A stretch of 64,000 nucleotides of DNA from Desulfobacteraceae bacterium (GTDB taxonomy: Bacteria; Desulfobacterota; Syntrophobacteria; Syntrophobacterales; Syntrophobacteraceae), in the NCBI GenBank assembly GCA_021372635.1, contig JAJFUA010000443.1, positions 86-64,085 of the forward strand. The letters are read 5' to 3'. This document shows, one piece after another, positions 1-64,000 of the stretch. Below the pieces are notes generated by a model. It made no database searches. It was not told the origin of the DNA and saw nothing but the letters and a program-made list of their open reading frames with translations. The translations under genes and the position numbers were made by a program. Position 1 is the first letter of the stretch, and the number at the start of each line of letters is the position of its first letter.

Positions 1-339
1 TTTGAATCGGGGATGCTTTGGGCTTCTTTTCAGACTGCCGGCTCCGAAGCCGGCAAAAGCGGATGCCGAACAGAGGCGTTCGTCCGGAGCCTGCTCTCCG
101 GTTCGCACAGCAAATCGGCGCCCGCTATGCATTAAGTCACTAAGATCTGAAAAGATCGACCGTGTCGCAAGTTGCCTTGTGTGCAGGAGTCAGAAATTGC
201 GCATCGCTACCTGTAATGAAAAAAAGCGCATGTGTCAAAGCAATTTCTCTGGGGCGGCCGCAGGAAGGGCATTCTTTCCTTACCCCGTAAATACCCTGCC
301 TGCGCGGATGACTTGCGGCCGGACCCGCAGCGGGATTCC

Positions 340-1188
340 TCAGCGCATGGTTCGCAGACGCCGGATCCGCTCCTCGATGGGCGGATGCGTACTGAACAGG
401 TTCGCCAGAGTTCTGCCCGAAAGAGGGTTCACGATGAAAAGATGCGCGGTCGACGGACGTGCATCCTCCATCGGGATGCGTTCGGAAGCCATGGAAAGCT
501 TTTCGAGGGCTCGCGCCAGGGATTCGGGACTGTGGGAAAGACTCGCGCCGGTTTCGTCGGCCAGGTATTCCCTGGATCTCGATATCGCCAACTGGATCAG
601 CGTGGCCGCGACAGGCGCCAGGATGGCCGTCACGAGCAGTTCCAGGATACCTCCCCCGCGGTCTTCGTCGCTGCCCCGGAAGCCGCCGAAAATTGCACCC
701 CACCGGACCATGTTCGCCAGGATCATGACGGCGCCCGCAAGGGTCGCGGCGATGGAACTGACGAGGATGTCACGGTTCTTCACGTGCCCGAGTTCGTGGG
801 CCAGTACGCCGCGGATCTCGTCCGGCGTGAGCAGGCGCCAGAGTCCCTCCGTCACGGCCACTACGGCGTTTTCGGGATTTCGGCCCGTGGCGAAGGCGTT
901 GGGGGTGTCTTCGGGAATCATGTACAGGCGGGGCGTGGGCAGGCCCGCCTCATGAGCGAGGTCGCGAACAATGCGGTACAACTGCGGCGCATCGCTTTCA
1001 CTCAGTGGTTGAGCCCGGTACATTGCCAGCACGATCTTGTCCGAAAACCAGTAGCTGCCAAGATTCATGACCGCCGCCAGAACGAGGGCGAACATCATGC
1101 CGTTCGACCCGCCTATGGCTCCTCCGAGCCAAACGATCAAAGCGGTCAGCACAGCCAGCAAAACTGTTGTACGTAACCTGCTGTCCAT
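340..1188 (-). CDS. htpX: HtpX-type M48 zinc metalloprotease (membrane heat-shock protease)
   Basis: From ORF 340..1233(-). It has two N-terminal TM helices, then [13 protein letters not shown], the HEXXH motif HELGH and a C-terminal [10 protein letters not shown], all typical of short HtpX. I trimmed the start to ATG 1188 (MDSRL), which has GAGGAG 8 nt upstream. Confidence 0.9.
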
Positions 1189-1338
1189 CGATTTACTCCT
1201 CGAGAGATGCTTATTCGTCGCTCCGGGTTTCACGAAACGGCATTCGCGGGGAAAAAGCCGGGCCGGAATGCCAGCCGGAAACCGGTTTCGAAGAAAAGGC
1301 CGATGATTCGACCCGTTGAGCGGAGTTTACGGATGCGT

Positions 1339-1803
1339 TCAAGCCGAGTGTACCGCGATCCTGTGTGGCGGACCACTTTGTGCGGTGATTTTGGGAATCA
1401 CGACCGTCAGGACTCCGCGTTTGAATTCCGCGGAGATCGAGTCTTCCTGAATGTCCTGGGTAAGCATGAACGTTCTTGTGAAAGAGCCGTTCGGCCGCTC
1501 CCTTTGAAAGGGTTCGGCCCCGTCTCTGCACGGAGCGGCTTCCCTGTGGCCCTGAATGGTCAGTTTGCTGTCCACCAGGTGGACGTGCAGTTCCGAATCC
1601 GCCACTCCCGGGAGATCGGCGACGAGAATCCACTCGGCGGGCGTCTGCCAGATATCGATGGCCGGCTGCCAGTCCGGGCTGTCCGGTGTTTCGGCGGGAG
1701 ACGCCGCATCGTCGGCGCTGAAGCTCTGCAGGTATAGCGCGTCCATTTTCCGCTTCATCGAATGAAGCTCGTTCAGCAAAGGATTGGTGACATTGTTCGA
1801 CAT
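1339..1803 (-). CDS. Small heat-shock protein, Hsp20/alpha-crystallin family
   Basis: From ORF 1339..1890(-). It shows the alpha-crystallin pattern (PAIDIWQT, LVADLPGV, AEFKRGVLTVVIPK). The likely start is ATG 1803 (MSNNV) with GGAG upstream. It lies directly upstream of htpX on the same strand. Confidence 0.85.
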   Translation of the reverse strand: MSNNVTNPLLNELHSMKRKMDALYLQSFSADDAASPAETPDSPDWQPAIDIWQTPAEWILVADLPGVADSELHVHLVDSKLTIQGHREAAPCRDGAEPFQRERPNGSFTRTFMLTQDIQEDSISAEFKRGVLTVVIPKITAQSGPPHRIAVHSA

Positions 1804-2200
1804 CAAGGTTCTCCGTTGTTCATAAACGCGCGGACGATAAAAGCCCCTCGTGCGGGATTTCCCGGGGACATCCAGGCCGCGCCAATGCAAAGGGACCCGC
1901 GTGCACGGTTTCCGAACGTCCCGCCGCGTGCCTTATCCGAGCTGCATTGTCTGGGATTTACCGTTCCTTAGGATAAGGAAGGGACATGGATATGTCAAGG
2001 CAGAGTAAAGACGCTCCGGGCGCCGTTTCAGGGAACCGGGGAGCCGCTGCGACGGACTGCCCGTCGAGATAGGGGTTGTGGCCTGAATTCATTGCGTGTT
2101 AATATTCAAAAGATTTGGTCCATTCGCTGCGGTCGTGTCATTCATCTCGAAATCCTGAGTCCGTTCAGCTTGAACGCTGTTTTTGGGGAGGCGGAAAGTA

Positions 2201-3949
2201 ATGCGTTATACACAATCGTTCATACATACCCTGTACGAGGTTCCCAAGGAAGCGGAGACGCCGTCCCACGTACTGCTTCTGCGGGCCTCATATATCCATC
2301 CCCTTGCCGCCGGTTTATACAGCCTGCTGCCCCTGGGACACCGCGTGGCGGAGAAGATCAAGGACATCATCCGGGAAGAACTGGATGCCATCGGCGGGCT
2401 GGAGATGACCATGCCCGTTCTCAATCCCGCCGAACTCTGGAAGAAGACGAAGCGCTACTACGACATCGGGGAAGAACTCTTCCGCATCAAGGACCGGAAG
2501 GAGAGGGACTTTGTCCTGGCGATGACCCACGAAGAAGTGGTGACCGATATCGCAGGCCAGTTCCTGCGTTCCTACCGCGACCTTCCCGTGATGCTCTACC
2601 AGATACAGACGAAGATCCGCGACGAGGCGCGCCCCAGGGCGGGACTGCTCCGCGTTCGGGAATTCTTCATGAAGGATGCATACAGCTTCCACCGGGACTT
2701 TGAAGACCTGGACCGGTATTATCCCAGGATCTTCAATGCCTACCTGAACATATTCGCGCGCTGCGGCCTGAAATCGGTCCCCATCGAAGCCGATTCCGGA
2801 ATCATGGGAGGCACCGGATCCCATGAATTCATGCTCGAATCGCCGTTTGGGGAGGATCGCTTCGTGCGGTGCAACCGGTGCGAATACCGCGCGAACACGG
2901 AAAAGGCCGTCGGATTGAAGCCATCGGTGACGGAGGATCTTCCCGCAGATCCGCCGCCCCGGGAAAAGGTTTCCACGCCGGCCGTCAAGACGATTGCGGA
3001 CCTCATGAACTTCTTCCACTCCAGCGAAGACCGGTTCCTCAAGACGGTCGCGTACGAAGCCGACGGGGAACTCGTGCTGGCCGTGATCCGGGGAGACTTC
3101 GAAGTCTCGGCGACAAAGCTGGGCAATCACCTGAGGGCCGTGCACCTGGACATGGCCGGTGAGGAAGCGTTGAAGGCCAAAGGGCTTTTCGCCGGTTTTC
3201 TCTCGCCCGTCGGGCTCAGCGATGTGCGGGTGGTCGTGGACACCTCCGTGGAAGACCGTGCGCTTTACATCTCTGGAGGAAACGAGCGCGACGTGCACTA
3301 CCGCAACGTTCTCCCGGGAAGGGATTTTGCGATGGGGACGAAGGTGGACATAGCCGAAGTGCGCGAGGGCGACCTGTGCGGAAAATGCAGCGTCGGGACG
3401 CTGGAAATCGGGCGCGGCGTCGAACTGGGCCACACCTTCAAACTCGGAACGAAATACACGGCCAAAGAAAGCATGGACGTCACCTTCCTCGATGCGGCTG
3501 GTGAGCAGAAGCGCATCGTGATGGGGTGCTACGGGATAGGCGTCGAACGCCTCATGGCTTCGGTGGTCGAGCAGTGGCACGACGACGGGGGTATCGTATT
3601 CCCGCCCTCCATCGCTCCATTCCAGGTCATCCTGAGTTCAATCGGAAAGAAGCCGGAAGTTGTCGAAGCGGCGGATGTGCTCTATGCGCAGTTGAAAGCC
3701 CGTTACGAAGTGCTCTACGACGACCGTGAGGAATCGGCCGGAGTAAAGTTCAAGGACGCAGACCTGCTGGGTGTCCCCGTCCGGGTCGTGATCAGCCAGA
3801 AGTTGCTCGCCAGGGGAGAGGTGGAAGTCAAGGTGCGCAGGGGAGGAGAGTTGATCGTCTGCCCTCAGGCGGAAATAGGAACCGTCCTGGACCGCATCTT
3901 TGAAGAGCAGAAGACGTCCTTCAAAGGCCTGCCGTACATGGCGGAATAG
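2201..3949 (+). CDS. proS: Prolyl-tRNA synthetase, bacterial type
   Basis: The ORF shows the ProRS hallmarks [30 protein letters not shown] and [12 protein letters not shown]. It also has an editing-domain-sized insertion and a C-terminal anticodon-binding region. ATG 2201 is preceded by GGAGG; the ORF-track start at 2183 is a TTG. Confidence 0.95.
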
Positions 3950-3962
3950 ATCGTATTGAACG

Positions 3963-3994
3963 TCCGATGCGGCGCCGCACTGCGCCGCATCGGA
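3963..3994 (+). terminator. Perfect 13-bp stem hairpin just after proS
   Basis: The left arm TCCGATGCGGCGC (3963-3975) pairs with GCGCCGCATCGGA (3982-3994) across a 6-nt loop. Only a short TT follows, so this is a terminator-like hairpin without a strong U-tract. Confidence 0.5.
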
Positions 3995-4245
3995 TTCGCC
4001 TCGAACCGGAATGTAGAACGGGAGACCCTGCCGGGTGAAGTTCATCCGCCCGGTGCAATCCGGTGTGTCGCCTCTTGGTGTTTTCGCGTCCGTAATACCT
4101 TACTCCCGTGATCCCGATTCCTGCGGAATCTCCTCCTGGCAGTTTTGTGGTTCGCAGTCTATTCCCTGTGCCGGATTTCAAAACACTCTCGCCGTATTCG
4201 GGAAAACGGGCCGACGACGCTGATCGGGAGAAGAGGCGGGCCGAA

Positions 4246-5034
4246 ATGGAAAATGTTCCCGGGTGCCGGATCGCAGGAAAAGGCAGATGGCTTCGCACGG
4301 TCCCCGTGCTTTTGATCCTCGTTCTTTTCGGAGCCGGTTACTTTCGGCAGAATGCCGGCTGGCCATTTGCCCTCTTTCTCGTCATGCTGGCCGGTGCCGT
4401 CTTCAGAATCGCCGACGTGTTTCTCCTGGGGCTGGCATGCGGCTTGACGGTCCTGTTCAAAATCGAGCCCCTCATCCGGATTTGGCCGCTCCCTTTTGCA
4501 CTGGCATTGATCGTGTCGTTCGTCGCCGGCAGATGTATGCGTTTCGCAAGAGATTCCTTCGCCTGGCTTAAGATGGGAAGATGCGGACGCACGGAATGCG
4601 CCATGGTTGCACTCATCGCGCTGGTATCGGGAATTGCGCTCGCGGGCTGGTACCATTTCACGAGGCCCGATATCGGCGATCTCCTGGACAGGATGCCGTA
4701 CTTGAGCCCTGTAGCTCTTGCCGCGGTCGGAGTCGGGTTTTCCATCGTCAATGCATCCTGCGAAGAGTTTTTGTGGCGGGGCATGATCTTCAGCGCACTG
4801 GAGCGGTGTTGCCTGCCTCTTGCCGGAGTGGTCGTCGTTCAGGCCCTCTCGTTCGGGATTGCTCACCTTCACGGTTTTCCAAGGGGAATTTCCGGGATGA
4901 TCCTGGCGGGCATATACGGATGCATGTTGGGCGCGCTTCGACATCGTGCCGGCGGGATGCTGGCCCCCGTTGCGGCACATCTCTTTGCGGACCTCGTCAT
5001 CTATGCGCTTCTCTCGTCGAGCATCCTTACGTGA
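4246..5034 (+). CDS. CPBP (CAAX/Abi-type) intramembrane glutamic protease family protein
   Basis: It is a multi-TM protein with the three CPBP motifs: EEFLWRG (EExxxR), FGIAHLH (FxxxH) and HLFADLV (HxxxD/N). The start is taken at ATG 4246 (MENVPG) and is uncertain. Confidence 0.75.
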   Translation: MENVPGCRIAGKGRWLRTVPVLLILVLFGAGYFRQNAGWPFALFLVMLAGAVFRIADVFLLGLACGLTVLFKIEPLIRIWPLPFALALIVSFVAGRCMRFARDSFAWLKMGRCGRTECAMVALIALVSGIALAGWYHFTRPDIGDLLDRMPYLSPVALAAVGVGFSIVNASCEEFLWRGMIFSALERCCLPLAGVVVVQALSFGIAHLHGFPRGISGMILAGIYGCMLGALRHRAGGMLAPVAAHLFADLVIYALLSSSILT

Positions 5035-5094
5035 GGAGGGCAATTCCCATGAAGGACTGAAGGAAAATCGCCGCGGATGAGATTCAGGGCGTCT

Positions 5095-6579
5095 TCAGAC
5101 AGAATGATTTTCCGAGAAATCCACCACGAGCACCCGCCGGGTTCCTTGTTCCACCTTGACCCGTTCGTCCAGGCGGAGACCCGCCAGCCAGCAGATCTTC
5201 TCCCGATCGCACAAAACGGGAATGCTGTCCCTGTGTCCCCGGGGGATTTTGGCGTCGGTGAAGAAATCCTGCAGCTTCCTGGTCCCTTTTAGCCCCAATG
5301 GCTGAAAACGGTCTCCCGGTCTCCACCAGCGAAGGGTCATCGGCCACCGGATCTTGTCGTAGTCCAGGAATACCGTGGAGGGGGAAGCGGGCGGGCGGGG
5401 ATCGGCCGCAGAGATGGGGGGCTCGATTTCTCTCAACTGGAAAAGATAGGAACCAAGCTCATAGCGGCCCGGTTCGAAGAGGGTGATTTCTTCTCCGTGG
5501 ACGGCCTTCGGCGGCGGGGGAGGCTGCCGCCTGCGGCGATGTCCGGATTCTTCCGGGGAGGTTTCCGGCTGCGAAGGCTGCAAGTTGAAGGAGAGGGAAT
5601 CCTTGCCCAGCGACGCCGTGAGGCCCCGCGGCAGATGAAGAACTTTCCCGGGGGAGCTTTTCGCGATCCAGCGGACGAGCAATTCGATATGCACGGCATA
5701 CAGGCTGAGGGTGTGCCCCTGGAGGCGCTCGACCGCGAACCGGAGCAGGCGTTTCTGCACGGCCGGGTGCAGGGAGAGCAGGAACGGCACGCCGAGGTCC
5801 AGGCGGAAAGCGTCCTCAAAGGTGCAGCCCTTTTGAAAAAGCCCGTGCAGGTGCTCTTTCCAGAAGCTCTCTTCCTCCGCCGCCAGGAAGGCATGCCGCG
5901 ACAGCGTCTGAGCGATTTGCGGGTGGAAGAAATCCTTGAGGACCGGAAAGACCTTGAGTCGCAGTGCATTCCTCTGGCAGAACGGTTCCTGGTTGGTGGT
6001 GTCATCCCTGAAGGAAAGGCTGCGCTCGTGCAGGTAATCCAGGATCTCGGAGCGGGTCGCAAAAAGGAGAGGGCGAACGATTCCGGAGCGCGTTCCGGGA
6101 AGCATGCCCGACAGGCCGGACGGACCCGTGCCCCGGACAAGGCGTAAAAGGATTTCTTCGGCCTGGTCGTCGGCGGTGTGTCCGAGGGCTATCCGCTGAG
6201 CGTTCACGCGTTTCAGCGAGGTTTTGAAAAATTCATGGCGGCATTCGCGGGCGGCCATTTCCAGGGAGATGCCGCGCTGCTGGTGCTGACGCGAGCGGAC
6301 ATCCGCGGATTCCACGCAGACGGGAAGACGGTATTTTTCGGCAAGAGATTCGACGAACCTGCGATCGGCGTCCGAGTCTTCCCCCCGGAGCCGGTGGTCG
6401 AAGTGCAGGACCGTGAGGCCGGAACAGTTCAGTGCGGATTGCAGTGAAACAAGCACGTCGAGCAGGGCCGTGGAGTCCGGTCCTCCGGAAACGGCGATCA
6501 GCAGGCGATCACCCGCGGCGATCAGGTTGTTGCGGTGAACGAATGCAAGGACCCGCTCCTGGAAAGATGGGTGGTTCAT
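5095..6579 (-). CDS. tilS: tRNA(Ile)-lysidine synthetase
   Basis: It has the N-terminal PP-loop SGGPDS in the context LLIAVSGGPDSTALL, and its length and C-terminal domain fit TilS. Its ATG shares one base with the stop of the upstream membrane-protein gene (TGATG at 6577-6581). Confidence 0.9.
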   Translation of the reverse strand: MNHPSFQERVLAFVHRNNLIAAGDRLLIAVSGGPDSTALLDVLVSLQSALNCSGLTVLHFDHRLRGEDSDADRRFVESLAEKYRLPVCVESADVRSRQHQQRGISLEMAARECRHEFFKTSLKRVNAQRIALGHTADDQAEEILLRLVRGTGPSGLSGMLPGTRSGIVRPLLFATRSEILDYLHERSLSFRDDTTNQEPFCQRNALRLKVFPVLKDFFHPQIAQTLSRHAFLAAEEESFWKEHLHGLFQKGCTFEDAFRLDLGVPFLLSLHPAVQKRLLRFAVERLQGHTLSLYAVHIELLVRWIAKSSPGKVLHLPRGLTASLGKDSLSFNLQPSQPETSPEESGHRRRRQPPPPPKAVHGEEITLFEPGRYELGSYLFQLREIEPPISAADPRPPASPSTVFLDYDKIRWPMTLRWWRPGDRFQPLGLKGTRKLQDFFTDAKIPRGHRDSIPVLCDREKICWLAGLRLDERVKVEQGTRRVLVVDFSENHSV

Positions 6580-7388
6580 CAGATGGTTTTGAGATCGGCG
6601 GGACCCGGAGGCAGGGCCGGCGGGGGTCCGCCGAGCGCTTCGGCCCCGGTCGGCAGCGTTTTTTCAGGCAGCATCGGAACGCTGTCCTTCCACTTTTTGC
6701 CGGTTACCAGGAGCTTTCCTTCACTGCTGAGGACGGTGTGGTCATCCAGGATAATCAGGCCGAATCGCTGGGCCATTTCGCTCCGATACTGGTACTCCAT
6801 GGAGTGCCTGCGCAGTTTGTAGTTGAGTACGACCAGAATGAGACCGAACACGGAGGCAACGCCCACGAGAATCGCTGCGGAAATAAGGACGACCTGGACG
6901 GATTTTTCACCGACGTTTGCGACAAAGCCGAGGAAGGAGTCCAGCTTGTAGAAAAAACCGGCCCCGATGCAGAGGAGCAGAAGAAGGGAGAGAAAAGGCA
7001 GCCTGCGCAGCCAGGTGACCATCCTGTCGAGTTGGTGGATACGATCCGTTTGGCCGGGAGAAGTTTCCGACGCGGCCGGGTCTCCGGGGGATTCGGCATG
7101 TGTTTCGATCTCGCCGAAGTACTTGTTGAAGCCGACTATGACGACCCCGATGATGAAGCTGATGGCGACCGGAGCGAGAAAGGAGACGAGAAAATAGGCT
7201 TTCCACGGGAATGCGCCCTCGGTCACTCCGTCGCCGAGTCGGTACAGCCAGCAGACGGCGATGATGAGCACTTCGATCCAGCCCAGGAACATGAGATATT
7301 TTCGGAAAAGCTCCTTCCGTTCGAAATCGTCGAATAATGCAGCAACACCATGCAGTGTTCCGTTTGTCGTCTTCGAAAAATCTTTCAT
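6579..7388 (-). CDS. Hypothetical membrane protein (about 4 TM helices)
   Basis: This 269-aa ORF starts at an ATG and has four clear hydrophobic helices. I recognise no family motif. It appears translationally coupled to tilS. Confidence 0.6.
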   Translation of the reverse strand: MKDFSKTTNGTLHGVAALFDDFERKELFRKYLMFLGWIEVLIIAVCWLYRLGDGVTEGAFPWKAYFLVSFLAPVAISFIIGVVIVGFNKYFGEIETHAESPGDPAASETSPGQTDRIHQLDRMVTWLRRLPFLSLLLLLCIGAGFFYKLDSFLGFVANVGEKSVQVVLISAAILVGVASVFGLILVVLNYKLRRHSMEYQYRSEMAQRFGLIILDDHTVLSSEGKLLVTGKKWKDSVPMLPEKTLPTGAEALGGPPPALPPGPADLKTI

Positions 7389-7535
7389 AGCGCCGGTCCC
7401 GTCTCAACTTTTCATTTTTGGCACGCATCCGGAAATACGCGATATCCACACTTGCAGCAGGATAACAAATGGGTGTAAGAGGGTCAACCTGGATATTGAA
7501 TCCAGCTGCTTTGGCCTGCGGGCGACGTTAGAAGC

Positions 7536-7564
7536 TTTCGCGACTTTGCGCGAAATGATACAAT
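7536..7564 (+). promoter_or_regulatory. Inverted repeat TTTCGCG-N6-CGCGAAA overlapping a TACAAT -10-like box upstream of purC
   Basis: The repeat arms are at 7536-7542 and 7549-7555, and TACAAT is at 7559-7564. A 7-bp stem hairpin (GACGACC/GGTCGTC) sits in the leader before the GGAGGAAGGAG RBS. The function is inferred only. Confidence 0.25.
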
Positions 7565-7633
7565 AGCCACACTCGAAAAGTCGACGACCGCACGGGGGTC
7601 GTCATGTAATCACATCTTACAGGGAGGAAGGAG

Positions 7634-8530
7634 ATGTCTGAAGGACCGGTTCTGGAAACTCATTTCCCCGGGCTGCAGCTGCTTTCGCGCGGGAAAGTGA
7701 GGGATGTTTACGACCTTGGTGATTCACTGCTCATCGTCGCAACGGACCGGATTTCGGCGTTCGACGTGGTGATGCTCACGCCCGTTCCCGACAAGGGCAG
7801 GATCTTGACGAGGCTTTCGGAGTTCTGGCTCGACTTCGTAAAAGACGTCGTGGAAACTCATATGATCGCCACGGATGTGGGGAAATATCCGCCCGTGTGC
7901 CAGCCTTTCGCGGCTCAACTCGCCGGCCGCAGCATGTGGGTCAGGAAGGCGCAGATGCTGCCTTTCGAATGTATCGTGCGTGGATACCTGGCAGGTTCCG
8001 GCTGGAAGGATTACCGCCGCACCGGCAGCATCTGCGGCATTCCTCTGCCTGCCGGCTTGCAGGAAGCTGAAAAGCTTCCGGAACCCATTTTTACGCCTTC
8101 GACGAAGGCGGAGAGGGGAGAACACGACCAGAACGTTACGTTCGAAGAGATGGAAAGACAGATTGGCAAGGAACTGGCAGGGCAGGTGAAGGCCGCAAGC
8201 CTGAAGGTTTATAAGAAGGCGGCGGAGTATGCCCGGGAACGGGGAATCATCGTTGCGGACACGAAGTTCGAATTCGGGCTTGTGGACGGCAGACTCCTTC
8301 TCGTGGACGAAGTGCTGACGCCCGATTCCAGCCGCTTCTGGCCGGCCGACCGCTACAAGATCGGTTGCAGCCCGGAGAGTTTCGACAAGCAGTACCTTCG
8401 CGATTACCTGATCCATTCCGGGTGGACCGTGGCCGATTCAGCTCCGTCCCTGCCTCCGGATGTCGTGGAGAACACTCGTTCGCGGTACCTCGAAGCCCTC
8501 GAGCGCATTTCCGGCCATGGCATCGGATAA
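7634..8530 (+). CDS. purC: Phosphoribosylaminoimidazole-succinocarboxamide (SAICAR) synthase
   Basis: It carries GKVRDVYDLGDSLLIVATDRISAFDVV and matches long-form PurC over its whole length. A strong RBS (GGAGGAAGGAG) lies directly upstream. Confidence 0.95.
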   Translation: MSEGPVLETHFPGLQLLSRGKVRDVYDLGDSLLIVATDRISAFDVVMLTPVPDKGRILTRLSEFWLDFVKDVVETHMIATDVGKYPPVCQPFAAQLAGRSMWVRKAQMLPFECIVRGYLAGSGWKDYRRTGSICGIPLPAGLQEAEKLPEPIFTPSTKAERGEHDQNVTFEEMERQIGKELAGQVKAASLKVYKKAAEYARERGIIVADTKFEFGLVDGRLLLVDEVLTPDSSRFWPADRYKIGCSPESFDKQYLRDYLIHSGWTVADSAPSLPPDVVENTRSRYLEALERISGHGIG

Positions 8531-9512
8531 TGACATGCCCCGTAGCGCGGAATTCACGATAGCCTCCACAGGGTTCGACGAACTGGATTGGGAAGACGGT
8601 TCCTTTGCCGTTCTTCCCTATTCGGGTTCCGAACATCTCGAGGAATCCCTGGAACGGTTCGGCATGATGCATCCGCCGTGGATTCTGCGCAGGACGGATG
8701 CGAAAGCCGTGATCGTGGACGGGTTCAAGAGGCTGCGATGGCTCCGGAGCCGTGGGTATGAGAAGGCGACATGCGTGGTGTTTGCGGCCGGCTCGGAGGG
8801 CACGGACGTCTGGCTGCGGCGCATCGAGGGAAAGATGTTCGAATCTCCCCTCAATCTCGCGGAAAAGGCTCAGATCGTCGCGCGTCTGGCGGAGCTTTCG
8901 GACGCAGGCGGAACATGGCGACTGCTGCTTTCCCGGCTGGGAGTCTCCCAGAGACCGGATTCCATCGCAAAGTGGGTCCGGCTGGCCGCATGCGGGACTG
9001 CGCTGCTGGAGGCGGCCGCTGCGGGGGAAATCTGCGAGCGGGCTGCCATGGAACTCCTCGACTGGGAGGAACGGGCGAGGGAAAGGATTCTCGTTATTCT
9101 CCGGGAACTGCGCTGCAGTGCCAGCATCCAGGTGGAAGTCATCGAGAGGGTGGGGGAAATTGCGCTGCGGGACGGGAAAACGTTGACTGCCGTGCTCGAC
9201 GATCCGGATTGGGAAGCAATCGTTCGTGACAACGGGAGAAATCACCGGGAAAAAACCAGGGACCTGAGGGACTTGCTGTATCGACGGCGGTTCCCGCGGC
9301 TCACGGCCCGGACCGAGCTTTTCCGGGAACAGGCCGGCCGACTCCGGCTGCCCGGGGCTGCCAGGCTGATTCCACCTCCGTCCTTTGAAGGAGATCAATG
9401 GCAGCTGGAGATTTCCTTCTCCAGCGCTTCCGAACTCATGACTCTGCTCGAGGAAGTGCGATCCCGGACCGAGCCGGAATCGCTTTCCGAGGTGATGGCT
9501 CCGCGCTCATGA
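8517..9512 (+). CDS. ParB/Srx-fold N-terminal domain protein with an HTH-like segment
   Basis: VIVDGFKRLRWLRSRG resembles the ParB box GxxRxxA, followed by NLAEKAQIVARLAEL, which looks like an HTH. ATG 8517 overlaps the purC 3' end by 14 nt. Its stop overlaps the next ATG (ATGA at 9509-9512). Confidence 0.6.
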   Translation: MASDNDMPRSAEFTIASTGFDELDWEDGSFAVLPYSGSEHLEESLERFGMMHPPWILRRTDAKAVIVDGFKRLRWLRSRGYEKATCVVFAAGSEGTDVWLRRIEGKMFESPLNLAEKAQIVARLAELSDAGGTWRLLLSRLGVSQRPDSIAKWVRLAACGTALLEAAAAGEICERAAMELLDWEERARERILVILRELRCSASIQVEVIERVGEIALRDGKTLTAVLDDPDWEAIVRDNGRNHREKTRDLRDLLYRRRFPRLTARTELFREQAGRLRLPGAARLIPPPSFEGDQWQLEISFSSASELMTLLEEVRSRTEPESLSEVMAPRS

Positions 9513-10606
9513 GTGCAGCACGGGTAAGCCCCCCCCGAATCATCCGGGTGGAAGCGGCCGTCGCAGAGGCCCCGATCATGGCCGACCTGCGGTCGCGATT
9601 GCCCGGGGCACGCATCGAGGTCGTGGAACGGATGCCGGAGGCCAGGCAGCGGGATTCCGAAGTCCTGGAAGTCGTTTCGTTCAAAGGTCAATTCCTGAAA
9701 TCGTGCCCGGGCACGCGCCATTACCTGTGCTGCGGCTACCAGATCCTCAATTTCGGCATCCAGTGCACTCTGGGATGCACCTACTGCATTCTGCAAGCCT
9801 ACCTCAACCAGCCGAACCTGAGAATCTTCGGAAATATCCACGAGACACTGGATGGGGTCGACACCGAACTGCGTTCCCATCCCGAGCGGTTATACCGGAT
9901 CGGGACCGGCGAGTTTACCGATTCGATGCTTCTCGATCCGTGGACCGGTCTTTCCCGCAGGCTGGTTCCTTTTTTCGCACGGCAGGGCAACGCCGTCCTC
10001 GAGCTGAAAACCAAAACGGATTTTATCGAGAATCTCGAAGACCTGGATCATAACGGGCACACCATTGTCGCCTGGTCTTTGAACAGCGGGTTTGTGCGCG
10101 CCAGGGAGGAGTCCCTGACTGCGGGGATCGGCGCGCGCCTCGATGCGGCACGGCGCTGCGCTTCGTGGGGCTATAAGCTCGCATTCCATTTCGATCCCAT
10201 GATCGAGCATGAAGATTGGAAAGCCGGGTACGCGCGCACCGTCGATCGCCTGTTCGAAGCGGTCGATCCCTCCCTTGTGGTGTGGATCAGTCTAGGCGCT
10301 TTCCGGTTCATGCCGGACCTGAAGGCTGCCGTCCAGGCGAATCATCCCGGCAGTCGGATACTCTGCGGAGAGTTCATCCGGGGGCTCGATCAGAAGAACC
10401 GGTATTTTCGAGACATACGGGTCGAAATGTACTCGTTCATGGTAGAGAAAATCCGCCGGGTGGACCCGGATCTGCGGGTGTACCTCTGCATGGAGGGCAG
10501 GGACGTGTGGAGGGAATCCTTCGGTTTTTCTCCTGAGGAAATGGGAGGGCTCCCCGCAATGCTTGACCGGGCGGTGGCCGAGCGAATGAAGATTTCCGTG
10601 ACATAA
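9509..10606 (+). CDS. Spore-photoproduct-lyase-like radical SAM protein (SplB/COG1533-like)
   Basis: The CX3CX2C cluster motif is present (CTLGCTYC in FGIQCTLGCTYCILQAY). It also has RIGTGEFTDS and an overall SPL-like layout. The start MSAARV overlaps the upstream stop. Confidence 0.8.
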   Translation: MSAARVSPPRIIRVEAAVAEAPIMADLRSRLPGARIEVVERMPEARQRDSEVLEVVSFKGQFLKSCPGTRHYLCCGYQILNFGIQCTLGCTYCILQAYLNQPNLRIFGNIHETLDGVDTELRSHPERLYRIGTGEFTDSMLLDPWTGLSRRLVPFFARQGNAVLELKTKTDFIENLEDLDHNGHTIVAWSLNSGFVRAREESLTAGIGARLDAARRCASWGYKLAFHFDPMIEHEDWKAGYARTVDRLFEAVDPSLVVWISLGAFRFMPDLKAAVQANHPGSRILCGEFIRGLDQKNRYFRDIRVEMYSFMVEKIRRVDPDLRVYLCMEGRDVWRESFGFSPEEMGGLPAMLDRAVAERMKISVT

Positions 10607-11017
10607 AACCCCGGCCGTGACTTGCGGCGCATCCATATCGAAGGCATTTTGCGTGTTTGGCAAAAAACCGATACACTTTTGTCCGACATTTTAGTATAGC
10701 TCCAGGTAGCATGGAACAGTGGAGAAAAGGCCATCCAGGCAGCAATTCGCAGCGTTCCATGATGCGTTTTTCCCGCTAGCGCGTCGTACATGTCTGAATC
10801 CAGGCTGTTTGAGGCATACGGGAACCGAGTGATACCCGGGAAAGACGAGGAATCGGGTCCAGTTCCGCAAATCAAGTCGGGTGGAACGGGGGAGCTGTAG
10901 TCGAATGCATGGAGCGAACGCGTGCGCGCATGCGTAACGATGCGTGCGGGCGGCAGAGAACATTTTGCAGTCCGGATTTTCAACGAAAATATGCCGAAGA
11001 CCGCAGGGAGGAACAGG

Positions 11018-12202
11018 ATGGATTTTGGTTTGACAGACGAACAACGCATGATTCAGGAAACCGTTTATAAATGGGCCTTGAACGAATTGGGACCGATCCA
11101 GGAAAAGATCGACGAGGAGGATTGGTTCCCACCTGACTTCTTTAAAAAATGCGCTGAAATCGGCATATTGGGAATCACCATCGGCGAAGAGTATGGAGGG
11201 CTTGACGGGGATGTGCTGATGCAGACCATAGCCGTCGAACAGATGAGCCGGATCTGCCCCGGGCTGGCCATGACGTACGGCGCCCATTCGAACCTGTGCG
11301 CCAACAATATCCATAAGAATGCCCGGAAGGAACTGAAGGAAAAGTATCTTCCACCTCTCGTTGCCGGTGAAGCCGTCGGGGCGCTGGGCCTTACGGAACC
11401 GAACGCCGGCTCCGACGCCATGGGGATGAAAACGCGGGCGGCCAAGAAGGGGAACAAGTACATCCTGAACGGCAGCAAGATGTTCATCACCAACGGCCCG
11501 ATCGCCGACACCATTCTCGTATACGCCAAAACGGCCCCGGAAAAAGGCGCCAAAGGGATCAGCGCTTTCATCGTGGAAAAGGATTTTCCCGGATATTCGG
11601 TTTCCCGGAAGCTCAAGAAATGCGGCATGAGAGGTTCCCCGACGGGAGAACTGCTTTTCGACAACTGCGAAGTGCCCGCGGAAAACCTGGTAGGAGTGGA
11701 GAACGAAGGGGTGCACGTGGTGACCAGTGGCCTGGACATCGAACGGATCGTCCTGGCCGGGGGGTCCCTGGGAATGGCGCAGCAGGCACTCGACTATTCC
11801 ATCCGCTACGCGGTGGACAGGGAGCAGTTCGGCCAGCCCATCGCCAACTTCCAGATGATCCAGCAGAAACTGGCGGATATGTACGCTCGCACGGAAGCGG
11901 CCCGCCTCCTCGTCTACCGCGCGGCAACGGTCGCCCAGGAATCTCCCCGCGGAGGCAAGGGTACGGAACTCACCAAGCTGGCGGCCTCCGCCATCCTTTT
12001 TGCCGCGGAAACGGCCACATGGGTGTGCGATCAGGCGGTGCAGATCCACGGCGGGTACGGGTACTGTCTGGAATTCCCCGTTCAGAAACTATGGCGCGAT
12101 GCGAAGCTTTATGAAATCGGTGCCGGCACCAGTGAAGTGCGCCGCCTGATCATCGCCCGCGAACTGACCCGCGAAGAATTTGCCCGCAAGCAGCAGCGCT
12201 AG
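11018..12202 (+). CDS. Acyl-CoA dehydrogenase (isovaleryl/short-branched-chain-like)
   Basis: It has ALGLTEPNAGSDA, KMFITNGPIAD, the C-terminal QIHGGYGY and EIGAGTSEVRR. ATG 11018 is preceded by GGGAGG. Confidence 0.9.
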   Translation: MDFGLTDEQRMIQETVYKWALNELGPIQEKIDEEDWFPPDFFKKCAEIGILGITIGEEYGGLDGDVLMQTIAVEQMSRICPGLAMTYGAHSNLCANNIHKNARKELKEKYLPPLVAGEAVGALGLTEPNAGSDAMGMKTRAAKKGNKYILNGSKMFITNGPIADTILVYAKTAPEKGAKGISAFIVEKDFPGYSVSRKLKKCGMRGSPTGELLFDNCEVPAENLVGVENEGVHVVTSGLDIERIVLAGGSLGMAQQALDYSIRYAVDREQFGQPIANFQMIQQKLADMYARTEAARLLVYRAATVAQESPRGGKGTELTKLAASAILFAAETATWVCDQAVQIHGGYGYCLEFPVQKLWRDAKLYEIGAGTSEVRRLIIARELTREEFARKQQR

Positions 12203-12215
12203 AAAAAGCCTTCCT

Positions 12216-12252
12216 GCGGGTTCCGGCGGTTTTCCGTGTCGCCGGAACCCGC
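12216..12252 (+). terminator. Perfect 13-bp stem hairpin after the acyl-CoA dehydrogenase gene
   Basis: GCGGGTTCCGGCG (12216-12228) pairs with CGCCGGAACCCGC (12240-12252) across an 11-nt loop. There is no clear U-tract. Confidence 0.4.
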
Positions 12253-12539
12253 GTCCGTGTCGCAATGCGAAGATTTTGACTCTCCTCCAGGAATAGTGTA
12301 AGTTCAACCCCGCATCGGCTTTCTGTGGGTGTTTCATACGATCAGTCATTTCAGGTTCATAGAGAGAAAGCATACCGGGGTCGATCGGCGGGCCTGTTCG
12401 GCATGCAACGCTCCCCGTTGGAGCCTTCGGGCGTTCCGATCCCCGCATTACCGGAAGGAAAGCGTGGATAGGGGGCGCGGACAGCGCGTCCGTCGTGTAT
12501 CTTGAAGAACACCAGGCGAAGAGAGGAGTGCCGAATTTT

Positions 12540-13532
12540 ATGGAATACGGGCTCAGACGTTACGAAGCCGCGCAAAGGCTTCTGTGGTTTCTCTACTTCC
12601 TGATCTGTCTCGCTCTAGCCTATCCCGTGGCCAATTCGTATACTGTGGCCGCCGCCGGGGCTGTCGGCCAGGGTGCGTTCCAGGCCGAACTGCTCAAATC
12701 GAAGGCTTTCTGGACGCAGTTGCAGTGGATCCTGGTGGAACCCTCCGGCCGGATCATGGTTTATATGATCTGGGTGGCGCTTCTGTTCATCGGGTTGCGG
12801 TTCGTGTGGCTGGTGGTTCAATACGTGGGGAACTACCTCCTGAAACGGACACTGGATTCCAAGATGAACGCGGGCAGGAAGCGGGGCGGCGGCGTGGCGA
12901 ACGCACCGCAGGCGGGGCACGAAAAGCTCTATTCCACGGAACTGCTGATCCGCGATGTGGAGCGATTCCCGCTTCGTTTCCTATTCCATCCCTACCAAAG
13001 GCTGAGGCTGCTGCTTGCGAACCCGCAGGGCGCTCTCGCTTCCGAGGATTTGAACGAAAAGGAACGCCGGATCGTCGAAACGGACTGGCACGTCATTCTG
13101 GGTTCCTGGGCACCGTTCGGGTGGCTGATGTGGCTTCTTCCCCTGACGGCTCTCTTCCAGGCGTGCTATCTCTTCGCTCAGCAGGTGCAACCCGCCATTG
13201 CCGGGCAGAAGGATTTCCAGGACGTGTTCGGGTTCCTGATCGCCAGCCTCCTTCCCGTGCTTCAGGTGATCGGCCTGACGATCGTATTCAGGCTTTCTTC
13301 CGCGCTGCTGAAACGCTTCGAAGAACTGTATCTCTCCAACGTGGATGCGCTGCTCTACGATCAGTTTCTATCTAGGCTTCCGTTTCAGAGCAGCGATACC
13401 GTGATCCTGATGGAGGTGATGGAACGCCATTACCAGGAGCTTCAGTCGGCCCTGCGGCGAATCGAGCGTTTCATGGGAAGGGAAAAGGAAAAGGTGGTCC
13501 CAGGTGTCAAGGTCGAAAACGCCCGATCATGA
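12540..13532 (+). CDS. Hypothetical membrane protein (about 4 TM helices)
   Basis: The ORF has four hydrophobic helices and no recognised motif. I prefer ATG 12540 (MEYGL) over the GTG at 12495. Its 3' end overlaps the next gene by 29 nt. Confidence 0.55.
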   Translation: MEYGLRRYEAAQRLLWFLYFLICLALAYPVANSYTVAAAGAVGQGAFQAELLKSKAFWTQLQWILVEPSGRIMVYMIWVALLFIGLRFVWLVVQYVGNYLLKRTLDSKMNAGRKRGGGVANAPQAGHEKLYSTELLIRDVERFPLRFLFHPYQRLRLLLANPQGALASEDLNEKERRIVETDWHVILGSWAPFGWLMWLLPLTALFQACYLFAQQVQPAIAGQKDFQDVFGFLIASLLPVLQVIGLTIVFRLSSALLKRFEELYLSNVDALLYDQFLSRLPFQSSDTVILMEVMERHYQELQSALRRIERFMGREKEKVVPGVKVENARS

Positions 13533-14016
13533 ATCGATCCTCGGCCCGCTCGTGATCGGAATGCTGAAAAAGATCCCGGTCTTTGCCGCCAATCCTCTCG
13601 GGGACTGGAAGGAACTGGTCGGGGAACAGATGGCGCGCTATTCTCAGCCGACGTCGCTCAAGAAGAAGACTCTTGTCGTGACGGTGTACGATTCGGTCTG
13701 GATGCACCACCTGGAATTGAACCGGCAGGCGCTCATCGAGAAGATCAACCGGCTGCGGCCGGAGCCGATCGTCGAGAAAATGGTGCTGCGGATCGGAGAG
13801 GTGCCGGAAGCCGCGCCGGTGTTGAACTCCGATTACAGGGAACTGGAGAAGGCGGCCAGGAAGCGGCTGCGCGTTCCGAAGAGGAAGAAGGCACCACCGC
13901 GCGAATTGACCGCCGAAGAGCGGGAACTGATTATGAAACTTCCCGATAAGGAGCTGCGGTCACTCGCAACGAAGCTTCTGAAGCGGATTCCCGAAGACGA
14001 TACCCCCGCCGGATGA
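13504..14016 (+). CDS. DUF721/DciA-like protein
   Basis: The pattern W..LVGEQMA..S.P..LKKKTLVVTVYDSVWMHHLELNRQALIEKIN is typical of DUF721. The start is the GTG at 13504; ATG 13561 is an alternative. Confidence 0.65.
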   Translation: MSRSKTPDHESILGPLVIGMLKKIPVFAANPLGDWKELVGEQMARYSQPTSLKKKTLVVTVYDSVWMHHLELNRQALIEKINRLRPEPIVEKMVLRIGEVPEAAPVLNSDYRELEKAARKRLRVPKRKKAPPRELTAEERELIMKLPDKELRSLATKLLKRIPEDDTPAG

Positions 14017-14020
14017 ACCC

Positions 14021-16000
14021 TCATTCCTGATCGGGCATCTTGAGAACGTCCAGGATTTTTTCCGCAAGTCCCTCGGGAATTCCGGGAACCTCCCCGATTT
14101 CCCGAATGCCGGCGTTCTGGAGCGACTCGATGCTCCCGAAATGCTTCAGAAGGATCTGGCGCCTCCTGGGGCCGATGCCCGGGATCTGGTCGAGGGCGGA
14201 CAGGAGAAGCCCCTGCCGGTGCAGACTTTTGTAGTGAGTGATCGCGAACCGGTGCGCCTCGTCCCTCAGGCGCTGGAGCAGGTGCAGGATGTCCGGGTAA
14301 TGGGAAAGAAACCTCGGGTTCTTCCGCCCGGGGATGTAGATCTTTTCGTACAGCCCCCGTCCTTTTTCGCCCCTGTCCGCTTCGCGCTCCTTGGCGATGG
14401 AGATCAGGGGCAGGCGCTCGGTCATGCCCTTCTCCTCGAAAAGATGACGGATGCGGCTGAGCTGTCCCTTCCCGCCGTCCAGGACGAACAGGTCGAGGCG
14501 GTCGACCAGGGCGGGATCGCTGTCCAGTAGTCTTTCCACCACTTCAGCCATCATGGCGGGGTCGTCGGGCTCGTTTTTGCCGTCGATGCGGAAATGCCGG
14601 TAGAACTGCTTGTCCGGCTGCCCGTCTGAAAAAACGACGACCGACCCTACCGCGTGCTGCCCCTGGATGTTGGAAATGTCGACGCACGCCATTCGCTGCG
14701 GGAGACGGGGAAGTTTCAGAAGCCGCTGCAGCCCGGCGAGAATGTCCTGATCTCTTTCGTGAAACCGCCGGCGACTGGTGAAGCGCTCGAGGGCGTTGCG
14801 TTCCGCGAGTTCGAGCAGGCGGCGGCGTTCGCCTCGTTTCACGGGCCAGAGGTGGACGCGCTTTCCTCGGGATTCCGTGAGCCACTCTTCCAGGACCTGC
14901 CGGTCTTCCAGTTCCACGGGCACGAGGATTTCGTCCGGAATGTAGCGGCCGCCGTCGTAATACTGCTGGATGAAGGATGCCAGGAGTTCGTGGATTTCTC
15001 CTTGAGCGTCATGAAGATCGAAGTTTTTCTGGCCGATGAGGACACCCTGCCGGACAAACAGCACCGCCAGTTCCGTACCTTCGGGTTCGTGGTGAATGCC
15101 GAGGATGTCCTGGTTCAGAAAGCGGTCGGAGACGATGTGCTGTTTTTCGAGCATGGCCTCGATGCCTTTGAGCCGGTCGCGATAAAAGGCGGCGCGCTCG
15201 AAGTCGAGGACTTCGGCGGCTTCTTCCATGAGTTGGCGGAGCTGCTGCTGGAGCACGTCGGTTTTGCCCTGGAGAAACAGTATCACCTCTTCGACCATCT
15301 TGCGATAGTCTTCCTGGCTGATTTTTCCGGCACAGGCGCCAAGACAGCGGCCGAGGGAGTAGTTGAGGCATGGGCGGTCGCGCGAGGCGAGGCGTAATCC
15401 CTTGCACTGCCTCAGGGGAAAGACCTGGTTGAGGAGCTTCATCGTTTCCCGCACCGCATAGCCGGAAGGATAGGGGCCGAAGTAGAGGGCTCCATCCTTT
15501 TGAAACCGGCGCACGACTTCCAGGCGTGGATAGGGGGCATTGGGATCGATGCGCAGGGCGGGATAGTTCTTGTCGTCCCGGAGGATGACGTTGTAGCGTG
15601 GCCGATGCTTTTTGATCAGGCTCGCTTCGAGCAGCAGGGCTTCCTTTTCCGTGGAGGTCACGACAAATTCAAGATCCGCGGCCCTGGAGACGAGAACACG
15701 CGTCTTGACGCTGATGGCGGAGGTGTTCCGGAAGTAGCTGCCGACCCGCTTTCTCAGGTCCACCGCCTTGCCCACGTACAGCACGACCCCTTCCTCATCC
15801 CTGAATAGATAGACTCCTGGAAGGTGCGGAAATGTGACCGTTTTACGGAAAAGTGGGCGTTCCTCGGCGATGGCATCCGGGGCGGGCGTCTGCGTGGAAT
15901 CCTGTTCCTGCGAACTCAATGAAAAATCCTCTCGAATCGTCGAACCGGAAAAGAATGGCGGCAACCGGTGCCGCCTGCGAAAGAAATTATGCGATTTCAC
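14021..16000 (-). CDS. uvrC: Excinuclease ABC subunit C
   Basis: It has the GIY-YIG module (GVYLFRDEEGVVLYVGKA), a UvrBC-interaction region and a C-terminal (HhH)2 (IPGIGPRRRQILLKHFGSIESL). The N-terminus is about 45 aa longer than usual, so the start is uncertain. Confidence 0.9.
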   Translation of the reverse strand: MKSHNFFRRRHRLPPFFSGSTIREDFSLSSQEQDSTQTPAPDAIAEERPLFRKTVTFPHLPGVYLFRDEEGVVLYVGKAVDLRKRVGSYFRNTSAISVKTRVLVSRAADLEFVVTSTEKEALLLEASLIKKHRPRYNVILRDDKNYPALRIDPNAPYPRLEVVRRFQKDGALYFGPYPSGYAVRETMKLLNQVFPLRQCKGLRLASRDRPCLNYSLGRCLGACAGKISQEDYRKMVEEVILFLQGKTDVLQQQLRQLMEEAAEVLDFERAAFYRDRLKGIEAMLEKQHIVSDRFLNQDILGIHHEPEGTELAVLFVRQGVLIGQKNFDLHDAQGEIHELLASFIQQYYDGGRYIPDEILVPVELEDRQVLEEWLTESRGKRVHLWPVKRGERRRLLELAERNALERFTSRRRFHERDQDILAGLQRLLKLPRLPQRMACVDISNIQGQHAVGSVVVFSDGQPDKQFYRHFRIDGKNEPDDPAMMAEVVERLLDSDPALVDRLDLFVLDGGKGQLSRIRHLFEEKGMTERLPLISIAKEREADRGEKGRGLYEKIYIPGRKNPRFLSHYPDILHLLQRLRDEAHRFAITHYKSLHRQGLLLSALDQIPGIGPRRRQILLKHFGSIESLQNAGIREIGEVPGIPEGLAEKILDVLKMPDQE

Positions 16001-16089
16001 TGCTTATTTTCGCGCATCCCGGGCGGTAAATCAACGGGCATCGACACGGGATGGAAAACTTCCCCGGATGAATTCCATTGGTTAGAACA

Positions 16090-16118
16090 CTGTTCCCGCT
16101 TCACTGAAGCGGGAACAG
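16090..16118. repeat. Perfect 29-bp palindrome (14+1+14) between divergent uvrC and tRNA-Pro
   Basis: The sequence is CTGTTCCCGCTTCA c TGAAGCGGGAACAG. There is no flanking U-tract on either strand. Confidence 0.6.
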
Positions 16119-16171
16119 GCGCACGGAAGGACCCTGAAACCCGGCACGCACCAGAAATTTCCCGAAAAACC

Positions 16172-16200
16172 TGGACAGCGGGTGAAAATTTTGTTAAAGA
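16172..16200 (+). promoter_or_regulatory. Sigma70-like promoter candidate for tRNA-Pro
   Basis: TGGACA (16172-16177), a 17-nt spacer and TAAAGA (16195-16200) lie about 17 nt upstream of the tRNA 5' end. Confidence 0.3.
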
Positions 16201-16216
16201 AGCAACGTCATTCAGT

Positions 16217-16293
16217 CGGGACGTGGCTCAGCCTGGTAGAGCGCTGCGTTCGGGACGCAGAGGTCGCTGGTTCAAATCCAGTCGTCCCGACCA
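16217..16293 (+). tRNA. tRNA-Pro (anticodon CGG)
   Basis: The 7-bp acceptor stem CGGGACG/CGTCCCG is followed by discriminator A and an encoded CCA. D-arm GCTCAGCCTGGTAGAGC and the T-loop GGTTCAAATCC are present. The anticodon stem CTGCG/CGCAG carries loop TTCGGGA. Confidence 0.93.
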
Positions 16294-16309
16294 AATGTTA
16301 AGTAAAATC

Positions 16310-16338
16310 AACCCCTTCTCGGAGGGGTTTTCCTTTTT
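16310..16338 (+). terminator. Rho-independent terminator after tRNA-Pro
   Basis: A 7-bp stem AACCCCT/AGGGGTT with loop TCTCGG is followed by TTCCTTTTT. Confidence 0.7.
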
Positions 16339-16856
16339 CCCCTCTTCCACAGGTGTTCCACCCCCGATAAATCAGTGCCGCAGGCGGTTCGTTCCGACCG
16401 CAGCAGCCATCGTAGATCCGCGTGAAGCAGGTTCCGGCTGTTTCGTGTATCATTCCAGAATTTGTATCATCCGCAGATAATGAACCGAGTGAAATTCACG
16501 GAGGAATTCCAGCGCTGAAGGTACCGGAACAGTCCATACAATTGGAGATAGCAGAGATTTGCTCTGACGGTGGGGAAAAGGCCGACGAAATGGGCAGGTT
16601 TTACAGGATGGGGTTGCTCAATGTGATCCGGTGCGGAATTTTGATCTGCACGACCGCGGGTGACAGTGATCCGAAAGGCTGCGGGCAAAGAAATGGCGGG
16701 CTATCCCTCCGCGGGTTCGAGGTGCGGCGCGGGATGCATGGAATCATCTCCGCGCCAGAAACCGGATGCCTTTATGCCCGATCGGCGAGAATGAACAGCA
16801 TTTCTGCAAACGAGATCACTCCCGGAGAGGTGAACGGGCCTTCAAACGCGGTTCGC

Positions 16857-17129
16857 CTAAAACCTCCAGGTACTCATGATGCCGATTCCGCCGGTGACTG
16901 TGGGATAGGAACCGCGCTTTTCGAAGATCTGCGACACCTCCAGTCCCGTCAGGGGCAATTGTGAATTGGGGATATTGTAAAACTGTGCGTCGGGGTTGCT
17001 GTAAAAAAGCTGTATCTCCGCTCCGCCGATGTTGTACATCCCCGGGTGCGGCGAATCGTAAAAAGCCTTTACGGAACTGCACCCCGCAACGGCTGCCAGC
17101 AGCATGCATGCAAGGATGATTCTGGTCAT
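16857..17129 (-). CDS. Small lipoprotein (about 90 aa), unknown function
   Basis: MTRIILACMLLAAVAGC is a signal peptide with a lipobox (VAGC). GGAGGG lies upstream of ATG 17129. It sits in a lower-GC patch next to the tRNA. Confidence 0.6.
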   Translation of the reverse strand: MTRIILACMLLAAVAGCSSVKAFYDSPHPGMYNIGGAEIQLFYSNPDAQFYNIPNSQLPLTGLEVSQIFEKRGSYPTVTGGIGIMSTWRF

Positions 17130-17374
17130 GGGACCCTCCTGTCTTGGAGAAGATGAGAAAATCTTCCACATAGAAGATAAGTAATCGCATTTCCATGGTA
17201 AAGGGGATGAATTGGAAAAGCATGACCAGAAGATAGGATTTATTTAGGGAAAGATAATATTATTGCCCTGCCCGCTTCTATTTTCCGGCAGATTCGATTT
17301 GCCCAATGGATGCGGCTTCCCATACAATGAGAGTATCTCTTAGAGGCAAAAAAAAAGGGAGGTCTGAAAACAGG

Positions 17375-17569
17375 ATGGAAAAGCGTACGAACGAAATTGT
17401 GAGCGTTCTGGAAAAACTCGATGAGGAATTCAGGAACTTACCCGATATTTCCGATATGGCCATGTCGCTGTGGGAAAAGGGGCTCGATCTTCTGGGAACG
17501 GCCATATGGACATACGAGAAGACCATCGAGGCGAAAGAGCAGTTTCACGGGGAGAACTCCGCGAAATAG
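17375..17569 (+). CDS. Small hypothetical protein (64 aa)
   Basis: ATG 17375 (MEKRT) is preceded by GGGAGG. The product is charged and helical-looking and matches no family I recognise. Confidence 0.35.
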   Translation: MEKRTNEIVSVLEKLDEEFRNLPDISDMAMSLWEKGLDLLGTAIWTYEKTIEAKEQFHGENSAK

Positions 17570-17681
17570 GCGTTTCTGAAAACAAGACGTTTCGGGGGGC
17601 CGTTCGGCTGATGGGAATTCGCCCGGGGCTTTGCCGGAACCGGGGCCTGCAGGGACGGCGGGGCGGAATGAAAGCGAGTCG

Positions 17682-19958
17682 ATGATGGAAAAGTACAGTA
17701 CCGGGATTTCCCGGGAAATGCACCTGACGCCGCAGCAGGTCGAGGCGACGGCGCGGCTTCTCGATGAAGGCGCAACGGTGCCGTTCATAGCCAGGTATCG
17801 TAAAGAGGCCACGGGTTCTCTGGATGAAACGGTCATCGTGGCCATACGCGACCGGCTTGCCCAGTTGCGTGTTCTGGACAAGAGGCGCGAAGCGATCCTC
17901 AAGTCCCTCGAGGAACAGCAGAAACTGACGGATGAACTGAAGGCGGCTGTCGACGGGGCCGAAACGCTTGCCGCCCTTGAAGACATCTATCTTCCCTACC
18001 GGCCGAAACGGCGCACGAGAGCCACCGTGGCCAGGGAAAAAGGGTTGGAACCATTGGCCTCCCTCCTCATGAGCCAGCAGCCGGGAATTCTTCCGCAGTT
18101 CGAGGCTGCGCGTTTCATTGACGACGAAAAGGGCGTCGCTTCGCTGGAGGAAGCCCTCGCCGGTGCGCGCGACATCATCGCCGAATCGATCAGCGACGAC
18201 GCCTCCGCCCGCGCCGCGCTCAGGGATCTGTTCGCGAAGCGCGGGGTCATTCGCAGCCGCGCGGTCGCCGGCAAGGAAGCGGAAGGCAGCGTGTACCGTG
18301 ACTATTTCGAGTGGGAAGAACCGCTGAAGGAAGCGCCTTCTCACCGTGTCCTGGCCCTTTTTCGCGGGGAAAGAGAGGGATTCCTGGCGGTGCACATCGA
18401 CCCGCCCGAAGAAGAGGCTCATGCGCTGCTGGACGGACTGTTCGTCAAAGGGAGTTCTCCGGCTTCCGGCGAGGTGGGCATCGCGCTTCGAGACGGCTAC
18501 AAGCGGCTGCTGTCCCCTTCCATGGAGACGGAAACCCGGGCGATGGTCAAGGAGCGGGCCGATGCGGTCGCGATAAGGATATTTTCGGAAAACCTGCGCC
18601 ACCTGCTGATGGCTCCCGCCCTGGGGTCCAGGAAAGTCATGGCCGTCGATCCGGGCTTTCGCACCGGCTGCAAGGTGGTCTGCCTGGATCCGCAGGGGAA
18701 GCTGCTGCACAGGGAGACGATCTACCCTCACACGGGCGAGAAACAGGCGGCCCTGGCCAAAAGCCGTGTCACGGCTCTCGCCGCGTCGTTCGGCATCGAG
18801 GCGATTGCGATCGGTAACGGCACGGCGGGCAGAGAGACGGAGACGTTCGTTCGTGAGGCGGGTCTTGGGGGCGACATCCAGGTGGTGTCGGTGGATGAGA
18901 GCGGAGCCTCGGTCTATTCCGCGTCCGCGGTCGCGCGCGAGGAATTTCCCGAGGAGGACGTGACCATACGCGGCGCCGTCTCCATCGGCAGGCGCCTTAT
19001 GGATCCGCTTGCCGAACTGGTGAAAATCGACCCGAAGTCCATCGGGGTGGGGCAGTATCAGCACGACATCGACCAGAAGGAACTCAAGAAGAGCCTCGAC
19101 GATACGGTGACGAGCTGTGTGAACGCCGTAGGAGTGGAACTGAACACGGCGAGCGCGCAGCTCATGTCGTACGTGTCGGGCCTGGGGCCGCAACTCGCCA
19201 GGAACATAACCGCCTACCGAGATGCCAACGGCCCGTTCGCCGGCCGGGCAGGGCTCAAGAAGGTCCCCCGTCTCGGGCCGAAGGCGTTTGAGCAGGCCGC
19301 CGGATTTCTTCGCATCCGAAACGGGACCGATCCGCTGGATGCCAGCGCAGTCCACCCGGAATCGTATCCCATCGTGGAATCCATGGCGAAGGACAACGGC
19401 TGCACCGTCGCGGACCTGATGCGTGAGGCGGGCCTCAGGGAACGGATCGATCTTTCGAAATACGTCACTGAAAAAACAGGACTTCCAACACTCAGGGACA
19501 TCATGCAGGAGCTTGCCAAACCGGGCAGGGACCCGCGGGAAAGCTTCGATCCGTTTTCCTACGCATCCGGAATCGAAAAAATCGAAGATCTCAGGACCGG
19601 AATGCGACTGCCGGGTATCGTGACGAACGTGACGGCGTTCGGGGCCTTCGTCGACATTGGCGTCCACAGGGACGGCCTGGTGCACGTGAGCGAACTTTCG
19701 GACCATTTCGTGAAAGATCCCCAGGAAATGATACGGGTGCGGCAGAGAGTCACGGTGACGGTGACGGAAGTCGATCTGGACAGGAAGAGGATTTCGCTTT
19801 CCATGAAAACGCCCGGGGGGCCCCAGGTTAAAAAGTCTGAAGCTCCGAAAGGCGCCGGGGATGCGAAGCGCCCGGAAAAGCGGGCACAGGCGAAGGAAAA
19901 AGAGAGGAAAGCCTTCAACAATCCCTTCGCGGAAGCGCTGAAGGGAAGAAGAAAATGA
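17682..19958 (+). CDS. tex: Tex-like transcription accessory protein (S1 RNA-binding domain)
   Basis: It has EGATVPFIARYRKEATG near the N-terminus, a YqgF/HhH middle region, and a C-terminal S1 domain (GIVTNVTAFGAFVDIGVHRDGLVHVSEL). Confidence 0.9.
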   Translation: MMEKYSTGISREMHLTPQQVEATARLLDEGATVPFIARYRKEATGSLDETVIVAIRDRLAQLRVLDKRREAILKSLEEQQKLTDELKAAVDGAETLAALEDIYLPYRPKRRTRATVAREKGLEPLASLLMSQQPGILPQFEAARFIDDEKGVASLEEALAGARDIIAESISDDASARAALRDLFAKRGVIRSRAVAGKEAEGSVYRDYFEWEEPLKEAPSHRVLALFRGEREGFLAVHIDPPEEEAHALLDGLFVKGSSPASGEVGIALRDGYKRLLSPSMETETRAMVKERADAVAIRIFSENLRHLLMAPALGSRKVMAVDPGFRTGCKVVCLDPQGKLLHRETIYPHTGEKQAALAKSRVTALAASFGIEAIAIGNGTAGRETETFVREAGLGGDIQVVSVDESGASVYSASAVAREEFPEEDVTIRGAVSIGRRLMDPLAELVKIDPKSIGVGQYQHDIDQKELKKSLDDTVTSCVNAVGVELNTASAQLMSYVSGLGPQLARNITAYRDANGPFAGRAGLKKVPRLGPKAFEQAAGFLRIRNGTDPLDASAVHPESYPIVESMAKDNGCTVADLMREAGLRERIDLSKYVTEKTGLPTLRDIMQELAKPGRDPRESFDPFSYASGIEKIEDLRTGMRLPGIVTNVTAFGAFVDIGVHRDGLVHVSELSDHFVKDPQEMIRVRQRVTVTVTEVDLDRKRISLSMKTPGGPQVKKSEAPKGAGDAKRPEKRAQAKEKERKAFNNPFAEALKGRRK

Positions 19959-19965
19959 AAAATCT

Positions 19966-20862
19966 ATGATCCGTATCGGTGTGGACCTCGGCGGAACGAA
20001 AATCGAGGCGATCGCCATGGATGGCGCGGGAGTGGTAAGGGCGCGCAGCAGGTTGCCTACCCCGAGGGACGGCTATGCGGCCATCATGGAGGCAATCGCC
20101 GGCCTCGTCCATGCGGTGGAGGGAGAGGCCGGCGGCCGGGGAACCGTCGGCATCGGCACTCCGGGCGCAATTTCCCGGGCAAGCGGATTGCTGAAGAATT
20201 CCAATTCAACCTGCCTGAACGGAAAGCCGGTCTTGCAGGACCTCCAGGAGAAGCTCGAGCGCGAGGTGCGTATCAGCAACGATGCGAACTGCTTTGCGCT
20301 TTCGGAAGCGAGGGACGGTGCCGCCGCGGGCGCCGGGGTTGTCTTCGGCGTGATCGTGGGAACCGGCACGGGCGCAGGCGTGGTGGTTCACGGCAGGGCG
20401 CTGGACGGGATCAACGGAATTGCCGGGGAATGGGGGCACAATCCGCTTCCGTGGCCGAAGGACGAGGAACGCCCCGGCCCGGCGTGCTACTGCGGGAAAT
20501 ACGGTTGTGTGGAAACGTTTCTGTCCGGACCGGGGATGAGCGCCAGTTACCGGAGGCTGGCCGGGAAGTCGGTCGAACCCGCGGAAATCGTGGTGCGGGC
20601 CGAGCAGGGCCACAGCCTCTGCGAAAGAGTGGTGCTGGACTATGAAGACCGCATGGCGCGGGCGCTCGCACACGTCATCAACATCCTGGACCCGGACGCA
20701 ATCGTGCTGGGTGGCGGCATGTCCAACATCCGCAGGCTGTACGAAGAGGTGCCGAAGCTTTGGAGCCGGTATGTGTTTTCCGACCGGGTGGATACGCGGC
20801 TGCTGCCGCCCAGGCACGGCGATTCGAGCGGAGTGCGCGGAGCGGCCTGGCTTTGGGGCTGA
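19966..20862 (+). CDS. ROK-family sugar kinase (fructokinase/N-acetylglucosamine-kinase-like)
   Basis: It has the N-terminal IGVDLGGTK, the zinc motif CYCGKYGCVETFLSG and ILDPDAIVLGGG. Confidence 0.85.
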   Translation: MIRIGVDLGGTKIEAIAMDGAGVVRARSRLPTPRDGYAAIMEAIAGLVHAVEGEAGGRGTVGIGTPGAISRASGLLKNSNSTCLNGKPVLQDLQEKLEREVRISNDANCFALSEARDGAAAGAGVVFGVIVGTGTGAGVVVHGRALDGINGIAGEWGHNPLPWPKDEERPGPACYCGKYGCVETFLSGPGMSASYRRLAGKSVEPAEIVVRAEQGHSLCERVVLDYEDRMARALAHVINILDPDAIVLGGGMSNIRRLYEEVPKLWSRYVFSDRVDTRLLPPRHGDSSGVRGAAWLWG

Positions 20863-21119
20863 CCGTCGGAGGCGCCGGATGGACTGTCGGGGGAAATTTG
20901 CTCTGCGGGATGGCTCCGGAAAAAGTCCCCAAAAAAGAGAAAACCGATCGGAGGGGCGGTCCGAATCGGCTCTCTGAGGAGGAAAGAGTTTCTTTTTTCT
21001 CTTGCTTGCCTATTAACTAGAGCAACTTTGATGCCAACCCGGGATAAAATCATAAGTTACCTTATTTATTATTAAATGTGGTTTGGCTATCTTTCGGCGG
21101 AATTTTTGTTTCCAGACAT

Positions 21120-21190
21120 AATCCCGCCATAATCCACGCAATCACGCCATGAACCTTCGAATCGCGCCATTCGACGGCAAAACCCGCCAT
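21120..21190. repeat. Four direct copies of AAWCNCGCCAT with exact 20-bp phasing (iteron-like)
   Basis: The copies are AATCCCGCCAT (21120), AATCACGCCAT (21140), AATCGCGCCAT (21160) and AAACCCGCCAT (21180). An inverted near-copy, GGCGGAATT, is at 21096-21104. Confidence 0.7.
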
Positions 21191-21310
21191 CCGGTTTGAT
21201 TCCTTTCCTGCCGGCAGCGGTCGAACTGATCATGGGGCGCTGCGCAAGAGTTCTGCATGCAGTGCGGGCAATTGCCCGCGGCCCGCGGAAGACTCTGCGG
21301 CATCGCTGCG

Positions 21311-21370
21311 GATGAAAAAGCCGGGGAAAAAGGATGGGCGGCCATGCACGCCCGGCCGGGCATGCATGGC
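21311..21370 (-). terminator. Terminator of the helicase gene
   Basis: A 15-bp inverted repeat with one mismatch, GCCATGCACGCCCGG|CCGGGCATGCATGGC, spans 21341-21370. On the minus strand it is followed by CTTTTTCCCCGGCTTTTTC. Confidence 0.55.
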
Positions 21371-21381
21371 GGTGGGCTGAT

Positions 21382-23256
21382 TCAGCCGAGGAGCGATCCC
21401 GGGATTTCGTCCAGAAACCTGCTGGGCACCATCATCTCCCCGCGGCGCCTCGACGAGCAGGTAAGGTGGAGATGGTCGGAGGCGCGCGTCATGGCCACGT
21501 ACATCAGGCGACGCTCCTCTTCGATGCCCCGGTCGTTTTCCAGGTCGGTGTCCATGTTGTAGGATCTCTGGTGAGGGAGAATCCCTTCCTCCAGGGCAAC
21601 CACGAAGACGACCTTGAATTCGAGGCCCTTGGCGGCGTGAATGGTGGAGAGCCTCATGCCGCTCTTCTTTTCCGACTGGTCCTGATCGTCGCGGATGAGT
21701 GCCGCATCCTCGAGGTAATCGGGAATGGACCGTTTATGTGAAGCGTCGTAGATCATCTGCTTGATGTTTTCCAGCCTGGCTTCGAGGTCTTCTCCGCTTT
21801 CGGAAAAGGACTCCAGGTAGTCCGCATAGTTCATTTCCTCCACGACCCTGTGGATTGCGGCGTCTGGTTTTTCCAGCGAAATGGAAGCGAGAAAATCGAG
21901 CAGATTCCCGATCTGGGCGGCCGATTTTTTCGGGATGATCCTGGCTTCGATCGCTTTCCTGCATGCATCCTGCAAGGACATCTCCCTGCTGCGGCATCCG
22001 AAGATCTTGTTCATCGCGCCCGGACCGATGCCGCGCCTCGGAACGTTGATGATGCGTTCGAAAGAGATGTCGTCCACCGGGTTCACGGCACAGATGAGGT
22101 AAGAATTGATGTCCTGGACTTCTCTTCTCAGAAAGAAACCCTGTGCGCCGACCATGGTATAGGGGATATGGGCGGCGCGCAGTGCGCGCTCGAAGGGCAG
22201 GGAAGTGAATTTCGTACGGTAGAGGATAGCGATCTGTTCGATGGGGATTTTCTTGTAGTTGACGTACTGCCAGCATTTTTCCGCCACCCATTTGGCTTCG
22301 GCGTCTTCGTCGGGCAATTCCCGAAAGAGGATGCGCTCCCCCTCCCGGTCGCTGAAACAGGTCTTTTCGATGCGCCGGGAATTATTGGCGATGAGTGCGT
22401 CGGAAGCGGTAACGATCTGCGAGGTGGACCGATAATTCTGTTCCAGCCTGAAGATTTTTGCGCCTTCGTATTTTTCCGGAAAATTGATGAAATGGAACGG
22501 GTCCGCGCCGCGGAATCCGTAGATGCTCTGATAGTCGTCGCCCACCACGGTGAGATTCCCGTTGCGGACGAGCAGATCGACGATCTGGTTCTGAATGTCG
22601 TTTGAATCCTGAAATTCGTCAATGAGAATGTAGTCGAAAGCTTCCTGGTACTGTTTCCGGATATCGGGAAACCTGCCGAGAAGATCGCGCGTGAGCAGCA
22701 GGATGTCGTCGAAATCGACGGAATTGTTCTGTGCGAGCATTTCGTTGTACAGCCGGTAGATCTCCAGCTTCCTGGGGAGCTTTCCGTTCTGGCTGACGTA
22801 TTTCTGCGGATCTCCGGAATTCTTCGCATAGGAAACCATGCCGATGGCCGCGTACAGGTATTTCTGATCGAGATCGAGTTCGCCGAGGACTTTTTTCATA
22901 TGCGTCCGCTGCTGGGAATCGTCGTGGATGAGCAGCGGTTTCCGGTATCCGAGGAGTTCGCAGTGATCCTTGAGGATTCTGAAGCAGGCGCTATGGAAGG
23001 TTCTCACCCACGGAAACTGGTCCATGGGCTTCCCCGTGGCTATTTCGAGCCGCTGCTTCATCTCCGAGGCGGCCTTGTTCGTGAAGGTGATGGCAAGAAT
23101 TTTTGCAGGATCGTAGCCGAGTTGCTTTACGAGATAGGCGATCTTGCTCGTAAGGGTCCGTGTCTTGCCGCTGCCTGCGCCGGCGGTGACGATCGTGGGG
23201 CTGGAAACATAGCAGACGGCTGCCTGCTGGGACGGTGACAAAGGTGTCTGGGACAT
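21382..23256 (-). CDS. UvrD/PcrA/Rep-family SF1 DNA helicase (short, about 624 aa)
   Basis: It has Walker A AGAGSGKT, motif II LIDEFQDSN and C-terminal helicase motifs (TIHAAKGLEF, YVAMTRA). ATG 23256 (MSQTPL) is preceded by AGGAG. Confidence 0.85.
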   Translation of the reverse strand: MSQTPLSPSQQAAVCYVSSPTIVTAGAGSGKTRTLTSKIAYLVKQLGYDPAKILAITFTNKAASEMKQRLEIATGKPMDQFPWVRTFHSACFRILKDHCELLGYRKPLLIHDDSQQRTHMKKVLGELDLDQKYLYAAIGMVSYAKNSGDPQKYVSQNGKLPRKLEIYRLYNEMLAQNNSVDFDDILLLTRDLLGRFPDIRKQYQEAFDYILIDEFQDSNDIQNQIVDLLVRNGNLTVVGDDYQSIYGFRGADPFHFINFPEKYEGAKIFRLEQNYRSTSQIVTASDALIANNSRRIEKTCFSDREGERILFRELPDEDAEAKWVAEKCWQYVNYKKIPIEQIAILYRTKFTSLPFERALRAAHIPYTMVGAQGFFLRREVQDINSYLICAVNPVDDISFERIINVPRRGIGPGAMNKIFGCRSREMSLQDACRKAIEARIIPKKSAAQIGNLLDFLASISLEKPDAAIHRVVEEMNYADYLESFSESGEDLEARLENIKQMIYDASHKRSIPDYLEDAALIRDDQDQSEKKSGMRLSTIHAAKGLEFKVVFVVALEEGILPHQRSYNMDTDLENDRGIEEERRLMYVAMTRASDHLHLTCSSRRRGEMMVPSRFLDEIPGSLLG

Positions 23257-23564
23257 GCTGACTCCTGGTGGTTGACTATTTGAACGCGACGTACAGGGCG
23301 AGGACAATATTCCAACCGAGTCCCGCTATCAAGGGGAAATGGAAACGCCTGGCCGCGATACCTTTATTATATTCGAAGTATCCGTCCGAAACAGCATGGC
23401 GTGACGGGGAGAAGACCCGTTGCGCTTATAGGCGTGCTGCCGTTCGCGTGCCGAAACTCGTGGAGAAATCGTTCCCCATGGGATAACATAGCCGGAGAGC
23501 ATGGATGGGGAAAGGTTGGAAATGCCTGTGCCTCCGGTACGGAAGGGAAAGGGAAGTGGTCCGC

Positions 23565-24593
23565 ATGAACGAAAGAAGGTTGCCGGCCGAGTGGGAAAAA
23601 CAGGACGGCGTGCTGCTGGCGTGGCCTCATGAAGGGACGGACTGGCGGCCGGACCTGGACAGGGTGGAGCCGGTTTTTGCCGAGATCGTCAGGCAGATCA
23701 GCCTGTACGAGCGGGTGATCGTCGCAGCGCCCGATATCGGCCGGGTCGGCAGGAAGCTGAACGAAGCGGGTGTGGCGAGGGACCGTGTCGCATTGTTCTC
23801 CGTGGAGACCAACGACACGTGGACGAGAGACTTCGGGCCGATCACCGTCATGCATGGTCGTGACCCCATTCTGCTGGATTTCGCTTTCAACGGCTGGGGG
23901 CTGAAATTTCCCGCCTGCCTGGACAACCGTGTGACCCGTCGATTGCATTGCGAGGGGGCGTTCGGCTGCGCCGCGCTGGAGACGGTCGGGCTTGTGCTCG
24001 AAGGAGGCAGCATCGAAAGCGACGGCAGGGGAACCATCCTCACGACGGCCGAGTGCCTGCTGGGGCCGAACCGCAATCCGCATCTTACGCGGCGGGACCT
24101 GGAGGCGGCGCTCGGCGGCATCTTCGGCGCGGACCGTTTTCACTGGCTGGAAAACGGACTGCTCGCCGGGGACGACACCGACGGGCACATAGACACTCTG
24201 GCCCGCTTTGGACCCGATGACACCATCGTGCACGTTTCCTGCGACGACAGGGCGGACGAACATTACGATTCCATAGGCGCGATGGTGGAAGAACTGGGAC
24301 GGCTCAGATCCCGCCGGGGCGAGCCCTACCGCCTGATCCCGCTTCCGTGGCCAGGTCCCAGGTTCGACGGGGACGGAAACAGGCTCCCGGCGACGTATGC
24401 CAATTTTCTCGTGATCAACGGCGCAGTCCTGGTGCCGACTTACAGGGACGAAAAGGATGCGGCCGCACTGCAAGCCGTCGGTCGTGTCTTTCCGGACCGC
24501 AGGATTGTCGGTGTCGACTGCCTGCCGCTCATTTTGCAGCATGGATCGCTTCACTGCGTAACCATGCAACTGCCCAAAGGAACGCTGCCATGA
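23565..24593 (+). CDS. aguA: Agmatine deiminase
   Basis: It has LPAEWEKQDGVLLAWPH, TWTRDFGP and the catalytic-Cys context GSLHCVTMQ. Its stop overlaps the aguB ATG. Confidence 0.9.
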   Translation: MNERRLPAEWEKQDGVLLAWPHEGTDWRPDLDRVEPVFAEIVRQISLYERVIVAAPDIGRVGRKLNEAGVARDRVALFSVETNDTWTRDFGPITVMHGRDPILLDFAFNGWGLKFPACLDNRVTRRLHCEGAFGCAALETVGLVLEGGSIESDGRGTILTTAECLLGPNRNPHLTRRDLEAALGGIFGADRFHWLENGLLAGDDTDGHIDTLARFGPDDTIVHVSCDDRADEHYDSIGAMVEELGRLRSRRGEPYRLIPLPWPGPRFDGDGNRLPATYANFLVINGAVLVPTYRDEKDAAALQAVGRVFPDRRIVGVDCLPLILQHGSLHCVTMQLPKGTLP

Positions 24594-25483
24594 ACAGCTT
24601 GTCAGTGGGTCTCGTGCAGCATCGCTGCACGGCGGACAGGGAGGAAAACCTCGGGAGGGGCGCCGCGGGAATCCGGCGGGCGGCGGAAGGCGGGGCACAG
24701 CTTGCGGTTCTGCCCGAATTGCACGGCACCCCGTACTTTTGCCAGAGTGAATTCGTGGAGCATTTCGACCTTGCCGAACCGGTTCCGGGGCCGACTACGG
24801 AATGGCTCGGCGGGCTTGCCAGGCAATTGCGGATCGCGATCGTCGGGTCGGTTTTCGAACGGAGGGCTCCCGGTATCTACCACAATACCGCCGTGGTCAT
24901 CGATCGGGACGGATCTCTGGCCGGGCGGTACAGGAAGATGCACATCCCCGACGACCCGTCCTACTATGAAAAGTTCTATTTCACTCCCGGAGATCTGGGG
25001 TTCCAGCCCGTACAGACGTCCGTGGGAAAGTTGGGAGTCCTTGTCTGCTGGGACCAGTGGTACCCGGAGGCTGCGAGACTTATGGCCCTTGCCGGTGCGG
25101 AAATGCTGATCTATCCGACCGCCATCGGGTGGGACTCTGAAGAAAAGTCGGGAGACGAACGCAGGCGCCAGCTCGCGGCATGGCTTACCATCCAGCAGGG
25201 GCATGCGGTAGCCAACGGCCTTCCGGTGGTCGGCGTGAACCGGGTAGGTTTCGAATCGGCACAGGGCGGGGGCGACGAAGGTCCCGGGCAGATTTTCTGG
25301 GGGAACAGCTTTGTCGCGGGACCCCAGGGGGAAATCCTGGGCATGGCTTCCAACGACCGGGAGGAGACGCTGATCGTGCCCGTTGACGGGGCTCGGACCG
25401 AGGCGGTCCGGCGAATCTGGCCGTTTTTTAGGGACAGGCGCATCGATGCGTACCAGGATCTCCTGAAGCGGTTCATCGACTGA
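24590..25483 (+). CDS. aguB: N-carbamoylputrescine amidase (nitrilase superfamily)
   Basis: The contexts of the Glu-Lys-Cys triad are present: LPELHGTPYF, YRKMHIPD and LVCWDQWYPE. The start forms an ATGA overlap with aguA at 24590-24593. Confidence 0.9.
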   Translation: MNSLSVGLVQHRCTADREENLGRGAAGIRRAAEGGAQLAVLPELHGTPYFCQSEFVEHFDLAEPVPGPTTEWLGGLARQLRIAIVGSVFERRAPGIYHNTAVVIDRDGSLAGRYRKMHIPDDPSYYEKFYFTPGDLGFQPVQTSVGKLGVLVCWDQWYPEAARLMALAGAEMLIYPTAIGWDSEEKSGDERRRQLAAWLTIQQGHAVANGLPVVGVNRVGFESAQGGGDEGPGQIFWGNSFVAGPQGEILGMASNDREETLIVPVDGARTEAVRRIWPFFRDRRIDAYQDLLKRFID

Positions 25484-25486
25484 AAC

Positions 25487-25519
25487 GGCAGGCGTACAGC
25501 CAGGGACAGCACGCCTGCC
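25487..25519. terminator. Hairpin between convergent aguB and the cupin gene
   Basis: GGCAGGCGT (25487-25495) pairs with ACGCCTGCC (25511-25519) across a 15-nt loop. Confidence 0.4.
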
Positions 25520-25563
25520 CCTGCCTCCAGGCAGCCCTCATTGCGATTTCCGGCATGGTCGGT

Positions 25564-25884
25564 TCAGCGGTAGAACACCGCGAGCCAGACTGTCTTCACG
25601 TCGGGATCGGTCCATTCGACCCTGTGCCGCAGGTGGGCGGGAATGTTCACGGCGTCGCCGGGTTCGAGCCCGATGACTTCATCGGAGCCGTCGGTTCTGA
25701 GGGCGGCGCGTCCCTGCAGAAGAACCACCCATTCCGATTCGTCCTGATCGTACCAGAAGCCTTCAGGGCTCGCCTGCCCGGAAGAGACGATCCGCTCGAT
25801 GCGAACGCCTTTGGATGAAACGAGGGTCTCGAATATTTCCTCGGAAGAGTCCGGAAGATCGGAAAAGATATTCGTAATTTCCAT
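25564..25884 (-). CDS. Cupin-domain protein (106 aa)
   Basis: It has a single cupin beta-barrel pattern (WVVLLQGRA....G....L.PGD...IPA...HRV). Confidence 0.8.
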   Translation of the reverse strand: MEITNIFSDLPDSSEEIFETLVSSKGVRIERIVSSGQASPEGFWYDQDESEWVVLLQGRAALRTDGSDEVIGLEPGDAVNIPAHLRHRVEWTDPDVKTVWLAVFYR

Positions 25885-26388
25885 GAATGTGCCCCTCAGC
25901 CTGTGCCGTCTCTATAAGAGCCGCTACGGCGGATTTTGCTCCCGGATGCCGATCACCCGACAAGGGCAATGCAGGCAATTCTCCAGATTCACTCTACGTG
26001 CGTGGACGGGCAGTAGAGTAGAACGCCGTTTTCGGCGACGATGGTATCGTATTAATCGACGCGTGCAAACACGGAATGCAGCTTATCGAGGCCCTGCCCG
26101 GTCACCGGGATGGAGTTCCCCGCCCTTGTCTTCTTTTTCGTGATGGCCCGGAATGTGCGGGAATGGTTTCCGAGCTCCAATGCAACAGTCTGGCGGTGCC
26201 TCCTGCGAAACGTCACTGATGGCGGATCGGTGACGGTGCAGGCAGGGCACTGACGGAGAGTGCGGCTTCTGCAATGAGTGCGCCCTGTTCGATTCTTTGT
26301 TGTGGTTCCCGGCCTTTTCGTTTTATGCTGCGCCGGGTATGATTGGCGGCCGGCTTGAACCCGATAATTCTTGAAAGAAGTTGCCCAT

Positions 26389-28932
26389 ATGCGAACGAAT
26401 CGCCTTTCACGACTCCGGTTTCGACTCGGAGTGCTCATGCTTCTGGCCTTTGTGCCGATGGCTGCTCTGACGGTCTACACGGATCTCGAAGAACGGGACA
26501 TGGTCATATCCTACGTGGAAGGGGACGTGCAGCAGATCGCTCAATTTGCCTCCGGAACCCAGGAACAGTTGATCGACGGCGCGCGGCAACTGCTCGTGGC
26601 TCTCGCCAAATACCCGGAAGTCCAGGAGGCGAATACGGAATCCTGCAACGTGCATTTTGCAGGAATGATGGAGGAATATCCGCGCTACGCCAACCTGGGA
26701 GTCATCCGCCGCGATGGCGTTTTGGTCTGCGCCGCTGTCCCGGTGCCCGATCCGGTCAACTTCCGGGAACAGTCCTGGTTCCTGCGGGCATGGGAGAAAA
26801 AGGACCTTGCCATAGGCGCAGGCCCGATCAACAGGAACGGCCAGCCTACATTGAACCTTGCATACCCGGTGCTTGACGCCTCAAACGAAATGCAGGGGGT
26901 GGTCTTTGCCGCAATCGATCTTGACGAACTGAACCAGGTCACCGGGGAGGTACAGCTTCCCGAAAAGGCCGAATTCTTCATGATCGCTCACAGCGGTATG
27001 ATCCTGGCCTATCTCCCCGATCCGGACAAATGGGTGGGAAAGGTCTTGCAGGAAAGCAAGATTGTAAAATCCATACTGTCCAAGGGAGCGGATGTATCGG
27101 AATTCAAAGGGCTCGACGGCGTCAGCCGCCTCTACGCCTTCACGCCTGTGCGGAGCACCGTGTATACCGGCCTGTCCATCTGCTTCGGCATTCCCACATC
27201 GCTGGCCTACAGCGAAGCCAACGCCGTGCTGTTCGACCACATGATGCTCCTGGGATGCGTCGCCGCCCTTGCATTGCTCGCCATGTGGTACGGGAGCGAA
27301 ATATTCATTCTCCGTAGGGTGAATGCACTCGTAGCCGCGGCGCAAAAGCTTTCGGGCGGGGACATGAAGGCGAGAACGGGGTTGATATACGGATCGGGCG
27401 AACTCGACCAGCTTGCCCGCACTTTTGACGAAATGGCGGAAGCTCTCGACCGGCGCGCCGCGCTTCTTTATCGTGCGGAAGCGAAATACCGCACCCTCGT
27501 GGAACAGGTGCCCGTAATCACCTACGCAACGAGACTCGACGATGCGCGGGCCACTCTCTATGTCAGTCCCCAAGTGCAGGAGCTTCTGGGATATACTCCG
27601 GAAGAGTGCATGGACGATCCGGAATTCTGGATCAAGCACATTCACCCGGACGATCTCGGGAATGTTAAGGCCGCGCTCTTCAAAACCCGCTCCCAGGGCG
27701 AGGCGTTCCGCTGCGAATACCGGATCTTCTCCAGGGCGAGACGCCTCCTGTGGTTCAGCGACGCCGCCGTGGCCGTCCAGGATGAAGAGGGAGACGAACA
27801 GCATCTGCAGGGAATCATGAAGGACGTCACGGAACACCGTCAGGCCGAGGAAGCCCTGCGCGAAAGCGAAGAACGCTTCCGACTGCTGGTGGAATGTGTC
27901 AGGGACTACGCAATATTCATGTTGGACACGAGCGGATGCGTGGAAAGCTGGAACAGCGGCGCGGAAAGGATCAAGGGGTACAAGGCCGACGAAATCATCG
28001 GGCGGAACTATTGTCTGTTTCATACCCCCGAAGACGTGCAGCGGGGTGCGCCTGCGCATGAACTCGAGCATGCATCGGCCAACGGCCGGTTCGAGAATGA
28101 AGGATGGCGGGTTCGCAAAGACGGTTCCCGTTTCTGGGCTAACGTCATCATCACCGCCCTTCACGACGATGCGGGGGCTACCGTGGGCTATTCGATGATC
28201 ACGCGGGATCTCACGGAACACAAGCGAGCCCAGGAACAGCTCATGATTTACCAGGAACAGCTGCGGTCCCTGGCTTCGCAGCTTGCCCTCGTCGAAGAAC
28301 GGGAAAGGCGGCGGATTGCCGTGGACCTGCACGACAGGGTGGGGCAGGCGCTCGCGATGTCCAAGATCAGGCTGGGAGTTCTGAAGGAATCCGCCTCCAC
28401 CGATGAGCAGGCATCCTCGATTGAAGAAGTGCGCAAGATGATCGAGCAGGCCATCCAGGATACAAGGTCCCTGATCTTCAAGATCAGTTCTCCCATTCTG
28501 TATGAACTCGGGTTCGAAGCGGCTCTGGAATGGCTGGCCGAACAACTGCAAAAGGAGCATGGGATCGAAGCGTCATTCCTGGACGACGGTACCCACAAAC
28601 CGCTGGATGAGGATATAAAAGTGCTGCTCTTCCAGGCTGCGAGTGAACTGCTGGTGAACGTCGCCAAACATTCGGGGGCGAAACACGTCAGCGTATCGGC
28701 CAGGAAGGAAGGCGGGCAGATCCATGTCTGCATAGAAGACGACGGCATCGGCTTCGATGTTTCGGGGCTCGGTTCTCATTCGGCCAAGACTTATGGTTTC
28801 GGTCTTTTCAGCATCCGGGAACGGCTGAGACATGTGAGCGGGCGCCTGGAAGTCCGCTCGAAACCGGGAGATGGCACCAGGATTGCCATCGTCGCGCCTC
28901 TCAGTTTCTCGGCCGTCGCCGCACAGGCGTAG
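26389..28932 (+). CDS. Sensor histidine kinase: TM, Cache-like periplasmic domain, TM, HAMP, two PAS domains, HisKA_3, HATPase
   Basis: Two TM helices flank a periplasmic region of about 270 aa. HAMP and two PAS repeats follow, then the H-box DLHDRVGQALA (NarX/DegS type) and the ATPase G-boxes. ATG 26389 is preferred over the TTG at 26371. Confidence 0.9.
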   Translation: MRTNRLSRLRFRLGVLMLLAFVPMAALTVYTDLEERDMVISYVEGDVQQIAQFASGTQEQLIDGARQLLVALAKYPEVQEANTESCNVHFAGMMEEYPRYANLGVIRRDGVLVCAAVPVPDPVNFREQSWFLRAWEKKDLAIGAGPINRNGQPTLNLAYPVLDASNEMQGVVFAAIDLDELNQVTGEVQLPEKAEFFMIAHSGMILAYLPDPDKWVGKVLQESKIVKSILSKGADVSEFKGLDGVSRLYAFTPVRSTVYTGLSICFGIPTSLAYSEANAVLFDHMMLLGCVAALALLAMWYGSEIFILRRVNALVAAAQKLSGGDMKARTGLIYGSGELDQLARTFDEMAEALDRRAALLYRAEAKYRTLVEQVPVITYATRLDDARATLYVSPQVQELLGYTPEECMDDPEFWIKHIHPDDLGNVKAALFKTRSQGEAFRCEYRIFSRARRLLWFSDAAVAVQDEEGDEQHLQGIMKDVTEHRQAEEALRESEERFRLLVECVRDYAIFMLDTSGCVESWNSGAERIKGYKADEIIGRNYCLFHTPEDVQRGAPAHELEHASANGRFENEGWRVRKDGSRFWANVIITALHDDAGATVGYSMITRDLTEHKRAQEQLMIYQEQLRSLASQLALVEERERRRIAVDLHDRVGQALAMSKIRLGVLKESASTDEQASSIEEVRKMIEQAIQDTRSLIFKISSPILYELGFEAALEWLAEQLQKEHGIEASFLDDGTHKPLDEDIKVLLFQAASELLVNVAKHSGAKHVSVSARKEGGQIHVCIEDDGIGFDVSGLGSHSAKTYGFGLFSIRERLRHVSGRLEVRSKPGDGTRIAIVAPLSFSAVAAQA

Positions 28933-29001
28933 AAGCGCGGCGCCCGGATTTTGGATCGTCATACATTTGCCCCGGCAAAATCAGCCAAATCGACATGAAA
29001 A

Positions 29002-29019
29002 ATCAGGAGATTTCCTGAT
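29002..29019. promoter_or_regulatory. Perfect inverted repeat ATCAGGA-N4-TCCTGAT upstream of the small secreted protein and response-regulator genes
   Basis: The repeat is read directly from the sequence. Its role as an operator for the NarL-type regulator is inference only. Confidence 0.2.
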
Positions 29020-29182
29020 GGTCATTGCAGGCTTCATCGTGTAATAGAATATGGAATGCGTAAGCGTCCGTATTGCTACATCGATTTCGTTCCACGGGCC
29101 GGTTGCCGGGGATGCTCGTATATTTCTTGCGTTGCACCAATCCACTGCGCTTTTGGGTTGTGTTCCTATGGAGGCGGTTGGC

Positions 29183-29503
29183 ATGACGAAGAAGAACCGG
29201 ATGGTACGATTATCACTGTTTTTCATGGTATTCTCCCTCTTGTCGGTCTGGGGGAATATCGGCAGCAGCGCCTGTGCAAAATCCGCAAAGATGGAAGCAA
29301 GGCATTCCACGGTTATGGGCAGGCTGGTGCAGGTTGGCCCGGATTTTGTGGTGAAGAGCGGCAAAACCAGCTATATGGTGACGGGCCAGGATTTTACGAA
29401 TTTTGTGGGAAAGAAGGTAAAGGTCCGGGGTACCGTAAAACGCGGCGAGAAGGGAAACGTCCTGGAAGTGACGAAAATCGAAGAGTTCAAAAGGAAGAAA
29501 TAG
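29183..29503 (+). CDS. Small secreted protein (106 aa) with a possible OB-fold-like beta domain
   Basis: It has a signal peptide (MTKKNRMVRLSLFFMVFSLLSVWGNIGSSACA) and a beta-rich, Lys-rich C-terminal part. GGAGG precedes ATG 29183. It lies between the kinase and the regulator. Confidence 0.55.
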   Translation: MTKKNRMVRLSLFFMVFSLLSVWGNIGSSACAKSAKMEARHSTVMGRLVQVGPDFVVKSGKTSYMVTGQDFTNFVGKKVKVRGTVKRGEKGNVLEVTKIEEFKRKK

Positions 29504-29554
29504 AGGGCGTTTTGCAGGTTTCTCCGGAATGCTTATCGTTGGTTGCGAAGGGTT

Positions 29555-30208
29555 ATGAATATTAAAATATTGCTTGCCGATGACCATAAGATCGTTCGAG
29601 ACGGCTTACGTGTCCTTTTGGAAAAGGAGGAGGGCATGGAGGTCGTGGCCGAGGCCGAGGACGGGAGGACCACCGTTCGGTTGGCCCGCGAACTGCTGCC
29701 CGATGTGATCATCATGGATATCGGCATGCCGCATCTGAACGGAATCGATGCAACGCGGCAAATTCTCTCAGAGTTGCCGAATGTGAAGATCATCGCTCTT
29801 TCCATGCATTCCGACAGGCGCTTTGTGGCGCAGATGTTCAAATCCGGTGCATCCGGTTATCTCCTGAAGGATTGTGCCTTTGAAGAACTCTCGAGGGCGC
29901 TTCGCTCCGTGCTCTCCAACCAGATCTACCTCAGTCCCGCCATAGCGGGTCCCGTTATGGAAGACTACGTGCGGCATCTCTCCAAGGGAGACCCGTCGAG
30001 TTTTTCCGTCTTGACCGCACGGGAACGGGAGATCGTTCAACTCTTGGCGGAAGGCATGACGACCAAGCAGATTGCCGCCTCTCTTCACGTCAGCATCAAG
30101 ACCGTAGAGACCCACAGGCAGCAGATCATGAACAAACTGAACATACACAGCATGGCCGATCTGATCAAGTTCGCCATCCGGGAAGGGCTGACCTCTCTCG
30201 ACTCGTGA
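29555..30208 (+). CDS. NarL/FixJ-family response regulator (REC + LuxR-type HTH)
   Basis: The receiver domain has ILLADDH and IIMDIGMP. The HTH is LTAREREIVQLLAEGMTTKQIAASLHVSIKTVETHR. Confidence 0.9.
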   Translation: MNIKILLADDHKIVRDGLRVLLEKEEGMEVVAEAEDGRTTVRLARELLPDVIIMDIGMPHLNGIDATRQILSELPNVKIIALSMHSDRRFVAQMFKSGASGYLLKDCAFEELSRALRSVLSNQIYLSPAIAGPVMEDYVRHLSKGDPSSFSVLTAREREIVQLLAEGMTTKQIAASLHVSIKTVETHRQQIMNKLNIHSMADLIKFAIREGLTSLDS

Positions 30209-30466
30209 ACGGCGCGGTATTTCTCTCAAACCACCCCGTCCATTCTTCCGATTTGCGATCCCGCCACAATTCGACAAGGGACCTTCGCAATCCTGAAGCT
30301 GCGGACTTTTGTGCAAACTAAAGCCTTCGCGGGAAAGGCATAGAGGCACATGGCGAAAAAGCAGGACAAGGACACGGGACGGAAAGGGATTGGCGCGATC
30401 GGCGGAATACTTGGAGGTCTTGCGGAACTCGGTGAAAGACTGGGTGAACTGGCGGTGTCGGGCGAT

Positions 30467-31540
30467 TCAGCAGGGCCAATGAGCCTTGATCGTGGTTCCG
30501 CCTCCGTTGCCCGAATCGATGGTCAGGGATCCGCCGGACAGTTCGGCACGTTCTTGCATACTGGCGAGACCTAGTCCCCGTTTGGGATTTGCCACCGAGA
30601 GGGCCTCCTCGGGATCGAAACCGATGCCATTGTCCCGAATGGTCAGCATGAGGGAGCCTTCCGATCTCTCGAGGGTGAGCCATACGGTATCGGCGCTGCT
30701 GAACTTGGCTGTATTGTCGAGAGCCTCCTGCATAATCCTGTATATAACAAGTTTCAGCGGTTCGGGGACATCGCTTTCCTTTATCTTCCCGGTATCGAGC
30801 GAGATTTCGATGTTGTCATGCAATCGGTGGAACTCGCGGCAAAACCATCCGATCGTGGCCAGGATCCCCAGGTCGTCCAGCAGTGAGGGACGAAGATGAG
30901 TGTAGATCCGCCGAACCTCCTCGATGGCATGCTGCAAGGTCGGGATGAGTGGTTGGAGCGTTTTCGAGATGGGCGTATCCGATTCCATGTGATTGAGCGC
31001 ATTTTCGATGCTGAATTTGACTGCCGTGAGGATTTGTCCCAAATCGTCATGCAGTTCGCTGGCGACTCTCTTCCTTTCGCTTTCCTGGTACTTCAGAAGC
31101 TGTGAAGACAAAAGCCGGAGCTGTTTTTCCGACGCGCGCAGAGCATCTTCCGCTCGGCGCCTTTCAATGGAATAACGAATGGAACGTTCCAGGAGAGGGG
31201 GGTTGATCTGCCCCTTGACCAGGTAATCGGAGGCTCCCGATTTCATGGCTTCCAGGTCGACGCTGTAATCACCCTGGCCGGTGAGAAGAATGACGGGGAT
31301 GCGGCATCCCTGCTCGATCATCCTGTGGAGCAATTCCAAACCGTTATGGGAACCCAGTCGATAGTCGAGAAGACAGATGTCGTAGGAGTCCCGGTCGATT
31401 TCTTCCAGGCCGCTTTCGTAACTCGGCGCCCATTCGATTTCGTAAGAGGTTGAAGAAATTTCGGACAGCAGACTGGAAACCAGGATGTAGTCGTCCTGAT
31501 CGTCTTCGATGAGCAGGACCCTGAGCGGGCGTGTTTGCAT
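30467..31540 (-). CDS. Receiver-histidine kinase hybrid (REC + HisKA_3 + HATPase)
   Basis: The N-terminal REC has VLLIEDD and ICLLDYRLG. A coiled coil follows, then the H-box ELHDDLGQILTA and an ATPase domain. Confidence 0.85.
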   Translation of the reverse strand: MQTRPLRVLLIEDDQDDYILVSSLLSEISSTSYEIEWAPSYESGLEEIDRDSYDICLLDYRLGSHNGLELLHRMIEQGCRIPVILLTGQGDYSVDLEAMKSGASDYLVKGQINPPLLERSIRYSIERRRAEDALRASEKQLRLLSSQLLKYQESERKRVASELHDDLGQILTAVKFSIENALNHMESDTPISKTLQPLIPTLQHAIEEVRRIYTHLRPSLLDDLGILATIGWFCREFHRLHDNIEISLDTGKIKESDVPEPLKLVIYRIMQEALDNTAKFSSADTVWLTLERSEGSLMLTIRDNGIGFDPEEALSVANPKRGLGLASMQERAELSGGSLTIDSGNGGGTTIKAHWPC

Positions 31541-31541
31541 C

Positions 31542-32003
31542 TCACGCCTCCCTGGCTTCCGAAGGAAGTTCCACGATCTCGAACCAGTACTTTCCCAGGG
31601 ATTTCATCACGTCGGCCAACCCCTCGAAAGTGACGGGCTTGGTAATGAACGAGTTCGCGCCCGCCTTGTAACTCCGGCAGATGTCTTCCTCCTCATTCGA
31701 AGTGGTCAGGATAACGACGGGTATGCTCCGGAGGCTCCGGTCCGCCTTGATTTCCCGCAGGGCCTCGCGCCCGTCTTTCCTGGGCATGTTCAGATCGAGA
31801 AGAATGAGGGACGGTCTCGGGTAACTGTTCCCTTCGGTATAGGCGCCGCGGTGGTGTAGAAAATCGAGCAGTTTGTCGCCGTCGTCGACAAAGTACAGAT
31901 CTCCGGCAAGATGAAGTTCTTCAAATACGTCTTTTACCAGCATGCAGTCGTCCTGATCGTCGTCAGCCATGAGGATCACAATCGGTTTCGATCGAACCTT
32001 CAT
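31542..32003 (-). CDS. Single-domain CheY-like response regulator
   Basis: It has ILMADDDQDD, LILLDLNMPRKDG and FITKP. ATG 32003 is preceded by GAGGAGG. Its stop is 1 nt from the next gene's ATG. Confidence 0.85.
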   Translation of the reverse strand: MKVRSKPIVILMADDDQDDCMLVKDVFEELHLAGDLYFVDDGDKLLDFLHHRGAYTEGNSYPRPSLILLDLNMPRKDGREALREIKADRSLRSIPVVILTTSNEEEDICRSYKAGANSFITKPVTFEGLADVMKSLGKYWFEIVELPSEAREA

Positions 32004-32253
32004 TACAAGTCGCCTCCTCGGGTCTTTCCATTTCACCGGCAGAGCGGGGGTAGCGTTTGGGAATTCGGCATGCCGGTCATGCACGACGGCCGATACCGGG
32101 GACCGCGAAACGCCGACAGCGGGTTTCAGGCAAATCGACAGTCGCATAATAAAAAAACTATATCACACCAATGAAGGCGCTGGAAGGAACAGACCGCAAT
32201 ATCATGCCCGTATGATGAATATAGGACGGCGGGGTAAAATCGCAAGGCATCCG

Positions 32254-32640
32254 TCAGGGTGCAGAATGGCCGCCCTGGGCCGGGCCTGATTCATTCATTT
32301 GCAAGCAGACTGTCGAAAGCCTGCCCGCGAGGAAACACTTCTGCGAACTCAGAGATTCACCCGTCAGTATATCTTTCCACCGGTCGGGTGAACCGTCCGG
32401 AAAGATGAGGGCCGTATCGTGCCAGGCGCCTTCGCCAAGGGGTATCCGCTTTGCCGCGCGAGCGAACCGGCGCTCCAGGTATTCCTTCCTGGCGGCATAA
32501 TCCACCGGGCGCCTGTTGTGCTGGCCCACCATGCTCAGTTCCCAGAGTTCCGTCCCCTGGTAGAAGTCGGGTGTTCCGCAGGTATCTATCTACTTTGCCA
32601 GCTGGTCACCCATCCAACAAGGATACAGACGAACTTCGAT
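32254..32640 (-). pseudogene. Decayed 3' remnant of a malto-oligosyltrehalose synthase (TreY)-like gene
   Basis: The minus-strand translation reads ...[35 protein letters not shown]...GAWHDTALIFPDG..RWKDILTGE. The [12 protein letters not shown]...NRRPVD block and the C-terminal W.DT....P.G.W.D.LTG block are TreY C-terminal signatures as I recall them. The remnant has an in-frame TAG, lacks the whole N-terminal catalytic part and seems to have an internal deletion. Confidence 0.5.
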
Positions 32641-32835
32641 GAAATAAATGGGATAAATGTTTAGAATAACCTTAAAATTAAGGTGCTTACACTAGAATTC
32701 GCCGTTGGGGCCGCAGTCTCTGTGGTATTACATGAAATATCCGTGGCGTATGGAATTCCGAAGCAAACGAGCATTTGATTAAAACGAAAATTGGGTAATA
32801 ATAGGTGAACACGGAACGGGTGTTGCCGCTATGCC

Positions 32836-33633
32836 ATGCCCGGGAGATTCGGTTATTTTGAAAGGAGAATTTTGCATTTGGAAATCGAAGAAGTACCGAG
32901 GAGTTTTCTCTGTGCCGCCAGCTATAATGTTCATAGGTGCGTGGGGCTGGACCGGCGTTTCGACCCGGACCGTATCGCGCGGGTGATCGGCGAAATCGAT
33001 GCGGACATCATCGGGCTGCAGGAAATCGATTCCAGGTTCTATCAGAATGGAGAGCACGGACACGTAGATTACCTGGCGAAGGCGACCGGACTCAATGCGA
33101 TCATGGGCCCGACGCTTCGAAAAAGCGGCGGCCGTTACGGCAACGGGCTTTTCACCAAGCACGACATACGGGATGTCCGCAGAATCGACCTGAGCGTTCC
33201 GGGCAGGCAGCCGCGGGGGGCGATCGATGTGGAACTCGATGTGAACGGGGAATCGGTGCGCGTTGTGGTGGCCCATCTCGGCCTGGGGCTTCGCGAAAGG
33301 CGCCGGCAGGTGAAGCGCTTGTGCGAAGTGTTTTGCTCGGACCAAAAGAGTCAAATTCAGATCGTGCTTGGCGATTTCAACGAATGGATGCCGAAGGGAA
33401 AGCCTCTTTGCTGGATCCACGATCATTTTGGAAAGCCTCCCGCACGCCTCACTTTCCCGTCGGTCTTTCCGCTCCTTGCCCTCGACCGGATCTGGATACG
33501 GCCCCTAGAAGCCCTTGTCAGCATGCGCGCGCACGTAACCGCCGAGAGCCGGATCGCATCCGATCACCTTCCGGTGAAGGCTTACATCGATACTTCACAG
33601 GTGTTGCCGGCCAATCAGGCGTGCTGCGGCTGA
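32836..33633 (+). CDS. Endonuclease/exonuclease/phosphatase (EEP) family protein
   Basis: It has SYNVHRCVG, IIGLQEID, VLGDFNEW and the C-terminal ASDHLPV. The true start may be a TTG just after AAGGAG at about 32862. Confidence 0.8.
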   Translation: MPGRFGYFERRILHLEIEEVPRSFLCAASYNVHRCVGLDRRFDPDRIARVIGEIDADIIGLQEIDSRFYQNGEHGHVDYLAKATGLNAIMGPTLRKSGGRYGNGLFTKHDIRDVRRIDLSVPGRQPRGAIDVELDVNGESVRVVVAHLGLGLRERRRQVKRLCEVFCSDQKSQIQIVLGDFNEWMPKGKPLCWIHDHFGKPPARLTFPSVFPLLALDRIWIRPLEALVSMRAHVTAESRIASDHLPVKAYIDTSQVLPANQACCG

Positions 33634-33655
33634 GCGAGAGAATTACCCCACCTGC

Positions 33656-33698
33656 GGAACCGGCCGTGCCGTCTATCCAGGGCCGCACAGCCGGTTCC
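33656..33698. terminator. Hairpin between the convergent EEP and methyltransferase genes
   Basis: GGAACCGGC (33656-33664) pairs with GCCGGTTCC (33690-33698). Additional inner pairing GTGC/GCAC is possible. Confidence 0.4.
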
Positions 33699-33711
33699 AT
33701 TCCTTACTGGA

Positions 33712-34362
33712 TCACGGTTGTTTCCCCGCCAGAACCAGAGCGGTAGCCCCCCAATGAAATGCGCTTCTCCTCATGGGTGACAGGTTGTGTTTGCGCAACA
33801 GGGCATCCAGCGCCCCGGATTTCATAAAGGATCGGAAATGAGCGTAATGCTCGGAGCCTGCAAACCATTCCGCGATCGACAAGAAAGCGAGCGAGAGTTT
33901 TCCACATGTGCTGGCGGGTGCTGTGTAATCCACGATCATGAGCATCCCGCCTTTCTGTAAGACGCGAAGTGCCTCCCGGACAATCGCATCGCGCACGTCG
34001 GGAGCCTTTTCGTGAAGAGCAAGCGAAATCAGGATGGCATCGAAGGATTCTTCGCTGAAATGAAGCCTTGAAGCGTCTTCCTCATAATAGCACACCAGTC
34101 CCGAACTCTTTGCCCGCGCAGTGGCAAGCATTGCAGGCGACAGATCGATGCCCGTTGCGGAAAGCCCGAGCCGGGCAAGCATCTCGCACTGCTCGCCGGT
34201 TCCGCAGCAAATATCCAGGAAACTCCCGTATCCTTGCGAAAGGACAACTTTGCAGATTTCCCTGCGGATCGGCCGCAAAAAAGGACCGACGACCGAATCG
34301 TACGTCCGCGCTATGTGTGAGTATGGGTCTTGTTGAGGGAACAACCGCATCTTTGCAATCAC
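33712..34362 (-). CDS. Class I SAM-dependent methyltransferase
   Basis: Motif I is FLDICCGTGEQ, the post-I motif is GIDLSPAML, and the remainder follows a Methyltransf_11-like layout. Confidence 0.85.
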   Translation of the reverse strand: MIAKMRLFPQQDPYSHIARTYDSVVGPFLRPIRREICKVVLSQGYGSFLDICCGTGEQCEMLARLGLSATGIDLSPAMLATARAKSSGLVCYYEEDASRLHFSEESFDAILISLALHEKAPDVRDAIVREALRVLQKGGMLMIVDYTAPASTCGKLSLAFLSIAEWFAGSEHYAHFRSFMKSGALDALLRKHNLSPMRRSAFHWGATALVLAGKQP

Positions 34363-34981
34363 TCCAACCCGGTGGCATGAAAAAGCAGTAAAGTGATTCC
34401 CTTGAATCGCTCCAGATTTTCGTAATGCTACAGTATACAGTCTAAACCTAAATCAGGGAAAGGTTCCTGTCATGCCGACTGGTGGAATTCATCCGGGTGG
34501 GCGAACCGGCCGAACGCATTTGCGCGCGAAGCAAAGCGCGTGGAACCTGACGTTTCTCGTTTCAACCGAGCCAGCCTTGGGAGAAATGGTTACGACAGAA
34601 TCGGCGGATCTTTGGATCCGCCCCCGGGTGGACATTGACTTTGCTTCATGTGGAAAAATGAGCGAAAGCGGATGGGTATCCGCGGGGCCTTTCCAGTGAA
34701 GTCAGTAAACTGTTTTCATGAGAATGGCACCCGGCGTTGCGAAGGACGGGAAACGGAGGAGATACGGACATTGGGAATTGAAAATCGGAACCTTCGGGAT
34801 GCGTTATAGAATCAGGCAGGGTAATCTGACGGAACAGGAACCAATAGATATGCGCAGGCCCTTTCGCTGCGGTGACGTTCCGCAGCGCAGGGAAAAGACG
34901 GCGGGAGAGATCTCGAAAAGAGCGGCGTGCAGTGGACAGGGCGAGGCGGATGACGCCTGGACGTCCGTACACCCCGGGAGA

Positions 34982-35323
34982 TCACAGGTCGTCGGCAAGT
35001 TCGTCGCGCTTTCTCTGTGAATCTTCCAGAAGGATCACACGCTGATCGAGGATTTCGACGCGGGCCTTCAATTCCTCGAATTCCTTCCTCGTGACGATGT
35101 TTGCGTTTTCGGTCCATTTCTTGAGCGTTTCGGCGATCCGGCTGTTGATTTCATCCCATTGACGCTCCCCGCTCTGGATCAACTCCTCCGCCATCTTCTC
35201 GGCTTCCTCGGTGCTCATTTTGCCTTCTTCGACCATCCGGTGCGCAATTTCCTGTACCTTCTCGGTCGTAAGCACTATGGCTCCTATGCCGGCAAGCAGA
35301 CCTTTCCTGAAGAGATCGAACAT
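34982..35323 (-). CDS. Phasin-like protein (COG3937-type PHA synthesis regulator/phasin)
   Basis: MFDLFRKGLLAGIGAIVLTTEKVQEI....EEG.MS.EEA....EEL and a C-terminal TRKEFEELKARVEILDQRV match the family pattern as I remember it. Confidence 0.65.
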   Translation of the reverse strand: MFDLFRKGLLAGIGAIVLTTEKVQEIAHRMVEEGKMSTEEAEKMAEELIQSGERQWDEINSRIAETLKKWTENANIVTRKEFEELKARVEILDQRVILLEDSQRKRDELADDL

Positions 35324-35665
35324 TTCTATGCAACTCCTTTACTGGGTGTGAGAAGAGAGCAATGCGCCGTTTGGCGGCATCTTTCGACGACGGCGCCATA
35401 GCCCGCCACGCGGCGTTCTCCGGAGAGATGCCGTTACCTGACAAGATAGCAACCGGGTGATTATAAAGCAACTATCATCACTGTTACGGTCCTGGATCGG
35501 GATATTGCGAGAATACTGTTCTACCCGCATCGCCTGTTGAGCATTGACGACTCGCGGCAAGTCGTGGCATCTCTTCCGGTGGAGAGATGCCGATCGTGTT
35601 CCGGGCGCGGTTCAGGCCGGCCCGGCGGAAGGCATTTCCCTCGTAGAGGAGGAGGTGCAGCGCCG

Positions 35666-35953
35666 ATGCAAACTATTCGACAGCAAATCGTGGAGAAGAT
35701 TTCCGAGGAAGCACTGAATGCACTGGAATTGTCGAAGTTGCTGCGCATCAGGGAAAAGGAAGTTTGCGAGCACCTGGATCATATTCGCCGTTCGCAGTCT
35801 GCAAAAGGAAGAAAGTTGATCGTCATACCGGCCATGTGCCTGGAGTGCGGCTATGAATTCGAGAGCAGAGGGAAACCCGGGAAGCCGGGCCGATGCCCTC
35901 GTTGCAGGAAGGAGCACATCCAGGACCCCAGGTATAGAATCGTCAATTATTGA
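35666..35953 (+). CDS. Small HTH + zinc-ribbon transcriptional regulator (95 aa)
   Basis: The N-terminal part is winged-helix-like (ALELSKLLRIREKEVCEHLDHI). The C-terminal part has CLECGYEF....CPRCR. GGAGGAGG precedes ATG 35666. Confidence 0.6.
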   Translation: MQTIRQQIVEKISEEALNALELSKLLRIREKEVCEHLDHIRRSQSAKGRKLIVIPAMCLECGYEFESRGKPGKPGRCPRCRKEHIQDPRYRIVNY

Positions 35954-36032
35954 AAAATAAAAGGCGGGAGTCCCGGAAATTGAGTGGGCTTTTCGCCAAG
36001 GCTTTAATTTTACAGATAGAAGGCAGGTGCAG

Positions 36033-37145
36033 ATGAGCAGAGTCATCGTGCGGAAGGCTTCCTATGAATACCGGAGCCTGAAGAAACATGTTTTTGAAAT
36101 GCTGGAGGCATTCATCGGAGACGCCATCGCGGGGAACAGCCGTGTGGTCATCAAGCCGAATCTTCTCGCGCCGGCTGCTCCGGACAGGGCCATGCTGACG
36201 CATCCGCTCGTCGTCAGGGCAGTGGCCGAGTATGTACTGGACCGGGGGGCGCATCCCCAGATATCCGACAGTCAGGCCATGGGGTCTTTCAGGAAGCTGC
36301 TCCAGGTGAGCGGTATTGCGGAGGCCTGTGAAGGGCTGGATGTCACCTTCAAGGAATTCGAAGAGTCGGTGGAAGTCGACGTCGGCGAACCTTTCCATCG
36401 CATTCACCTTGCTCGTGACGCCATGGAGGCGGATCTGCTCATCAATCTCCCCAAGCTGAAAACCCACAGCCAGATGCTCATGACTTTGGGTGTGAAGAAT
36501 CTTTTCGGGTGCGTCGTCGGGTTCAGAAAGCCGCAATGGCACATGCGGACCGGAATCGACCGCGAATTGTTCGCGTCGCTGCTGGTGAAGATTTACAGGA
36601 CTCTGAGGCCCGCGGTGACGATCCTGGACGGCATCCTGGCCATGGAAGGGCCGGGCCCGGGAAAGGGAGGCATTCCAAGAGAGATCGGCGTGCTGGTGGC
36701 CGGGGATGATGCCTTTGCCGTAGACGCCGCGGTCTGCGAGATGATCGGCCTGGAACCCGAAAGACTTCTGACCCTTAGGGCGGCCATGAATACCGGGTTT
36801 TCGGCCGGAGCGGTCGAAAGGGAGGGAAGTCTGCCCCGCATCGATGACTTCCGGCTGCCCCGCATCACGCCGGTGATCTTCGGCCCGCCATGGGCGCATG
36901 GTTTCCTGCGCCGCTATCTCGTGCAGCGCCCCGTGGTGAATGCGTCTCTTTGCCGGTTGTGCGGCGACTGTTGTAAATACTGTCCTGCCGGGGCAATCAC
37001 CCGCGAGAGCAAAGCGGTCGCCTTCGACTACGACAAGTGTATCCGGTGCTACTGTTGCCTGGAGGTTTGTCCCCATGGGGCACTGAAGGCGGAGGAACCG
37101 ACGCTGGGCCGGGTTGTGGCCTGGAGCATGCAAAAGCTGAAGTAA
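36033..37145 (+). CDS. DUF362-domain protein with a C-terminal 2x[4Fe-4S] ferredoxin domain
   Basis: It has VVIKPNLL and a DUF362-like core. Two CxxCxxCxxxCP motifs are present (CRLCGDCCKYCP and CIRCYCCLEVCP). Confidence 0.8.
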   Translation: MSRVIVRKASYEYRSLKKHVFEMLEAFIGDAIAGNSRVVIKPNLLAPAAPDRAMLTHPLVVRAVAEYVLDRGAHPQISDSQAMGSFRKLLQVSGIAEACEGLDVTFKEFEESVEVDVGEPFHRIHLARDAMEADLLINLPKLKTHSQMLMTLGVKNLFGCVVGFRKPQWHMRTGIDRELFASLLVKIYRTLRPAVTILDGILAMEGPGPGKGGIPREIGVLVAGDDAFAVDAAVCEMIGLEPERLLTLRAAMNTGFSAGAVEREGSLPRIDDFRLPRITPVIFGPPWAHGFLRRYLVQRPVVNASLCRLCGDCCKYCPAGAITRESKAVAFDYDKCIRCYCCLEVCPHGALKAEEPTLGRVVAWSMQKLK

Positions 37146-37179
37146 GCCGCGGGAAGAAAAGGAGAGTCTCCCGGCCCGT

Positions 37180-37911
37180 TCAGGCGAATGGTTCGGAAAG
37201 GGCGTCGGTCAGTTTCATCTGCTGCCTGGCGATCTGCTCTTTCATCTTCGCCAGTTCGTCGGCGTTTGGAAATTCAAGGGAAATACCGTAGAGGTATTTT
37301 TCGTCGGAGATCTTCGTGACATGCCGCACCGTTCCCGTGGCCGGGATGTTTTCTCCGGGGAGCATCAGAGACAGGGAGGAAAGGATCTGGCCGCGTCGGA
37401 AACGCGCAGGTCCACCGGATACGGCCGCCACACCCTGCTGGCTGATGTTGACTACTTCGAGAGTCAGACCATCCATGCCGACCCGGATGGAGTCGCTCGG
37501 AAGAACGGGAAACCGGAGTTCCTGGCGGAGCCTGTGGGCGTATATGCCCCGCGGCATCGAGAAGATCACCGTACGCGCACAGGGTATGTATCTCAGGAGA
37601 AGACAGTGGAAGGAATGGCCGATCGTGCGATACTGAAAGGAGACGGAAAATATGCTGCTCGGCAGGGGCAGTTCGGGATCGTAGGAAGATGACTTCAGTT
37701 TTGCCAGCAGGCCAAGTTCCCTGTTCCTGCCTTCTTCGAAGGACCCCCGCGCTTCCACCTGGACCGGAGCGATTTCCATGAGCAGAAACTTCATTTCCAC
37801 TGGCAGCAATCCGTTGGATCTTGCGGTAAATTGAATCGCATGCCGCCTGCAATACTCGAGGATTCTTAAAACACGTTTTTTTACGTCTATGAGATCGTTG
37901 CCGGGTGTCAC
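37180..37911 (-). CDS. YcgR-like PilZ-domain protein (c-di-GMP receptor candidate)
   Basis: The RxxxR motif (RLRQELR) is followed about 30 aa later by N-x-S-x-x-G (VNISQQGV). An N-terminal domain of about 120 aa precedes them. The start is a GTG and is uncertain. Confidence 0.65.
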   Translation of the reverse strand: MTPGNDLIDVKKRVLRILEYCRRHAIQFTARSNGLLPVEMKFLLMEIAPVQVEARGSFEEGRNRELGLLAKLKSSSYDPELPLPSSIFSVSFQYRTIGHSFHCLLLRYIPCARTVIFSMPRGIYAHRLRQELRFPVLPSDSIRVGMDGLTLEVVNISQQGVAAVSGGPARFRRGQILSSLSLMLPGENIPATGTVRHVTKISDEKYLYGISLEFPNADELAKMKEQIARQQMKLTDALSEPFA

Positions 37912-38211
37912 TAATCGACTCCTGAATCTAATACCGTTGCATAAAACGCGCGACTTACCTCTCGTGCGATCGTCTCAGTTTCCCGGCAGGAAGTTATTTT
38001 CATAAAGGTTTCAATACATAACACATTTTCCCTCCTTTTATGAGGGAAGAGAAGAACTTTCATCGCAACAGTATTGTTTCAAACCTTTGGCCAAGCACCG
38101 AATATATGCTCCCTGACGAGGATACCCGATCATAATGAAGCATATACGCGGATTATGCAACTGGAGTTTTTCAGGGGACGGAAGCTTTGTGCGCGACCGG
38201 GCCAGACGCTA

Positions 38212-39159
38212 TTACTCGGAATTCCTTTTTACGATGCCGATGACGTTCGGTATGGGAAGGGCAAACTGAAGCGCGCCGGCGTCATCGAAGCCGGTCTCCA
38301 TGGATCCGTATTTTTCGACTTTGAAATCGCCGGAAGAGAGAAAAAGGGACGCCTGCGGCCCGCCTTCGAGATACATGGCGTTCTTGATGGACATGGGAAG
38401 CGACTGCAAGATCTCTATGAAATCGTGGACGGAATATGGCGAACGGGCGGAAAGGAAGAGCACTCTGCCATTCTCGTCCATGGCGATGGCAACGATGCTC
38501 CATTTCCCCTGCTGCTGGCTCCAGACGTTCTGCCCTCCGCAGGAGATCATCCGGATGCTCTGGACCAGCGTGTTGTATTTGCGCTTCAGGCTGTCCAGGT
38601 CCTGGCACTCTCGGTCTATAATCTGAACTTCGGGCAGGCCGGCTTCCACCGGGTTGAAGGCGAGCACAGTATTATCCCTGCCGAATCTGGGATTGTTGAC
38701 GTGGTTGTAGTTGCGCATGTATCCGACGCTCGTGAAGCCGTTTTCCTGGAACATGCCCGCATTGACCGCCGCCACGAGGTGAAATTCCGTGCACCATTCT
38801 TCGACCGTTCTCTTTTTTTTCCCGTACTCCGAAGAACACAGAAGCTTGAAGGCATAGAAACGGGGATCGATTCTCACTGCGGTGATCCTGGAGTCGCCCG
38901 CTTCGGATTTCAGCGGGGATTCGAACTCCGCTACGGACAATCCTTCATCCACCTGTTTCCAGGTGTTGTTTTCGGCTTCAATGAATCGAGGGGAATGCAA
39001 AAGAAGGAAGAGGGAAACAATGACTGCCACGGAGGAACGGAAGGCGATGGACAGGAAAAAACGGAAAGCCGCCGGAGGCGATTCGCCGGTGCCGGCCGCA
39101 TCGTGCCTCGGTAGTGCCGCTCCTTTGCCAGCCGTTTTTTCTCCGTAGACAAGAGCCAA
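38212..39159 (-). CDS. Phosphodiester glycosidase-like (NAGPA/DUF2233) protein with an N-terminal TM/signal anchor
   Basis: It has VAAVNAGMF, NNPRFGRD, SCGGQNVW, IVAIAMDENGRVLFL and NAMYLEGGPQASL, which match the family as I recall it. The start is a TTG and is uncertain. Confidence 0.65.
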   Translation of the reverse strand: MALVYGEKTAGKGAALPRHDAAGTGESPPAAFRFFLSIAFRSSVAVIVSLFLLLHSPRFIEAENNTWKQVDEGLSVAEFESPLKSEAGDSRITAVRIDPRFYAFKLLCSSEYGKKKRTVEEWCTEFHLVAAVNAGMFQENGFTSVGYMRNYNHVNNPRFGRDNTVLAFNPVEAGLPEVQIIDRECQDLDSLKRKYNTLVQSIRMISCGGQNVWSQQQGKWSIVAIAMDENGRVLFLSARSPYSVHDFIEILQSLPMSIKNAMYLEGGPQASLFLSSGDFKVEKYGSMETGFDDAGALQFALPIPNVIGIVKRNSE

Positions 39160-39451
39160 GTGAAACCCCTGTACCGCATTCCGTCAGTGCAAGCCGGCAG
39201 GCCGGAAATCCACGGATTCCTTTCAGCCGGGCGGTCATTGACTCGAACCGGTTCATGCGCAGTACTCGGCCCCCCCGGCATGAACCGGCAAGGCACAACT
39301 TATGCCACTTTTCGGTTTTGGGCAAGCGCCAGTTTCAGAAAGCTCATATTCATAAACGATCTTGCAGGGAAAAATCAACGCCCTCATTTCCCCCGTTGAA
39401 ATTGCCCATAGTCTCGGGGGGGAGCGGCCGCGAAGCATTTTGTCGTAAGTA

Positions 39452-40798
39452 TTAAGAGTTGAAGTCCGGCGGGAATCCATAATAGAGAAAGTACAATTTC
39501 CGATCGCTGACCCCAAGGTGGTAGAGCAGCATCAGCAGATGATTCTTCAGCGACGTGCGCAGAATTCCTCCGTTCAGGTATTTTCGAGGGGACGCCTGCA
39601 TGACGAACGGGAGGCATTCCAATCGCCCAATCCGAAGACACCTGGAGACAAAATCCACATCTTCCATGAGGTATTCCCGCAGGAACCCACCGATTGCGAA
39701 AAAGGTTTCCCGCGAACAGAACAGGCCCTGGTCTCCGTAGGGAAGATGCAGAAGGCGCGTGCGTGTGTCGGCCCATTTCGCAATCAGGTCGAGGACGGGA
39801 GTGGACGGGGAGAAGGCAAGGTGGAAACAGCCGAGCGACGGGGAAGTGCCCAGGAGCGTTCTGCGGATATGATAGGCGAAGTTCGGAGGAGGAAGACAGT
39901 CGTCGTGCAGAAAAAAGAAAAAATCTCCCCGGGCGGTAAGCGCTCCCCGGTTCATCTGTTTTCCCCGGCCTCTGCGCGAGATGAGGCAGCGGGTCTTCGC
40001 GCTCACTTCGACAGGATCGGAAGGCCCCCCGTTGCCCGCACGGACGATGACGATTTCGTCCCCGGGCCAGAGTTGAGCTTCGAGAAGCCGTACCAGGGGG
40101 AGCAGGCGATCGATCGGGCGGATCGTGGGGATGATGACGGACAGCCTGGCTTGGTGGAACATGGGGATCGAATGGAAGAATGCAAGATCCTCCCGACGGT
40201 CCACATCCCGTCGGCAGTCCAGCGTTTGAACCGAAAAGCCGTCGGCCTCGAGGAGTTCCTTGGTTCGTGCAAATATACAGGCGGTTCCCCAGGATTCGGG
40301 GCGGAATGCGGAAGGCGAAGGACGATCCAGGCCGATGAGGTAGAAGCCTCCGTCCCGGGCGGGTCCGAGCACTGCCTGTCCGGAATCGAGAATCTTCAGA
40401 GCCGTGTGGAAATCCCCGGCTTGAATATCGGCGAGGTCTGTTCCTGCCAGCACCACACGACAAGGCCGACCGGCCGAAAGGACGCGGCGCACAGCCCGGT
40501 CCATGCGGTCGCCGAGATGCGAACCCTCCTGCGGGAAAAACTTCCAGGGCCCGGGAAAGGCAGCCCGCATATCATCTTCTTTGTCGAAGGGAGTGAAACA
40601 GACGTAAACTTCCGTGTCGGGCCTGGCCTTGCCGACCTCCGCAACGGTGCCCAGCGTTCTGCGGACCAGTTTTTCATAAACCGCGGAAGCTTCTTCTGGA
40701 GAAACGGCGACCGCCAGGCGGGATTTGACCTCTCCCGTCTCGGGATACCTCATGAAGATGATGATGGCATACCTGGGTGCAGCATTCATTCGGAGCGA
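39452..40798 (-). CDS. Fusion of a DUF2064-like (nucleotidyl/glycosyl) transferase and a family-2 glycosyltransferase
   Basis: The N-terminal half (AIIIFMRYPETGEVKSRLA...LGPARDGGFYLIG) is DUF2064-like. The C-terminal half (LSVIIPTIR...GRGKQMNRGA..A.GDFFFFLHDD) is GT2-like. The real start is ATG 40798 (MNAAPRY), not the 1,086-aa ORF start. Confidence 0.8.
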   Translation of the reverse strand, partial: SLRMNAAPRYAIIIFMRYPETGEVKSRLAVAVSPEEASAVYEKLVRRTLGTVAEVGKARPDTEVYVCFTPFDKEDDMRAAFPGPWKFFPQEGSHLGDRMDRAVRRVLSAGRPCRVVLAGTDLADIQAGDFHTALKILDSGQAVLGPARDGGFYLIGLDRPSPSAFRPESWGTACIFARTKELLEADGFSVQTLDCRRDVDRREDLAFFHSIPMFHQARLSVIIPTIRPIDRLLPLVRLLEAQLWPGDEIVIVRAGNGGPSDPVEVSAKTRCLISRRGRGKQMNRGALTARGDFFFFLHDDCLPPPNFAYHIRRTLLGTSPSLGCFHLAFSPSTPVLDLIAKWADTRTRLLHLPYGDQGLFCSRETFFAIGGFLREYLMEDVDFVSRCLRIGRLECLPFVMQASPRKYLNGGILRTSLKNHLLMLLYHLGVSDRKLYFLYYGFPPDFNS

Positions 40799-40821
40799 TT
40801 TTCCCGGAATGCCCGGCCGGG

Positions 40822-42786
40822 TCAATAGGCGATGTGTCCCAGCGACCGCATGATCAGGCTGAATCCCATGGCCAGCATCCCCATGAGACCCATGCCGCAT
40901 GAGAACCCGGCCAGCAGCACCGGGGCGTACTGCCCCCAGGCCAGTCCATACTTCTTTTTGAAGTAATACCTGCCCAGCAGGGCACCGACGATTTCGAGGA
41001 AAATCCCGTGAGGCGTCGATTGGCCGAGGCCGCGGGTCACGCCGTAGATGAGCATGATCGGGAGCTTGAACCAGGCGAGAACGCCATACGTCAGGAGTCC
41101 GAGTCCCATGCCCCAGCCCATGTACTGGACGTTGAGAGCCTGGAAGAACGGGGAACTTCCTTCGAGCGTCGCGCTTTGCAGGAGCAGAGTGTTCAGCGCC
41201 TGCAGGTGCCAGAGTTCCTGTGCATACGGGTACTGGTTGGAGGGAATCGGTGCGAGTCTCCATATGTACTGTGAAAACAGCAGACTGGCAACCAGCACGA
41301 TGGGAATCACCAGGATTTCCGCTTTGATGATGCTCCGGAAACTGGTCCCGGTAAGTTCGATTTCCCTCCACCTCACGGTGGATTTTCCGTAGTTGTGTAT
41401 CGGAATGGGTGCATACCATATTCCGATGCCCGTGTAACCGAAAAACCTGGAAGCTGCAATAAAACTCGCCTCGCGCACCATGGGCAGGCTCACGAACTGG
41501 CCGGCAATCCCCTCCATCCGGGCGGAAACATAGGAAATGACCGGGGTGTAGACAAAGCCGTAGGCGACGAGAAAAATCCAGGGAAAGCCGGGGACCAGCA
41601 GCGAGGAAAGAACGATGTAGGTGGTCGTGGAGCAGACGTAGATGCCGATTGCGATCCAGATGCTGAAATCGCCCCGCCCGGGATTGTGCCTGAAGAGCAC
41701 CTCGAAGCGTTCCTTTAACGATCCCTGGTAGGTCTGCCGGAAGCTTCTGAAAACGTGAAATATCCCTATGGCGGCAATGGCCAGTCCCAGCCCGATGCCG
41801 AAGCTCATATAGAAATCGAAGCTGTTGGCGAAAACGGTGTCGACGGTTCCCATGCCCTTGTGCCACCGGTGAAGGATGCCGTAGCTGTACAGGATCGGAT
41901 TGGCGATCAGAGTAACGATGAAACCGATGCCCCCCCCGATAACCGCCCAGAACGGGAGAACCATGCCCACGAAGAGAAGCCCCAGGTCCAACTGGATTCC
42001 CGTGGCGACGGCCGGAAGAACGTCTTCGGTTACGTTGGTCAGTTCGATCCAGGGAATCGGGAAAAGCCGGATGGGTTCGGAAAGCACCGTCGCCGATGCG
42101 GCCGGGAGCAGCACGTAGAGCGCACCGAAAGAGAGTCCGATCATGCCTCCTATGGAGAAGACCCGCCATTTCCAGCCGGATTCCTCCTTCCGTGTGGATT
42201 CCGCCAGCGCCATGTTCCCGAGCGCTCCCACGGGAGCCATGGGGAAGGGCAGCTTTTCGACATCCGAGGTGAGCCGGTACAGGGCATAGCTCAGTCCGAA
42301 GTGGTCCACTGCGGATATGATTTCGAATCCGACCATGAGGAGGATGGGGATCAGCCAGTCCCGGTGGAAGAAGGTTCGGTCGGTAAAGGATTCCGATCCG
42401 GGGGGCGGAGCGATCCAGGCGGGAATGTGCTGGGTCAGTCCGAGCATGCGGGCCGCTTCGGACTGTATGAGATACTGGTTCCACAGCAGCCCGGAAAAGG
42501 GAGACGCCAGCGCGGCGCCGGCCATGTAATAGAGTACGAAGATTTCCTGCTGGCTGAGCTTCGTGTAGGCTCTCTTCGCGATTTCCGCGAACAGGATGAT
42601 GGTCACCCACCGCGCCGCCGGGCCGATCCCGGTTCCCACCACCAGGCCGAGGTACATCGAGCCGGGCATCATGAGAAACCCGATGAAGATCGCCCCGATG
42701 ATGGATTTCCACCCGAAACCGTCTTCGAACTTGTCGGGCGGGCTCAACAGATCGCGGTATTCTTGTAGTTCCCTGTCCTCTTGCAT
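40822..42786 (-). CDS. Polytopic membrane protein (654 aa, more than 12 TM helices), distantly OPT-like
   Basis: ATG 42786 (MQEDREL) has GAGGAG upstream. The N-terminal SMYLGLVVGTGIGPAARWVTIILF resembles the OPT-family opening helix pair, and an EKLPFPMAPVG motif follows. Hydrophobic helices run throughout. Confidence 0.7.
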   Translation of the reverse strand: MQEDRELQEYRDLLSPPDKFEDGFGWKSIIGAIFIGFLMMPGSMYLGLVVGTGIGPAARWVTIILFAEIAKRAYTKLSQQEIFVLYYMAGAALASPFSGLLWNQYLIQSEAARMLGLTQHIPAWIAPPPGSESFTDRTFFHRDWLIPILLMVGFEIISAVDHFGLSYALYRLTSDVEKLPFPMAPVGALGNMALAESTRKEESGWKWRVFSIGGMIGLSFGALYVLLPAASATVLSEPIRLFPIPWIELTNVTEDVLPAVATGIQLDLGLLFVGMVLPFWAVIGGGIGFIVTLIANPILYSYGILHRWHKGMGTVDTVFANSFDFYMSFGIGLGLAIAAIGIFHVFRSFRQTYQGSLKERFEVLFRHNPGRGDFSIWIAIGIYVCSTTTYIVLSSLLVPGFPWIFLVAYGFVYTPVISYVSARMEGIAGQFVSLPMVREASFIAASRFFGYTGIGIWYAPIPIHNYGKSTVRWREIELTGTSFRSIIKAEILVIPIVLVASLLFSQYIWRLAPIPSNQYPYAQELWHLQALNTLLLQSATLEGSSPFFQALNVQYMGWGMGLGLLTYGVLAWFKLPIMLIYGVTRGLGQSTPHGIFLEIVGALLGRYYFKKKYGLAWGQYAPVLLAGFSCGMGLMGMLAMGFSLIMRSLGHIAY

Positions 42787-42853
42787 GATGCTCCTCGCCC
42801 CGCAGCCGGACTGCTCATTCACTGCAGAAGCCCGCTCCCGTCGTCGGGGAGTT

Positions 42854-44830
42854 TCACAGCGGCAGCACGTGGTAGCTGATCGGAGTCCAGAAACCCGCAA
42901 TCAGCCAGACGATGGCCATGATCATGTCGCCGAAGATCAAACCGACGAAAAAGCGCCTGACTTCCTTGTATCGGTTGGCCCCGCCGTATCTCAGGACCAG
43001 CGTGTTGCAGAGCCAGCCGACGAGGAAGCCGAACCAGAGGAGTTGCATCGCCGAACTGTACGCCGTGAGATAGCCTATGGGGTGGAGCGGCCACCAGATG
43101 AAATGATGATAGCCGGCGATCAGAAGGGACATCAACCCGGCACCGATCAGCATGAAAGCGATGCTCCATTTCTTCGGTTCCTCCGGATGAGTCAGCAGTT
43201 GCGCCGCGCTTTCATGGACCCTTCTGGTCGTCTCGACGGCCCAGTCGTCCGGGATGGAACTGATGCCGAACTTGTAATAGAGGACGAGCGTCGCCGCGAA
43301 GGAGACGATCAGGCCGAGCAGGATCGCCCAAAGGACTCCCCACAGAAATCTCCTGCGGGGTCGACTGCCCTCGGAGAGCGTGGACGAGTGGAAGAGCGAC
43401 GGTGAGAGGGATTCGCGAACATCCAGAAAGGCAACCTTCTGCACGATGAGACCCAGGTACAGGGTCACGGGGGCGATGATCCGCGTATCGAGAAACGCGA
43501 GGAAACCGTCGGAAGGGGCCACCGTGAGGGTAAAGTAAGGAAGGCCCCCCTGACAGACGAGCCTGGACGAGACCAACTGGATCATGAAGCATACGGCAAG
43601 GAAAAGGCACGCCGCAAGAAAGCCCATGCCGAAAAGGCAAAGCCAGAGGACCGCGCCGGCCAACCCGCCCGCAAAAAGGAACAGGGCCGGGCGCGGGGAA
43701 AGGAATCCACGGTAGTCGTCCGCCCCGGATTTCGAGAACACGGAGGCGAAGGTGAGCCAGAGATGAGTGCGCGCAAGCCACACGATGAAAAAGAAGAACA
43801 CGCCCAAGGCTCCGATCATCTGCATTTCCTCGGCCCTGGAGAGCACCGGGCCGAACGTCGTACCGACGGCGGCGGCGGGCAGACGCCAGCCCAGAGCCTG
43901 GGAAAGCCCGGGGGCCAGTCCGCCAAGAGCGAAGAAAAACCAGAGGCTGAAGGAAACCTGTCGGGACGTCAGGAAGGCAAACCCGATAAAAGCCGGGAAA
44001 ATGTAGATCTTCAACTTGGAGTATCCCGAAAGAAGCCCTTCCCTGGGAATGTAGGGCTGGGCAAGAAGCAGCGCAGGGATCTGGGGCACCTCGGGGAAAT
44101 ACGCATGCAGGCCGTTCAGCGTATGGAGAAGAACGGGGAGGGCGCAGCCGACGATAAAATACCTGTGTGTGAGAAACCGAAGAAGAGTCCGGTTTTCCGA
44201 CTCTTCGCCGAGGATCTCGGGGACGCGCAGAAGGGGGAAATTCATCTTTTCGTTCTCGATCCACTGGTGCGTGAAAAGCCCTACGAGGCCGAGCGTGGCC
44301 ATGTAGATCGACCCGATGAAAAGACCCCACCATGCCATGGGGACGAGCCATTCGCCCCATGAGACTGCGGCGGCGACATGCCACCAGGGCATATCCAGCC
44401 CGCCTTCCAGGCCGCTGTACAGGGCCTTGACTGTGGCGGGGTCCTTGGGAAAGATCGTCGACGGCAGGTAGGGCAGGAGGACCTGGGCCAGGTTGCTCGT
44501 CGTAGTGGTGAACCAGACGGGAGTGGTGATGTTGATGATGAACGTGCGCATCAACCCGGTGTAGGCGACGCCCGTGGAAACTGTGACCATGGACCAGACG
44601 AGCAATAATTCGTGCCGGTTGAAGCGCCATTCACGCCGAACGAGCGAAAGAATCGGGTTGAGGATGCCGAGCATGAACAGCAGCGCGGCAAACGAAGCCA
44701 GTGGGAAATGGCTGCCCCCCAGCGGACTGTTCTGTAGTTTTGCGTTGTTGTACGGACTGACGGCGCAGATGAACACAACGAAAACCAGGCCGGTCAGGAG
44801 CGCCGACAGCCGCAGCCGGGGCTCATTCAT
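42854..44830 (-). CDS. Polytopic membrane protein (658 aa, more than 12 TM helices), related in pattern to the downstream one
   Basis: ATG 44830 has GGGGGGA upstream. An EKMNFPLLRV motif sits at an equivalent position, and the C-terminal GLIFGDMI resembles the OPT GLIAGE motif. Confidence 0.7.
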   Translation of the reverse strand: MNEPRLRLSALLTGLVFVVFICAVSPYNNAKLQNSPLGGSHFPLASFAALLFMLGILNPILSLVRREWRFNRHELLLVWSMVTVSTGVAYTGLMRTFIINITTPVWFTTTTSNLAQVLLPYLPSTIFPKDPATVKALYSGLEGGLDMPWWHVAAAVSWGEWLVPMAWWGLFIGSIYMATLGLVGLFTHQWIENEKMNFPLLRVPEILGEESENRTLLRFLTHRYFIVGCALPVLLHTLNGLHAYFPEVPQIPALLLAQPYIPREGLLSGYSKLKIYIFPAFIGFAFLTSRQVSFSLWFFFALGGLAPGLSQALGWRLPAAAVGTTFGPVLSRAEEMQMIGALGVFFFFIVWLARTHLWLTFASVFSKSGADDYRGFLSPRPALFLFAGGLAGAVLWLCLFGMGFLAACLFLAVCFMIQLVSSRLVCQGGLPYFTLTVAPSDGFLAFLDTRIIAPVTLYLGLIVQKVAFLDVRESLSPSLFHSSTLSEGSRPRRRFLWGVLWAILLGLIVSFAATLVLYYKFGISSIPDDWAVETTRRVHESAAQLLTHPEEPKKWSIAFMLIGAGLMSLLIAGYHHFIWWPLHPIGYLTAYSSAMQLLWFGFLVGWLCNTLVLRYGGANRYKEVRRFFVGLIFGDMIMAIVWLIAGFWTPISYHVLPL

Positions 44831-44902
44831 AGGCAATCCCCCCGGATGACTTGCCAGGCGCGTCTTTTTGCAGGAAAACGGCGGACTGAGGTTCCCTCTG
44901 CA

Positions 44903-47900
44903 TCAATCATCCCCCCGAAGCGCGCTTTCGGCGGCGGCAATGGAGCCGCCGGGCAGCATTCGATCCGTTGCGGTGTCCTCAAACGATGCCTTGCCTTGAT
45001 CATCGAGAAGCCTCCAGAGAAGCATCTGCTTGCGAAGTTGCTTGACGAAATTCCTGTTTGCCCGAACCCATGCGGAACGTTCCCCGGAAATGCGGACCAT
45101 CCGGATCGCGATTTCGAGATACCCCACGTTGTCCATGGACGGGCAGCAGTGCAGTTGAAGGATCTGCTTGATGCCGAAATCGAACGGCGCCAGCCAGACG
45201 GTTGTCCGCAGAAGGAGGCAGGCCGGAGGAGGCGGAGCGGCGGATCCTCCGCGGGGTACATCGAGACTCATGGCGATTTCGTCCGTTATGAACGCCTCGT
45301 TCACCGTATCCTTGTGGGATGCGTAATAGGCGTGGAGAAAACCCATGACGCCATTTTCCTCTTCGCCTTTCAGGAGAAAGGGCAGGTTCATGACAATGGC
45401 GTCCCCTTCGGGTTCCGGTAGATTCCAGGAGTGGTTGACGTCGGGCATGGCTATCGTGGCGGCGACCCTTGCCGGGTAGAGAGAGGCGAGGAATACGACG
45501 GAGAAGACGAGGAACATGCAGGCGACGCTGGCGAGAGAGGAATAGTTGAAGGTGAGTTGGGAGAACAACGCGGTATGCCCGAGATATTTGGCGCTGAGTT
45601 GTGCCAGGATGTATCCGACGACGGTCGAGATGACCGCCATGGAGAGCGCTTCCACGATGAACAGAAAGGCCACGTGAGTGGGGGCGAGCCCGACGGAAGT
45701 ATACGTGGCGATCTCCCGCTGCCGTTCGTGAACGTGCCCGATCATCGTGTTCAAAGTGATGAAAATCACGATGAGTATGGGCACCAGCAGGTTCGCAGCC
45801 CCCTGGTAGCGAAGCGTCGAAACGGCGCTGTGGTACCAGGTACCGTTTTCTCCGACGAAAAGGGGATAGGCCAGCCAAGAGGAGAGCCGGTCTGCGGCCT
45901 TGAACGGGGAATCCCCATTCCGAGGAAGGACCGAAATCACCTTCAGAGCGCCCCCATGGCGGATGCAGGTTTTGAAGGGAACGATGACGGTCCTGTCCGC
46001 GCTCGCGTAGCGGAAGCGCTCCGATTGGGGCAGGACTTCCTCTCCGGATTGCATGGCCTCGATCTCCGCCTCGGAAGCCTCTTCGCCCTGCTTTATTTCG
46101 AGGAAGGACGGCAGAAAAGAGTTCTGATCGAGATCCTTGAGTGAATCGAGTACTGCCGCATCGAAATATCCGATCACTTTGAAAGGGTAGCCATCGATGG
46201 AGATGGAAACGTCGGAATCGCCCGCCGGATCGAGTCCCAGGCGCCGGGCGATGAAAACCGGCAGCAGGACCGCATCTTCTTCGCCCGGTTCGAACCATCG
46301 GCCGCGAACGATCGCGGATTGCACGCATTGCGGTGCCGCTTCTCCCATGCCCAGGATACTCTCCAGGGACGCGTGCCTCTCTCCCCTGAAAGCTCTTCCC
46401 ACCGTGCGCTCGGATGCATTGGGCGGTTCTATCCAGCCTCGAGGCCAGACTCTTTCGCCTCCGTCGGCAAACAGCGTCCGAACGCTCTCGAACGTCAGCG
46501 GGCCGAGCGAAAGGCGGTATTGATGATGGAGAAGGACCCCGTTATAGGAAGCGTCGTCCGCAATCCGAGTCCGTGCGGTCGAGTGCAGGCTCTTTACATT
46601 CGTGAAGGACATGACCGTAAAAGTCAGGATGACCAGGGTCAGACAACTGAGGCCGGTTCGCAGCTTTCTTCGGTTCAGGTTGGAAACGCCGATGGAGAAA
46701 CCCGCGCCGAAAGCCTGCCACTTCCCGTCTTGAGGGGTTTTCACCTGCGAAGCGTGTCTCCTCAACTCAGACATCTCCCGCTCGAATCTCATGAAGAGGA
46801 TCCACGACACCAGGAGCGAGAGTCCGACGATGAAAAAGGCGATGATGACCACCATGGGGCTGTAAGTCAACTGAAAGGCCGGGTTCAGAGATTTGATCGC
46901 AAGAATGGTGGCGACGAGAATCAGGAAAAATGCAGAAAGCTGCTGGTAAATGTTGCGGAAGGCGAACAGGAAGCGCTCGACGCAATATGCGAAGGGCACA
47001 AAAAGCGCAATGAAGAACATCACCCCGCCCAGCACGTCGCGCTGGGTGCTTTCCACTTCATTGTAAACGAGGTTCAGCCTGGCCCAGGAGGAAACGACGT
47101 GAGTCCAGAAATCTTCGTAGCGGTAACTGCCGATGTCTTCCGACGACTGCTTCAGGGTTCCGGAAGCATCCTGGAAAAGCGTCTCCAGGTGCCGGTTCAC
47201 GATGCCGTGCCGGGTAAGCCTTTCGATGCGCTCCCGGAGCAGGTGGTACATGTCTTGAGCCACCTGGAGGGGAACGACGGGAAGAATGGCGGGATCCCCG
47301 GCGAGAAATCCCCTTCCTTCCGGGTTCTCGCTCGTGCTGTTGAGAAGGAGAAGCTCTTTTCTGAGGAGCGAATCCGACATGACCAGTTTGAACCGGGTAC
47401 CCTTTTCGAGCAGGATCGATATGGCGGTAGTATCCCGCCCGTCCACCCTGGAAAACCAGTGGCGGAGCGGGGGGGCGCCTGTCACCGAATCGATGATGTC
47501 TGCCTTCGTGAGATAGCCGAGCGTTTGCGGGTTGAATGCCTGTATGACGTCGGTCTGCGTGCAGGGAAACATGACCAGCGACGTGCTGGCCGTATCGCGC
47601 TTTACGGCAAGCCTGTAGTTTACCTTGCCCGTCTTTACCTTGTCGGTCGCCCACGCAATGCGCCCAGAGGCCGGGTCCAGCCCGTAGGGTTCGACGATCA
47701 GCTTCTCCAGGGAAACGCGCCTGTTCGCGAGCCCAGGGATAAAGAACGATCCGTCGCGATGAACCATGGCCCGAAAAACCGAACTGCCCTGGATCACGGA
47801 AACGATTGTTCCTGGAGCGGGGCGGTCCGGAAAAAGCTCTCCCTGCCTGACGATCATGGCGCGGCCTTCCAGGCTTGCGAGGCCGGGGATTCCGCTTTCG

Positions 47901-49717
47901 GAAGCCAGGCGAAGGGATGGATGAGAAAATAGCCTGGTCAACAGGGGAGGGAGAAAGCGGGAGAGAGCGAGGAGGTTTGCCCGGTCCGTCCGATCTCCGG
48001 TATCGTGCGGCGTATTCCAGAAAGAGCGGTCGTCGTCCAGGCTCACGAGAGAAACGGCGGGAAGTCCTGCAAGTATCCCCACGTCACAGCAGGCACGCAT
48101 CGTGCCGGAAAACCGCGACGCATCGGTATCGGCAGAACTCCCCCGGACCCTGGTCCGGACAAGATTGGGCAGCCCCGTCGTTTCGGAAACCTCCGCGCCG
48201 GACTGGTTGAGAAAATTCAGCAGGCGCGTGGACCGTACGATCCTCCGCACGCTTTCGCGAACGGGGTAGGTATCTCCCATTTCCGCAAGTCCAATGGAAC
48301 GCGAATGAGAGGAAAGATGAAGGTTGAGGAAAAGGACCGGCTTGAATTCGTCCATCAGTTCCCTGAGCCTGACGCTCGATTCGATCGCACGCTCTCTGCG
48401 CTTGATCTCGTGCAGGCCGGCCTGCAAATCGGGTAAGGCGTCTCTGACGAGTTGCCGCGCGAGCTGCAACTGGATTGGTCCGAGCTGGGCAAGGCTGCCG
48501 ATGGCCGACAGATTGCGGTAAGGTTTGGGGTCCAGGGACGGGGGCATGCCCATCTGCCCCATAGCGTTGCGGTATTGTATCTCCCGGGCTAGATCGTCAG
48601 ACCGGTCCTTGGCCCTGTCTTCAACGAGCCGGGCAAGAAACTCGCGTTCCTCTCCCGACTCAACGGAAAACGGGTCTTCCTTTTGAGCCATCGCCAGCAG
48701 CCGGTCCGCCGCTCTTTTCTGTTTGCGAAGCTGCTTCGCCTCTCTCTGGAGATGATTGCTCCTCGCCGTTACGGACCAGATGAATTGACGCGTTCCCGCA
48801 ATGCTCTGCCCGTTGTTCACCGTGGCCAGGAAGAGGACCGGCCGCTCGGGGGGAGCCTCGGCGAGTTGCCTGACGAGCGAAAGTAATATGAGGATGGAGG
48901 AAGCTTCATCGGCTCCCGGTGCCGTGCCGAGAACAGGCGATGAGGAGTCGTAGAAGGCGTCCAGGACGATCAGTTCGGTTTTCAGATCGGGATTGCTGCC
49001 GGGAAGAAGGCCATAGCAGTTGCGCACCATTTTGTTCTTCCAGACCGCCGCCGATTTGACGGTCGCGCGGTATTCGCGGCTGTCGAGGGCGAGTCGCCTG
49101 AGTTCCGCTCCCGTTTCTTGGCCGACCCAGAACCGGGGAACCGCAATGGGCGTATTGGTCTTTTTGATGCCAAAATCACCGCTGACGGATTTGCCCGAAT
49201 CCAGAAACACGATGGCGCGCGCGCCCAGCATGGCCGCATTCAGCCATTTTTCCCCGGAGTTCATATCCATGAGAACGATGCTGTCCCGAATGGGATGCCC
49301 GTCCATTGAGGAGAAATCGCCGCTGCCGACGTAGATGAGAGTCCCGCCGACGCCTTCTCCGGGGGTGACCGGAAGATAGACGAGGTTCGGGCCCCAGGGA
49401 TAAACGGAGAACGTCTTCCCGGCGACTTCGAGGGAAGCGGAAACGAGTTGCGTGACGGGAGTCAGGAATTCCTGCGCTCCGACCTTCTGCAGCCCCGCAT
49501 CGGCGAAAACCTTCAGGATGTAGTCCGCGGCGAGGTCGCTTCCCGGCATCCCGGCCGAGCGGTCTCCGATGCCGCCGAGGAATGCTTCGTCTTCCGGATA
49601 GTACTGGGCGGAAGCTTCGCCGATGGGCACCAGCAGGAACATGAGAAAAAGCAGTGCGGCAATGGGGGCACTCAACACAGGAACGTGTGCTGCGGAGGAA
49701 GGTGCCCGGCCGGCCAT
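44903..49717 (-). CDS. Giant (1,604 aa) membrane protein: signal anchor, PA/M28-peptidase-like ectodomain (degenerate), carboxypeptidase-regulatory-like beta domain, 3 TM helices, MacB/FtsX-type permease module, cytoplasmic tail
   Basis: The M28-like blocks are DAFYDS, GADEASS, ATVNNGQS and WNTPHDT. A CarbopepD_reg-like segment is GTIVSVIQGSSVFRAMVHRDGSFFIPGL. The MacB-type module has a TM helix, an outer domain of about 270 aa, and three FtsX helices (ERQREIATYTSVGL). Its ATG shares one base with the ATPase stop. Confidence 0.8.
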   Translation of the reverse strand: MAGRAPSSAAHVPVLSAPIAALLFLMFLLVPIGEASAQYYPEDEAFLGGIGDRSAGMPGSDLAADYILKVFADAGLQKVGAQEFLTPVTQLVSASLEVAGKTFSVYPWGPNLVYLPVTPGEGVGGTLIYVGSGDFSSMDGHPIRDSIVLMDMNSGEKWLNAAMLGARAIVFLDSGKSVSGDFGIKKTNTPIAVPRFWVGQETGAELRRLALDSREYRATVKSAAVWKNKMVRNCYGLLPGSNPDLKTELIVLDAFYDSSSPVLGTAPGADEASSILILLSLVRQLAEAPPERPVLFLATVNNGQSIAGTRQFIWSVTARSNHLQREAKQLRKQKRAADRLLAMAQKEDPFSVESGEEREFLARLVEDRAKDRSDDLAREIQYRNAMGQMGMPPSLDPKPYRNLSAIGSLAQLGPIQLQLARQLVRDALPDLQAGLHEIKRRERAIESSVRLRELMDEFKPVLFLNLHLSSHSRSIGLAEMGDTYPVRESVRRIVRSTRLLNFLNQSGAEVSETTGLPNLVRTRVRGSSADTDASRFSGTMRACCDVGILAGLPAVSLVSLDDDRSFWNTPHDTGDRTDRANLLALSRFLPPLLTRLFSHPSLRLASESGIPGLASLEGRAMIVRQGELFPDRPAPGTIVSVIQGSSVFRAMVHRDGSFFIPGLANRRVSLEKLIVEPYGLDPASGRIAWATDKVKTGKVNYRLAVKRDTASTSLVMFPCTQTDVIQAFNPQTLGYLTKADIIDSVTGAPPLRHWFSRVDGRDTTAISILLEKGTRFKLVMSDSLLRKELLLLNSTSENPEGRGFLAGDPAILPVVPLQVAQDMYHLLRERIERLTRHGIVNRHLETLFQDASGTLKQSSEDIGSYRYEDFWTHVVSSWARLNLVYNEVESTQRDVLGGVMFFIALFVPFAYCVERFLFAFRNIYQQLSAFFLILVATILAIKSLNPAFQLTYSPMVVIIAFFIVGLSLLVSWILFMRFEREMSELRRHASQVKTPQDGKWQAFGAGFSIGVSNLNRRKLRTGLSCLTLVILTFTVMSFTNVKSLHSTARTRIADDASYNGVLLHHQYRLSLGPLTFESVRTLFADGGERVWPRGWIEPPNASERTVGRAFRGERHASLESILGMGEAAPQCVQSAIVRGRWFEPGEEDAVLLPVFIARRLGLDPAGDSDVSISIDGYPFKVIGYFDAAVLDSLKDLDQNSFLPSFLEIKQGEEASEAEIEAMQSGEEVLPQSERFRYASADRTVIVPFKTCIRHGGALKVISVLPRNGDSPFKAADRLSSWLAYPLFVGENGTWYHSAVSTLRYQGAANLLVPILIVIFITLNTMIGHVHERQREIATYTSVGLAPTHVAFLFIVEALSMAVISTVVGYILAQLSAKYLGHTALFSQLTFNYSSLASVACMFLVFSVVFLASLYPARVAATIAMPDVNHSWNLPEPEGDAIVMNLPFLLKGEEENGVMGFLHAYYASHKDTVNEAFITDEIAMSLDVPRGGSAAPPPPACLLLRTTVWLAPFDFGIKQILQLHCCPSMDNVGYLEIAIRMVRISGERSAWVRANRNFVKQLRKQMLLWRLLDDQGKASFEDTATDRMLPGGSIAAAESALRGDD

Positions 49718-50451
49718 CACACGACCTCGCCCACGGAAATCCTGAGCCTGTCACGATCCTCGACGCGATCGATCCTGCCGTCCCGTATCCAGACGACACG
49801 GTCGGAAACGTTCAGCATCTTGATATCGTGGGTGGCCGAAATGATGGTGACCCCCCGCTCGGTAGAGAGTTGTTTCAACAGGGTGATGATTTCCTCCCCG
49901 GTGGTCAGATCGAGGTTTCCCGTCGGTTCGTCCGCGAGGATGATGGCGGGGTCGTTGGCAAGCGCCCTGGCGACCGCCACCCTCTGCTGCTGTCCCCCCG
50001 AAAGCTCGGAAGGCTTGTGATGGTACCTCTCGCTCAGTCCGACGAGTCCCAGCAGTTCCATGCCCTTCTCGATATATTCCTCCCTGTTCATGCCGGCGAA
50101 AATCATGGGCAGGGTAACGTTTTCGATGGCCGTCATGACCTGTATGAGGTTGAAGGTCTGGAAAATGTATCCGATCTTTCTGCATCGCAGCCACGCCAGT
50201 TCGTAGGCGTCGAGTTGTGCGACATCCACCTCGTCGATAAAGACCCTGCCGGAGCTGGGTTTGTCGAGCGCCCCGATCATGTTGAAGAGGGTCGATTTGC
50301 CCGAGCCGGAAGGTCCCATGATGGAAAGGTACTCTCCCGCCCTGATGGAAAGATCGATGCCTTTGAGCGCTTGCAGTTGAACGCTTCCCATCCGGAAAGT
50401 CTTGGTGACTTCGGAGAGTCTGACCACGTTGTGCGTGCTGTCCTTGGCCAT
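49717..50451 (-). CDS. ABC transporter ATP-binding protein, MacB/LolD-like
   Basis: It has Walker A GPSGSGKST, the Q-loop, the signature LSGGQQQR and Walker B ILADEPT. I prefer ATG 50451 (MAKDS). Confidence 0.9.
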   Translation of the reverse strand: MAKDSTHNVVRLSEVTKTFRMGSVQLQALKGIDLSIRAGEYLSIMGPSGSGKSTLFNMIGALDKPSSGRVFIDEVDVAQLDAYELAWLRCRKIGYIFQTFNLIQVMTAIENVTLPMIFAGMNREEYIEKGMELLGLVGLSERYHHKPSELSGGQQQRVAVARALANDPAIILADEPTGNLDLTTGEEIITLLKQLSTERGVTIISATHDIKMLNVSDRVVWIRDGRIDRVEDRDRLRISVGEVV

Positions 50452-50508
50452 CGGAATCCCCACTCGATCCAGGGCCGCTCTTCGGGTTCCCGGCATGGCA
50501 CCCGGGTT

Positions 50509-51174
50509 TCACTGCTCCGCGCGCAGCGCCACCGCGGGCTGCATCTTCGCGGCGACGAGAGCAGGATAAATCACTCCCACGAGGGAAAGAAAAACGGCGA
50601 GAAGAGTCGACCACAATACGGTAAACATCACGTTCGCAGCCGGCCATGCGAGAATCACAGGCCATCCGAACTTCATGAGCATGACCAGGGTGGAAACGAT
50701 GATTCCGGAAAGGCTCCCGGCAAATCCCCCAAACAGGCCCTGGTATACGGATTCCAGGACAAAGATGCGTACGACGAAACTGTTGAGGGCTCCGAGGCAC
50801 TTGAAGGTGCCGATCTCCCGGAACCTTTCCGTGACCGCCATCAACTGTGCGTTGACGATGCCTACGACACAGACCAGGATGGAGAGAAGGGCCAGCCAGC
50901 GGTCTTTCGGACCGCTCCCGAATTGCCCGTTCAACTGTTCGAATCCGCTTGCAGCGATCTGCCCCTGCAAAGATTCATCCGCACTCGGCCATATGGCGTT
51001 CAAGATGTCGTAGCCGGACCACGTATAGGCTACGAAAGCCACGGCCAGCGACAGCGTGGCGGTGGTGATGAGGGAACGGAAAAGGCGTACCCTTATCGAA
51101 TTGAAGGAGATCTTGAAAACCTGTTTCCACGGCAATACGATTTGCCTCTGCACGGACTCGCGCACGGACTGCAT
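50509..51174 (-). CDS. Small FtsX-fold ABC permease (221 aa) with a minimal outer loop
   Basis: It has four TM helices. The FtsX-domain signature ERFREIGTFKCLGA lies between TM2 and TM3. Only about 45 aa separate TM1 and TM2. Confidence 0.75.
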   Translation of the reverse strand: MQSVRESVQRQIVLPWKQVFKISFNSIRVRLFRSLITTATLSLAVAFVAYTWSGYDILNAIWPSADESLQGQIAASGFEQLNGQFGSGPKDRWLALLSILVCVVGIVNAQLMAVTERFREIGTFKCLGALNSFVVRIFVLESVYQGLFGGFAGSLSGIIVSTLVMLMKFGWPVILAWPAANVMFTVLWSTLLAVFLSLVGVIYPALVAAKMQPAVALRAEQ

Positions 51175-51348
51175 CTCCACGTCCAGGGGATTTGATTCAA
51201 GTCCAAACGGCGAAGCCGGATAGGAATCGGGTTCCTGTCTCAGAGCGCGGCGGCGCAGGGTCTACAGGAGAAAATACCATCCCCGGCCAGGGACTTGACC
51301 CCGTGTGCACGCCGGCCTGCGAGGCGAACAATTACTCCCGCTCCGCTC

Positions 51349-51377
51349 AGTATATTTCACCGCGTAAAGCCGGACAA
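51349..51377 (-). promoter_or_regulatory. Sigma70-like promoter candidate for the ABC cluster
   Basis: The minus strand reads TTGTCC, a 17-nt spacer, then TATACT, about 165 nt upstream of the permease start in an AT-richer patch. Confidence 0.3.
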
Positions 51378-51845
51378 TAACAGAGATTTGGAAGACGAGA
51401 ACAGAATGTAAGAATTGTTGTGCTGCATTTCAATCGAAGAGGAAAAATCCGATGAAGATTTCCCGGAAGTCCTTTTATAATAGTTCGGGGCAAAGGGATC
51501 GGAATGGGCTGTTTCCAATAGAACCAACCCGTAAATGGATATGGGAAGGAAATGTCCCCGCTTGCCCGGATTCGTTTGCCTTTTACCCCGGACTTGACTA
51601 CCATCGACTGGAAGAGCGGGCCGGAACATGGCGAATTCCCGGAATTTTCCTCATGAACCCGCTTTCCCGTGGCGCCAGCACCGGCGGGAATGGCTCCCGC
51701 AGATTGCCGGTCATCCCCATGGGGCGACGATGCGGCGTGCCGAACGGGTGCTTGTTTCGAGCGATTCTGAATCGCCGGGGGGCCGGCCCGGAACAGGCTG
51801 TTGCGAAAACCCGGAAGGCAATAGGATATGGAGAGGGAAACCGAT

Positions 51846-52214
51846 ATGGAGAAGCGGAACTTTACGCGTATCATTTTCCACACCGAAGCCGCGGTCGTGA
51901 GCGGAGATCTTCGGATAAAAGGCGAGGTGGAAAACCTGAGCATGAACGGAATGCTCCTGCGAACGCCGGACCGCATTCCCGTAAGCGCGAACGCTCAAAT
52001 CAGAATCGTCCTCTCCGGGGCTTCACCCGAAATATCGGTGGAGGCGAAAGGGCATACCCTCAGGCACGAATCGGACGGGATCGCTTTTCAATTCGATGAA
52101 ATGGACCTGGATTCGTTTATACACCTCAAGAATATCATTGCCTACAACCGCGGGGACGATGGCGACGTCGCGGAAGAATTCGAAGGGTTGATCCACAGGA
52201 AAAAACAATCTTGA
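51846..52214 (+). CDS. Single-domain PilZ protein (c-di-GMP receptor candidate)
   Basis: RNFTR (RxxxR) is near the N-terminus and ENLSMNG (N-x-S-x-x-G) lies about 27 aa later. GAGAGGGA precedes ATG 51846. It is divergent from the ABC cluster. Confidence 0.75.
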   Translation: MEKRNFTRIIFHTEAAVVSGDLRIKGEVENLSMNGMLLRTPDRIPVSANAQIRIVLSGASPEISVEAKGHTLRHESDGIAFQFDEMDLDSFIHLKNIIAYNRGDDGDVAEEFEGLIHRKKQS

Positions 52215-52258
52215 CCGATAGGAACAGGCACCGGGCAAACGGCCCGCATTAGAGGTAA

Positions 52259-53344
52259 CTAGTCGAGAGGGGGGCGTTCCTTGCCCGAAGAAATCCCCGT
52301 CTGTCCCACGCCGAAGATACAGAGTGCATCCGCGAGCAGTGCCCCCACGGTTTCGATGCGTTTCCTGAACGGCGTATTTCGTATGTATTGCCAGCGCACG
52401 TCCCCCTTATAGTGTTCCGGCATCTTCAGGTTGTAGACCACGGGGGCCTTGAGTTCCTTGAATCCGGCCGCGTGAACCCTCAGCCACGCATCGCCCGACG
52501 GTATAACGTCGGTCAGGTATTCCACCACAACCTGTCCGTTGTCGAATATCGTTTCCGTTGCTTTCCTTCCGGCATTGAAGTTGCCGACCGTGGCGTCCGG
52601 GACCACCTCGACGAGGTTCCAGCCCGCAAGGATGAGATTTTTTCCGGTGTGGTTCAGGCTCTGCGTGGTTCCCCCCAGGGCGTCCTTCAAGATGGCGTCC
52701 TTGAGCCTGGATGCGGAGTAGAGCAAACGCTGTCCGAACCCCTTTGGTCCTTCCGGCGAATCTGGATGATATGCGCCGAAACTCAGGGCCGAAGCGACGT
52801 TTTTTAGAAAACTCACGCACGATCCCATGAGACCTTTCTGCTTCGCTTCCTGAATGTCCCCGTTTTCATCCCTGTATCGAATCTTCGAGCCGAACAACAG
52901 GTTGCAGAAAGCGTTTTTCACGTTGCCGAAAACATCCGAAAGATCTTTCCCGATGCGCGCAAAGAACGACTTTTGTTCCCCGTTTTCCGCCGAGACCTGT
53001 TTCTTTTCCAGGTCGTAACGCTTTCCGCCCGGGTTTCTGAGCAGTTGGTCGTCCTTGTACTTTTCGTAGTCGCTCATCTTCTGCTGGCTCGCGGCAGACG
53101 CCTGCCGGATATAGGCCTCGTGCGCTTTCGAGTCGGGAATGGATGGCACGGGCGGAGAATGCTGGACCGGGGGCGTCTTGGCGGCGGGTTCAGCGCCTCC
53201 CGCGTCCACGTGCGCAGACGAAGGCTGCTGGTTCGCCGAATCGAGGAGAAGCTGGAAGTTTTCCTTCCCGGCGCTTTTGGGGGGTGGTTCTCCCGTCGGT
53301 TGTACCCCGGGAGAGGCTATGGATGAAATATCCGATGTCTTCAT
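52259..53344 (-). CDS. Hypothetical protein (361 aa), no recognisable domain
   Basis: ATG 53344 (MKTSD) is preceded by GAGGTG. The first 110 aa or so are P/A/S/Q-rich, and I see no TM helix or signal peptide. It lies 52 nt downstream of cydB on the same strand. Confidence 0.5.
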   Translation of the reverse strand: MKTSDISSIASPGVQPTGEPPPKSAGKENFQLLLDSANQQPSSAHVDAGGAEPAAKTPPVQHSPPVPSIPDSKAHEAYIRQASAASQQKMSDYEKYKDDQLLRNPGGKRYDLEKKQVSAENGEQKSFFARIGKDLSDVFGNVKNAFCNLLFGSKIRYRDENGDIQEAKQKGLMGSCVSFLKNVASALSFGAYHPDSPEGPKGFGQRLLYSASRLKDAILKDALGGTTQSLNHTGKNLILAGWNLVEVVPDATVGNFNAGRKATETIFDNGQVVVEYLTDVIPSGDAWLRVHAAGFKELKAPVVYNLKMPEHYKGDVRWQYIRNTPFRKRIETVGALLADALCIFGVGQTGISSGKERPPLD

Positions 53345-53396
53345 AACGGTCCCGTTTTCACCTCTGCATGCGTCGGACGAATGCAGCATGCAACGC

Positions 53397-54602
53397 TCAT
53401 GCCTTTTGATACAACCGGTGCGGTTCGAGCCCGGAATGTCCGAAGGACGGGAGTGAAGGCGGGGCAGGGGTGTGCTGTTCCCCGTAAATGAAGACTCCGG
53501 GGAACAGGGATCCGCTGCAGAAGATTCCCGGCAGCGTCAAAAATTGCCGCTGCCCATAGCGATAGTAGAGTTCATCGTCCAGGGCGGGACCTGCGGAGAC
53601 CTTGTCCTTGAACAGCCTGTACACCCAGGCCTGGTAGATGATGACCACCGGAACGAACGTGAGCGCAACGCCGAGCATGATCTTGAGAGTCAGGGGGCTC
53701 GAAGCCGAGTTGTATATGGTGAGGCTGAATTCGGGACTCAGGCTGGATGGAAGCAGGTTCGGGTAGAGGCCCGCGACGCCGAAGAGGGTGACGCCCACGA
53801 TCAGGGCACTCGACGCGAACCAGGCCCTCCACCAGTGAGATTTCCCGATGTAGACGCGCATCATTACCAGGGAGGCCGCGACCACCAGGGGGATGAGAAC
53901 GATCGGGACGGTGAAGAAAAACGGGTTTTTTAGATAGTTGTCGTATAGATGCGTGGAATACCACGTGGCGGACAGGAACACGACGACCATAACCGCCAGG
54001 GCAACCCACAACTTCTGCGCCATCGACACCGCGCGCTCCTGCAAGGCGCCTTCGGACTTGACCGCAAGCCAGATGGAACCGTGAGTCGTAAACAGGAGGA
54101 CGAACAAGATCCCGCCCAGCAGCCCGTAGGGATTCAGCAGGGTGAAGAGAGATCCGTGGAAGATGCCCGACCCGTCTATGGGAATGCCCTGGAAGATGTT
54201 CGCGAAGGCTACCCCCAGCAGGAGGGCGGGTGCGAAGCTGCCGACGACGAGGCATTTGTCCCAGACGGCTTTCCACCGGGGATCTTCGACCTTGTCCCTG
54301 TATTCGAATGCAACCCCGCGCAGGATGAGAGAGAAAAGAATGAGCATCAGCGCGGAATACAGACTGCTGAACATTACCGCATAGGTGGTGGGAAAAGCGG
54401 CGAACGTCACGCCGCCGGCCGTGATCAGCCAGACCTCGTTGCCGTCCCAGAACGGGCGCATGGTGTCGTAGATCATGCGGCGTTCGCCGTCGTTCCTGGC
54501 AAAGACGGGCATGAGCGTTCCGAGACCGAGATCGAAGCCGTCGAGCATGAAGTAGACAGCCCAGAGGACTCCCCAAAGTATGAACCAGACGGATTCCAGC
54601 AT
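53397..54602 (-). CDS. cydB: Cytochrome bd ubiquinol oxidase subunit II
   Basis: It has the N-terminal WFILWGVLWAVYFMLDGFDLGLG, then WDGNEVWLI. The C-terminus runs about 50 aa past the usual end. Confidence 0.9.
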   Translation of the reverse strand: MLESVWFILWGVLWAVYFMLDGFDLGLGTLMPVFARNDGERRMIYDTMRPFWDGNEVWLITAGGVTFAAFPTTYAVMFSSLYSALMLILFSLILRGVAFEYRDKVEDPRWKAVWDKCLVVGSFAPALLLGVAFANIFQGIPIDGSGIFHGSLFTLLNPYGLLGGILFVLLFTTHGSIWLAVKSEGALQERAVSMAQKLWVALAVMVVVFLSATWYSTHLYDNYLKNPFFFTVPIVLIPLVVAASLVMMRVYIGKSHWWRAWFASSALIVGVTLFGVAGLYPNLLPSSLSPEFSLTIYNSASSPLTLKIMLGVALTFVPVVIIYQAWVYRLFKDKVSAGPALDDELYYRYGQRQFLTLPGIFCSGSLFPGVFIYGEQHTPAPPSLPSFGHSGLEPHRLYQKA

Positions 54603-54615
54603 ATTCGTTTCTCCT

Positions 54616-56007
54616 CTACTTTACAGGGTTTGCGGCGGTTTCGGGAATGGCGTCGCCGGAACCGGGAAGAGATCGCTCCGAGAGAGGCTCTTCAGGCGCA
54701 CTGGGCAACGGGGCGGGTCCCTTCCTGGCGGTGGTCGCAATGAGATAGAAGGCCGCTGCCCCGAGCAGCGAGTACACGATGACGAATGCGGCTAAGGACA
54801 CGGAAACCTGGACGAGGCTGATGGGAGATACGGCATCGGCAGTCTTCATCATGCCGTAGACAACCCACGGCTGGCGGCCGACTTCCGCGAGCGCCCAGCC
54901 AGCCTGTGCCGCCACGTAGGGCAGAGGAATGGCGTAGAGCATGATCTTCAGATACCGGGGGCATTCCAGGAGCCTGTCCCTCCGGTACCATCCATAAGCG
55001 GCTAGAACGAAGATGAGAACGCCCAGTCCCACCATGGTCCGGAAAGCGATGAAAGACAGGGTGACCGGCGGTCGTTCCTCTTTGGGAAAATCCTTCAGCC
55101 CCTTGACGGTGGATTCGAAATCATGGTTCGCCAGCATGCTCAGGGCACCCGGAATGGCTCCAAACTCCAAAAGATTGCGTTCGTTCTTCTCGTCGGGGAT
55201 CACGAGAAGATACTGGGGAGCGGATTGTTTCGTCTCCCAGAGGGATTCCATCGCGGCAAGCTTCGTCGGTTGTACCCGGGATACTTCCGAGGCGTGCATG
55301 TGTCCCTGCAGAATTTCGACCACGGAGAATATCAGGGCAAAGGAGACGGCCAGTCGGAAAGATTTCGTGAAAAAGGAGATGTTCTGATTTCTGAGCAGGT
55401 GATAGGCGCTGATTCCCATCACGAAAAAGGCAGCCAGGATGTACGCAGCGCTCACTGTATGAACGAATTCGTGAATGGCGAAAGGTTGCGTGGCGACGGC
55501 AAGGAAGTCCGTAAGTTCGGCGCGTCCGTTTCGAATCGTGTAGCCCACCGGGTGCTGCATCCATGCATTTGCGATGAGAATCCAGACCGCCGAGAGGTTG
55601 GAGGCGATGGCCACGAGCCAGATGGTTACCGCGTGCGCTTTAGGGGAAAGTCTTTTCCATCCGAGAGCCCAGACGGCGATGAACGTCGATTCCAGGAAAA
55701 ACGCGACCGAAGCCTCGATGGCCAGCAGGGCGCCGAAGATGTCTCCCACATACGTCGAGTAACGCGACCAGTTGGTGCCGAACTGAAATTCCAGGGTGAT
55801 TCCGGTCACAATTCCGATCCCGAAGTTGATGAGGAAAATCTTTCCCCAAAACCGGGCCATTCGCCTGTACTCTTCGTCCCCGATCCGGACGTAACGGGTT
55901 TCCATCAAAGCGACCAGGACCGACAACCCCAGGGTCAGGGGCACAAACAGGAAGTGGAAAAACGTCGCAGCGGCAAACTGCAGTCGTGAGAGCATCAAAA
56001 CGTCCAT
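54616..56007 (-). CDS. cydA: Cytochrome bd ubiquinol oxidase subunit I
   Basis: It begins MLSRLQFAAATFFHFLFVPLTLG, has a Q-loop region and a C-terminal GRQPWVVYG. Confidence 0.93.
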   Translation of the reverse strand: MDVLMLSRLQFAAATFFHFLFVPLTLGLSVLVALMETRYVRIGDEEYRRMARFWGKIFLINFGIGIVTGITLEFQFGTNWSRYSTYVGDIFGALLAIEASVAFFLESTFIAVWALGWKRLSPKAHAVTIWLVAIASNLSAVWILIANAWMQHPVGYTIRNGRAELTDFLAVATQPFAIHEFVHTVSAAYILAAFFVMGISAYHLLRNQNISFFTKSFRLAVSFALIFSVVEILQGHMHASEVSRVQPTKLAAMESLWETKQSAPQYLLVIPDEKNERNLLEFGAIPGALSMLANHDFESTVKGLKDFPKEERPPVTLSFIAFRTMVGLGVLIFVLAAYGWYRRDRLLECPRYLKIMLYAIPLPYVAAQAGWALAEVGRQPWVVYGMMKTADAVSPISLVQVSVSLAAFVIVYSLLGAAAFYLIATTARKGPAPLPSAPEEPLSERSLPGSGDAIPETAANPVK

Positions 56008-56419
56008 AATCTGATCTCCCTATTGGATGATTGGTTTTCATGGCCCGTGGCTGGATAATGTGCCCGCATTAAGAAAACGACTGTTTTAGCCCTGGTCAAG
56101 ATGAGCAAATGAGAATTCATCGCCCGTTCCGCTTTTATATGGCAGGATTCATTCCGGGGTGATTTTACAGAGAGCGGCCGCTAGGCTCTTGGAAATGCAA
56201 ATGATTATACTTTAGAGCACTCATTTCGGAGAATTTTCACGCCGGAATTTCGAGACAAATGTGAGACAGTGGACCCGGTCCGCACAAGCTCAGCGGGGAA
56301 ACACGCAGGCTTTGGGCTCAACGAGGGCTTCAGGCAGGAGTCACGATTTTCGGTTTTTCTGAAATGATCAATGCGACACATATGAATTCGAGATATGCCG
56401 CCACCTTTAGAAGGAACCG

Positions 56420-59284
56420 TCAGGGTGCAAGGATGAGCCCGGGAGGAAGGGATTCGCCGAAGATCCAGTCCTCCTCCTGCCGCAGAAGCTCCGTATCCGG
56501 GTTGGTGAGAATGTTTCTGTAACGCTCTGGATGGGGCAGCGTGCCCAGCCATTCAAAAAGGCGGTCCCTGTCGGCATGGGGAAGGTCTCTGACACGGTCC
56601 CCCGTATAGCGTGCCATCTGGACCAGGGCATGCCCCAACGGTTCCGAGGGGGGAATGTCCAGGTCCAGGAGAGCGTTGAGCCAGTGGGATGCCTCGTCGC
56701 TCGGAATCACCTGGTCCAGGGGGCCGTACAAGGTATGCCGCGAGGCAAAACGGCTCAAAGCCCAGAGTTCCTGTGCTTTCGGACGGCCCTTTAGGACCTT
56801 TTGCAGGAGCACGCGCCCCAGAGCGACTTTCGTTTCGGACGGCAGCCGCTCGAAATTGGCCAGGGCCATCCAGAGTTCCAGGTCCTCCTGGGGACTGAGC
56901 GGTTTGAAAGGGTTCCGGGATCCTTTTCTTTTTTTCTTGTCGTCTGCGGGCAGGATCGACGAGATCTGCTGAACGATATGTTTCTGGTGGCCTGCGGACA
57001 GTCCTCCGGCTATGCGTCTCCAGAAGATCCACCATTCCGATCTTCCCTGCACCTGCCTGGGAAACTGAAGACCGGCCGGGTAGAGTTTCCAGAGTTCCCT
57101 GATCCGCCATTCGTCCAGCGGGTCCCCGAAACCGGGCCGCAGGCAGAAGCCGAGCAGGTTGAACCACCTGGACTCATGCTGTGGCGACACCAGCCGTCCC
57201 TGCCTGCACTCGATGAGGGTGTCCGAAAGGTTCCTGACGAGGGGTGTGGACCACTTTTCCTTCGGCAGATCGAGCAGCGCCGCAAGGTCTTTGACGAGCC
57301 CTTCCGGGGGACCGGAGGCGGCACCCCTGGTGAAGACGCCGGAGATTTTCTCCCGGGCCTGATCGATGGTTGCCGTATCCAGGGTTTCGTCTATGTGCGC
57401 AGCGGTTGGGGATTCGGGTTCCTGGCGCACATCGAACTGCAGTTTCCAGGCATGGGCACTCGACTGGGAGCGGCACCAGAGTTCCAGGGTACCGATTTCG
57501 GTCAACCGGACAGCGAGGTTGACGGGGAGTGCCTGGGCAGAGCCCTTTTTCCCGTACCTCAGGGCGGTCCTGATCGGGGGCAGGGAAGTGATTTCCTCTT
57601 CAGACAAGGTTACCACATCGCCCAGACGGTCGCCCAGGCGGGTGCTCGACGTGAACAGATGAAAACCTACCGGCCGATTGGTGAGCACTTCGAAGGACGG
57701 CTGTTCCAGGCGTGTTTCGAATCCCTCCTCCGTTCCCCGCGGGACGAGGCACACCGCGTGATGCGTGCCGTCCTCCGCGCCCGACGCCGCCTCGACGTAG
57801 TAGGCCCGGGGACTTCCCGCACCGACCCTGACCCCTTCGCCCAGGCGCACGCGCCCGTAGTAGGCCGCTCCCACGGCAACGGCGAGTTCCGGGTTCGGAT
57901 TGTCCAGTTCATCGGGAGCCCATTCGCTGCCCGCTTCCCTCAAAAACCAGGATTGAACCACGTCCATGATACGGCTGCGAATTTTGGAAGGCGTCAGGGC
58001 GCCCCCGTTGAAAAGGATGTAATCGGGAAACAGAGCGCTCCGGCCGGTCTCGGCATGCAGCAGCGTCTGAAACCTTCTCCAGAAGGCCGCCAGGTGCCGT
58101 GTGATGGCGGGGTCCTGGACAAACGGGAGGCCGAATTCGGTCAGTCCCGTGCGGCGCACCCCCTGCGGGGCGTCCTCGAGGGAGACGAACGGAAAAAAAC
58201 CGTTCAGGATCATCTCCTCCGCCTGCTCGCGAGTGATGGCAGCCTTCCGGGTATCTCCGATCAGCTTTCTGCCCGAGCCCATGATGGTAACGTCGAAAGA
58301 GGATCTGGCGGAGCCGCCCGGAGACTCGCCGCCGTCCTCCATGAGCGTTTCCTTGGCCTTGCGGCACTGGTGCCAGAGTTGATGCCATTTCTGGGATTCC
58401 AGCTTTCCCACCTGTCCGTAGAGACGCATTTCTATGGAGCGGGCCAGGGCGAGGTCCATGTTGTCGCCGCCCAGCATCAGGTGTTCCCCGACGGCGAGAC
58501 GGTCGAACCGCAGGCCCTTTTCTCCTTCACGAATGGCGATGATGGTGAAGTCCGTCGTGCCGCCGCCCACGTCGCAGACGAGGATGATCTGCCCGGGGCG
58601 CATTTGCGACTGCCATTCGGATTCGTGTCTTGACAGCCAGGCGTAAAAAGCCGCAAGAGGTTCTTCCAGAAGAACGATTTTGGGCAGGCCCGCTTCGCGG
58701 GCGGCCGTGACGGTGAGTTCCCGCGCAACTTCGTCGAAGGATGCGGGGACGGTAAGCACAACGAACTGTTCTTCCAGCAGGAGACCTTCCTGCCGGTGGG
58801 CGATCGTCTCGTTCCAGGACTCGCGCATGTGCTGCAGGTAGCGGGCGCTGGCCGCGACGGGAGAAATCTTATGGACGTTCGCGCCGCCTCCCCACGGGAG
58901 AATGGCGCCGGTTCGGTCGACACCCCCATGCGACAGCCATGATTTTGCAGACGAGACGAGGCGGCCGGGCACGAGGGCTCCCTGTTCGCGTGCCAACTCT
59001 CCGACCACGTAATCACGGGCCGTATCCCAGGGCAGAGCCGTGCTTCCCGGGGCAAGTTCGTAAGGTCCAGGCAGGTAGAGAAAAGAAGGGAGAACGGCCC
59101 GCTTCCCGATTTCACCGGGAGAAGTAAGCTGAAGGATGTTGAAAAAGCGTGGGGCGTTCCCTCCGGCTCCCTCCTCGGAACGGTCTACAAAGGCCAGGGC
59201 GGAATTGGTGGTGCCGAGATCGATCCCGACGACGAAGCGATGGGAGGTCTCATCCGCCGGAAATGCGGGGGGCGTAATGCTCAC
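56420..59284 (-). CDS. Atypical Hsp70-family ATPase with a helical C-terminal extension of about 330 aa (954 aa)
   Basis: It has the actin/Hsp70 motifs VGIDLGTTNS, VPASFD, LLEEPLAAFYAW, VCDVGGGTTDF and LGGDNMDLALA. The GTG start 59284 has AAGGAA 5 nt upstream and lies 12 nt after the previous stop. Confidence 0.85.
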   Translation of the reverse strand: MSITPPAFPADETSHRFVVGIDLGTTNSALAFVDRSEEGAGGNAPRFFNILQLTSPGEIGKRAVLPSFLYLPGPYELAPGSTALPWDTARDYVVGELAREQGALVPGRLVSSAKSWLSHGGVDRTGAILPWGGGANVHKISPVAASARYLQHMRESWNETIAHRQEGLLLEEQFVVLTVPASFDEVARELTVTAAREAGLPKIVLLEEPLAAFYAWLSRHESEWQSQMRPGQIILVCDVGGGTTDFTIIAIREGEKGLRFDRLAVGEHLMLGGDNMDLALARSIEMRLYGQVGKLESQKWHQLWHQCRKAKETLMEDGGESPGGSARSSFDVTIMGSGRKLIGDTRKAAITREQAEEMILNGFFPFVSLEDAPQGVRRTGLTEFGLPFVQDPAITRHLAAFWRRFQTLLHAETGRSALFPDYILFNGGALTPSKIRSRIMDVVQSWFLREAGSEWAPDELDNPNPELAVAVGAAYYGRVRLGEGVRVGAGSPRAYYVEAASGAEDGTHHAVCLVPRGTEEGFETRLEQPSFEVLTNRPVGFHLFTSSTRLGDRLGDVVTLSEEEITSLPPIRTALRYGKKGSAQALPVNLAVRLTEIGTLELWCRSQSSAHAWKLQFDVRQEPESPTAAHIDETLDTATIDQAREKISGVFTRGAASGPPEGLVKDLAALLDLPKEKWSTPLVRNLSDTLIECRQGRLVSPQHESRWFNLLGFCLRPGFGDPLDEWRIRELWKLYPAGLQFPRQVQGRSEWWIFWRRIAGGLSAGHQKHIVQQISSILPADDKKKRKGSRNPFKPLSPQEDLELWMALANFERLPSETKVALGRVLLQKVLKGRPKAQELWALSRFASRHTLYGPLDQVIPSDEASHWLNALLDLDIPPSEPLGHALVQMARYTGDRVRDLPHADRDRLFEWLGTLPHPERYRNILTNPDTELLRQEEDWIFGESLPPGLILAP

Positions 59285-59296
59285 GGATATTCCTTG

Positions 59297-61117
59297 CTAG
59301 TCTTCCTGGCGTTCTCTCAGGTTGAATTCGAGTTTCCAGCGCCTGTCCCCGTCGCGGGCCACGCACCACAGTTCGAGGGTGCCGATTTCAGTGAATCTGC
59401 TCTGGAGCCATATGGGTACGATCGTTCCCCCCTCTTCACCTTCGATCGAGAGGAGTTCGGTATCCATGGCCGCCACGGGGTCGATCTCCCCATGCCAGTC
59501 CTCCACGATCTCTCCCGACCGGTCCTGGCGGCGCGTGCTCGAGGCGAGGAGTTGGAAAACGGCCGGTTCTCCGACGACAAGCCCGAAGTCACGCTCCCTG
59601 ATTTCAGCCCCGGTCCCTTCTTCCATGCCGAAGGGGACCACGCAGAGCGCCTTGATGGGTGTCGGAATCCCGGGCACCACGGGAAGGGAGCTTTCAACAC
59701 CGATATAGTAGGAACGTGCCGCGCCTCCCCGGATGCGGATGCCCCGTCCTGTTCTCGCCAGCCCGTAATAGGCGGCCCCGCGGGCGACGGCGAGATCGAG
59801 GTTTGCCGAGGCGAGTTCCCGGGGAGTCCCGGTCGTCTGCCACCGGCCGAGAACCTCGAGGACCCGGCTGCGGATGGGGTCCGCCTTCATGACCCCGCCG
59901 TTGAACAATACGGCGGAAGGCTGGACGGAGCCGGCATCGCTCTGGAATGCGACCGATTCGCTCTGTCGGCCCAGAAAGCGCGCCAGGTGCCGTGTCACCG
60001 CGGGGTCCCGCTCGTAGGGAAGACCCATTTCACGCATGCCGACCCTCGGACGGTCCTCCGGGTAGTCGGTGCGGGCGACGCTCGGGAAAAATCCGTCCAG
60101 CAGGGTGCTTTCCAGCTCTGTCCGGGTCAGTTCCGTTCGGACGGTTCCGCCGATGAGCGACGAACTGCGCCCGAGAACGACCACAGGCTCCGCTTCGATG
60201 CTACTGTCGGCAAGGAGCCGTTCCTTGGCGACACGGCAGTTCTGCCAGAGGCCGCGAAACTGCCAGGCATCCAGCCTGGTCCCCCTGGAGGCCAGTTTTG
60301 CCTGGAGGAGATAGGCGAGGGCCAGGTCCATGTTGTCACCGCCGAGGAGCACGTGATCGCCGACCGCAATGCGTCTGAGGGTCAGTTCTCCGTCTTCATC
60401 GGTTACCTGGATGAGGCTGAAATCCGTTGTGCCTCCACCGACGTCGCAGACAAGGATCGACTCCCCGACGCGCACCTCTTTCCGCCAGGCGTCTCCCATG
60501 AACTCGATCCAGGCATAAAAGGCGGCCTGCGGTTCTTCAAGAAGGGTAACGTTTTCGAATCCGGCAGACCGGGCGGCCTTGACGGTGAGTTCCCTTGCCA
60601 CCGCATCGAAAGAAGCCGGGACCGTCAGGTAAATGTCCTGAATTTCCAATACGGCGTCGGGGTCCCCGTCCGCCATGGCATGGTTCCAGCCGTCCCGCAG
60701 GTGCTGCAGGAAAAGGGCGGAGGCTTCCACGGGGGAGATTTTGCGCGAATCGGGAGGACTGTCCCAGGGAAGCACGGGTGCGGTCCTGTCGATCCCGGTG
60801 TGACTGAGCCACGACTTGGCTGAGGATACGAGGCGATTCGGCAGTTCCGCTCCTCGCCTCCGGGCAAACTCGCCGACGGCAAAATCCGCCTCCGGCTTCC
60901 AGGGAAGAGCGATGCTTCCCTGAGGAACGTCGTGCGGACCGGGCAGGAAGATAAAAGACGGCAGAAGAGCTCCGGCGCTCACTTCGCCGGGACCAACCAC
61001 CTGCGGCACCGGGAAGATCCGGATGCTCCGCTCGGTTCCCTCCTGCGGAACCGACTCCGTATAGGCCAGGGCGCAGTGTGTCGTTCCGAGGTCGATGCCT
61101 ATGATGTATTTGGGCAT
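59297..61117 (-). CDS. Atypical Hsp70-family ATPase (606 aa), paralogous to the downstream gene
   Basis: It has IGIDLGTTHC, VSSAKSWLSH, VPASFD, LLEEPQAAFYAW, VCDVGGGTTDF and LGGDNMDLALA. It shares the C-terminal block TEIGTLELWC...W.L.F with the 954-aa protein. ATG 61117 is preceded by GGAGAAGGAA. Confidence 0.88.
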   Translation of the reverse strand: MPKYIIGIDLGTTHCALAYTESVPQEGTERSIRIFPVPQVVGPGEVSAGALLPSFIFLPGPHDVPQGSIALPWKPEADFAVGEFARRRGAELPNRLVSSAKSWLSHTGIDRTAPVLPWDSPPDSRKISPVEASALFLQHLRDGWNHAMADGDPDAVLEIQDIYLTVPASFDAVARELTVKAARSAGFENVTLLEEPQAAFYAWIEFMGDAWRKEVRVGESILVCDVGGGTTDFSLIQVTDEDGELTLRRIAVGDHVLLGGDNMDLALAYLLQAKLASRGTRLDAWQFRGLWQNCRVAKERLLADSSIEAEPVVVLGRSSSLIGGTVRTELTRTELESTLLDGFFPSVARTDYPEDRPRVGMREMGLPYERDPAVTRHLARFLGRQSESVAFQSDAGSVQPSAVLFNGGVMKADPIRSRVLEVLGRWQTTGTPRELASANLDLAVARGAAYYGLARTGRGIRIRGGAARSYYIGVESSLPVVPGIPTPIKALCVVPFGMEEGTGAEIRERDFGLVVGEPAVFQLLASSTRRQDRSGEIVEDWHGEIDPVAAMDTELLSIEGEEGGTIVPIWLQSRFTEIGTLELWCVARDGDRRWKLEFNLRERQED

Positions 61118-61164
61118 GCTCAAGTTCCTTCTCCCGTATTCAGGATGGCCGGCATTGCGATGGA

Positions 61165-61968
61165 TCAGGGCTGTTCGCCGATTTCCACTTCAGCGGGAGC
61201 CAGTATCCAGTCTTTTTTCTGCTGTTGCAGAGGTTGCGGCAGATTGACGCTGGCCACCCGCCATCCCCGATGACGCAGGATGCCTTTGAAAGGGGGATCG
61301 CCCGAGACGTCTCCCGTAAGCCGGATAGCCCGCGAGTCGAAGCCCGGCGGGATGGAGACCTCGAAGCCTTCCTGCTGCTCGAAAACCGGCTTCAGTTCGA
61401 CATGCTCCGCCAGGACCGTGTTGCAGCCCTGGTGCACGCTCCTCACGGCGGCGCCTATCTGCGCGTCTTCATAGTTGGAAAGATCTTCCTGAAGAAAATC
61501 GATCAACCGCCCGTCGCGCTGCAATAGCGCCAGCATCTGGACGGCCGGCTGCGGGGACAATTCCTGGACCTCCTGCCTGGCAGGGGCCTGGGGCTTTCTC
61601 TCCTCTTTTTGTGCCGGCCGGGCGGCTGCGCGTCCTATGGAGGACTGTTCGGCCTGCGCCCTGTCGATGGCGCGCCGGCCCTGGAAGGCCAGGCTGATCC
61701 ACAGGAACAGAGTGACGAGGGCGGCTATGCCGAAAACAGCCGACGGCAGGTACCCTTTGGCCTGGGACAGAAAAACGTGCAGGTTGAGCAACGCGGCCTG
61801 CACTTCTTCCGGAAAGGTCCCCGGTCCGCTCTTCAGAAGCGGGGCGACCCACTGGTTGACGGCACTGAAGGTCCGATCGGCCATAAAGAAAAAAGCGCCC
61901 GCCAGGACCGCATTCCAGAAAAAACATGTAAACAAGGACTGAAGGGTCCAGGTCTTTTTCAATTGCAT
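61165..61968 (-). CDS. Membrane-anchored DUF2760-like protein
   Basis: It has two N-terminal TM helices and a charged linker. The C-terminal LLQRDGRLIDFLQEDLSNYEDAQIGAAVRSVH matches DUF2760 as I recall it. ATG 61968 (MQLKK) has AAGGAG 6 nt upstream, and the longer ORF start would lie inside the predicted promoter. Confidence 0.75.
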   Translation of the reverse strand: MQLKKTWTLQSLFTCFFWNAVLAGAFFFMADRTFSAVNQWVAPLLKSGPGTFPEEVQAALLNLHVFLSQAKGYLPSAVFGIAALVTLFLWISLAFQGRRAIDRAQAEQSSIGRAAARPAQKEERKPQAPARQEVQELSPQPAVQMLALLQRDGRLIDFLQEDLSNYEDAQIGAAVRSVHQGCNTVLAEHVELKPVFEQQEGFEVSIPPGFDSRAIRLTGDVSGDPPFKGILRHRGWRVASVNLPQPLQQQKKDWILAPAEVEIGEQP

Positions 61969-62017
61969 GGTTTGCTCCTTTGCAGACTGCGTTGCGGCAT
62001 CTGTGGCGACTTTACTC

Positions 62018-62046
62018 ATAATGACCACGATTCCGTCGTGTTACAA
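62018..62046 (-). promoter_or_regulatory. Sigma70-like promoter candidate for the DUF2760-Hsp70-Hsp70 operon
   Basis: The minus strand reads TTGTAA, a 17-nt spacer, then CATTAT, about 50 nt upstream of ATG 61968. Confidence 0.3.
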
Positions 62047-62458
62047 GCCTAAAGCGACACAATACCATTCGGCAGGATAACGTCGAAGACAAGATCCGTG
62101 AACCCGTTCGAGAACCGCGGCATCGGACCGCAAGCGGGATATACGCATCGGAGAACGATCTCGCTCCCTCACGGATCGTCCTTCGGGATTCGGCGTACAC
62201 CGTACAGCATGGCTTTCTGCAACAATTCATGCGGGATGGCAAGGGCTAATTTGGGAAGACGCCCGCTGCAACACCCTGCCGGCGGCAGCGCACAGGACGG
62301 GAAATGCGGGCAACGGGCCATCGGACGCTCTCCCGAGGCAAAGGAAGCGGCGCTCCGGCAGATTGGTTCGTCTCCGGGAGAAAATCAGAAGCCCGCCTTG
62401 GACGTTTCAGGGACAGGGTTTCTTCATGGCGCAGTTTCCTGACCGAGTCGGCATTCCG

Positions 62459-63424
62459 TCACCGTTCGGTGCCTTTCACCCGGCGCATCAAATCCTCTGC
62501 GACCTCGATCGTTTTCGCTTCGAGCGATCGTCCGATATTGCCCCTTCGGGCGAGGAGCGCCAGTTTCTCCCTGTCGATGACCTGAGGGGGTTCGCCCGCA
62601 CGGCGCACGACGTCGATTTCCAGGTCGAGATACCTTGCCCCGAAGGGATAGAGTTCCACCGGAGTATTCACATTGTAGTATTCTCCGATGAGCTTTCCCC
62701 CCTTGCTGAAATACGAATGCTTTATGTACCAGAGGCCTTCCTGGACTTCCGTGATGCAGTAGTCGCCCTGCTGGATCGGAAGATCCAGCCCGTCGTAGCG
62801 CCCGTGATAAAAGGCTCGTTTGAAGGCGATCCGCGAATCGTCCATCGCCACGAGAATCCCTTCCCTGGGTCGCATCGCCTTTCCGGAAGGTCTCATGTGT
62901 TCCAGCTTCACCGTTCCCTGCTTTTCCAGTGGATGAAGAATCGTCCCGGCAAAAAGCTGCCTTTCGATGTCCAACTTCTTATCCGGGTGATTTTTCAAGT
63001 AGATTTCCGCATTCTCCAGGGCCTTGCTGTCGATGATGCGCAACCGGTGGTGGGCCGACACCGTAGGCATTACGGAGAGGCGGAGTTCATCGAGCACGCG
63101 TTTCGATTCTCCGGGAAATTCGACCAGCGCCGTTACGAGCGCATCGTTCGATTCAGCGGCATCCGATTCCACAAGAGTCGCATCGAGAAGCCTCTCCTGG
63201 ATGAACGTGAGAAACTGGCAGACCTTTTCCGGCGGGCCGAGCAGTTCGATTCCCTGCAGATCCTGGCGGTCCTGGACCAAAATTTCGAATGATTCGTCAA
63301 CCGGTTCCATGGAAAAACGCTCGCGGATGCGGGCTGAGGGCTCCACGACGGTGTATCCCGCGTCCAGCACCAATTTTGTGAGGGCCGTGCTGTAAATGCT
63401 GCGTATCTTTATGCGCGTACTCAT
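62459..63424 (-). CDS. FAU-1-like protein (RNase E/G-like N-terminus + DUF402 domain)
   Basis: The N-terminal IKIRSIYSTALTKLVLDAGYTVVEPS resembles archaeal FAU-1 N-termini. The C-terminal half (GEYYNVNTPVE....YLDLEIDV) looks like DUF402. GGGAGA precedes ATG 63424, which lies 28 nt after the rtcA stop. Confidence 0.65.
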   Translation of the reverse strand: MSTRIKIRSIYSTALTKLVLDAGYTVVEPSARIRERFSMEPVDESFEILVQDRQDLQGIELLGPPEKVCQFLTFIQERLLDATLVESDAAESNDALVTALVEFPGESKRVLDELRLSVMPTVSAHHRLRIIDSKALENAEIYLKNHPDKKLDIERQLFAGTILHPLEKQGTVKLEHMRPSGKAMRPREGILVAMDDSRIAFKRAFYHGRYDGLDLPIQQGDYCITEVQEGLWYIKHSYFSKGGKLIGEYYNVNTPVELYPFGARYLDLEIDVVRRAGEPPQVIDREKLALLARRGNIGRSLEAKTIEVAEDLMRRVKGTER

Positions 63425-63452
63425 GGCTCAAGTCTCCCGTAAGGAAGGGTAC

Positions 63453-64000
63453 TCACGAAGGCCGAAACCCGATGCCGTCTATCCGGAGCAGATTGTCGTC
63501 GCATCTGCTTTTTGCGCCCAGAATACTCTCTATAAGCCACAAGTTGGATTCCACGTGGTCGGTAACCCGCGGGATGCGGTATTCCGTAGGGCCGGCAGCC
63601 AGCGAAGCAAACAGGATCAGTTGATCCGCAAGGTGGCGGTCGGTGGTCGCGCCGCTCTCCATATCCTCAAGAAGGCATTGCACCACGTGGTCCGCAATGT
63701 CTTCCGAACGCCTGCGCGGCTTTCCGGCCCGGTCGGAACCGATCAGGCATCCTGTGTCCGTTTCGGCCCAGAGAAGAAGCGCGGCTCCCTTCTGGGGGGC
63801 CGAATCGTCATCCACAACCCGTATCAGCGGATCATATCCATGAGGCTGAAGGCTGCGCCGGGACTGTTCGGCCATTCGCCGGGCCACCTGTTCCCTCACA
63901 AGGTGCGAAGCCAGGGCAACGCCGTGGATTGCCTTCACCGTTCCCTGTGCAGGCAACCGAATGCCTGCAAGAGCGTCCCGCCCCGGATGCACATCCACCA
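63453..64000 (-). CDS. rtcA: RNA 3'-terminal phosphate cyclase, C-terminal part (gene continues beyond the window)
   Basis: It has HLADQLILFASLAAGPTEYRIPRVTDHVESNLWLIE and an upstream insert-domain region. The ORF is open at the window edge. Confidence 0.85.
   Translation of the reverse strand, partial: VDVHPGRDALAGIRLPAQGTVKAIHGVALASHLVREQVARRMAEQSRRSLQPHGYDPLIRVVDDDSAPQKGAALLLWAETDTGCLIGSDRAGKPRRRSEDIADHVVQCLLEDMESGATTDRHLADQLILFASLAAGPTEYRIPRVTDHVESNLWLIESILGAKSRCDDNLLRIDGIGFRPS

Follow-up and report, generated by a model that had tools for sequence, protein, structure and literature searches.

The window, a 64,000-nucleotide stretch of DNA, carries on its minus strand six genes (A–F) that encode a small permease, an ABC ATPase, a giant permease fusion, two polytopic membrane proteins and a fused transferase. 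Do they form one system, has such a system been described, and in which direction would it move a substrate? An earlier note had read all six as a machine for the assembly, trimming or export of a glycosylated envelope or peptide product. Our analysis points to A–E as a five-gene membrane module of hundreds of bacterial species that has never been studied, in which a putative ATP-driven motor of the MacB type is combined with an inactive-peptidase domain and a pair of OPT-like proteins.

Gene order and neighbours

The six open reading frames are all present (Table 1), and the domain calls made for the six proteins in the earlier note hold by Pfam, NCBIfam and hydropathy. The junctions are short. 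The A–B gap is the 57 nt given previously if B starts at MAKD, the stop codon of B and the ATG of C share base 49717 (TGATG) as described, and the gaps between C and D (72 nt) and D and E (67 nt) were correct; the gap between E and F measures 32 nt and not 23 nt. No hairpin terminator is found in any A–F junction, as had been reported; the terminator-like hairpins listed lie within coding sequence and occur at chance frequency. The sigma70-like promoter proposed upstream of A can be placed at 51377–51349 (9/12 matches), but such sites occur at chance level (9 observed, 5.2 ± 2.1 in shuffles).

Table 1. Positions of the genes A–F and of the parts of C in the window
Feature	Position	Strand	Length or start	Assignment and evidence
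A	50509–51180	−	223 aa from GTG; 221 aa from ATG at 51174	small FtsX-fold permease; Pfam FtsX E 2.4e-16
B	49717–50496	−	likely start 50451 (MAKD), 244 aa	ABC ATPase of MacB/LolD/FtsE group; Pfam ABC_tran E 1e-33
C	44903–49720	−	1605 aa	intact ORF
C ectodomain	47039–49603	−	aa ~40–894	family profile matches to PA+M28 proteins
C three-TM-helix block	46781–47038	−	aa ~895–980	hydropathy
C MacB-type module	45452–46657	−	aa ~1022–1423	Pfam FtsX E 4.8e-12
C C-terminal domain	44906–45451	−	aa ~1424–1605	conserved WLAPFDFG and RKQxLxWR motifs
D	42854–44836	−	658–660 aa	polytopic membrane protein; Pfam DUF6785 E 1.2e-143 and DUF6784 E 1.2e-32
E	40822–42786	−	654 aa	OPT/YSL-fold membrane protein; AF2 model and Foldseek
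F	39452–40789	−	445 aa; ATG at 40789	DUF2064-like + GT2 fusion; Pfam DUF2064 E 2.3e-28, GT2 E 5.4e-7

The arrangement of A–E is beyond chance because the same order is seen in dozens of independent genomes. Homologues of C (63 clusters) are encoded by at least 595 species genomes and found on at least 565 metagenome contigs. Among Desulfobacterota loci with enough flank, 63 of 69 have homologues of A and B ahead of C, and D and E both follow C in 57 of 62. The proposal of a unit conserved outside this genome stands for five of the six genes, with the order A-B-C-D-E kept across Desulfobacterota. A distant branch, which includes an Armatimonadetes metagenome-assembled genome (MAG), has the order C-E-(300-aa protein)-PqqD-like-A-B; the gene set is kept while the order differs between branches. 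E lies directly after C in 39 of the 57 metagenome loci with room, and in two loci (L087, L088), where E is about 27–49% identical to that of the window, the coding sequences of C and E abut or overlap. In several distant loci (L084, L085), C is accompanied by D and/or E with A and B not nearby; C may therefore work without the B ATPase, or with one encoded elsewhere. Some further loci (L086, L098, L099) hold C without D or E.

The transferase F, which had been counted as a member, follows E in only 5 of the 58 loci with room (L007, L008, L009, L011, L074), all of them in Syntrophobacterales. F is a lineage-specific downstream neighbour outside the conserved core, possibly co-transcribed with A–E. 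It fuses the two 'arsenosugar biosynthesis glycosyltransferase' families, passing the cut-off for TIGR04282 (165 bits, cut-off 134) and just missing that for TIGR04283 (173 bits, cut-off 182). Unlike in arsenosugar systems, radical-SAM ArsS or ArsM genes were not seen among the F neighbours scanned. Some link to sugars is nevertheless possible, since unrelated glycosyltransferases precede the cassette in other orders (GT28_C-like in 47 loci, GT4 in 29).

The most telling accessory genes, overlooked in the earlier note, encode PqqD-like peptide-binding proteins (24 Desulfobacterota loci) and a 300-aa zinc-ribbon family (31 loci); neither is found in the 64-kb window. M16 peptidase pairs lie immediately upstream in L003 and L090, and single M16-like reading frames are present in L089 and L092. 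The cassette of L085 contains an Asparaginase_2 gene, and a SBP_bac_3 protein is encoded between D and E in Pseudodesulfovibrio.

The ABC proteins A, B and C

A has four TM segments by hydropathy. Only about 41 aa separate TM1 from TM2 (a short outer loop of ~45 aa had been predicted), so that A has no periplasmic core domain. Its NCBIfam matches to LolC/E, MacB and FtsX models are weak and far under the curated cut-offs. In B, the Walker A, signature, Walker B and H-loop motifs read from the sequence are all intact. In NCBIfam, B scores highest with the MacB NBD (231 bits), LolD (227 bits) and FtsE (209 bits), all under the equivalog cut-off, and by homology B appears to be an active MacB/LolD-type ATPase.

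C is 100% identical to NCBI MCE5245200.1, a 'FtsX-like permease family protein' from a Syntrophobacteraceae MAG, and Pfam identifies PA, partial M28 and FtsX domains. The ectodomain consists of a PA + M28-like part (aa ~26–320 plus ~540–600), a helical insert (aa ~320–470) and ~300 aa that are unassigned; aa 315–900 have no Pfam match even at E 1. The family profile matches the PA+M28 aminopeptidases 2ek8 (E 7e-21) and 6hc6 (E 1e-19). Further matches, seen by profile only, are to transferrin receptor, nicalin and nicastrin (E 3.5e-8 to 0.04). Of the zinc ligands of M28, the first His appears in the alignments as F, Y, M or N, the Glu-Glu pair as NN, HF, GH and similar, and the last His as N or D; the bridging Asp varies. 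The earlier description of C as a pseudo-peptidase is borne out: the zinc ligands are lost throughout the family and the domain is catalytically dead. As it cannot bind the catalytic zinc ions, the ~850-aa ectodomain on its PA/M28 scaffold is predicted by homology to be a binding module of the transferrin-receptor/nicastrin/nicalin kind rather than a protease. Those membrane proteins share the scaffold and the loss of zinc ligands; unlike C, they are eukaryotic, single-pass and not fused to an ABC permease.

Three TM helices follow the ectodomain and precede the MacB-type module; conservation of this block in alignment A1 is strong, with motifs such as PF..ER and HPAF. The MacB-type module has the order TM1, ~260-aa periplasmic core domain, TM2–4. 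The profile matches the MacB structures 5lil, 5gko and 5nik across the periplasmic domain and TM2–4, YtrF, LolF and LolC are matched in addition, and the segment searched in isolation matches MacB_PCD (E 6e-4). With the FtsX match (Table 1), these agree with the claim that C holds its own MacB-type permease module; by homology, C but not A has a MacB-like periplasmic core domain. The C-terminal domain, predicted from TM topology to be cytoplasmic, has invariant columns in alignments A1, A7 and A9 and is without match in Pfam and PDB sequence searches. The PADLOC model PDLC01991 ('CARF_m8--CARF_LolE_TM') matches C over aa 844–1462 (E 5.8e-49) and extends to residue 1500 of 1529 in an Armatimonadetes homologue; PDLC01990 ('...Beta-galactosidase_LolE_TM') matches with E 4.6e-24. 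Homology to the C-terminal half of C is clear, and part of the family has thus already been catalogued computationally. These models differ from C in having other or no ectodomains, and their labels are model names without assigned function.

By homology, A and C provide FtsX-fold transmembrane modules of the type VII ('mechanotransmission') ABC class, and near-obligate co-occurrence makes a heteromer of A, C and two copies of B plausible. The ATPase subgroup and the four-helix FtsX fold are those of MacAB-TolC, LolCDE, FtsEX, YtrEF and BceAB; C resembles MacB in the core domain between its TM1 and TM2, and the small and large permeases beside one ATPase gene recall the layout of LolC/LolE/LolD. 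Unlike MacAB-TolC, the cassette has no membrane-fusion or TolC partner among the neighbours scanned. It is also set apart from Lol, FtsX and MacB by the equivalog scores and the bare A, and from the type VII class by the ectodomain, extra helices and C-terminal domain of C and by its obligate neighbours, which are OPT-family proteins.

The OPT-like proteins D and E

The own sequence of E has no Pfam match, but 22 of 54 diverse relatives match Pfam OPT (PF03169). The AF2 model of E (pLDDT 86.6, pTM 0.87) is closest in Foldseek to barley Yellow Stripe 1 (7wst, 7wsr; E 1.8e-11, TM 0.64–0.70), with a sequence identity of 13–14%. NCBI names for E are 'peptide transporter' or 'OPT/YSL family transporter'. 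The D and E families align in hhalign over 582 columns (probability 98%, E 2e-13); D, itself without PF03169 match, is from this comparison a full-length remote homologue of E and a remote OPT-superfamily member. Both proteins of ~655 aa are accordingly OPT-superfamily permeases, in line with the earlier description as OPT-like. The median identity of E to other orders is 72%, the highest among the membrane proteins of the set and nearly that of B (77%; C, 37%), which is compatible with an unvarying small substrate or with close contacts to other proteins. With 1073 representatives at 50% clustering, the E family is small, and C is present in every sampled context.

Characterised OPT proteins carry out proton-coupled import of oligopeptides or metal-chelate complexes; to our knowledge all are importers, and we know of none that works with an ABC system. 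We found neither a characterised system nor a paper or curated family that accounts for the A–E set, in agreement with the earlier note; the sole earlier trace is the PADLOC model CARF_m8--CARF_LolE_TM.

Possible functions of the cassette

Our preferred reading, to which we give a probability of roughly 40%, is that A–E encode a single inner-membrane system, conserved and so far uncharacterised, in which a type VII ABC mechanotransducer and OPT permeases together serve a peptide-like or chelate-like ligand, likely in uptake. The proposed coupling of A–C with D and E is drawn from gene neighbourhood, and we infer the substrate and the direction, of which the sequence gives no sign. Two copies of B would power an A:C (or C2) pair and so move the C ectodomain, which would capture or release a periplasmic ligand; a small molecule resembling a peptide or a chelate is probable. 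The ligand would pass the inner membrane via E and/or D; in relatives, the cytoplasmic PqqD-like and 300-aa zinc-ribbon proteins would receive or deliver it. F would be a Syntrophobacterales add-on. Uptake is preferred because characterised OPT proteins are importers, and the PqqD-like, 300-aa, M16, Asparaginase_2 and SBP_bac_3 genes add a supporting peptide theme. The recurrent glycosyltransferase neighbours (GT28_C-like, GT4, F) count against uptake, which leaves them unexplained, and the name of the PADLOC model, hinting at a CARF-like sensor in the C family, would speak for regulation more than for plain transport.

The glycosyltransferases would be at home in a machine for export or envelope assembly, the view of the earlier note, which we do not favour over uptake and consider unlikely. 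The neighbouring glycosyltransferases and, in relatives, the PqqD-like and 300-aa proteins would make a glycoconjugate or glycosylated peptide in the cytoplasm; it would cross via D/E, and the ATP-driven ectodomain would then push, trim or mount it in the envelope, handling cargo as MacB, LolCDE and LptBFG do. MacB-type systems expel periplasmic cargo. Besides F, a same-strand run of GT28_C-like, two GT4, His_Phos_1 and DUF2334/deacetylase-like genes directly upstream of A (Desulfobacterales, Maridesulfovibrio) and a GlmU-like gene downstream in Pseudodesulfovibrio fit this scheme, and PqqD-like proteins usually belong to pathways of peptide maturation (a lasso-PqqD model of NCBIfam matches, under cut-off). 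However, the glycosyltransferase sets vary by order, the second branch has M16 peptidases instead, F is rare, and none of the characterised OPT proteins is known to export. The neighbourhoods examined showed neither a precursor-peptide gene nor a flippase, a polymerase, an outer-membrane component or a membrane-fusion protein.

Somewhat less probable again is that there is no single machine; A-B-C would be a pump of the MacB type for efflux or resistance, and D/E would import peptides in the ordinary way and share the operon by chance. The evidence for coupling is gene neighbourhood throughout, NCBI labels E a peptide transporter, and the loci L086, L098 and L099 have C but neither D nor E. 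Against this, C–E adjacency is kept across phyla and at 27–47% identity, with coding sequences abutting or overlapping, the small E family has C in all contexts sampled, and the gene set outlasts shifts in order.

The dead M28 ectodomain could also have the role of EnvC, the degenerate peptidase of FtsEX, and switch a periplasmic hydrolase on and off under ATP control while D/E import the released peptides or muropeptides. By analogy, the logic of ABC ATPase, FtsX fold and catalytically dead peptidase domain is shared; L086 has an Amidase_3 gene immediately ahead of its C gene, and a NAGPA-domain gene is found downstream in the window and near C in L003. We regard this as improbable: no hydrolase is consistently linked (a NAGPA homologue in 0 of 83 Desulfobacterota loci, an amidase in one locus), FtsX equivalog models give 18–24 bits with cut-offs of 225–255, and division or cell-wall genes are not near the cassette within the window.

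A defence-type membrane effector gated by the C-terminal domain of C as a CARF-like or other ligand sensor is very improbable, as no CRISPR, cyclase or other defence genes were found in the neighbourhoods examined, D and E have no PADLOC match, and the order, which nearly every Desulfobacterota locus sampled retains together with a partner of high conservation, resembles core physiology; in its favour are the matches of PDLC01991, a model named after CARF, to C and to P0060 (E 5.3e-61, including most of the C-terminal domain), and a 2306-aa variant (P0063) with C-terminal WYL/WCX sensor domains.

Gene layout and conservation of the five-gene core

ORF calling places A–F on the minus strand of the window as six head-to-tail open reading frames, confirming the six same-strand genes read by eye in the earlier note. 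The spacing reported there is also right for A and B (57 nt), C and D (72 nt), and D and E (67 nt), as well as for the stop codon of B and the ATG of C, which share base 49717; the gap between E and F is 32 nt, not 23 nt. As had been observed, no junction contains a hairpin terminator (matches in the terminator scan are at chance level). The proposed promoter-like site exists, as one of nine matches in a promoter scan, a number at chance level. No stop codon interrupts the frame of F in the 641 codons before its start, so ORF lists made mechanically include a spurious ORF of 1086 aa (39452-42712, minus strand) composed of F and this open stretch; it overlaps E in another frame and was rejected as a gene. 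The sequence of C matches a protein from a Syntrophobacteraceae MAG at 100% identity, which places the window in that lineage. The only hit in an Rfam scan of the window is a tRNA at 16217-16290.

Position, strand and assignment of the six genes in the window
Gene	Position	Strand	Assignment
A	50509-51180	(-)	four-helix FtsX-fold protein
B	49717-50496 (likely start 50451)	(-)	ABC ATPase
C	44903-49720	(-)	modular giant membrane protein
D	42854-44836	(-)	DUF6785 + DUF6784 (Pfam)
E	40822-42786	(-)	OPT/YSL fold
F	39452-40789	(-)	DUF2064-like + GT2 fusion

A scan with an alignment of C over one genome per GTDB species gave at least 595 confirmed relatives. The loci annotated by ORF calling and phmmer are those of the best 80 of these at least 595 relatives, all from Desulfobacterota, and two located by exact look-up. 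In this sample, 63 of the 69 loci with enough flank have A and B immediately upstream of C, and 57 of 62 have D and E downstream of it; the order of the five core genes is thus conserved outside this genome. Only 5 of the 58 loci with room have F after E, and all 5 belong to close Syntrophobacterales relatives. The interpretation of the earlier note is thus partly supported: the core A–E is a real and conserved unit, and F is a lineage-specific neighbour.

A metagenome scan seeded on the Armatimonadetes type of C gave at least 565 relatives and a second arrangement, C-E-(300-aa protein)-PqqD-like-A-B; a third is D-C-E. Among the matches listed, E is located directly after C in 39 of 57 metagenome loci with room. 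In two related loci (L087 and L088), E relatives with 27–49% identity follow the C homologue immediately, and the coding sequences abut or overlap. The gene set is kept across phyla while lineages differ in its order, a pattern that classically marks a functional module. Cultured carriers include Syntrophobacter fumaroxidans, Desulforhabdus amnigena, Desulfonema ishimotonii, and Pseudo- and Maridesulfovibrio species, and the module appears to be common in the sampled Desulfobacterota loci. We have high confidence in the composition of the five-gene core and in its reality as a module, which is widespread and uncharacterised. No function has been assigned to it, although at least 595 species-level genomes encode a C relative; DUFs make up two of its parts, and one (E) has no Pfam family. 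A search of the available literature found nothing on DUF6785/DUF6784, PF20581/PF20580 or this gene combination.

The MacB-type motor and the M28-like ectodomain

A matches Pfam FtsX (PF02687; E 2.4e-16) and has four TM helices by hydropathy, with a spacing of only ~41 residues between TM1 and TM2. B matches ABC_tran (E 1e-33), and its Walker A, signature, Walker B and H-loop all read as intact in the sequence. The top NCBIfam models for B are MacB NBD, LolD, DevA and FtsE, none of which reaches its equivalog cut-off. C comprises, from N- to C-terminus, a signal anchor, an ectodomain of ~850 residues, three TM helices, a MacB-type module and a C-terminal domain of 180 residues (1+3+4 TM by hydropathy). 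The module matches FtsX (E 4.8e-12) and aligns to the structures of MacB (5lil, 5gko and 5nik), YtrF, LolF and LolC, which bears out the MacB-type permease recognised earlier within C. Between TM1 and TM2 of the module is an insert of ~260 aa with a weak match to the periplasmic domain of MacB (PDB alignment of aa 997-1186; E 6e-4 to MacB_PCD, below cut-off).

The first 320 residues of the ectodomain match the PA+M28 aminopeptidases 2ek8 (E 7e-21) and 6hc6 (E 1e-19); matches to the transferrin receptor, nicalin and nicastrin are weaker. The Pfam match to M28 spans only model positions 1-77 of 193. In an alignment of 13 diverse homologues and in HMMER alignments to the active enzymes 2ek8 and 6hc6, every zinc-ligand position is replaced and variable: the His by F/Y/M/N, the Glu-Glu pair by NN/HF/GH/KS, the bridging Asp by E/N/S/Q and the last His by N/D. 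The term 'pseudo-peptidase', used earlier for this protein, is consequently correct for the whole family. Judged by the zinc ligands (His, Asp, Glu, Asp/Glu and His) and the catalytic Glu, C is rejected as an active M28 aminopeptidase. Neither aa 315-900 nor aa 1425-1605 matches a Pfam domain as an isolated segment. The C-terminal domain is conserved and predicted from the topology to be cytoplasmic; it has no relatives in Pfam or in a profile search of PDB sequences.

B belongs to the ATPase subgroup of the type VII (MacB-type) ABC systems, and A and C share their four-helix FtsX fold; the cassette would work like a MacB-type system, and we rate it as a type VII ABC system whose fused and linked parts are novel. 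MacAB-TolC has an adjacent MacA/HlyD membrane-fusion protein and an outer-membrane channel; neither turned up in a Pfam scan of the neighbours of the cassette in the window or among the genes called in the related loci L001-L003 and L084-L086, and this assignment was rejected for the missing partners. The LolCDE models score far below their cut-offs (lolCE, 43.9 bits for A and 15.3 for C against 362; LolD, 226.6 for B against 307.75). Bce-type peptide-resistance systems combine the ten-helix BceB with the BceRS two-component system, whereas A has 4 TM helices and C 1+3+4, and no two-component pair is conserved beside the cassette in the window or the Desulfobacterota loci. Equivalog scores and partner genes thus place the set in none of the characterised pathways the earlier note had named as possible homes, lipoprotein release and Bce-type resistance. 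The gliding-motility ABC system was set aside on account of its permease GldF, which we take not to be FtsX-type.

D and E as members of the OPT superfamily

E itself has no Pfam match, including to OPT (PF03169). Its family comprises 1073 representatives at 50% clustering, and 22 of 54 sampled members match PF03169 (best E 1.3e-17). A first AF2 model, from a shallow alignment of 73–100% identity, was unusable (pLDDT 37) and was replaced by a confident one from a diverse alignment (pLDDT 86.6). The only significant PDB neighbours of this model in Foldseek are two structures of barley Yellow Stripe 1 (HvYS1; E 1.8e-11, probability 1.0, TM 0.64–0.70). D is composed of DUF6785 and DUF6784 in Pfam. 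Direct BLASTP between D and E finds nothing, a profile search of PDB sequences gave nothing useful for either protein, and a comparison of thin profiles is weak (probability 2.7%). With deeper profiles of the two families, the relationship becomes visible over the full length (hhalign probability 98%, E 2e-13, 582 columns). As E belongs to the OPT superfamily by fold and PF03169 homology and D by full-length homology to E, both ~655-aa proteins are members, as had been guessed. OPT-family permeases are almost unstudied in bacteria.

Compared with proteins from other orders, B and E have median identities of 77% and 72%, and C, D and A 37–47%. A value so close to that of the ABC ATPase indicates unusually strong constraint on E for a putative nutrient permease. 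The identity of E across orders suggests that its substrate in anaerobic sulfate reducers and syntrophs is important and fixed.

Possible mechanism and neighbouring genes

Homology shows a type VII ABC motor together with two OPT-fold permeases and an ectodomain of the non-catalytic M28/PA receptor type. In MacB, LolCDE and FtsEX, conformational change is relayed to periplasmic domains. We propose that two copies of B would drive an A:C (or C2) pair and that the conformational change would be passed to the ectodomain and the putative periplasmic core domain of C. The ectodomain would bind a ligand in the periplasm for transport across the membrane by E and/or D. We put the probability of this mechanism as a whole at about 0.4. 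Uptake of a peptide-like or chelate-like molecule is favoured because the characterised OPT members, all of them to our knowledge importers of oligopeptides or metal chelates, work in this direction, because the PqqD-like domain is a peptide binder and because the conservation of E fits a fixed substrate, which might be a metal chelate or a factor derived from a peptide. Cooperation with OPT-family permeases would, if the parts act jointly, add to the repertoire of type VII ABC systems, which today comprises efflux, lipoprotein release and control of cell-wall hydrolases. A stronger form of the proposal, which we consider unlikely, has A–E as one physical complex, in which the ATP-driven MacB-type motor would use the dead-peptidase receptor to load or gate the OPT-family secondary transporters; the cargo, taken up or released, would be a dedicated molecule of chelate type or derived from a peptide, with the PqqD-like protein as its cytoplasmic chaperone. 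No earlier case is known of an ABC mechanotransducer coupled to a secondary transporter, and such a complex would be the first.

Export or assembly of a glyco-product, which the earlier note had favoured, is an alternative supported by the glycosyltransferases that recur beside the cassette. In Desulfobacterales and Maridesulfovibrio, genes for a GT28_C-like protein, two GT4 proteins, a histidine phosphatase, a second GT28_C-like protein and a DUF2334/deacetylase-like protein precede it on the same strand, and a 207-aa protein, a 300-aa zinc-ribbon protein and a PqqD-like protein follow. HMMs of these families (GT28_C-like, GT4, His_Phos, DUF2334, 207-aa, 300-aa and PqqD-like) find no homologue anywhere in the window. 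The ~300-aa family, which has a CxxC zinc-ribbon motif and conserved Trp residues (L013-L083 and L090-L157; for example, L114 17090-18657), has no relatives in Pfam or PDB. Its gene accompanies the cassette in two bacterial branches that are distant from each other, usually with a PqqD-like gene next in line. In the second branch, a pair of M16 peptidase genes lies before C in both L003 (Armatimonadetes) and L090, and L089 and L092 have single M16-like ORFs. Single loci have an Asparaginase_2 insert (L085), an SBP_bac_3 insert (Pseudodesulfovibrio) or Amidase_3 upstream (L086). Peptides and sugars are the recurring accessory themes. Clustering of ORFs of 18–110 aa for a conserved small precursor peptide gave only shadow ORFs inside conserved genes.

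C could alternatively be a ligand-gated effector. The only prior trace of the cassette is a PADLOC/CARF census model, PDLC01991 'CARF_m8--CARF_LolE_TM', which matches the C-terminal half of C (aa 844-1462, E 5.8e-49); the name CARF_m8 reportedly stems from Makarova et al. 2020. The C-terminal domain in isolation matches neither CARF nor a PDB entry. A C variant with WYL and WCX sensor-type domains also suggests an effector. This 2306-aa protein (P0063, L086 7655-14575) carries them in ~700 extra C-terminal residues. It has no D or E neighbour and adjoins Amidase_3, a beta-helix protein and two secretin genes. A second PADLOC model, PDLC01990 'CARF_m8--CARF_Beta-galactosidase_LolE_TM' (1791 positions), matches the MacB-type module of C (E 4.6e-24), which suggests sister families with the same membrane module and a different giant ectodomain.

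A regulator of a hydrolase, similar to FtsEX-EnvC, is a further alternative; membership in FtsEX itself was rejected, with FtsX models at 18–24 bits against 225–255, FtsE at 209 against 264.85 and no division genes adjacent in the window. Mere co-location of independent transporters is a less likely alternative, given a gene set that is kept while its order is shuffled.

Several neighbours in the window lie outside the proposed module. F is a fusion of TIGR04282 (165.2, above the cut-off of 134) and TIGR04283 (173.4, just below 182). On the same strand, 293 nt downstream of F, a 315-aa protein (38212-39159) has a NAGPA (phosphodiester glycosidase) domain; a NAGPA gene is also found near C in L003, and there is none in 83 Desulfobacterota loci. 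It is followed by a 243-aa PilZ protein (37180-37911, minus strand, Pfam E 3.3e-7). Both were rejected as parts of the unit, having no homologues in the related Desulfobacterota loci. On the other flank of the cassette, a 128-aa ORF, PilZ-like by eye, is located upstream of and divergent from A (51828-52214, plus strand). The cytochrome bd oxidase genes (53397-56007) are closely followed by a 376-aa ORF (52259-53389, minus strand), which has a coding-like codon GC pattern and no Pfam match. An HSP70-like gene pair (56420-61123, minus strand), of which the 954-aa member has a DUF3731 'DnaK-related' C-terminal domain, looks unrelated to the cassette.

Follow-up and report, generated by a model that had tools for sequence, protein, structure and literature searches.

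Hsp70 chaperones usually hydrolyze ATP when prompted by a J-protein and are then reset by an exchange factor. What, then, is the function of a bacterial locus that encodes two paralogous Hsp70-like ATPases next to a membrane-anchored DUF2760 protein, with neither a J-domain gene nor a GrpE gene beside them? We investigated such a locus at positions 56420-61968 of the window, a 64,000-nt stretch of DNA from a Desulfobacteraceae bacterium (GCA_021372635.1 JAJFUA010000443.1:86-64085), where the three genes lie co-oriented on the minus strand. An earlier note had interpreted the trio as a membrane-tethered two-ATPase module distinct from DnaK. The names HspA (gene 2) and HspB (gene 3) were coined for this analysis. 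The features are as follows.

62018..62046, minus strand: weak promoter candidate, TTGTAA (62046-62041), a 17-nt spacer, and CATTAT (62023-62018).
61165..61968 (stop codon included), minus strand: gene 1, membrane-anchored DUF2760 protein of 267 aa, start ATG 61968.
61879..61935, minus strand: hydrophobic helix 1 of the DUF2760 protein, residues 12-30 (Kyte-Doolittle 19-residue peak 1.83).
61684..61740, minus strand: hydrophobic helix 2, residues 77-95 (Kyte-Doolittle peak 2.39; within AlphaFold2 helix 54-113).
61183..61554, minus strand: predicted cytoplasmic DUF2760 domain, residues 139-262 (PF10816; AlphaFold2 alpha+beta, pLDDT 70-94).
61180..61206, minus strand: near-invariant C-terminal tail [IV][VIL]APAEVE[IV], residues 255-263, ILAPAEVEI here.
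59297..61117, minus strand: gene 2, HspA, a lidless Hsp70 paralog of 606 aa, start most likely ATG 61117.
56420..59284, minus strand: gene 3, HspB, an Hsp70 paralog of 954 aa with a C-terminal DUF3731.
56429..57187, minus strand: DUF3731 (PF12531), HspB residues 700-952 (Pfam E = 6.6e-87).

The minus-strand open reading frames extend over 61165-62028 (DUF2760), 59297-61123 (HspA), and 56420-59284 (HspB). Within the first, the most likely start is ATG 61968, which lies 6 nt downstream of an AAGGAG box and whose equivalent Met is the start in 16 of 16 aligned DUF2760 homologs. The 47-nt and 12-nt junctions given in the earlier note were exact (61118-61164 and 59285-59296), and every start was indeed preceded by a ribosome-binding site (an AAGGAG, GAAGGA, or AAGGA box). 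The promoter that it had suggested was found at its position; however, the sequence matched the sigma-70 consensus at 8 of 12 positions, no better than chance, and a promoter scan of 55900-62600 called none (1.1 expected by chance), so that we retain it as an unsupported candidate only. The trio is flanked by cydAB on one side and by DUF402 and RNA cyclase genes on the other, in agreement with the claim that the trio lacks an adjacent J-domain or GrpE gene.

The gene order is widely conserved. Loci with DUF2760, HspA, and HspB in identical order and strand (52 of the 66 that could be assessed) came from at least eight phyla, and DUF2760 was followed, at minimum, by HspA in 75 of 80 loci, which confirms the linkage of DUF2760 to paired Hsp70-like genes; in 13 further loci, the DUF2760-HspA pair was cut by a contig end. 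Ten loci carried DUF2760-HspA without HspB within at least 6 kb, and two carried DUF2760-HspB without HspA. Unless the absent gene is encoded at another site in those genomes, these loci with one ATPase only indicate that HspA and HspB are not obligate partners everywhere. The loci came from Desulfobacterota, Chloroflexota, Planctomycetota, Calditrichota, Bacteroidota, Binatota, Eisenbacteria, Nitrospirota, and Acidobacteriota; Pseudomonadota replicons also carry the trio or the DUF2760-HspA pair, and Burkholderia cenocepacia carries the module. No match to the module was found in E. coli at the DNA level. HspA was 51-69% and HspB 44-60% identical to orthologs in other phyla, and the DUF2760 domain was 52-66% identical in domain-only matches across phyla. 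As far as sequence comparison can tell, the trio is under strong purifying selection across phyla. The HspA-HspB junctions were often overlapping or at most ~20 nt (e.g., -4, -1, 0, 3, 5, 9, 12, and 17), which fits translational coupling of complex subunits. No other recurrent family was found near the trio in more than 13 of the 80 loci: the 132 nearest-neighbor ORFs matched 152 Pfam families, the commonest of which appeared in only 7 ORFs, and neither DnaJ nor GrpE was among the 25 commonest.

The same loci bear on the idea that the module is an anti-phage or anti-plasmid system, with HspB akin to CnuD of the type III CoCoNuT. The two proteins share a type of architecture (an Hsp70 core fused to HEAT-like repeats), and the distribution of the module across phyla is patchy, suggesting horizontal transfer. 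One trio resides on a conjugative Bradyrhizobium plasmid, and on the Thiodictyon plasmid pTs485, a DUF2760-HspA pair lies among anti-phage-annotated genes (DUF3780, DUF1156, a PLD-like protein, VapC, and a TIR protein). However, no nuclease, McrB/McrC homolog, or other effector was linked in the 80 loci, there was no match in phage records or viral contigs, and a cross-phylum identity of 44-69% is much above that usual for defense genes. The locus is also syntenic within the Syntrophobacteraceae (an RNA cyclase family at 9 loci, DUF402 at 9, and DUF401 at 7), and the catalytic motifs lack the degeneration described for CnuD. A search of PADLOC-DB v2.0.0 gave no match for DUF2760 and, for the Hsp70s, partial matches to the candidate ATPase PDC-M61B (E = 1.6e-4 and 3.5e-4). 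We consider a role in conflict or defense very improbable.

Both large proteins matched the Hsp70 family (PF00012) at 60.6 and 63.3 bits, above the cut-off of 20.6, and HspA and HspB were 44% identical over 616 residues. HspA comprises a nucleotide-binding domain (residues ~1-456; 59750-61117), a G-R-G-I-R-I-R linker, and a substrate-binding beta domain (residues ~466-603; 59309-59722), while HspB comprises a nucleotide-binding domain (residues ~1-481; 57842-59284), a beta-sandwich (494-618; 57431-57805), and a helical solenoid (637-942; 56459-57376). The profile could be aligned to the DnaK nucleotide-binding domain, and the phosphate-1, phosphate-2, and adenosine motifs are present together with the catalytic Lys, Glu, Asp, and Thr. 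The equivalents of DnaK D8/T11/T12, K70, E171, D194, and T199 were 97-100% conserved among 66 HspA and 48 HspB orthologs; the Hsp70/actin motifs noticed earlier in both proteins are present and ~100% conserved. Both HspA and HspB look like catalytically competent ATPases.

Weak similarity to actin-like proteins raised the alternative that the ATPases polymerize like MreB or ParM into a filament attached to the membrane, with DUF2760 as the anchor. Both proteins gave weak matches to MreB_Mbl (PF06723) and to the NCBIfam BeeR and MreB models; however, the MreB_Mbl scores (26.9 and 25.7 bits) fell under the gathering cut-off of 27 and covered only a partial region, the ATPase core common to actin and Hsp70. 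Since an Hsp70 substrate-binding domain and the catalytic Lys specific to Hsp70 are also found in both proteins, we regard filament formation as extremely improbable.

HspA and HspB are neither canonical DnaK nor canonical HscA. They scored 58-60 bits with the NCBIfam DnaK models (TIGR02350 / NF001413; cut-offs 648-823) and 74-92 bits with the HscA models (TIGR01991 / NF003520; cut-offs 620-709). DnaK R167 contacts the J-domain; HspB has V and HspA has T at the aligned position, and an invariant E takes the place of DnaK N170. In addition, G[IV]R[IV] stands where DnaK has the hydrophobic linker VLLLD. With this linker and the R167 position changed, and no J-domain or GrpE gene flanking them, HspA and HspB depart from the canonical DnaK system as well, though a distantly encoded DnaJ or GrpE may still serve them.

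We then considered the region that follows the ATPase domains. The AlphaFold2 model (pLDDT 85.8, pTM 0.83) showed HspB residues 494-618 as a beta-sandwich, the top Foldseek matches of which were the substrate-binding domains of DnaK, BiP, and Hsp70 (E = 6e-4, probability 1.0); HspA could be aligned to HspB throughout this region. The earlier note had described a block ending in TEIGTLELWC as common to both proteins and not DnaK-like. It is common to both; however, according to the model, it is an Hsp70 substrate-binding beta-sandwich, best matched in the PDB by the very domains of DnaK, BiP, and Hsp70. HspA ends a few residues past the beta domain, at 606 aa, without an alpha-helical lid. In HspB, the lid position is occupied by an armadillo/HEAT-like solenoid of ~300 residues (637-942 in the AlphaFold2 model), consistent with the helical C-terminal extension predicted earlier. 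PF12531 matched residues 700-952 with 291.9 bits against a gathering cut-off of 25, over profile positions 1-248 of 248. Foldseek matched the solenoid to designed armadillo repeats and importin-alpha (E = 3.5e-3 to 5.8e-3; TM-score on the query 0.27-0.33). As modeled, DUF3731, which Pfam describes as "DNA-K related protein," is an armadillo/HEAT-like alpha-solenoid.

These domains also bear on a more ordinary explanation, in which HspA and HspB are surplus copies of DnaK served by the housekeeping DnaJ and GrpE, with DUF2760 as an incidental neighbor. Such redundancy has its attractions: PF00012 matches both proteins, neither has lost the catalytic residues or the substrate-binding beta domain, and many bacteria have several DnaK-like genes (2026 review). 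However, extra general chaperones fit poorly with a DUF2760 linkage conserved across at least eight phyla, with NCBIfam DnaK and HscA scores far under their cut-offs, and with a lid that is absent or replaced, a DnaK linker that is not conserved, and a changed R167-aligned position. We judge this explanation improbable.

The assignment of gene 1 to DUF2760, which had been left to an HMM search, held up well: PF10816 matched with E = 4.6e-51 and 172.3 bits against a gathering cut-off of 25, over profile positions 2-124 of 124. The best database match was 94% identical. As proposed from the sequence, the product has two hydrophobic segments (12-30 and 77-95), a charged linker, and the DUF2760 domain; an AlphaFold2 helix at 2-46, with pLDDT above 90, covers the first segment. 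The linker after helix 2 contains nine K+R, and this charge distribution supports an N-in/C-in topology. The membrane tether is retained across the family, with at least one N-terminal hydrophobic segment in 79 of 80 DUF2760 proteins and two in 70 of 80, even without sequence similarity between anchors. The DUF2760 domain lay at or near the C-terminal end in 150 of the 150 best representatives, and its model gave no PDB match with E below 0.5.

DUF2760 does not appear to be a J-domain protein. Pfam gave PF10816 alone, no HPD motif was seen among the conserved residues, and hhalign of DUF2760 against a manually entered E. coli DnaJ J-domain sequence returned a probability of 0.4%.

The protein ends in a near-invariant tail. 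Among 81 DUF2760 sequences, A259 was present in 81, E260 in 80, E262 in 81, and P258 in 64. Eighty of them contain the AE.E core, which in 76 cases sat 1-5 residues from the C-terminus. The AlphaFold2 pLDDT was low at the tail. The tail was retained in loci with HspA alone or HspB alone, which favors a partner surface common to both paralogs.

Such a tail might instead belong to a substrate. DUF2760 could be a single dedicated client, or a membrane-bound signaling protein set by Hsp70 binding, and its tail the recognition peptide, following the logic of IscU (LPPVK motif) for HscA or of sigma-32 for DnaK. The near-invariant, poorly structured tail with its hydrophobic core (I/V-V/L/I-A-P-A) resembles a peptide ligand of the substrate cleft and is kept whichever ATPase adjoins, and DUF2760 is the sole protein that co-occurs consistently with the ATPases. 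However, the tail is flanked by acidic residues, whereas classical DnaK-binding peptides have basic flanks. The periplasmic loop between the two helices varies in length and sequence across phyla, which argues against periplasmic sensing, and DUF2760 has no recognizable output domain. We regard a client or sensor role as possible but unlikely; the co-factor role, argued from gene linkage, is likewise putative.

Overall, we favor, with a probability of roughly 0.55, the reading that the trio is one operon for a self-contained, membrane-tethered, non-canonical Hsp70 machine, distinct from DnaK/DnaJ/GrpE, with DUF2760 as its tether and regulator. The interpretation of the earlier note thus stands in its main part, given the conserved trio, the retained anchors, the intact motifs, and scores of 58-92 bits against cut-offs of 620-823, but not in its view of the post-ATPase block as unrelated to DnaK.

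We reasoned that the machine would act at the cytoplasmic face of the inner membrane. The gene 1 product would form a helical hairpin with both ends cytoplasmic, followed by a disordered charged linker, the cytoplasmic DUF2760 domain, and the extended tail. DUF2760 would be the dedicated membrane tether and regulator, in the role that a J-protein has for DnaK or membrane-anchored DjlC for HscC; it may dock via its domain and offer the tail to the peptide-binding cleft common to HspA (nucleotide-binding domain, linker, and beta domain, no lid) and HspB (the same core with the DUF3731 solenoid in place of the lid). The two ATPases would act as a pair in which the larger HspB supplies nucleotide exchange or scaffolding, like Hsp110 for Hsp70 or Ssz1 for Ssb; gene pairing and short HspA-HspB junctions hint at such an Hsp110/Grp170-type exchange factor. 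With HspB and DUF2760 in these roles, GrpE and DnaJ would not be needed. The output would be ATP-driven remodeling of a membrane-proximal target, possibly DUF2760 itself. The physical interaction, the division of labor between the ATPases, and the nature of the client are what we infer. The fullest version, a two-Hsp70 machine without a J-protein or GrpE in which the lidless HspA has HspB as its Hsp110-like exchange factor or scaffold and DUF2760 represents a new activator/tether class working through a new fold and the invariant C-terminal APAEVE peptide, is speculative and, as a whole, unlikely.

The trio has no J-protein or GrpE gene nearby, yet conservation of HspA between phyla is about what a housekeeping chaperone would show. 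Should the three proteins work together, they would represent a new way to drive and localize an Hsp70, possibly a bacterial analog of Hsp70-Hsp110; if the two-Hsp70 reading is true, they would provide a bacterial precedent for that partnership and a third type of Hsp70 co-chaperone. For annotation, both DUF2760 and DUF3731 can now be listed as components of a single conserved Hsp70 module.

In full-text literature searches, neither DUF2760 nor DUF3731 turned up in any paper, by name or by accession number, and no published function was found for the three-gene module, in line with the earlier statement that DUF2760 has no assigned function. A 2026 review describes bacterial DnaK derivatives as unexplored "dark matter" and independently proposes Hsp110-like co-chaperone roles for them. 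Vibrio cholerae VC1373-VC1375, a three-gene operon in which two adjacent "DnaK-related protein" genes accompany VC1375, matches the layout of the trio and is, by annotation and layout, its probable counterpart. This operon is known from expression data only: HapR acts directly on the VC1375 promoter as an activator, a screen for biofilm-repressed genes picked up the operon, and VC1374 is listed with a log2 difference of -2.7 in a comparison of wild type with a vc1639 mutant. The presence of the module in tractable organisms (B. cenocepacia and probably V. cholerae) makes direct testing possible.

Among known systems, HscA-HscB-IscU resembles the trio in that a specialized Hsp70 gene lies beside the gene of a dedicated partner, which bears a short invariant motif (LPPVK in IscU; [IV][VIL]APAEVE[IV] in DUF2760), and in its lack of GrpE dependence, which for the trio is a proposal from gene context. 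The HscA models were also the best NCBIfam matches of HspA and HspB, but 74-92 bits against 620-709 indicate that these are not HscA orthologs. Unlike that system, the trio has no J-type HscB gene or isc genes nearby, two Hsp70 paralogs rather than one, and a membrane-anchored partner. E. coli HscC, an Hsp70 whose lid is shortened, likewise stands apart from the housekeeping system and has the gene of its own co-chaperone next to it; its J-proteins are DjlB and DjlC, of which DjlC is membrane-anchored. The trio shares the membrane-anchored partner encoded beside the Hsp70, but DjlB and DjlC have J-domains, whereas DUF2760 does not. CnuD (CnuCD) resembles HspB in layout, with an Hsp70-like nucleotide- and substrate-binding unit followed by HEAT-like repeats. 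CnuD is linked to a McrB-like GTPase (CnuB) and McrC homologs, and its nucleotide-binding motifs are described as degenerate, whereas the trio has no such neighbors in 80 loci and its motifs are intact. The eukaryotic Hsp70-Hsp110 pair and Ssz1-Ssb of the ribosome-associated complex likewise combine two paralogous Hsp70-superfamily ATPases, the larger, C-terminally elaborated one being the exchange factor or scaffold, a pairing that we propose for HspA and HspB. In contrast to Hsp110, which has an insertion and a lid, HspB extends into an armadillo/HEAT-like solenoid after the beta domain, and, unlike in either pair, HspA and HspB both keep all catalytic residues.

We called ORFs on the window and found three successive ones on the minus strand (56420-62028), encoding a DUF2760 (PF10816) protein and two Hsp70 paralogues, HspA (606 aa) and HspB (954 aa). 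The genes and their neighbours, which share one strand, are:

62459-63998, minus strand, upstream neighbours: a DUF402 protein and an RNA 3'-phosphate cyclase
From GTG 62028 as the mechanical ORF (likely start ATG 61968), minus strand, gene 1: the DUF2760 protein, 267 aa
61180-61206, minus strand, tail motif [IV][VIL]APAEVE[IV]: residues 255-263 of the DUF2760 protein
From ATG 61117 or TTG 61123 to 59297, minus strand, gene 2: HspA
From GTG 59284 to 56420, minus strand, gene 3: HspB
53397-56419, minus strand, downstream neighbours beyond a 412-nt untranslated gap: cydA and cydB

We take ATG 61968 as the real start of gene 1 because it is preceded by an AAGGAG box at a distance of 6 nt, the equivalent Met is the first residue in 16 of 16 aligned homologues, and nearly all matches to the protein (44-94% identity) span 99-100% of the query from this Met. 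The earlier note had described junctions of 47 and 12 nt and a ribosome-binding site for each gene; both lengths were borne out, and a purine-rich box stands at a suitable distance at each junction, in addition to the AAGGAG box of gene 1. The promoter it proposed, TTGTAA-17-CATTAT, does lie at 62046-62018, but it shares only 8 of the 12 consensus positions, a scan across the operon region called no promoter, and we give it no evidential weight as one. The gap upstream of gene 1 is 430 nt and has room for a promoter. Across the operon region, terminator-like sites did not exceed the frequency seen in shuffled sequence, and an Rfam scan found no RNA element in or near the operon; the one sequence anywhere in the window to reach an Rfam gathering score is a tRNA gene (16217-16290, plus strand). 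Two plus-strand ORFs run antisense to the Hsp70 genes (56801-58633, 610 aa; 59240-60823, 527 aa), and these most likely reflect the high G+C content there (59-63%) rather than genes.

To follow the trio across genomes, we scanned one genome from each species, which yielded 521 relatives, and kept 80 loci. The order DUF2760, HspA, HspB on one strand was seen in 52 of these. A DUF2760-HspA pair occurs in a further 23, of which 13 reach a contig end that precludes judging HspB and 10 lack HspB over a stretch of at least 6 kb; DUF2760-HspB with HspA absent accounts for two loci, DUF2760 alone for two, and DUF2760 alone at a contig end for one. Taxonomically, the set covers Desulfobacterota, Chloroflexota, Planctomycetota (Scalindua), Calditrichota, Bacteroidota (Rhodothermales), Binatia, Eisenbacteria, Nitrospirota and Acidobacteriota. 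Compared with the window proteins, those of other phyla are 51-69% identical in the case of HspA and 44-60% in the case of HspB, roughly what a housekeeping chaperone would be expected to show. In uncultured Syntrophobacter (L002:9902-13829 and L003:10001-13888), DUF2760 is followed directly by an HspB-type gene with DUF3731, and HspA is absent with no space for it. Three further loci (L021:12679-16166, L030:12703-17678 and L022:8697-10174) carry other genes (1.5-5 kb) between HspA and HspB, in one case a CoA-ligase-like ORF of ~510 aa; the two ATPase genes thus usually sit tightly together but need not do so. The full trio was also found beside trb transfer genes and a MarR regulator on the conjugative Bradyrhizobium barranii plasmid pCC829_3 (L082), and on a 3.2-Mb replicon of Burkholderia cenocepacia (L083), so the module is present in culturable, genetically tractable bacteria. 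No E. coli counterpart was matched at blastn sensitivity.

Both large proteins match Hsp70 in Pfam, and HspB additionally matches DUF3731 (PF12531; E = 6.6e-87). HspA is 44% identical to HspB over 616 residues, the whole of HspA, and the HspB orthologue profile aligns to the DnaK nucleotide-binding domain. The Hsp70/actin nucleotide-binding motifs reported earlier are indeed present in both: the equivalents of DnaK D8/T11/T12, K70, E171, D194 and T199 (the last being T230 of HspA and T243 of HspB), together with the LGGDNMD and NGG motifs, are 97-100% conserved among 66 HspA and 48 HspB orthologues. Given these conserved residues and motifs, both paralogues look like active ATPases. It is unlikely that they are redundant copies of DnaK: Hsp70 family membership and the shared catalytic residues fit such a reading, but the NCBIfam DnaK and HscA models reach them only below threshold (58-92 bits versus cut-offs of 620-823). 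Where DnaK has its VLLLD linker, HspA reads G-R-G-I-R-I-R and HspB reads G-x-G-V-R-V-G; the position aligned with R167 is V or T, and that of N170 is an invariant E. R167 of DnaK is a J-domain contact. These differences from DnaK are genuine.

The block that follows the ATPase in both proteins had been thought not to resemble DnaK, and here the structural comparison contradicted the earlier note. An AlphaFold2 model of HspB residues 480-954 (pLDDT 85.8, pTM 0.83) consists of a beta-sandwich and then an alpha-solenoid of ~300 residues. Among PDB structures, the sandwich comes closest to the substrate-binding domains of DnaK, BiP and human Hsp70 (E = 6e-4, probability 1.0), and the block is therefore the Hsp70 substrate-binding beta domain; it is unlikely that HspA and HspB are actin-like filament proteins. 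The solenoid matched designed armadillo repeats and importin-alpha (E = 3.5e-3 to 5.8e-3, TM-score 0.27-0.33). HspA is thus a lidless Hsp70, and in the HspB model an armadillo/HEAT-like solenoid occupies the lid position.

The first gene had been described as encoding two transmembrane helices, a charged linker and a DUF2760-like domain, and hydropathy, AlphaFold2 and Pfam (DUF2760, E = 4.6e-51) agree on this. Hydropathy peaks at residues 12-30 and 77-95, and the distribution of basic residues (two before the first helix, three in the loop and nine after the second) predicts an N-in/C-in hairpin with a cytoplasmic DUF2760 domain. In the AlphaFold2 model (pLDDT 81), a long helical hairpin is joined through a disordered charged linker (114-139) to an alpha+beta domain (140-245), and a poorly ordered tail follows. 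DUF2760 gave no significant match to solved structures by sequence or by fold; the Foldseek matches of the protein were driven by its long hairpin. We also considered DUF2760 as a J-domain, and rejected this assignment. Of the 80 proteins, 70 have two hydrophobic segments ahead of DUF2760, including cases in which the anchors have dissimilar sequences. An exhaustive search returned 1825 clusters at 50% identity, and in all of the best 150 of these DUF2760 is at, or close to, the C-terminus of a protein of 123-316 aa, with no DUF2760-Hsp70 fusion among them. In 81 DUF2760 sequences from many phyla, the C-terminal end reads [IV][VIL]APAEVE[IV], with A259, E260 and E262 essentially invariant; 80 sequences have the AE.E core, and 76 of them place it 1-5 residues from the C-terminus. 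A variable linker of ~10 residues precedes the motif, which itself has low pLDDT, and the tail looks like a short linear docking motif.

No J-domain or GrpE gene adjoins the trio, as had been noted: the flanks hold the DUF402, cyclase, cydA and cydB genes. We looked for a fourth conserved gene by clustering 1192 neighbour ORFs all against all and by scanning the 132 nearest neighbours with Pfam, and found none; no other family recurs in more than 13 of the 80 loci. The 132 neighbours represent 152 Pfam families, and the 25 commonest, which were those listed, include neither DnaJ nor GrpE, and no integrase or defence family. The cyclase and DUF402 families each recur in nine related Syntrophobacteraceae loci; the locus is thus stably chromosomal in this lineage. 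The trio had no match in GenBank phage records or IMG/VR viral contigs, and PADLOC returned nothing meaningful for the three proteins. A defence system is a disfavoured reading. HspB has an architecture like that of CnuD, the Hsp70-like protein of type III CoCoNuT systems, and a DUF2760-HspA pair on the Candidatus Thiodictyon syntrophicum plasmid pTs485 (L081, NZ_CP020372.1 339297-357680) neighbours anti-phage-annotated DUF3780, DUF1156 and a PLD-like protein, a VapC toxin and a TIR-domain protein. However, this is the only defence-island context observed; no effector is linked to the module, its contexts on chromosomes are ordinary, its conservation is high and its nucleotide-binding motifs are intact.

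Overall, our analyses support, as far as computation goes, the idea of a dedicated, self-contained, membrane-tethered two-ATPase module apart from the DnaK system, independent of adjacent J-domain or GrpE genes. In this Hsp70 system, the usual co-chaperones give way to a partner that is non-canonical and membrane-anchored, and to another Hsp70. DUF2760 would be a dedicated tether and regulator, its invariant tail a docking peptide for a cleft common to HspA and HspB. The two Hsp70s may work as a pair, with HspB giving exchange or scaffold functions like Hsp110 or Ssz1, and the short or overlapping HspA-HspB junctions of many genomes are compatible with a complex. The main rival, by analogy with HscA and IscU, is that DUF2760 would instead be a client or a regulated membrane factor; the data fit both readings.

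The module is catalogued as domains of unknown function; we found no functional study, and no paper in the full-text literature naming DUF2760, DUF3731, PF10816, PF12531 or their InterPro numbers. A 2026 review describes bacterial DnaK derivatives as unexplored, HscA and HscC excepted, and proposes Hsp110-like roles for them. The Myxococcus stk locus was ruled out as a match, StkB being an SCP2-like protein and StkC a small PhaE-like protein. Vibrio cholerae VC1373-1375 probably represents this module: two of the three genes in that operon are annotated "DnaK-related protein". A homology search aimed at VC1375, from a gammaproteobacterial DUF2760 seed, gave only Chromatiaceae-like matches among the top 120. 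Published data on the V. cholerae operon concern expression only: the quorum-sensing regulator HapR directly activates the VC1375 promoter, VC1374 transcript levels were altered in a study of a two-component-system mutant, and the operon was recovered by a screen for biofilm-repressed genes.
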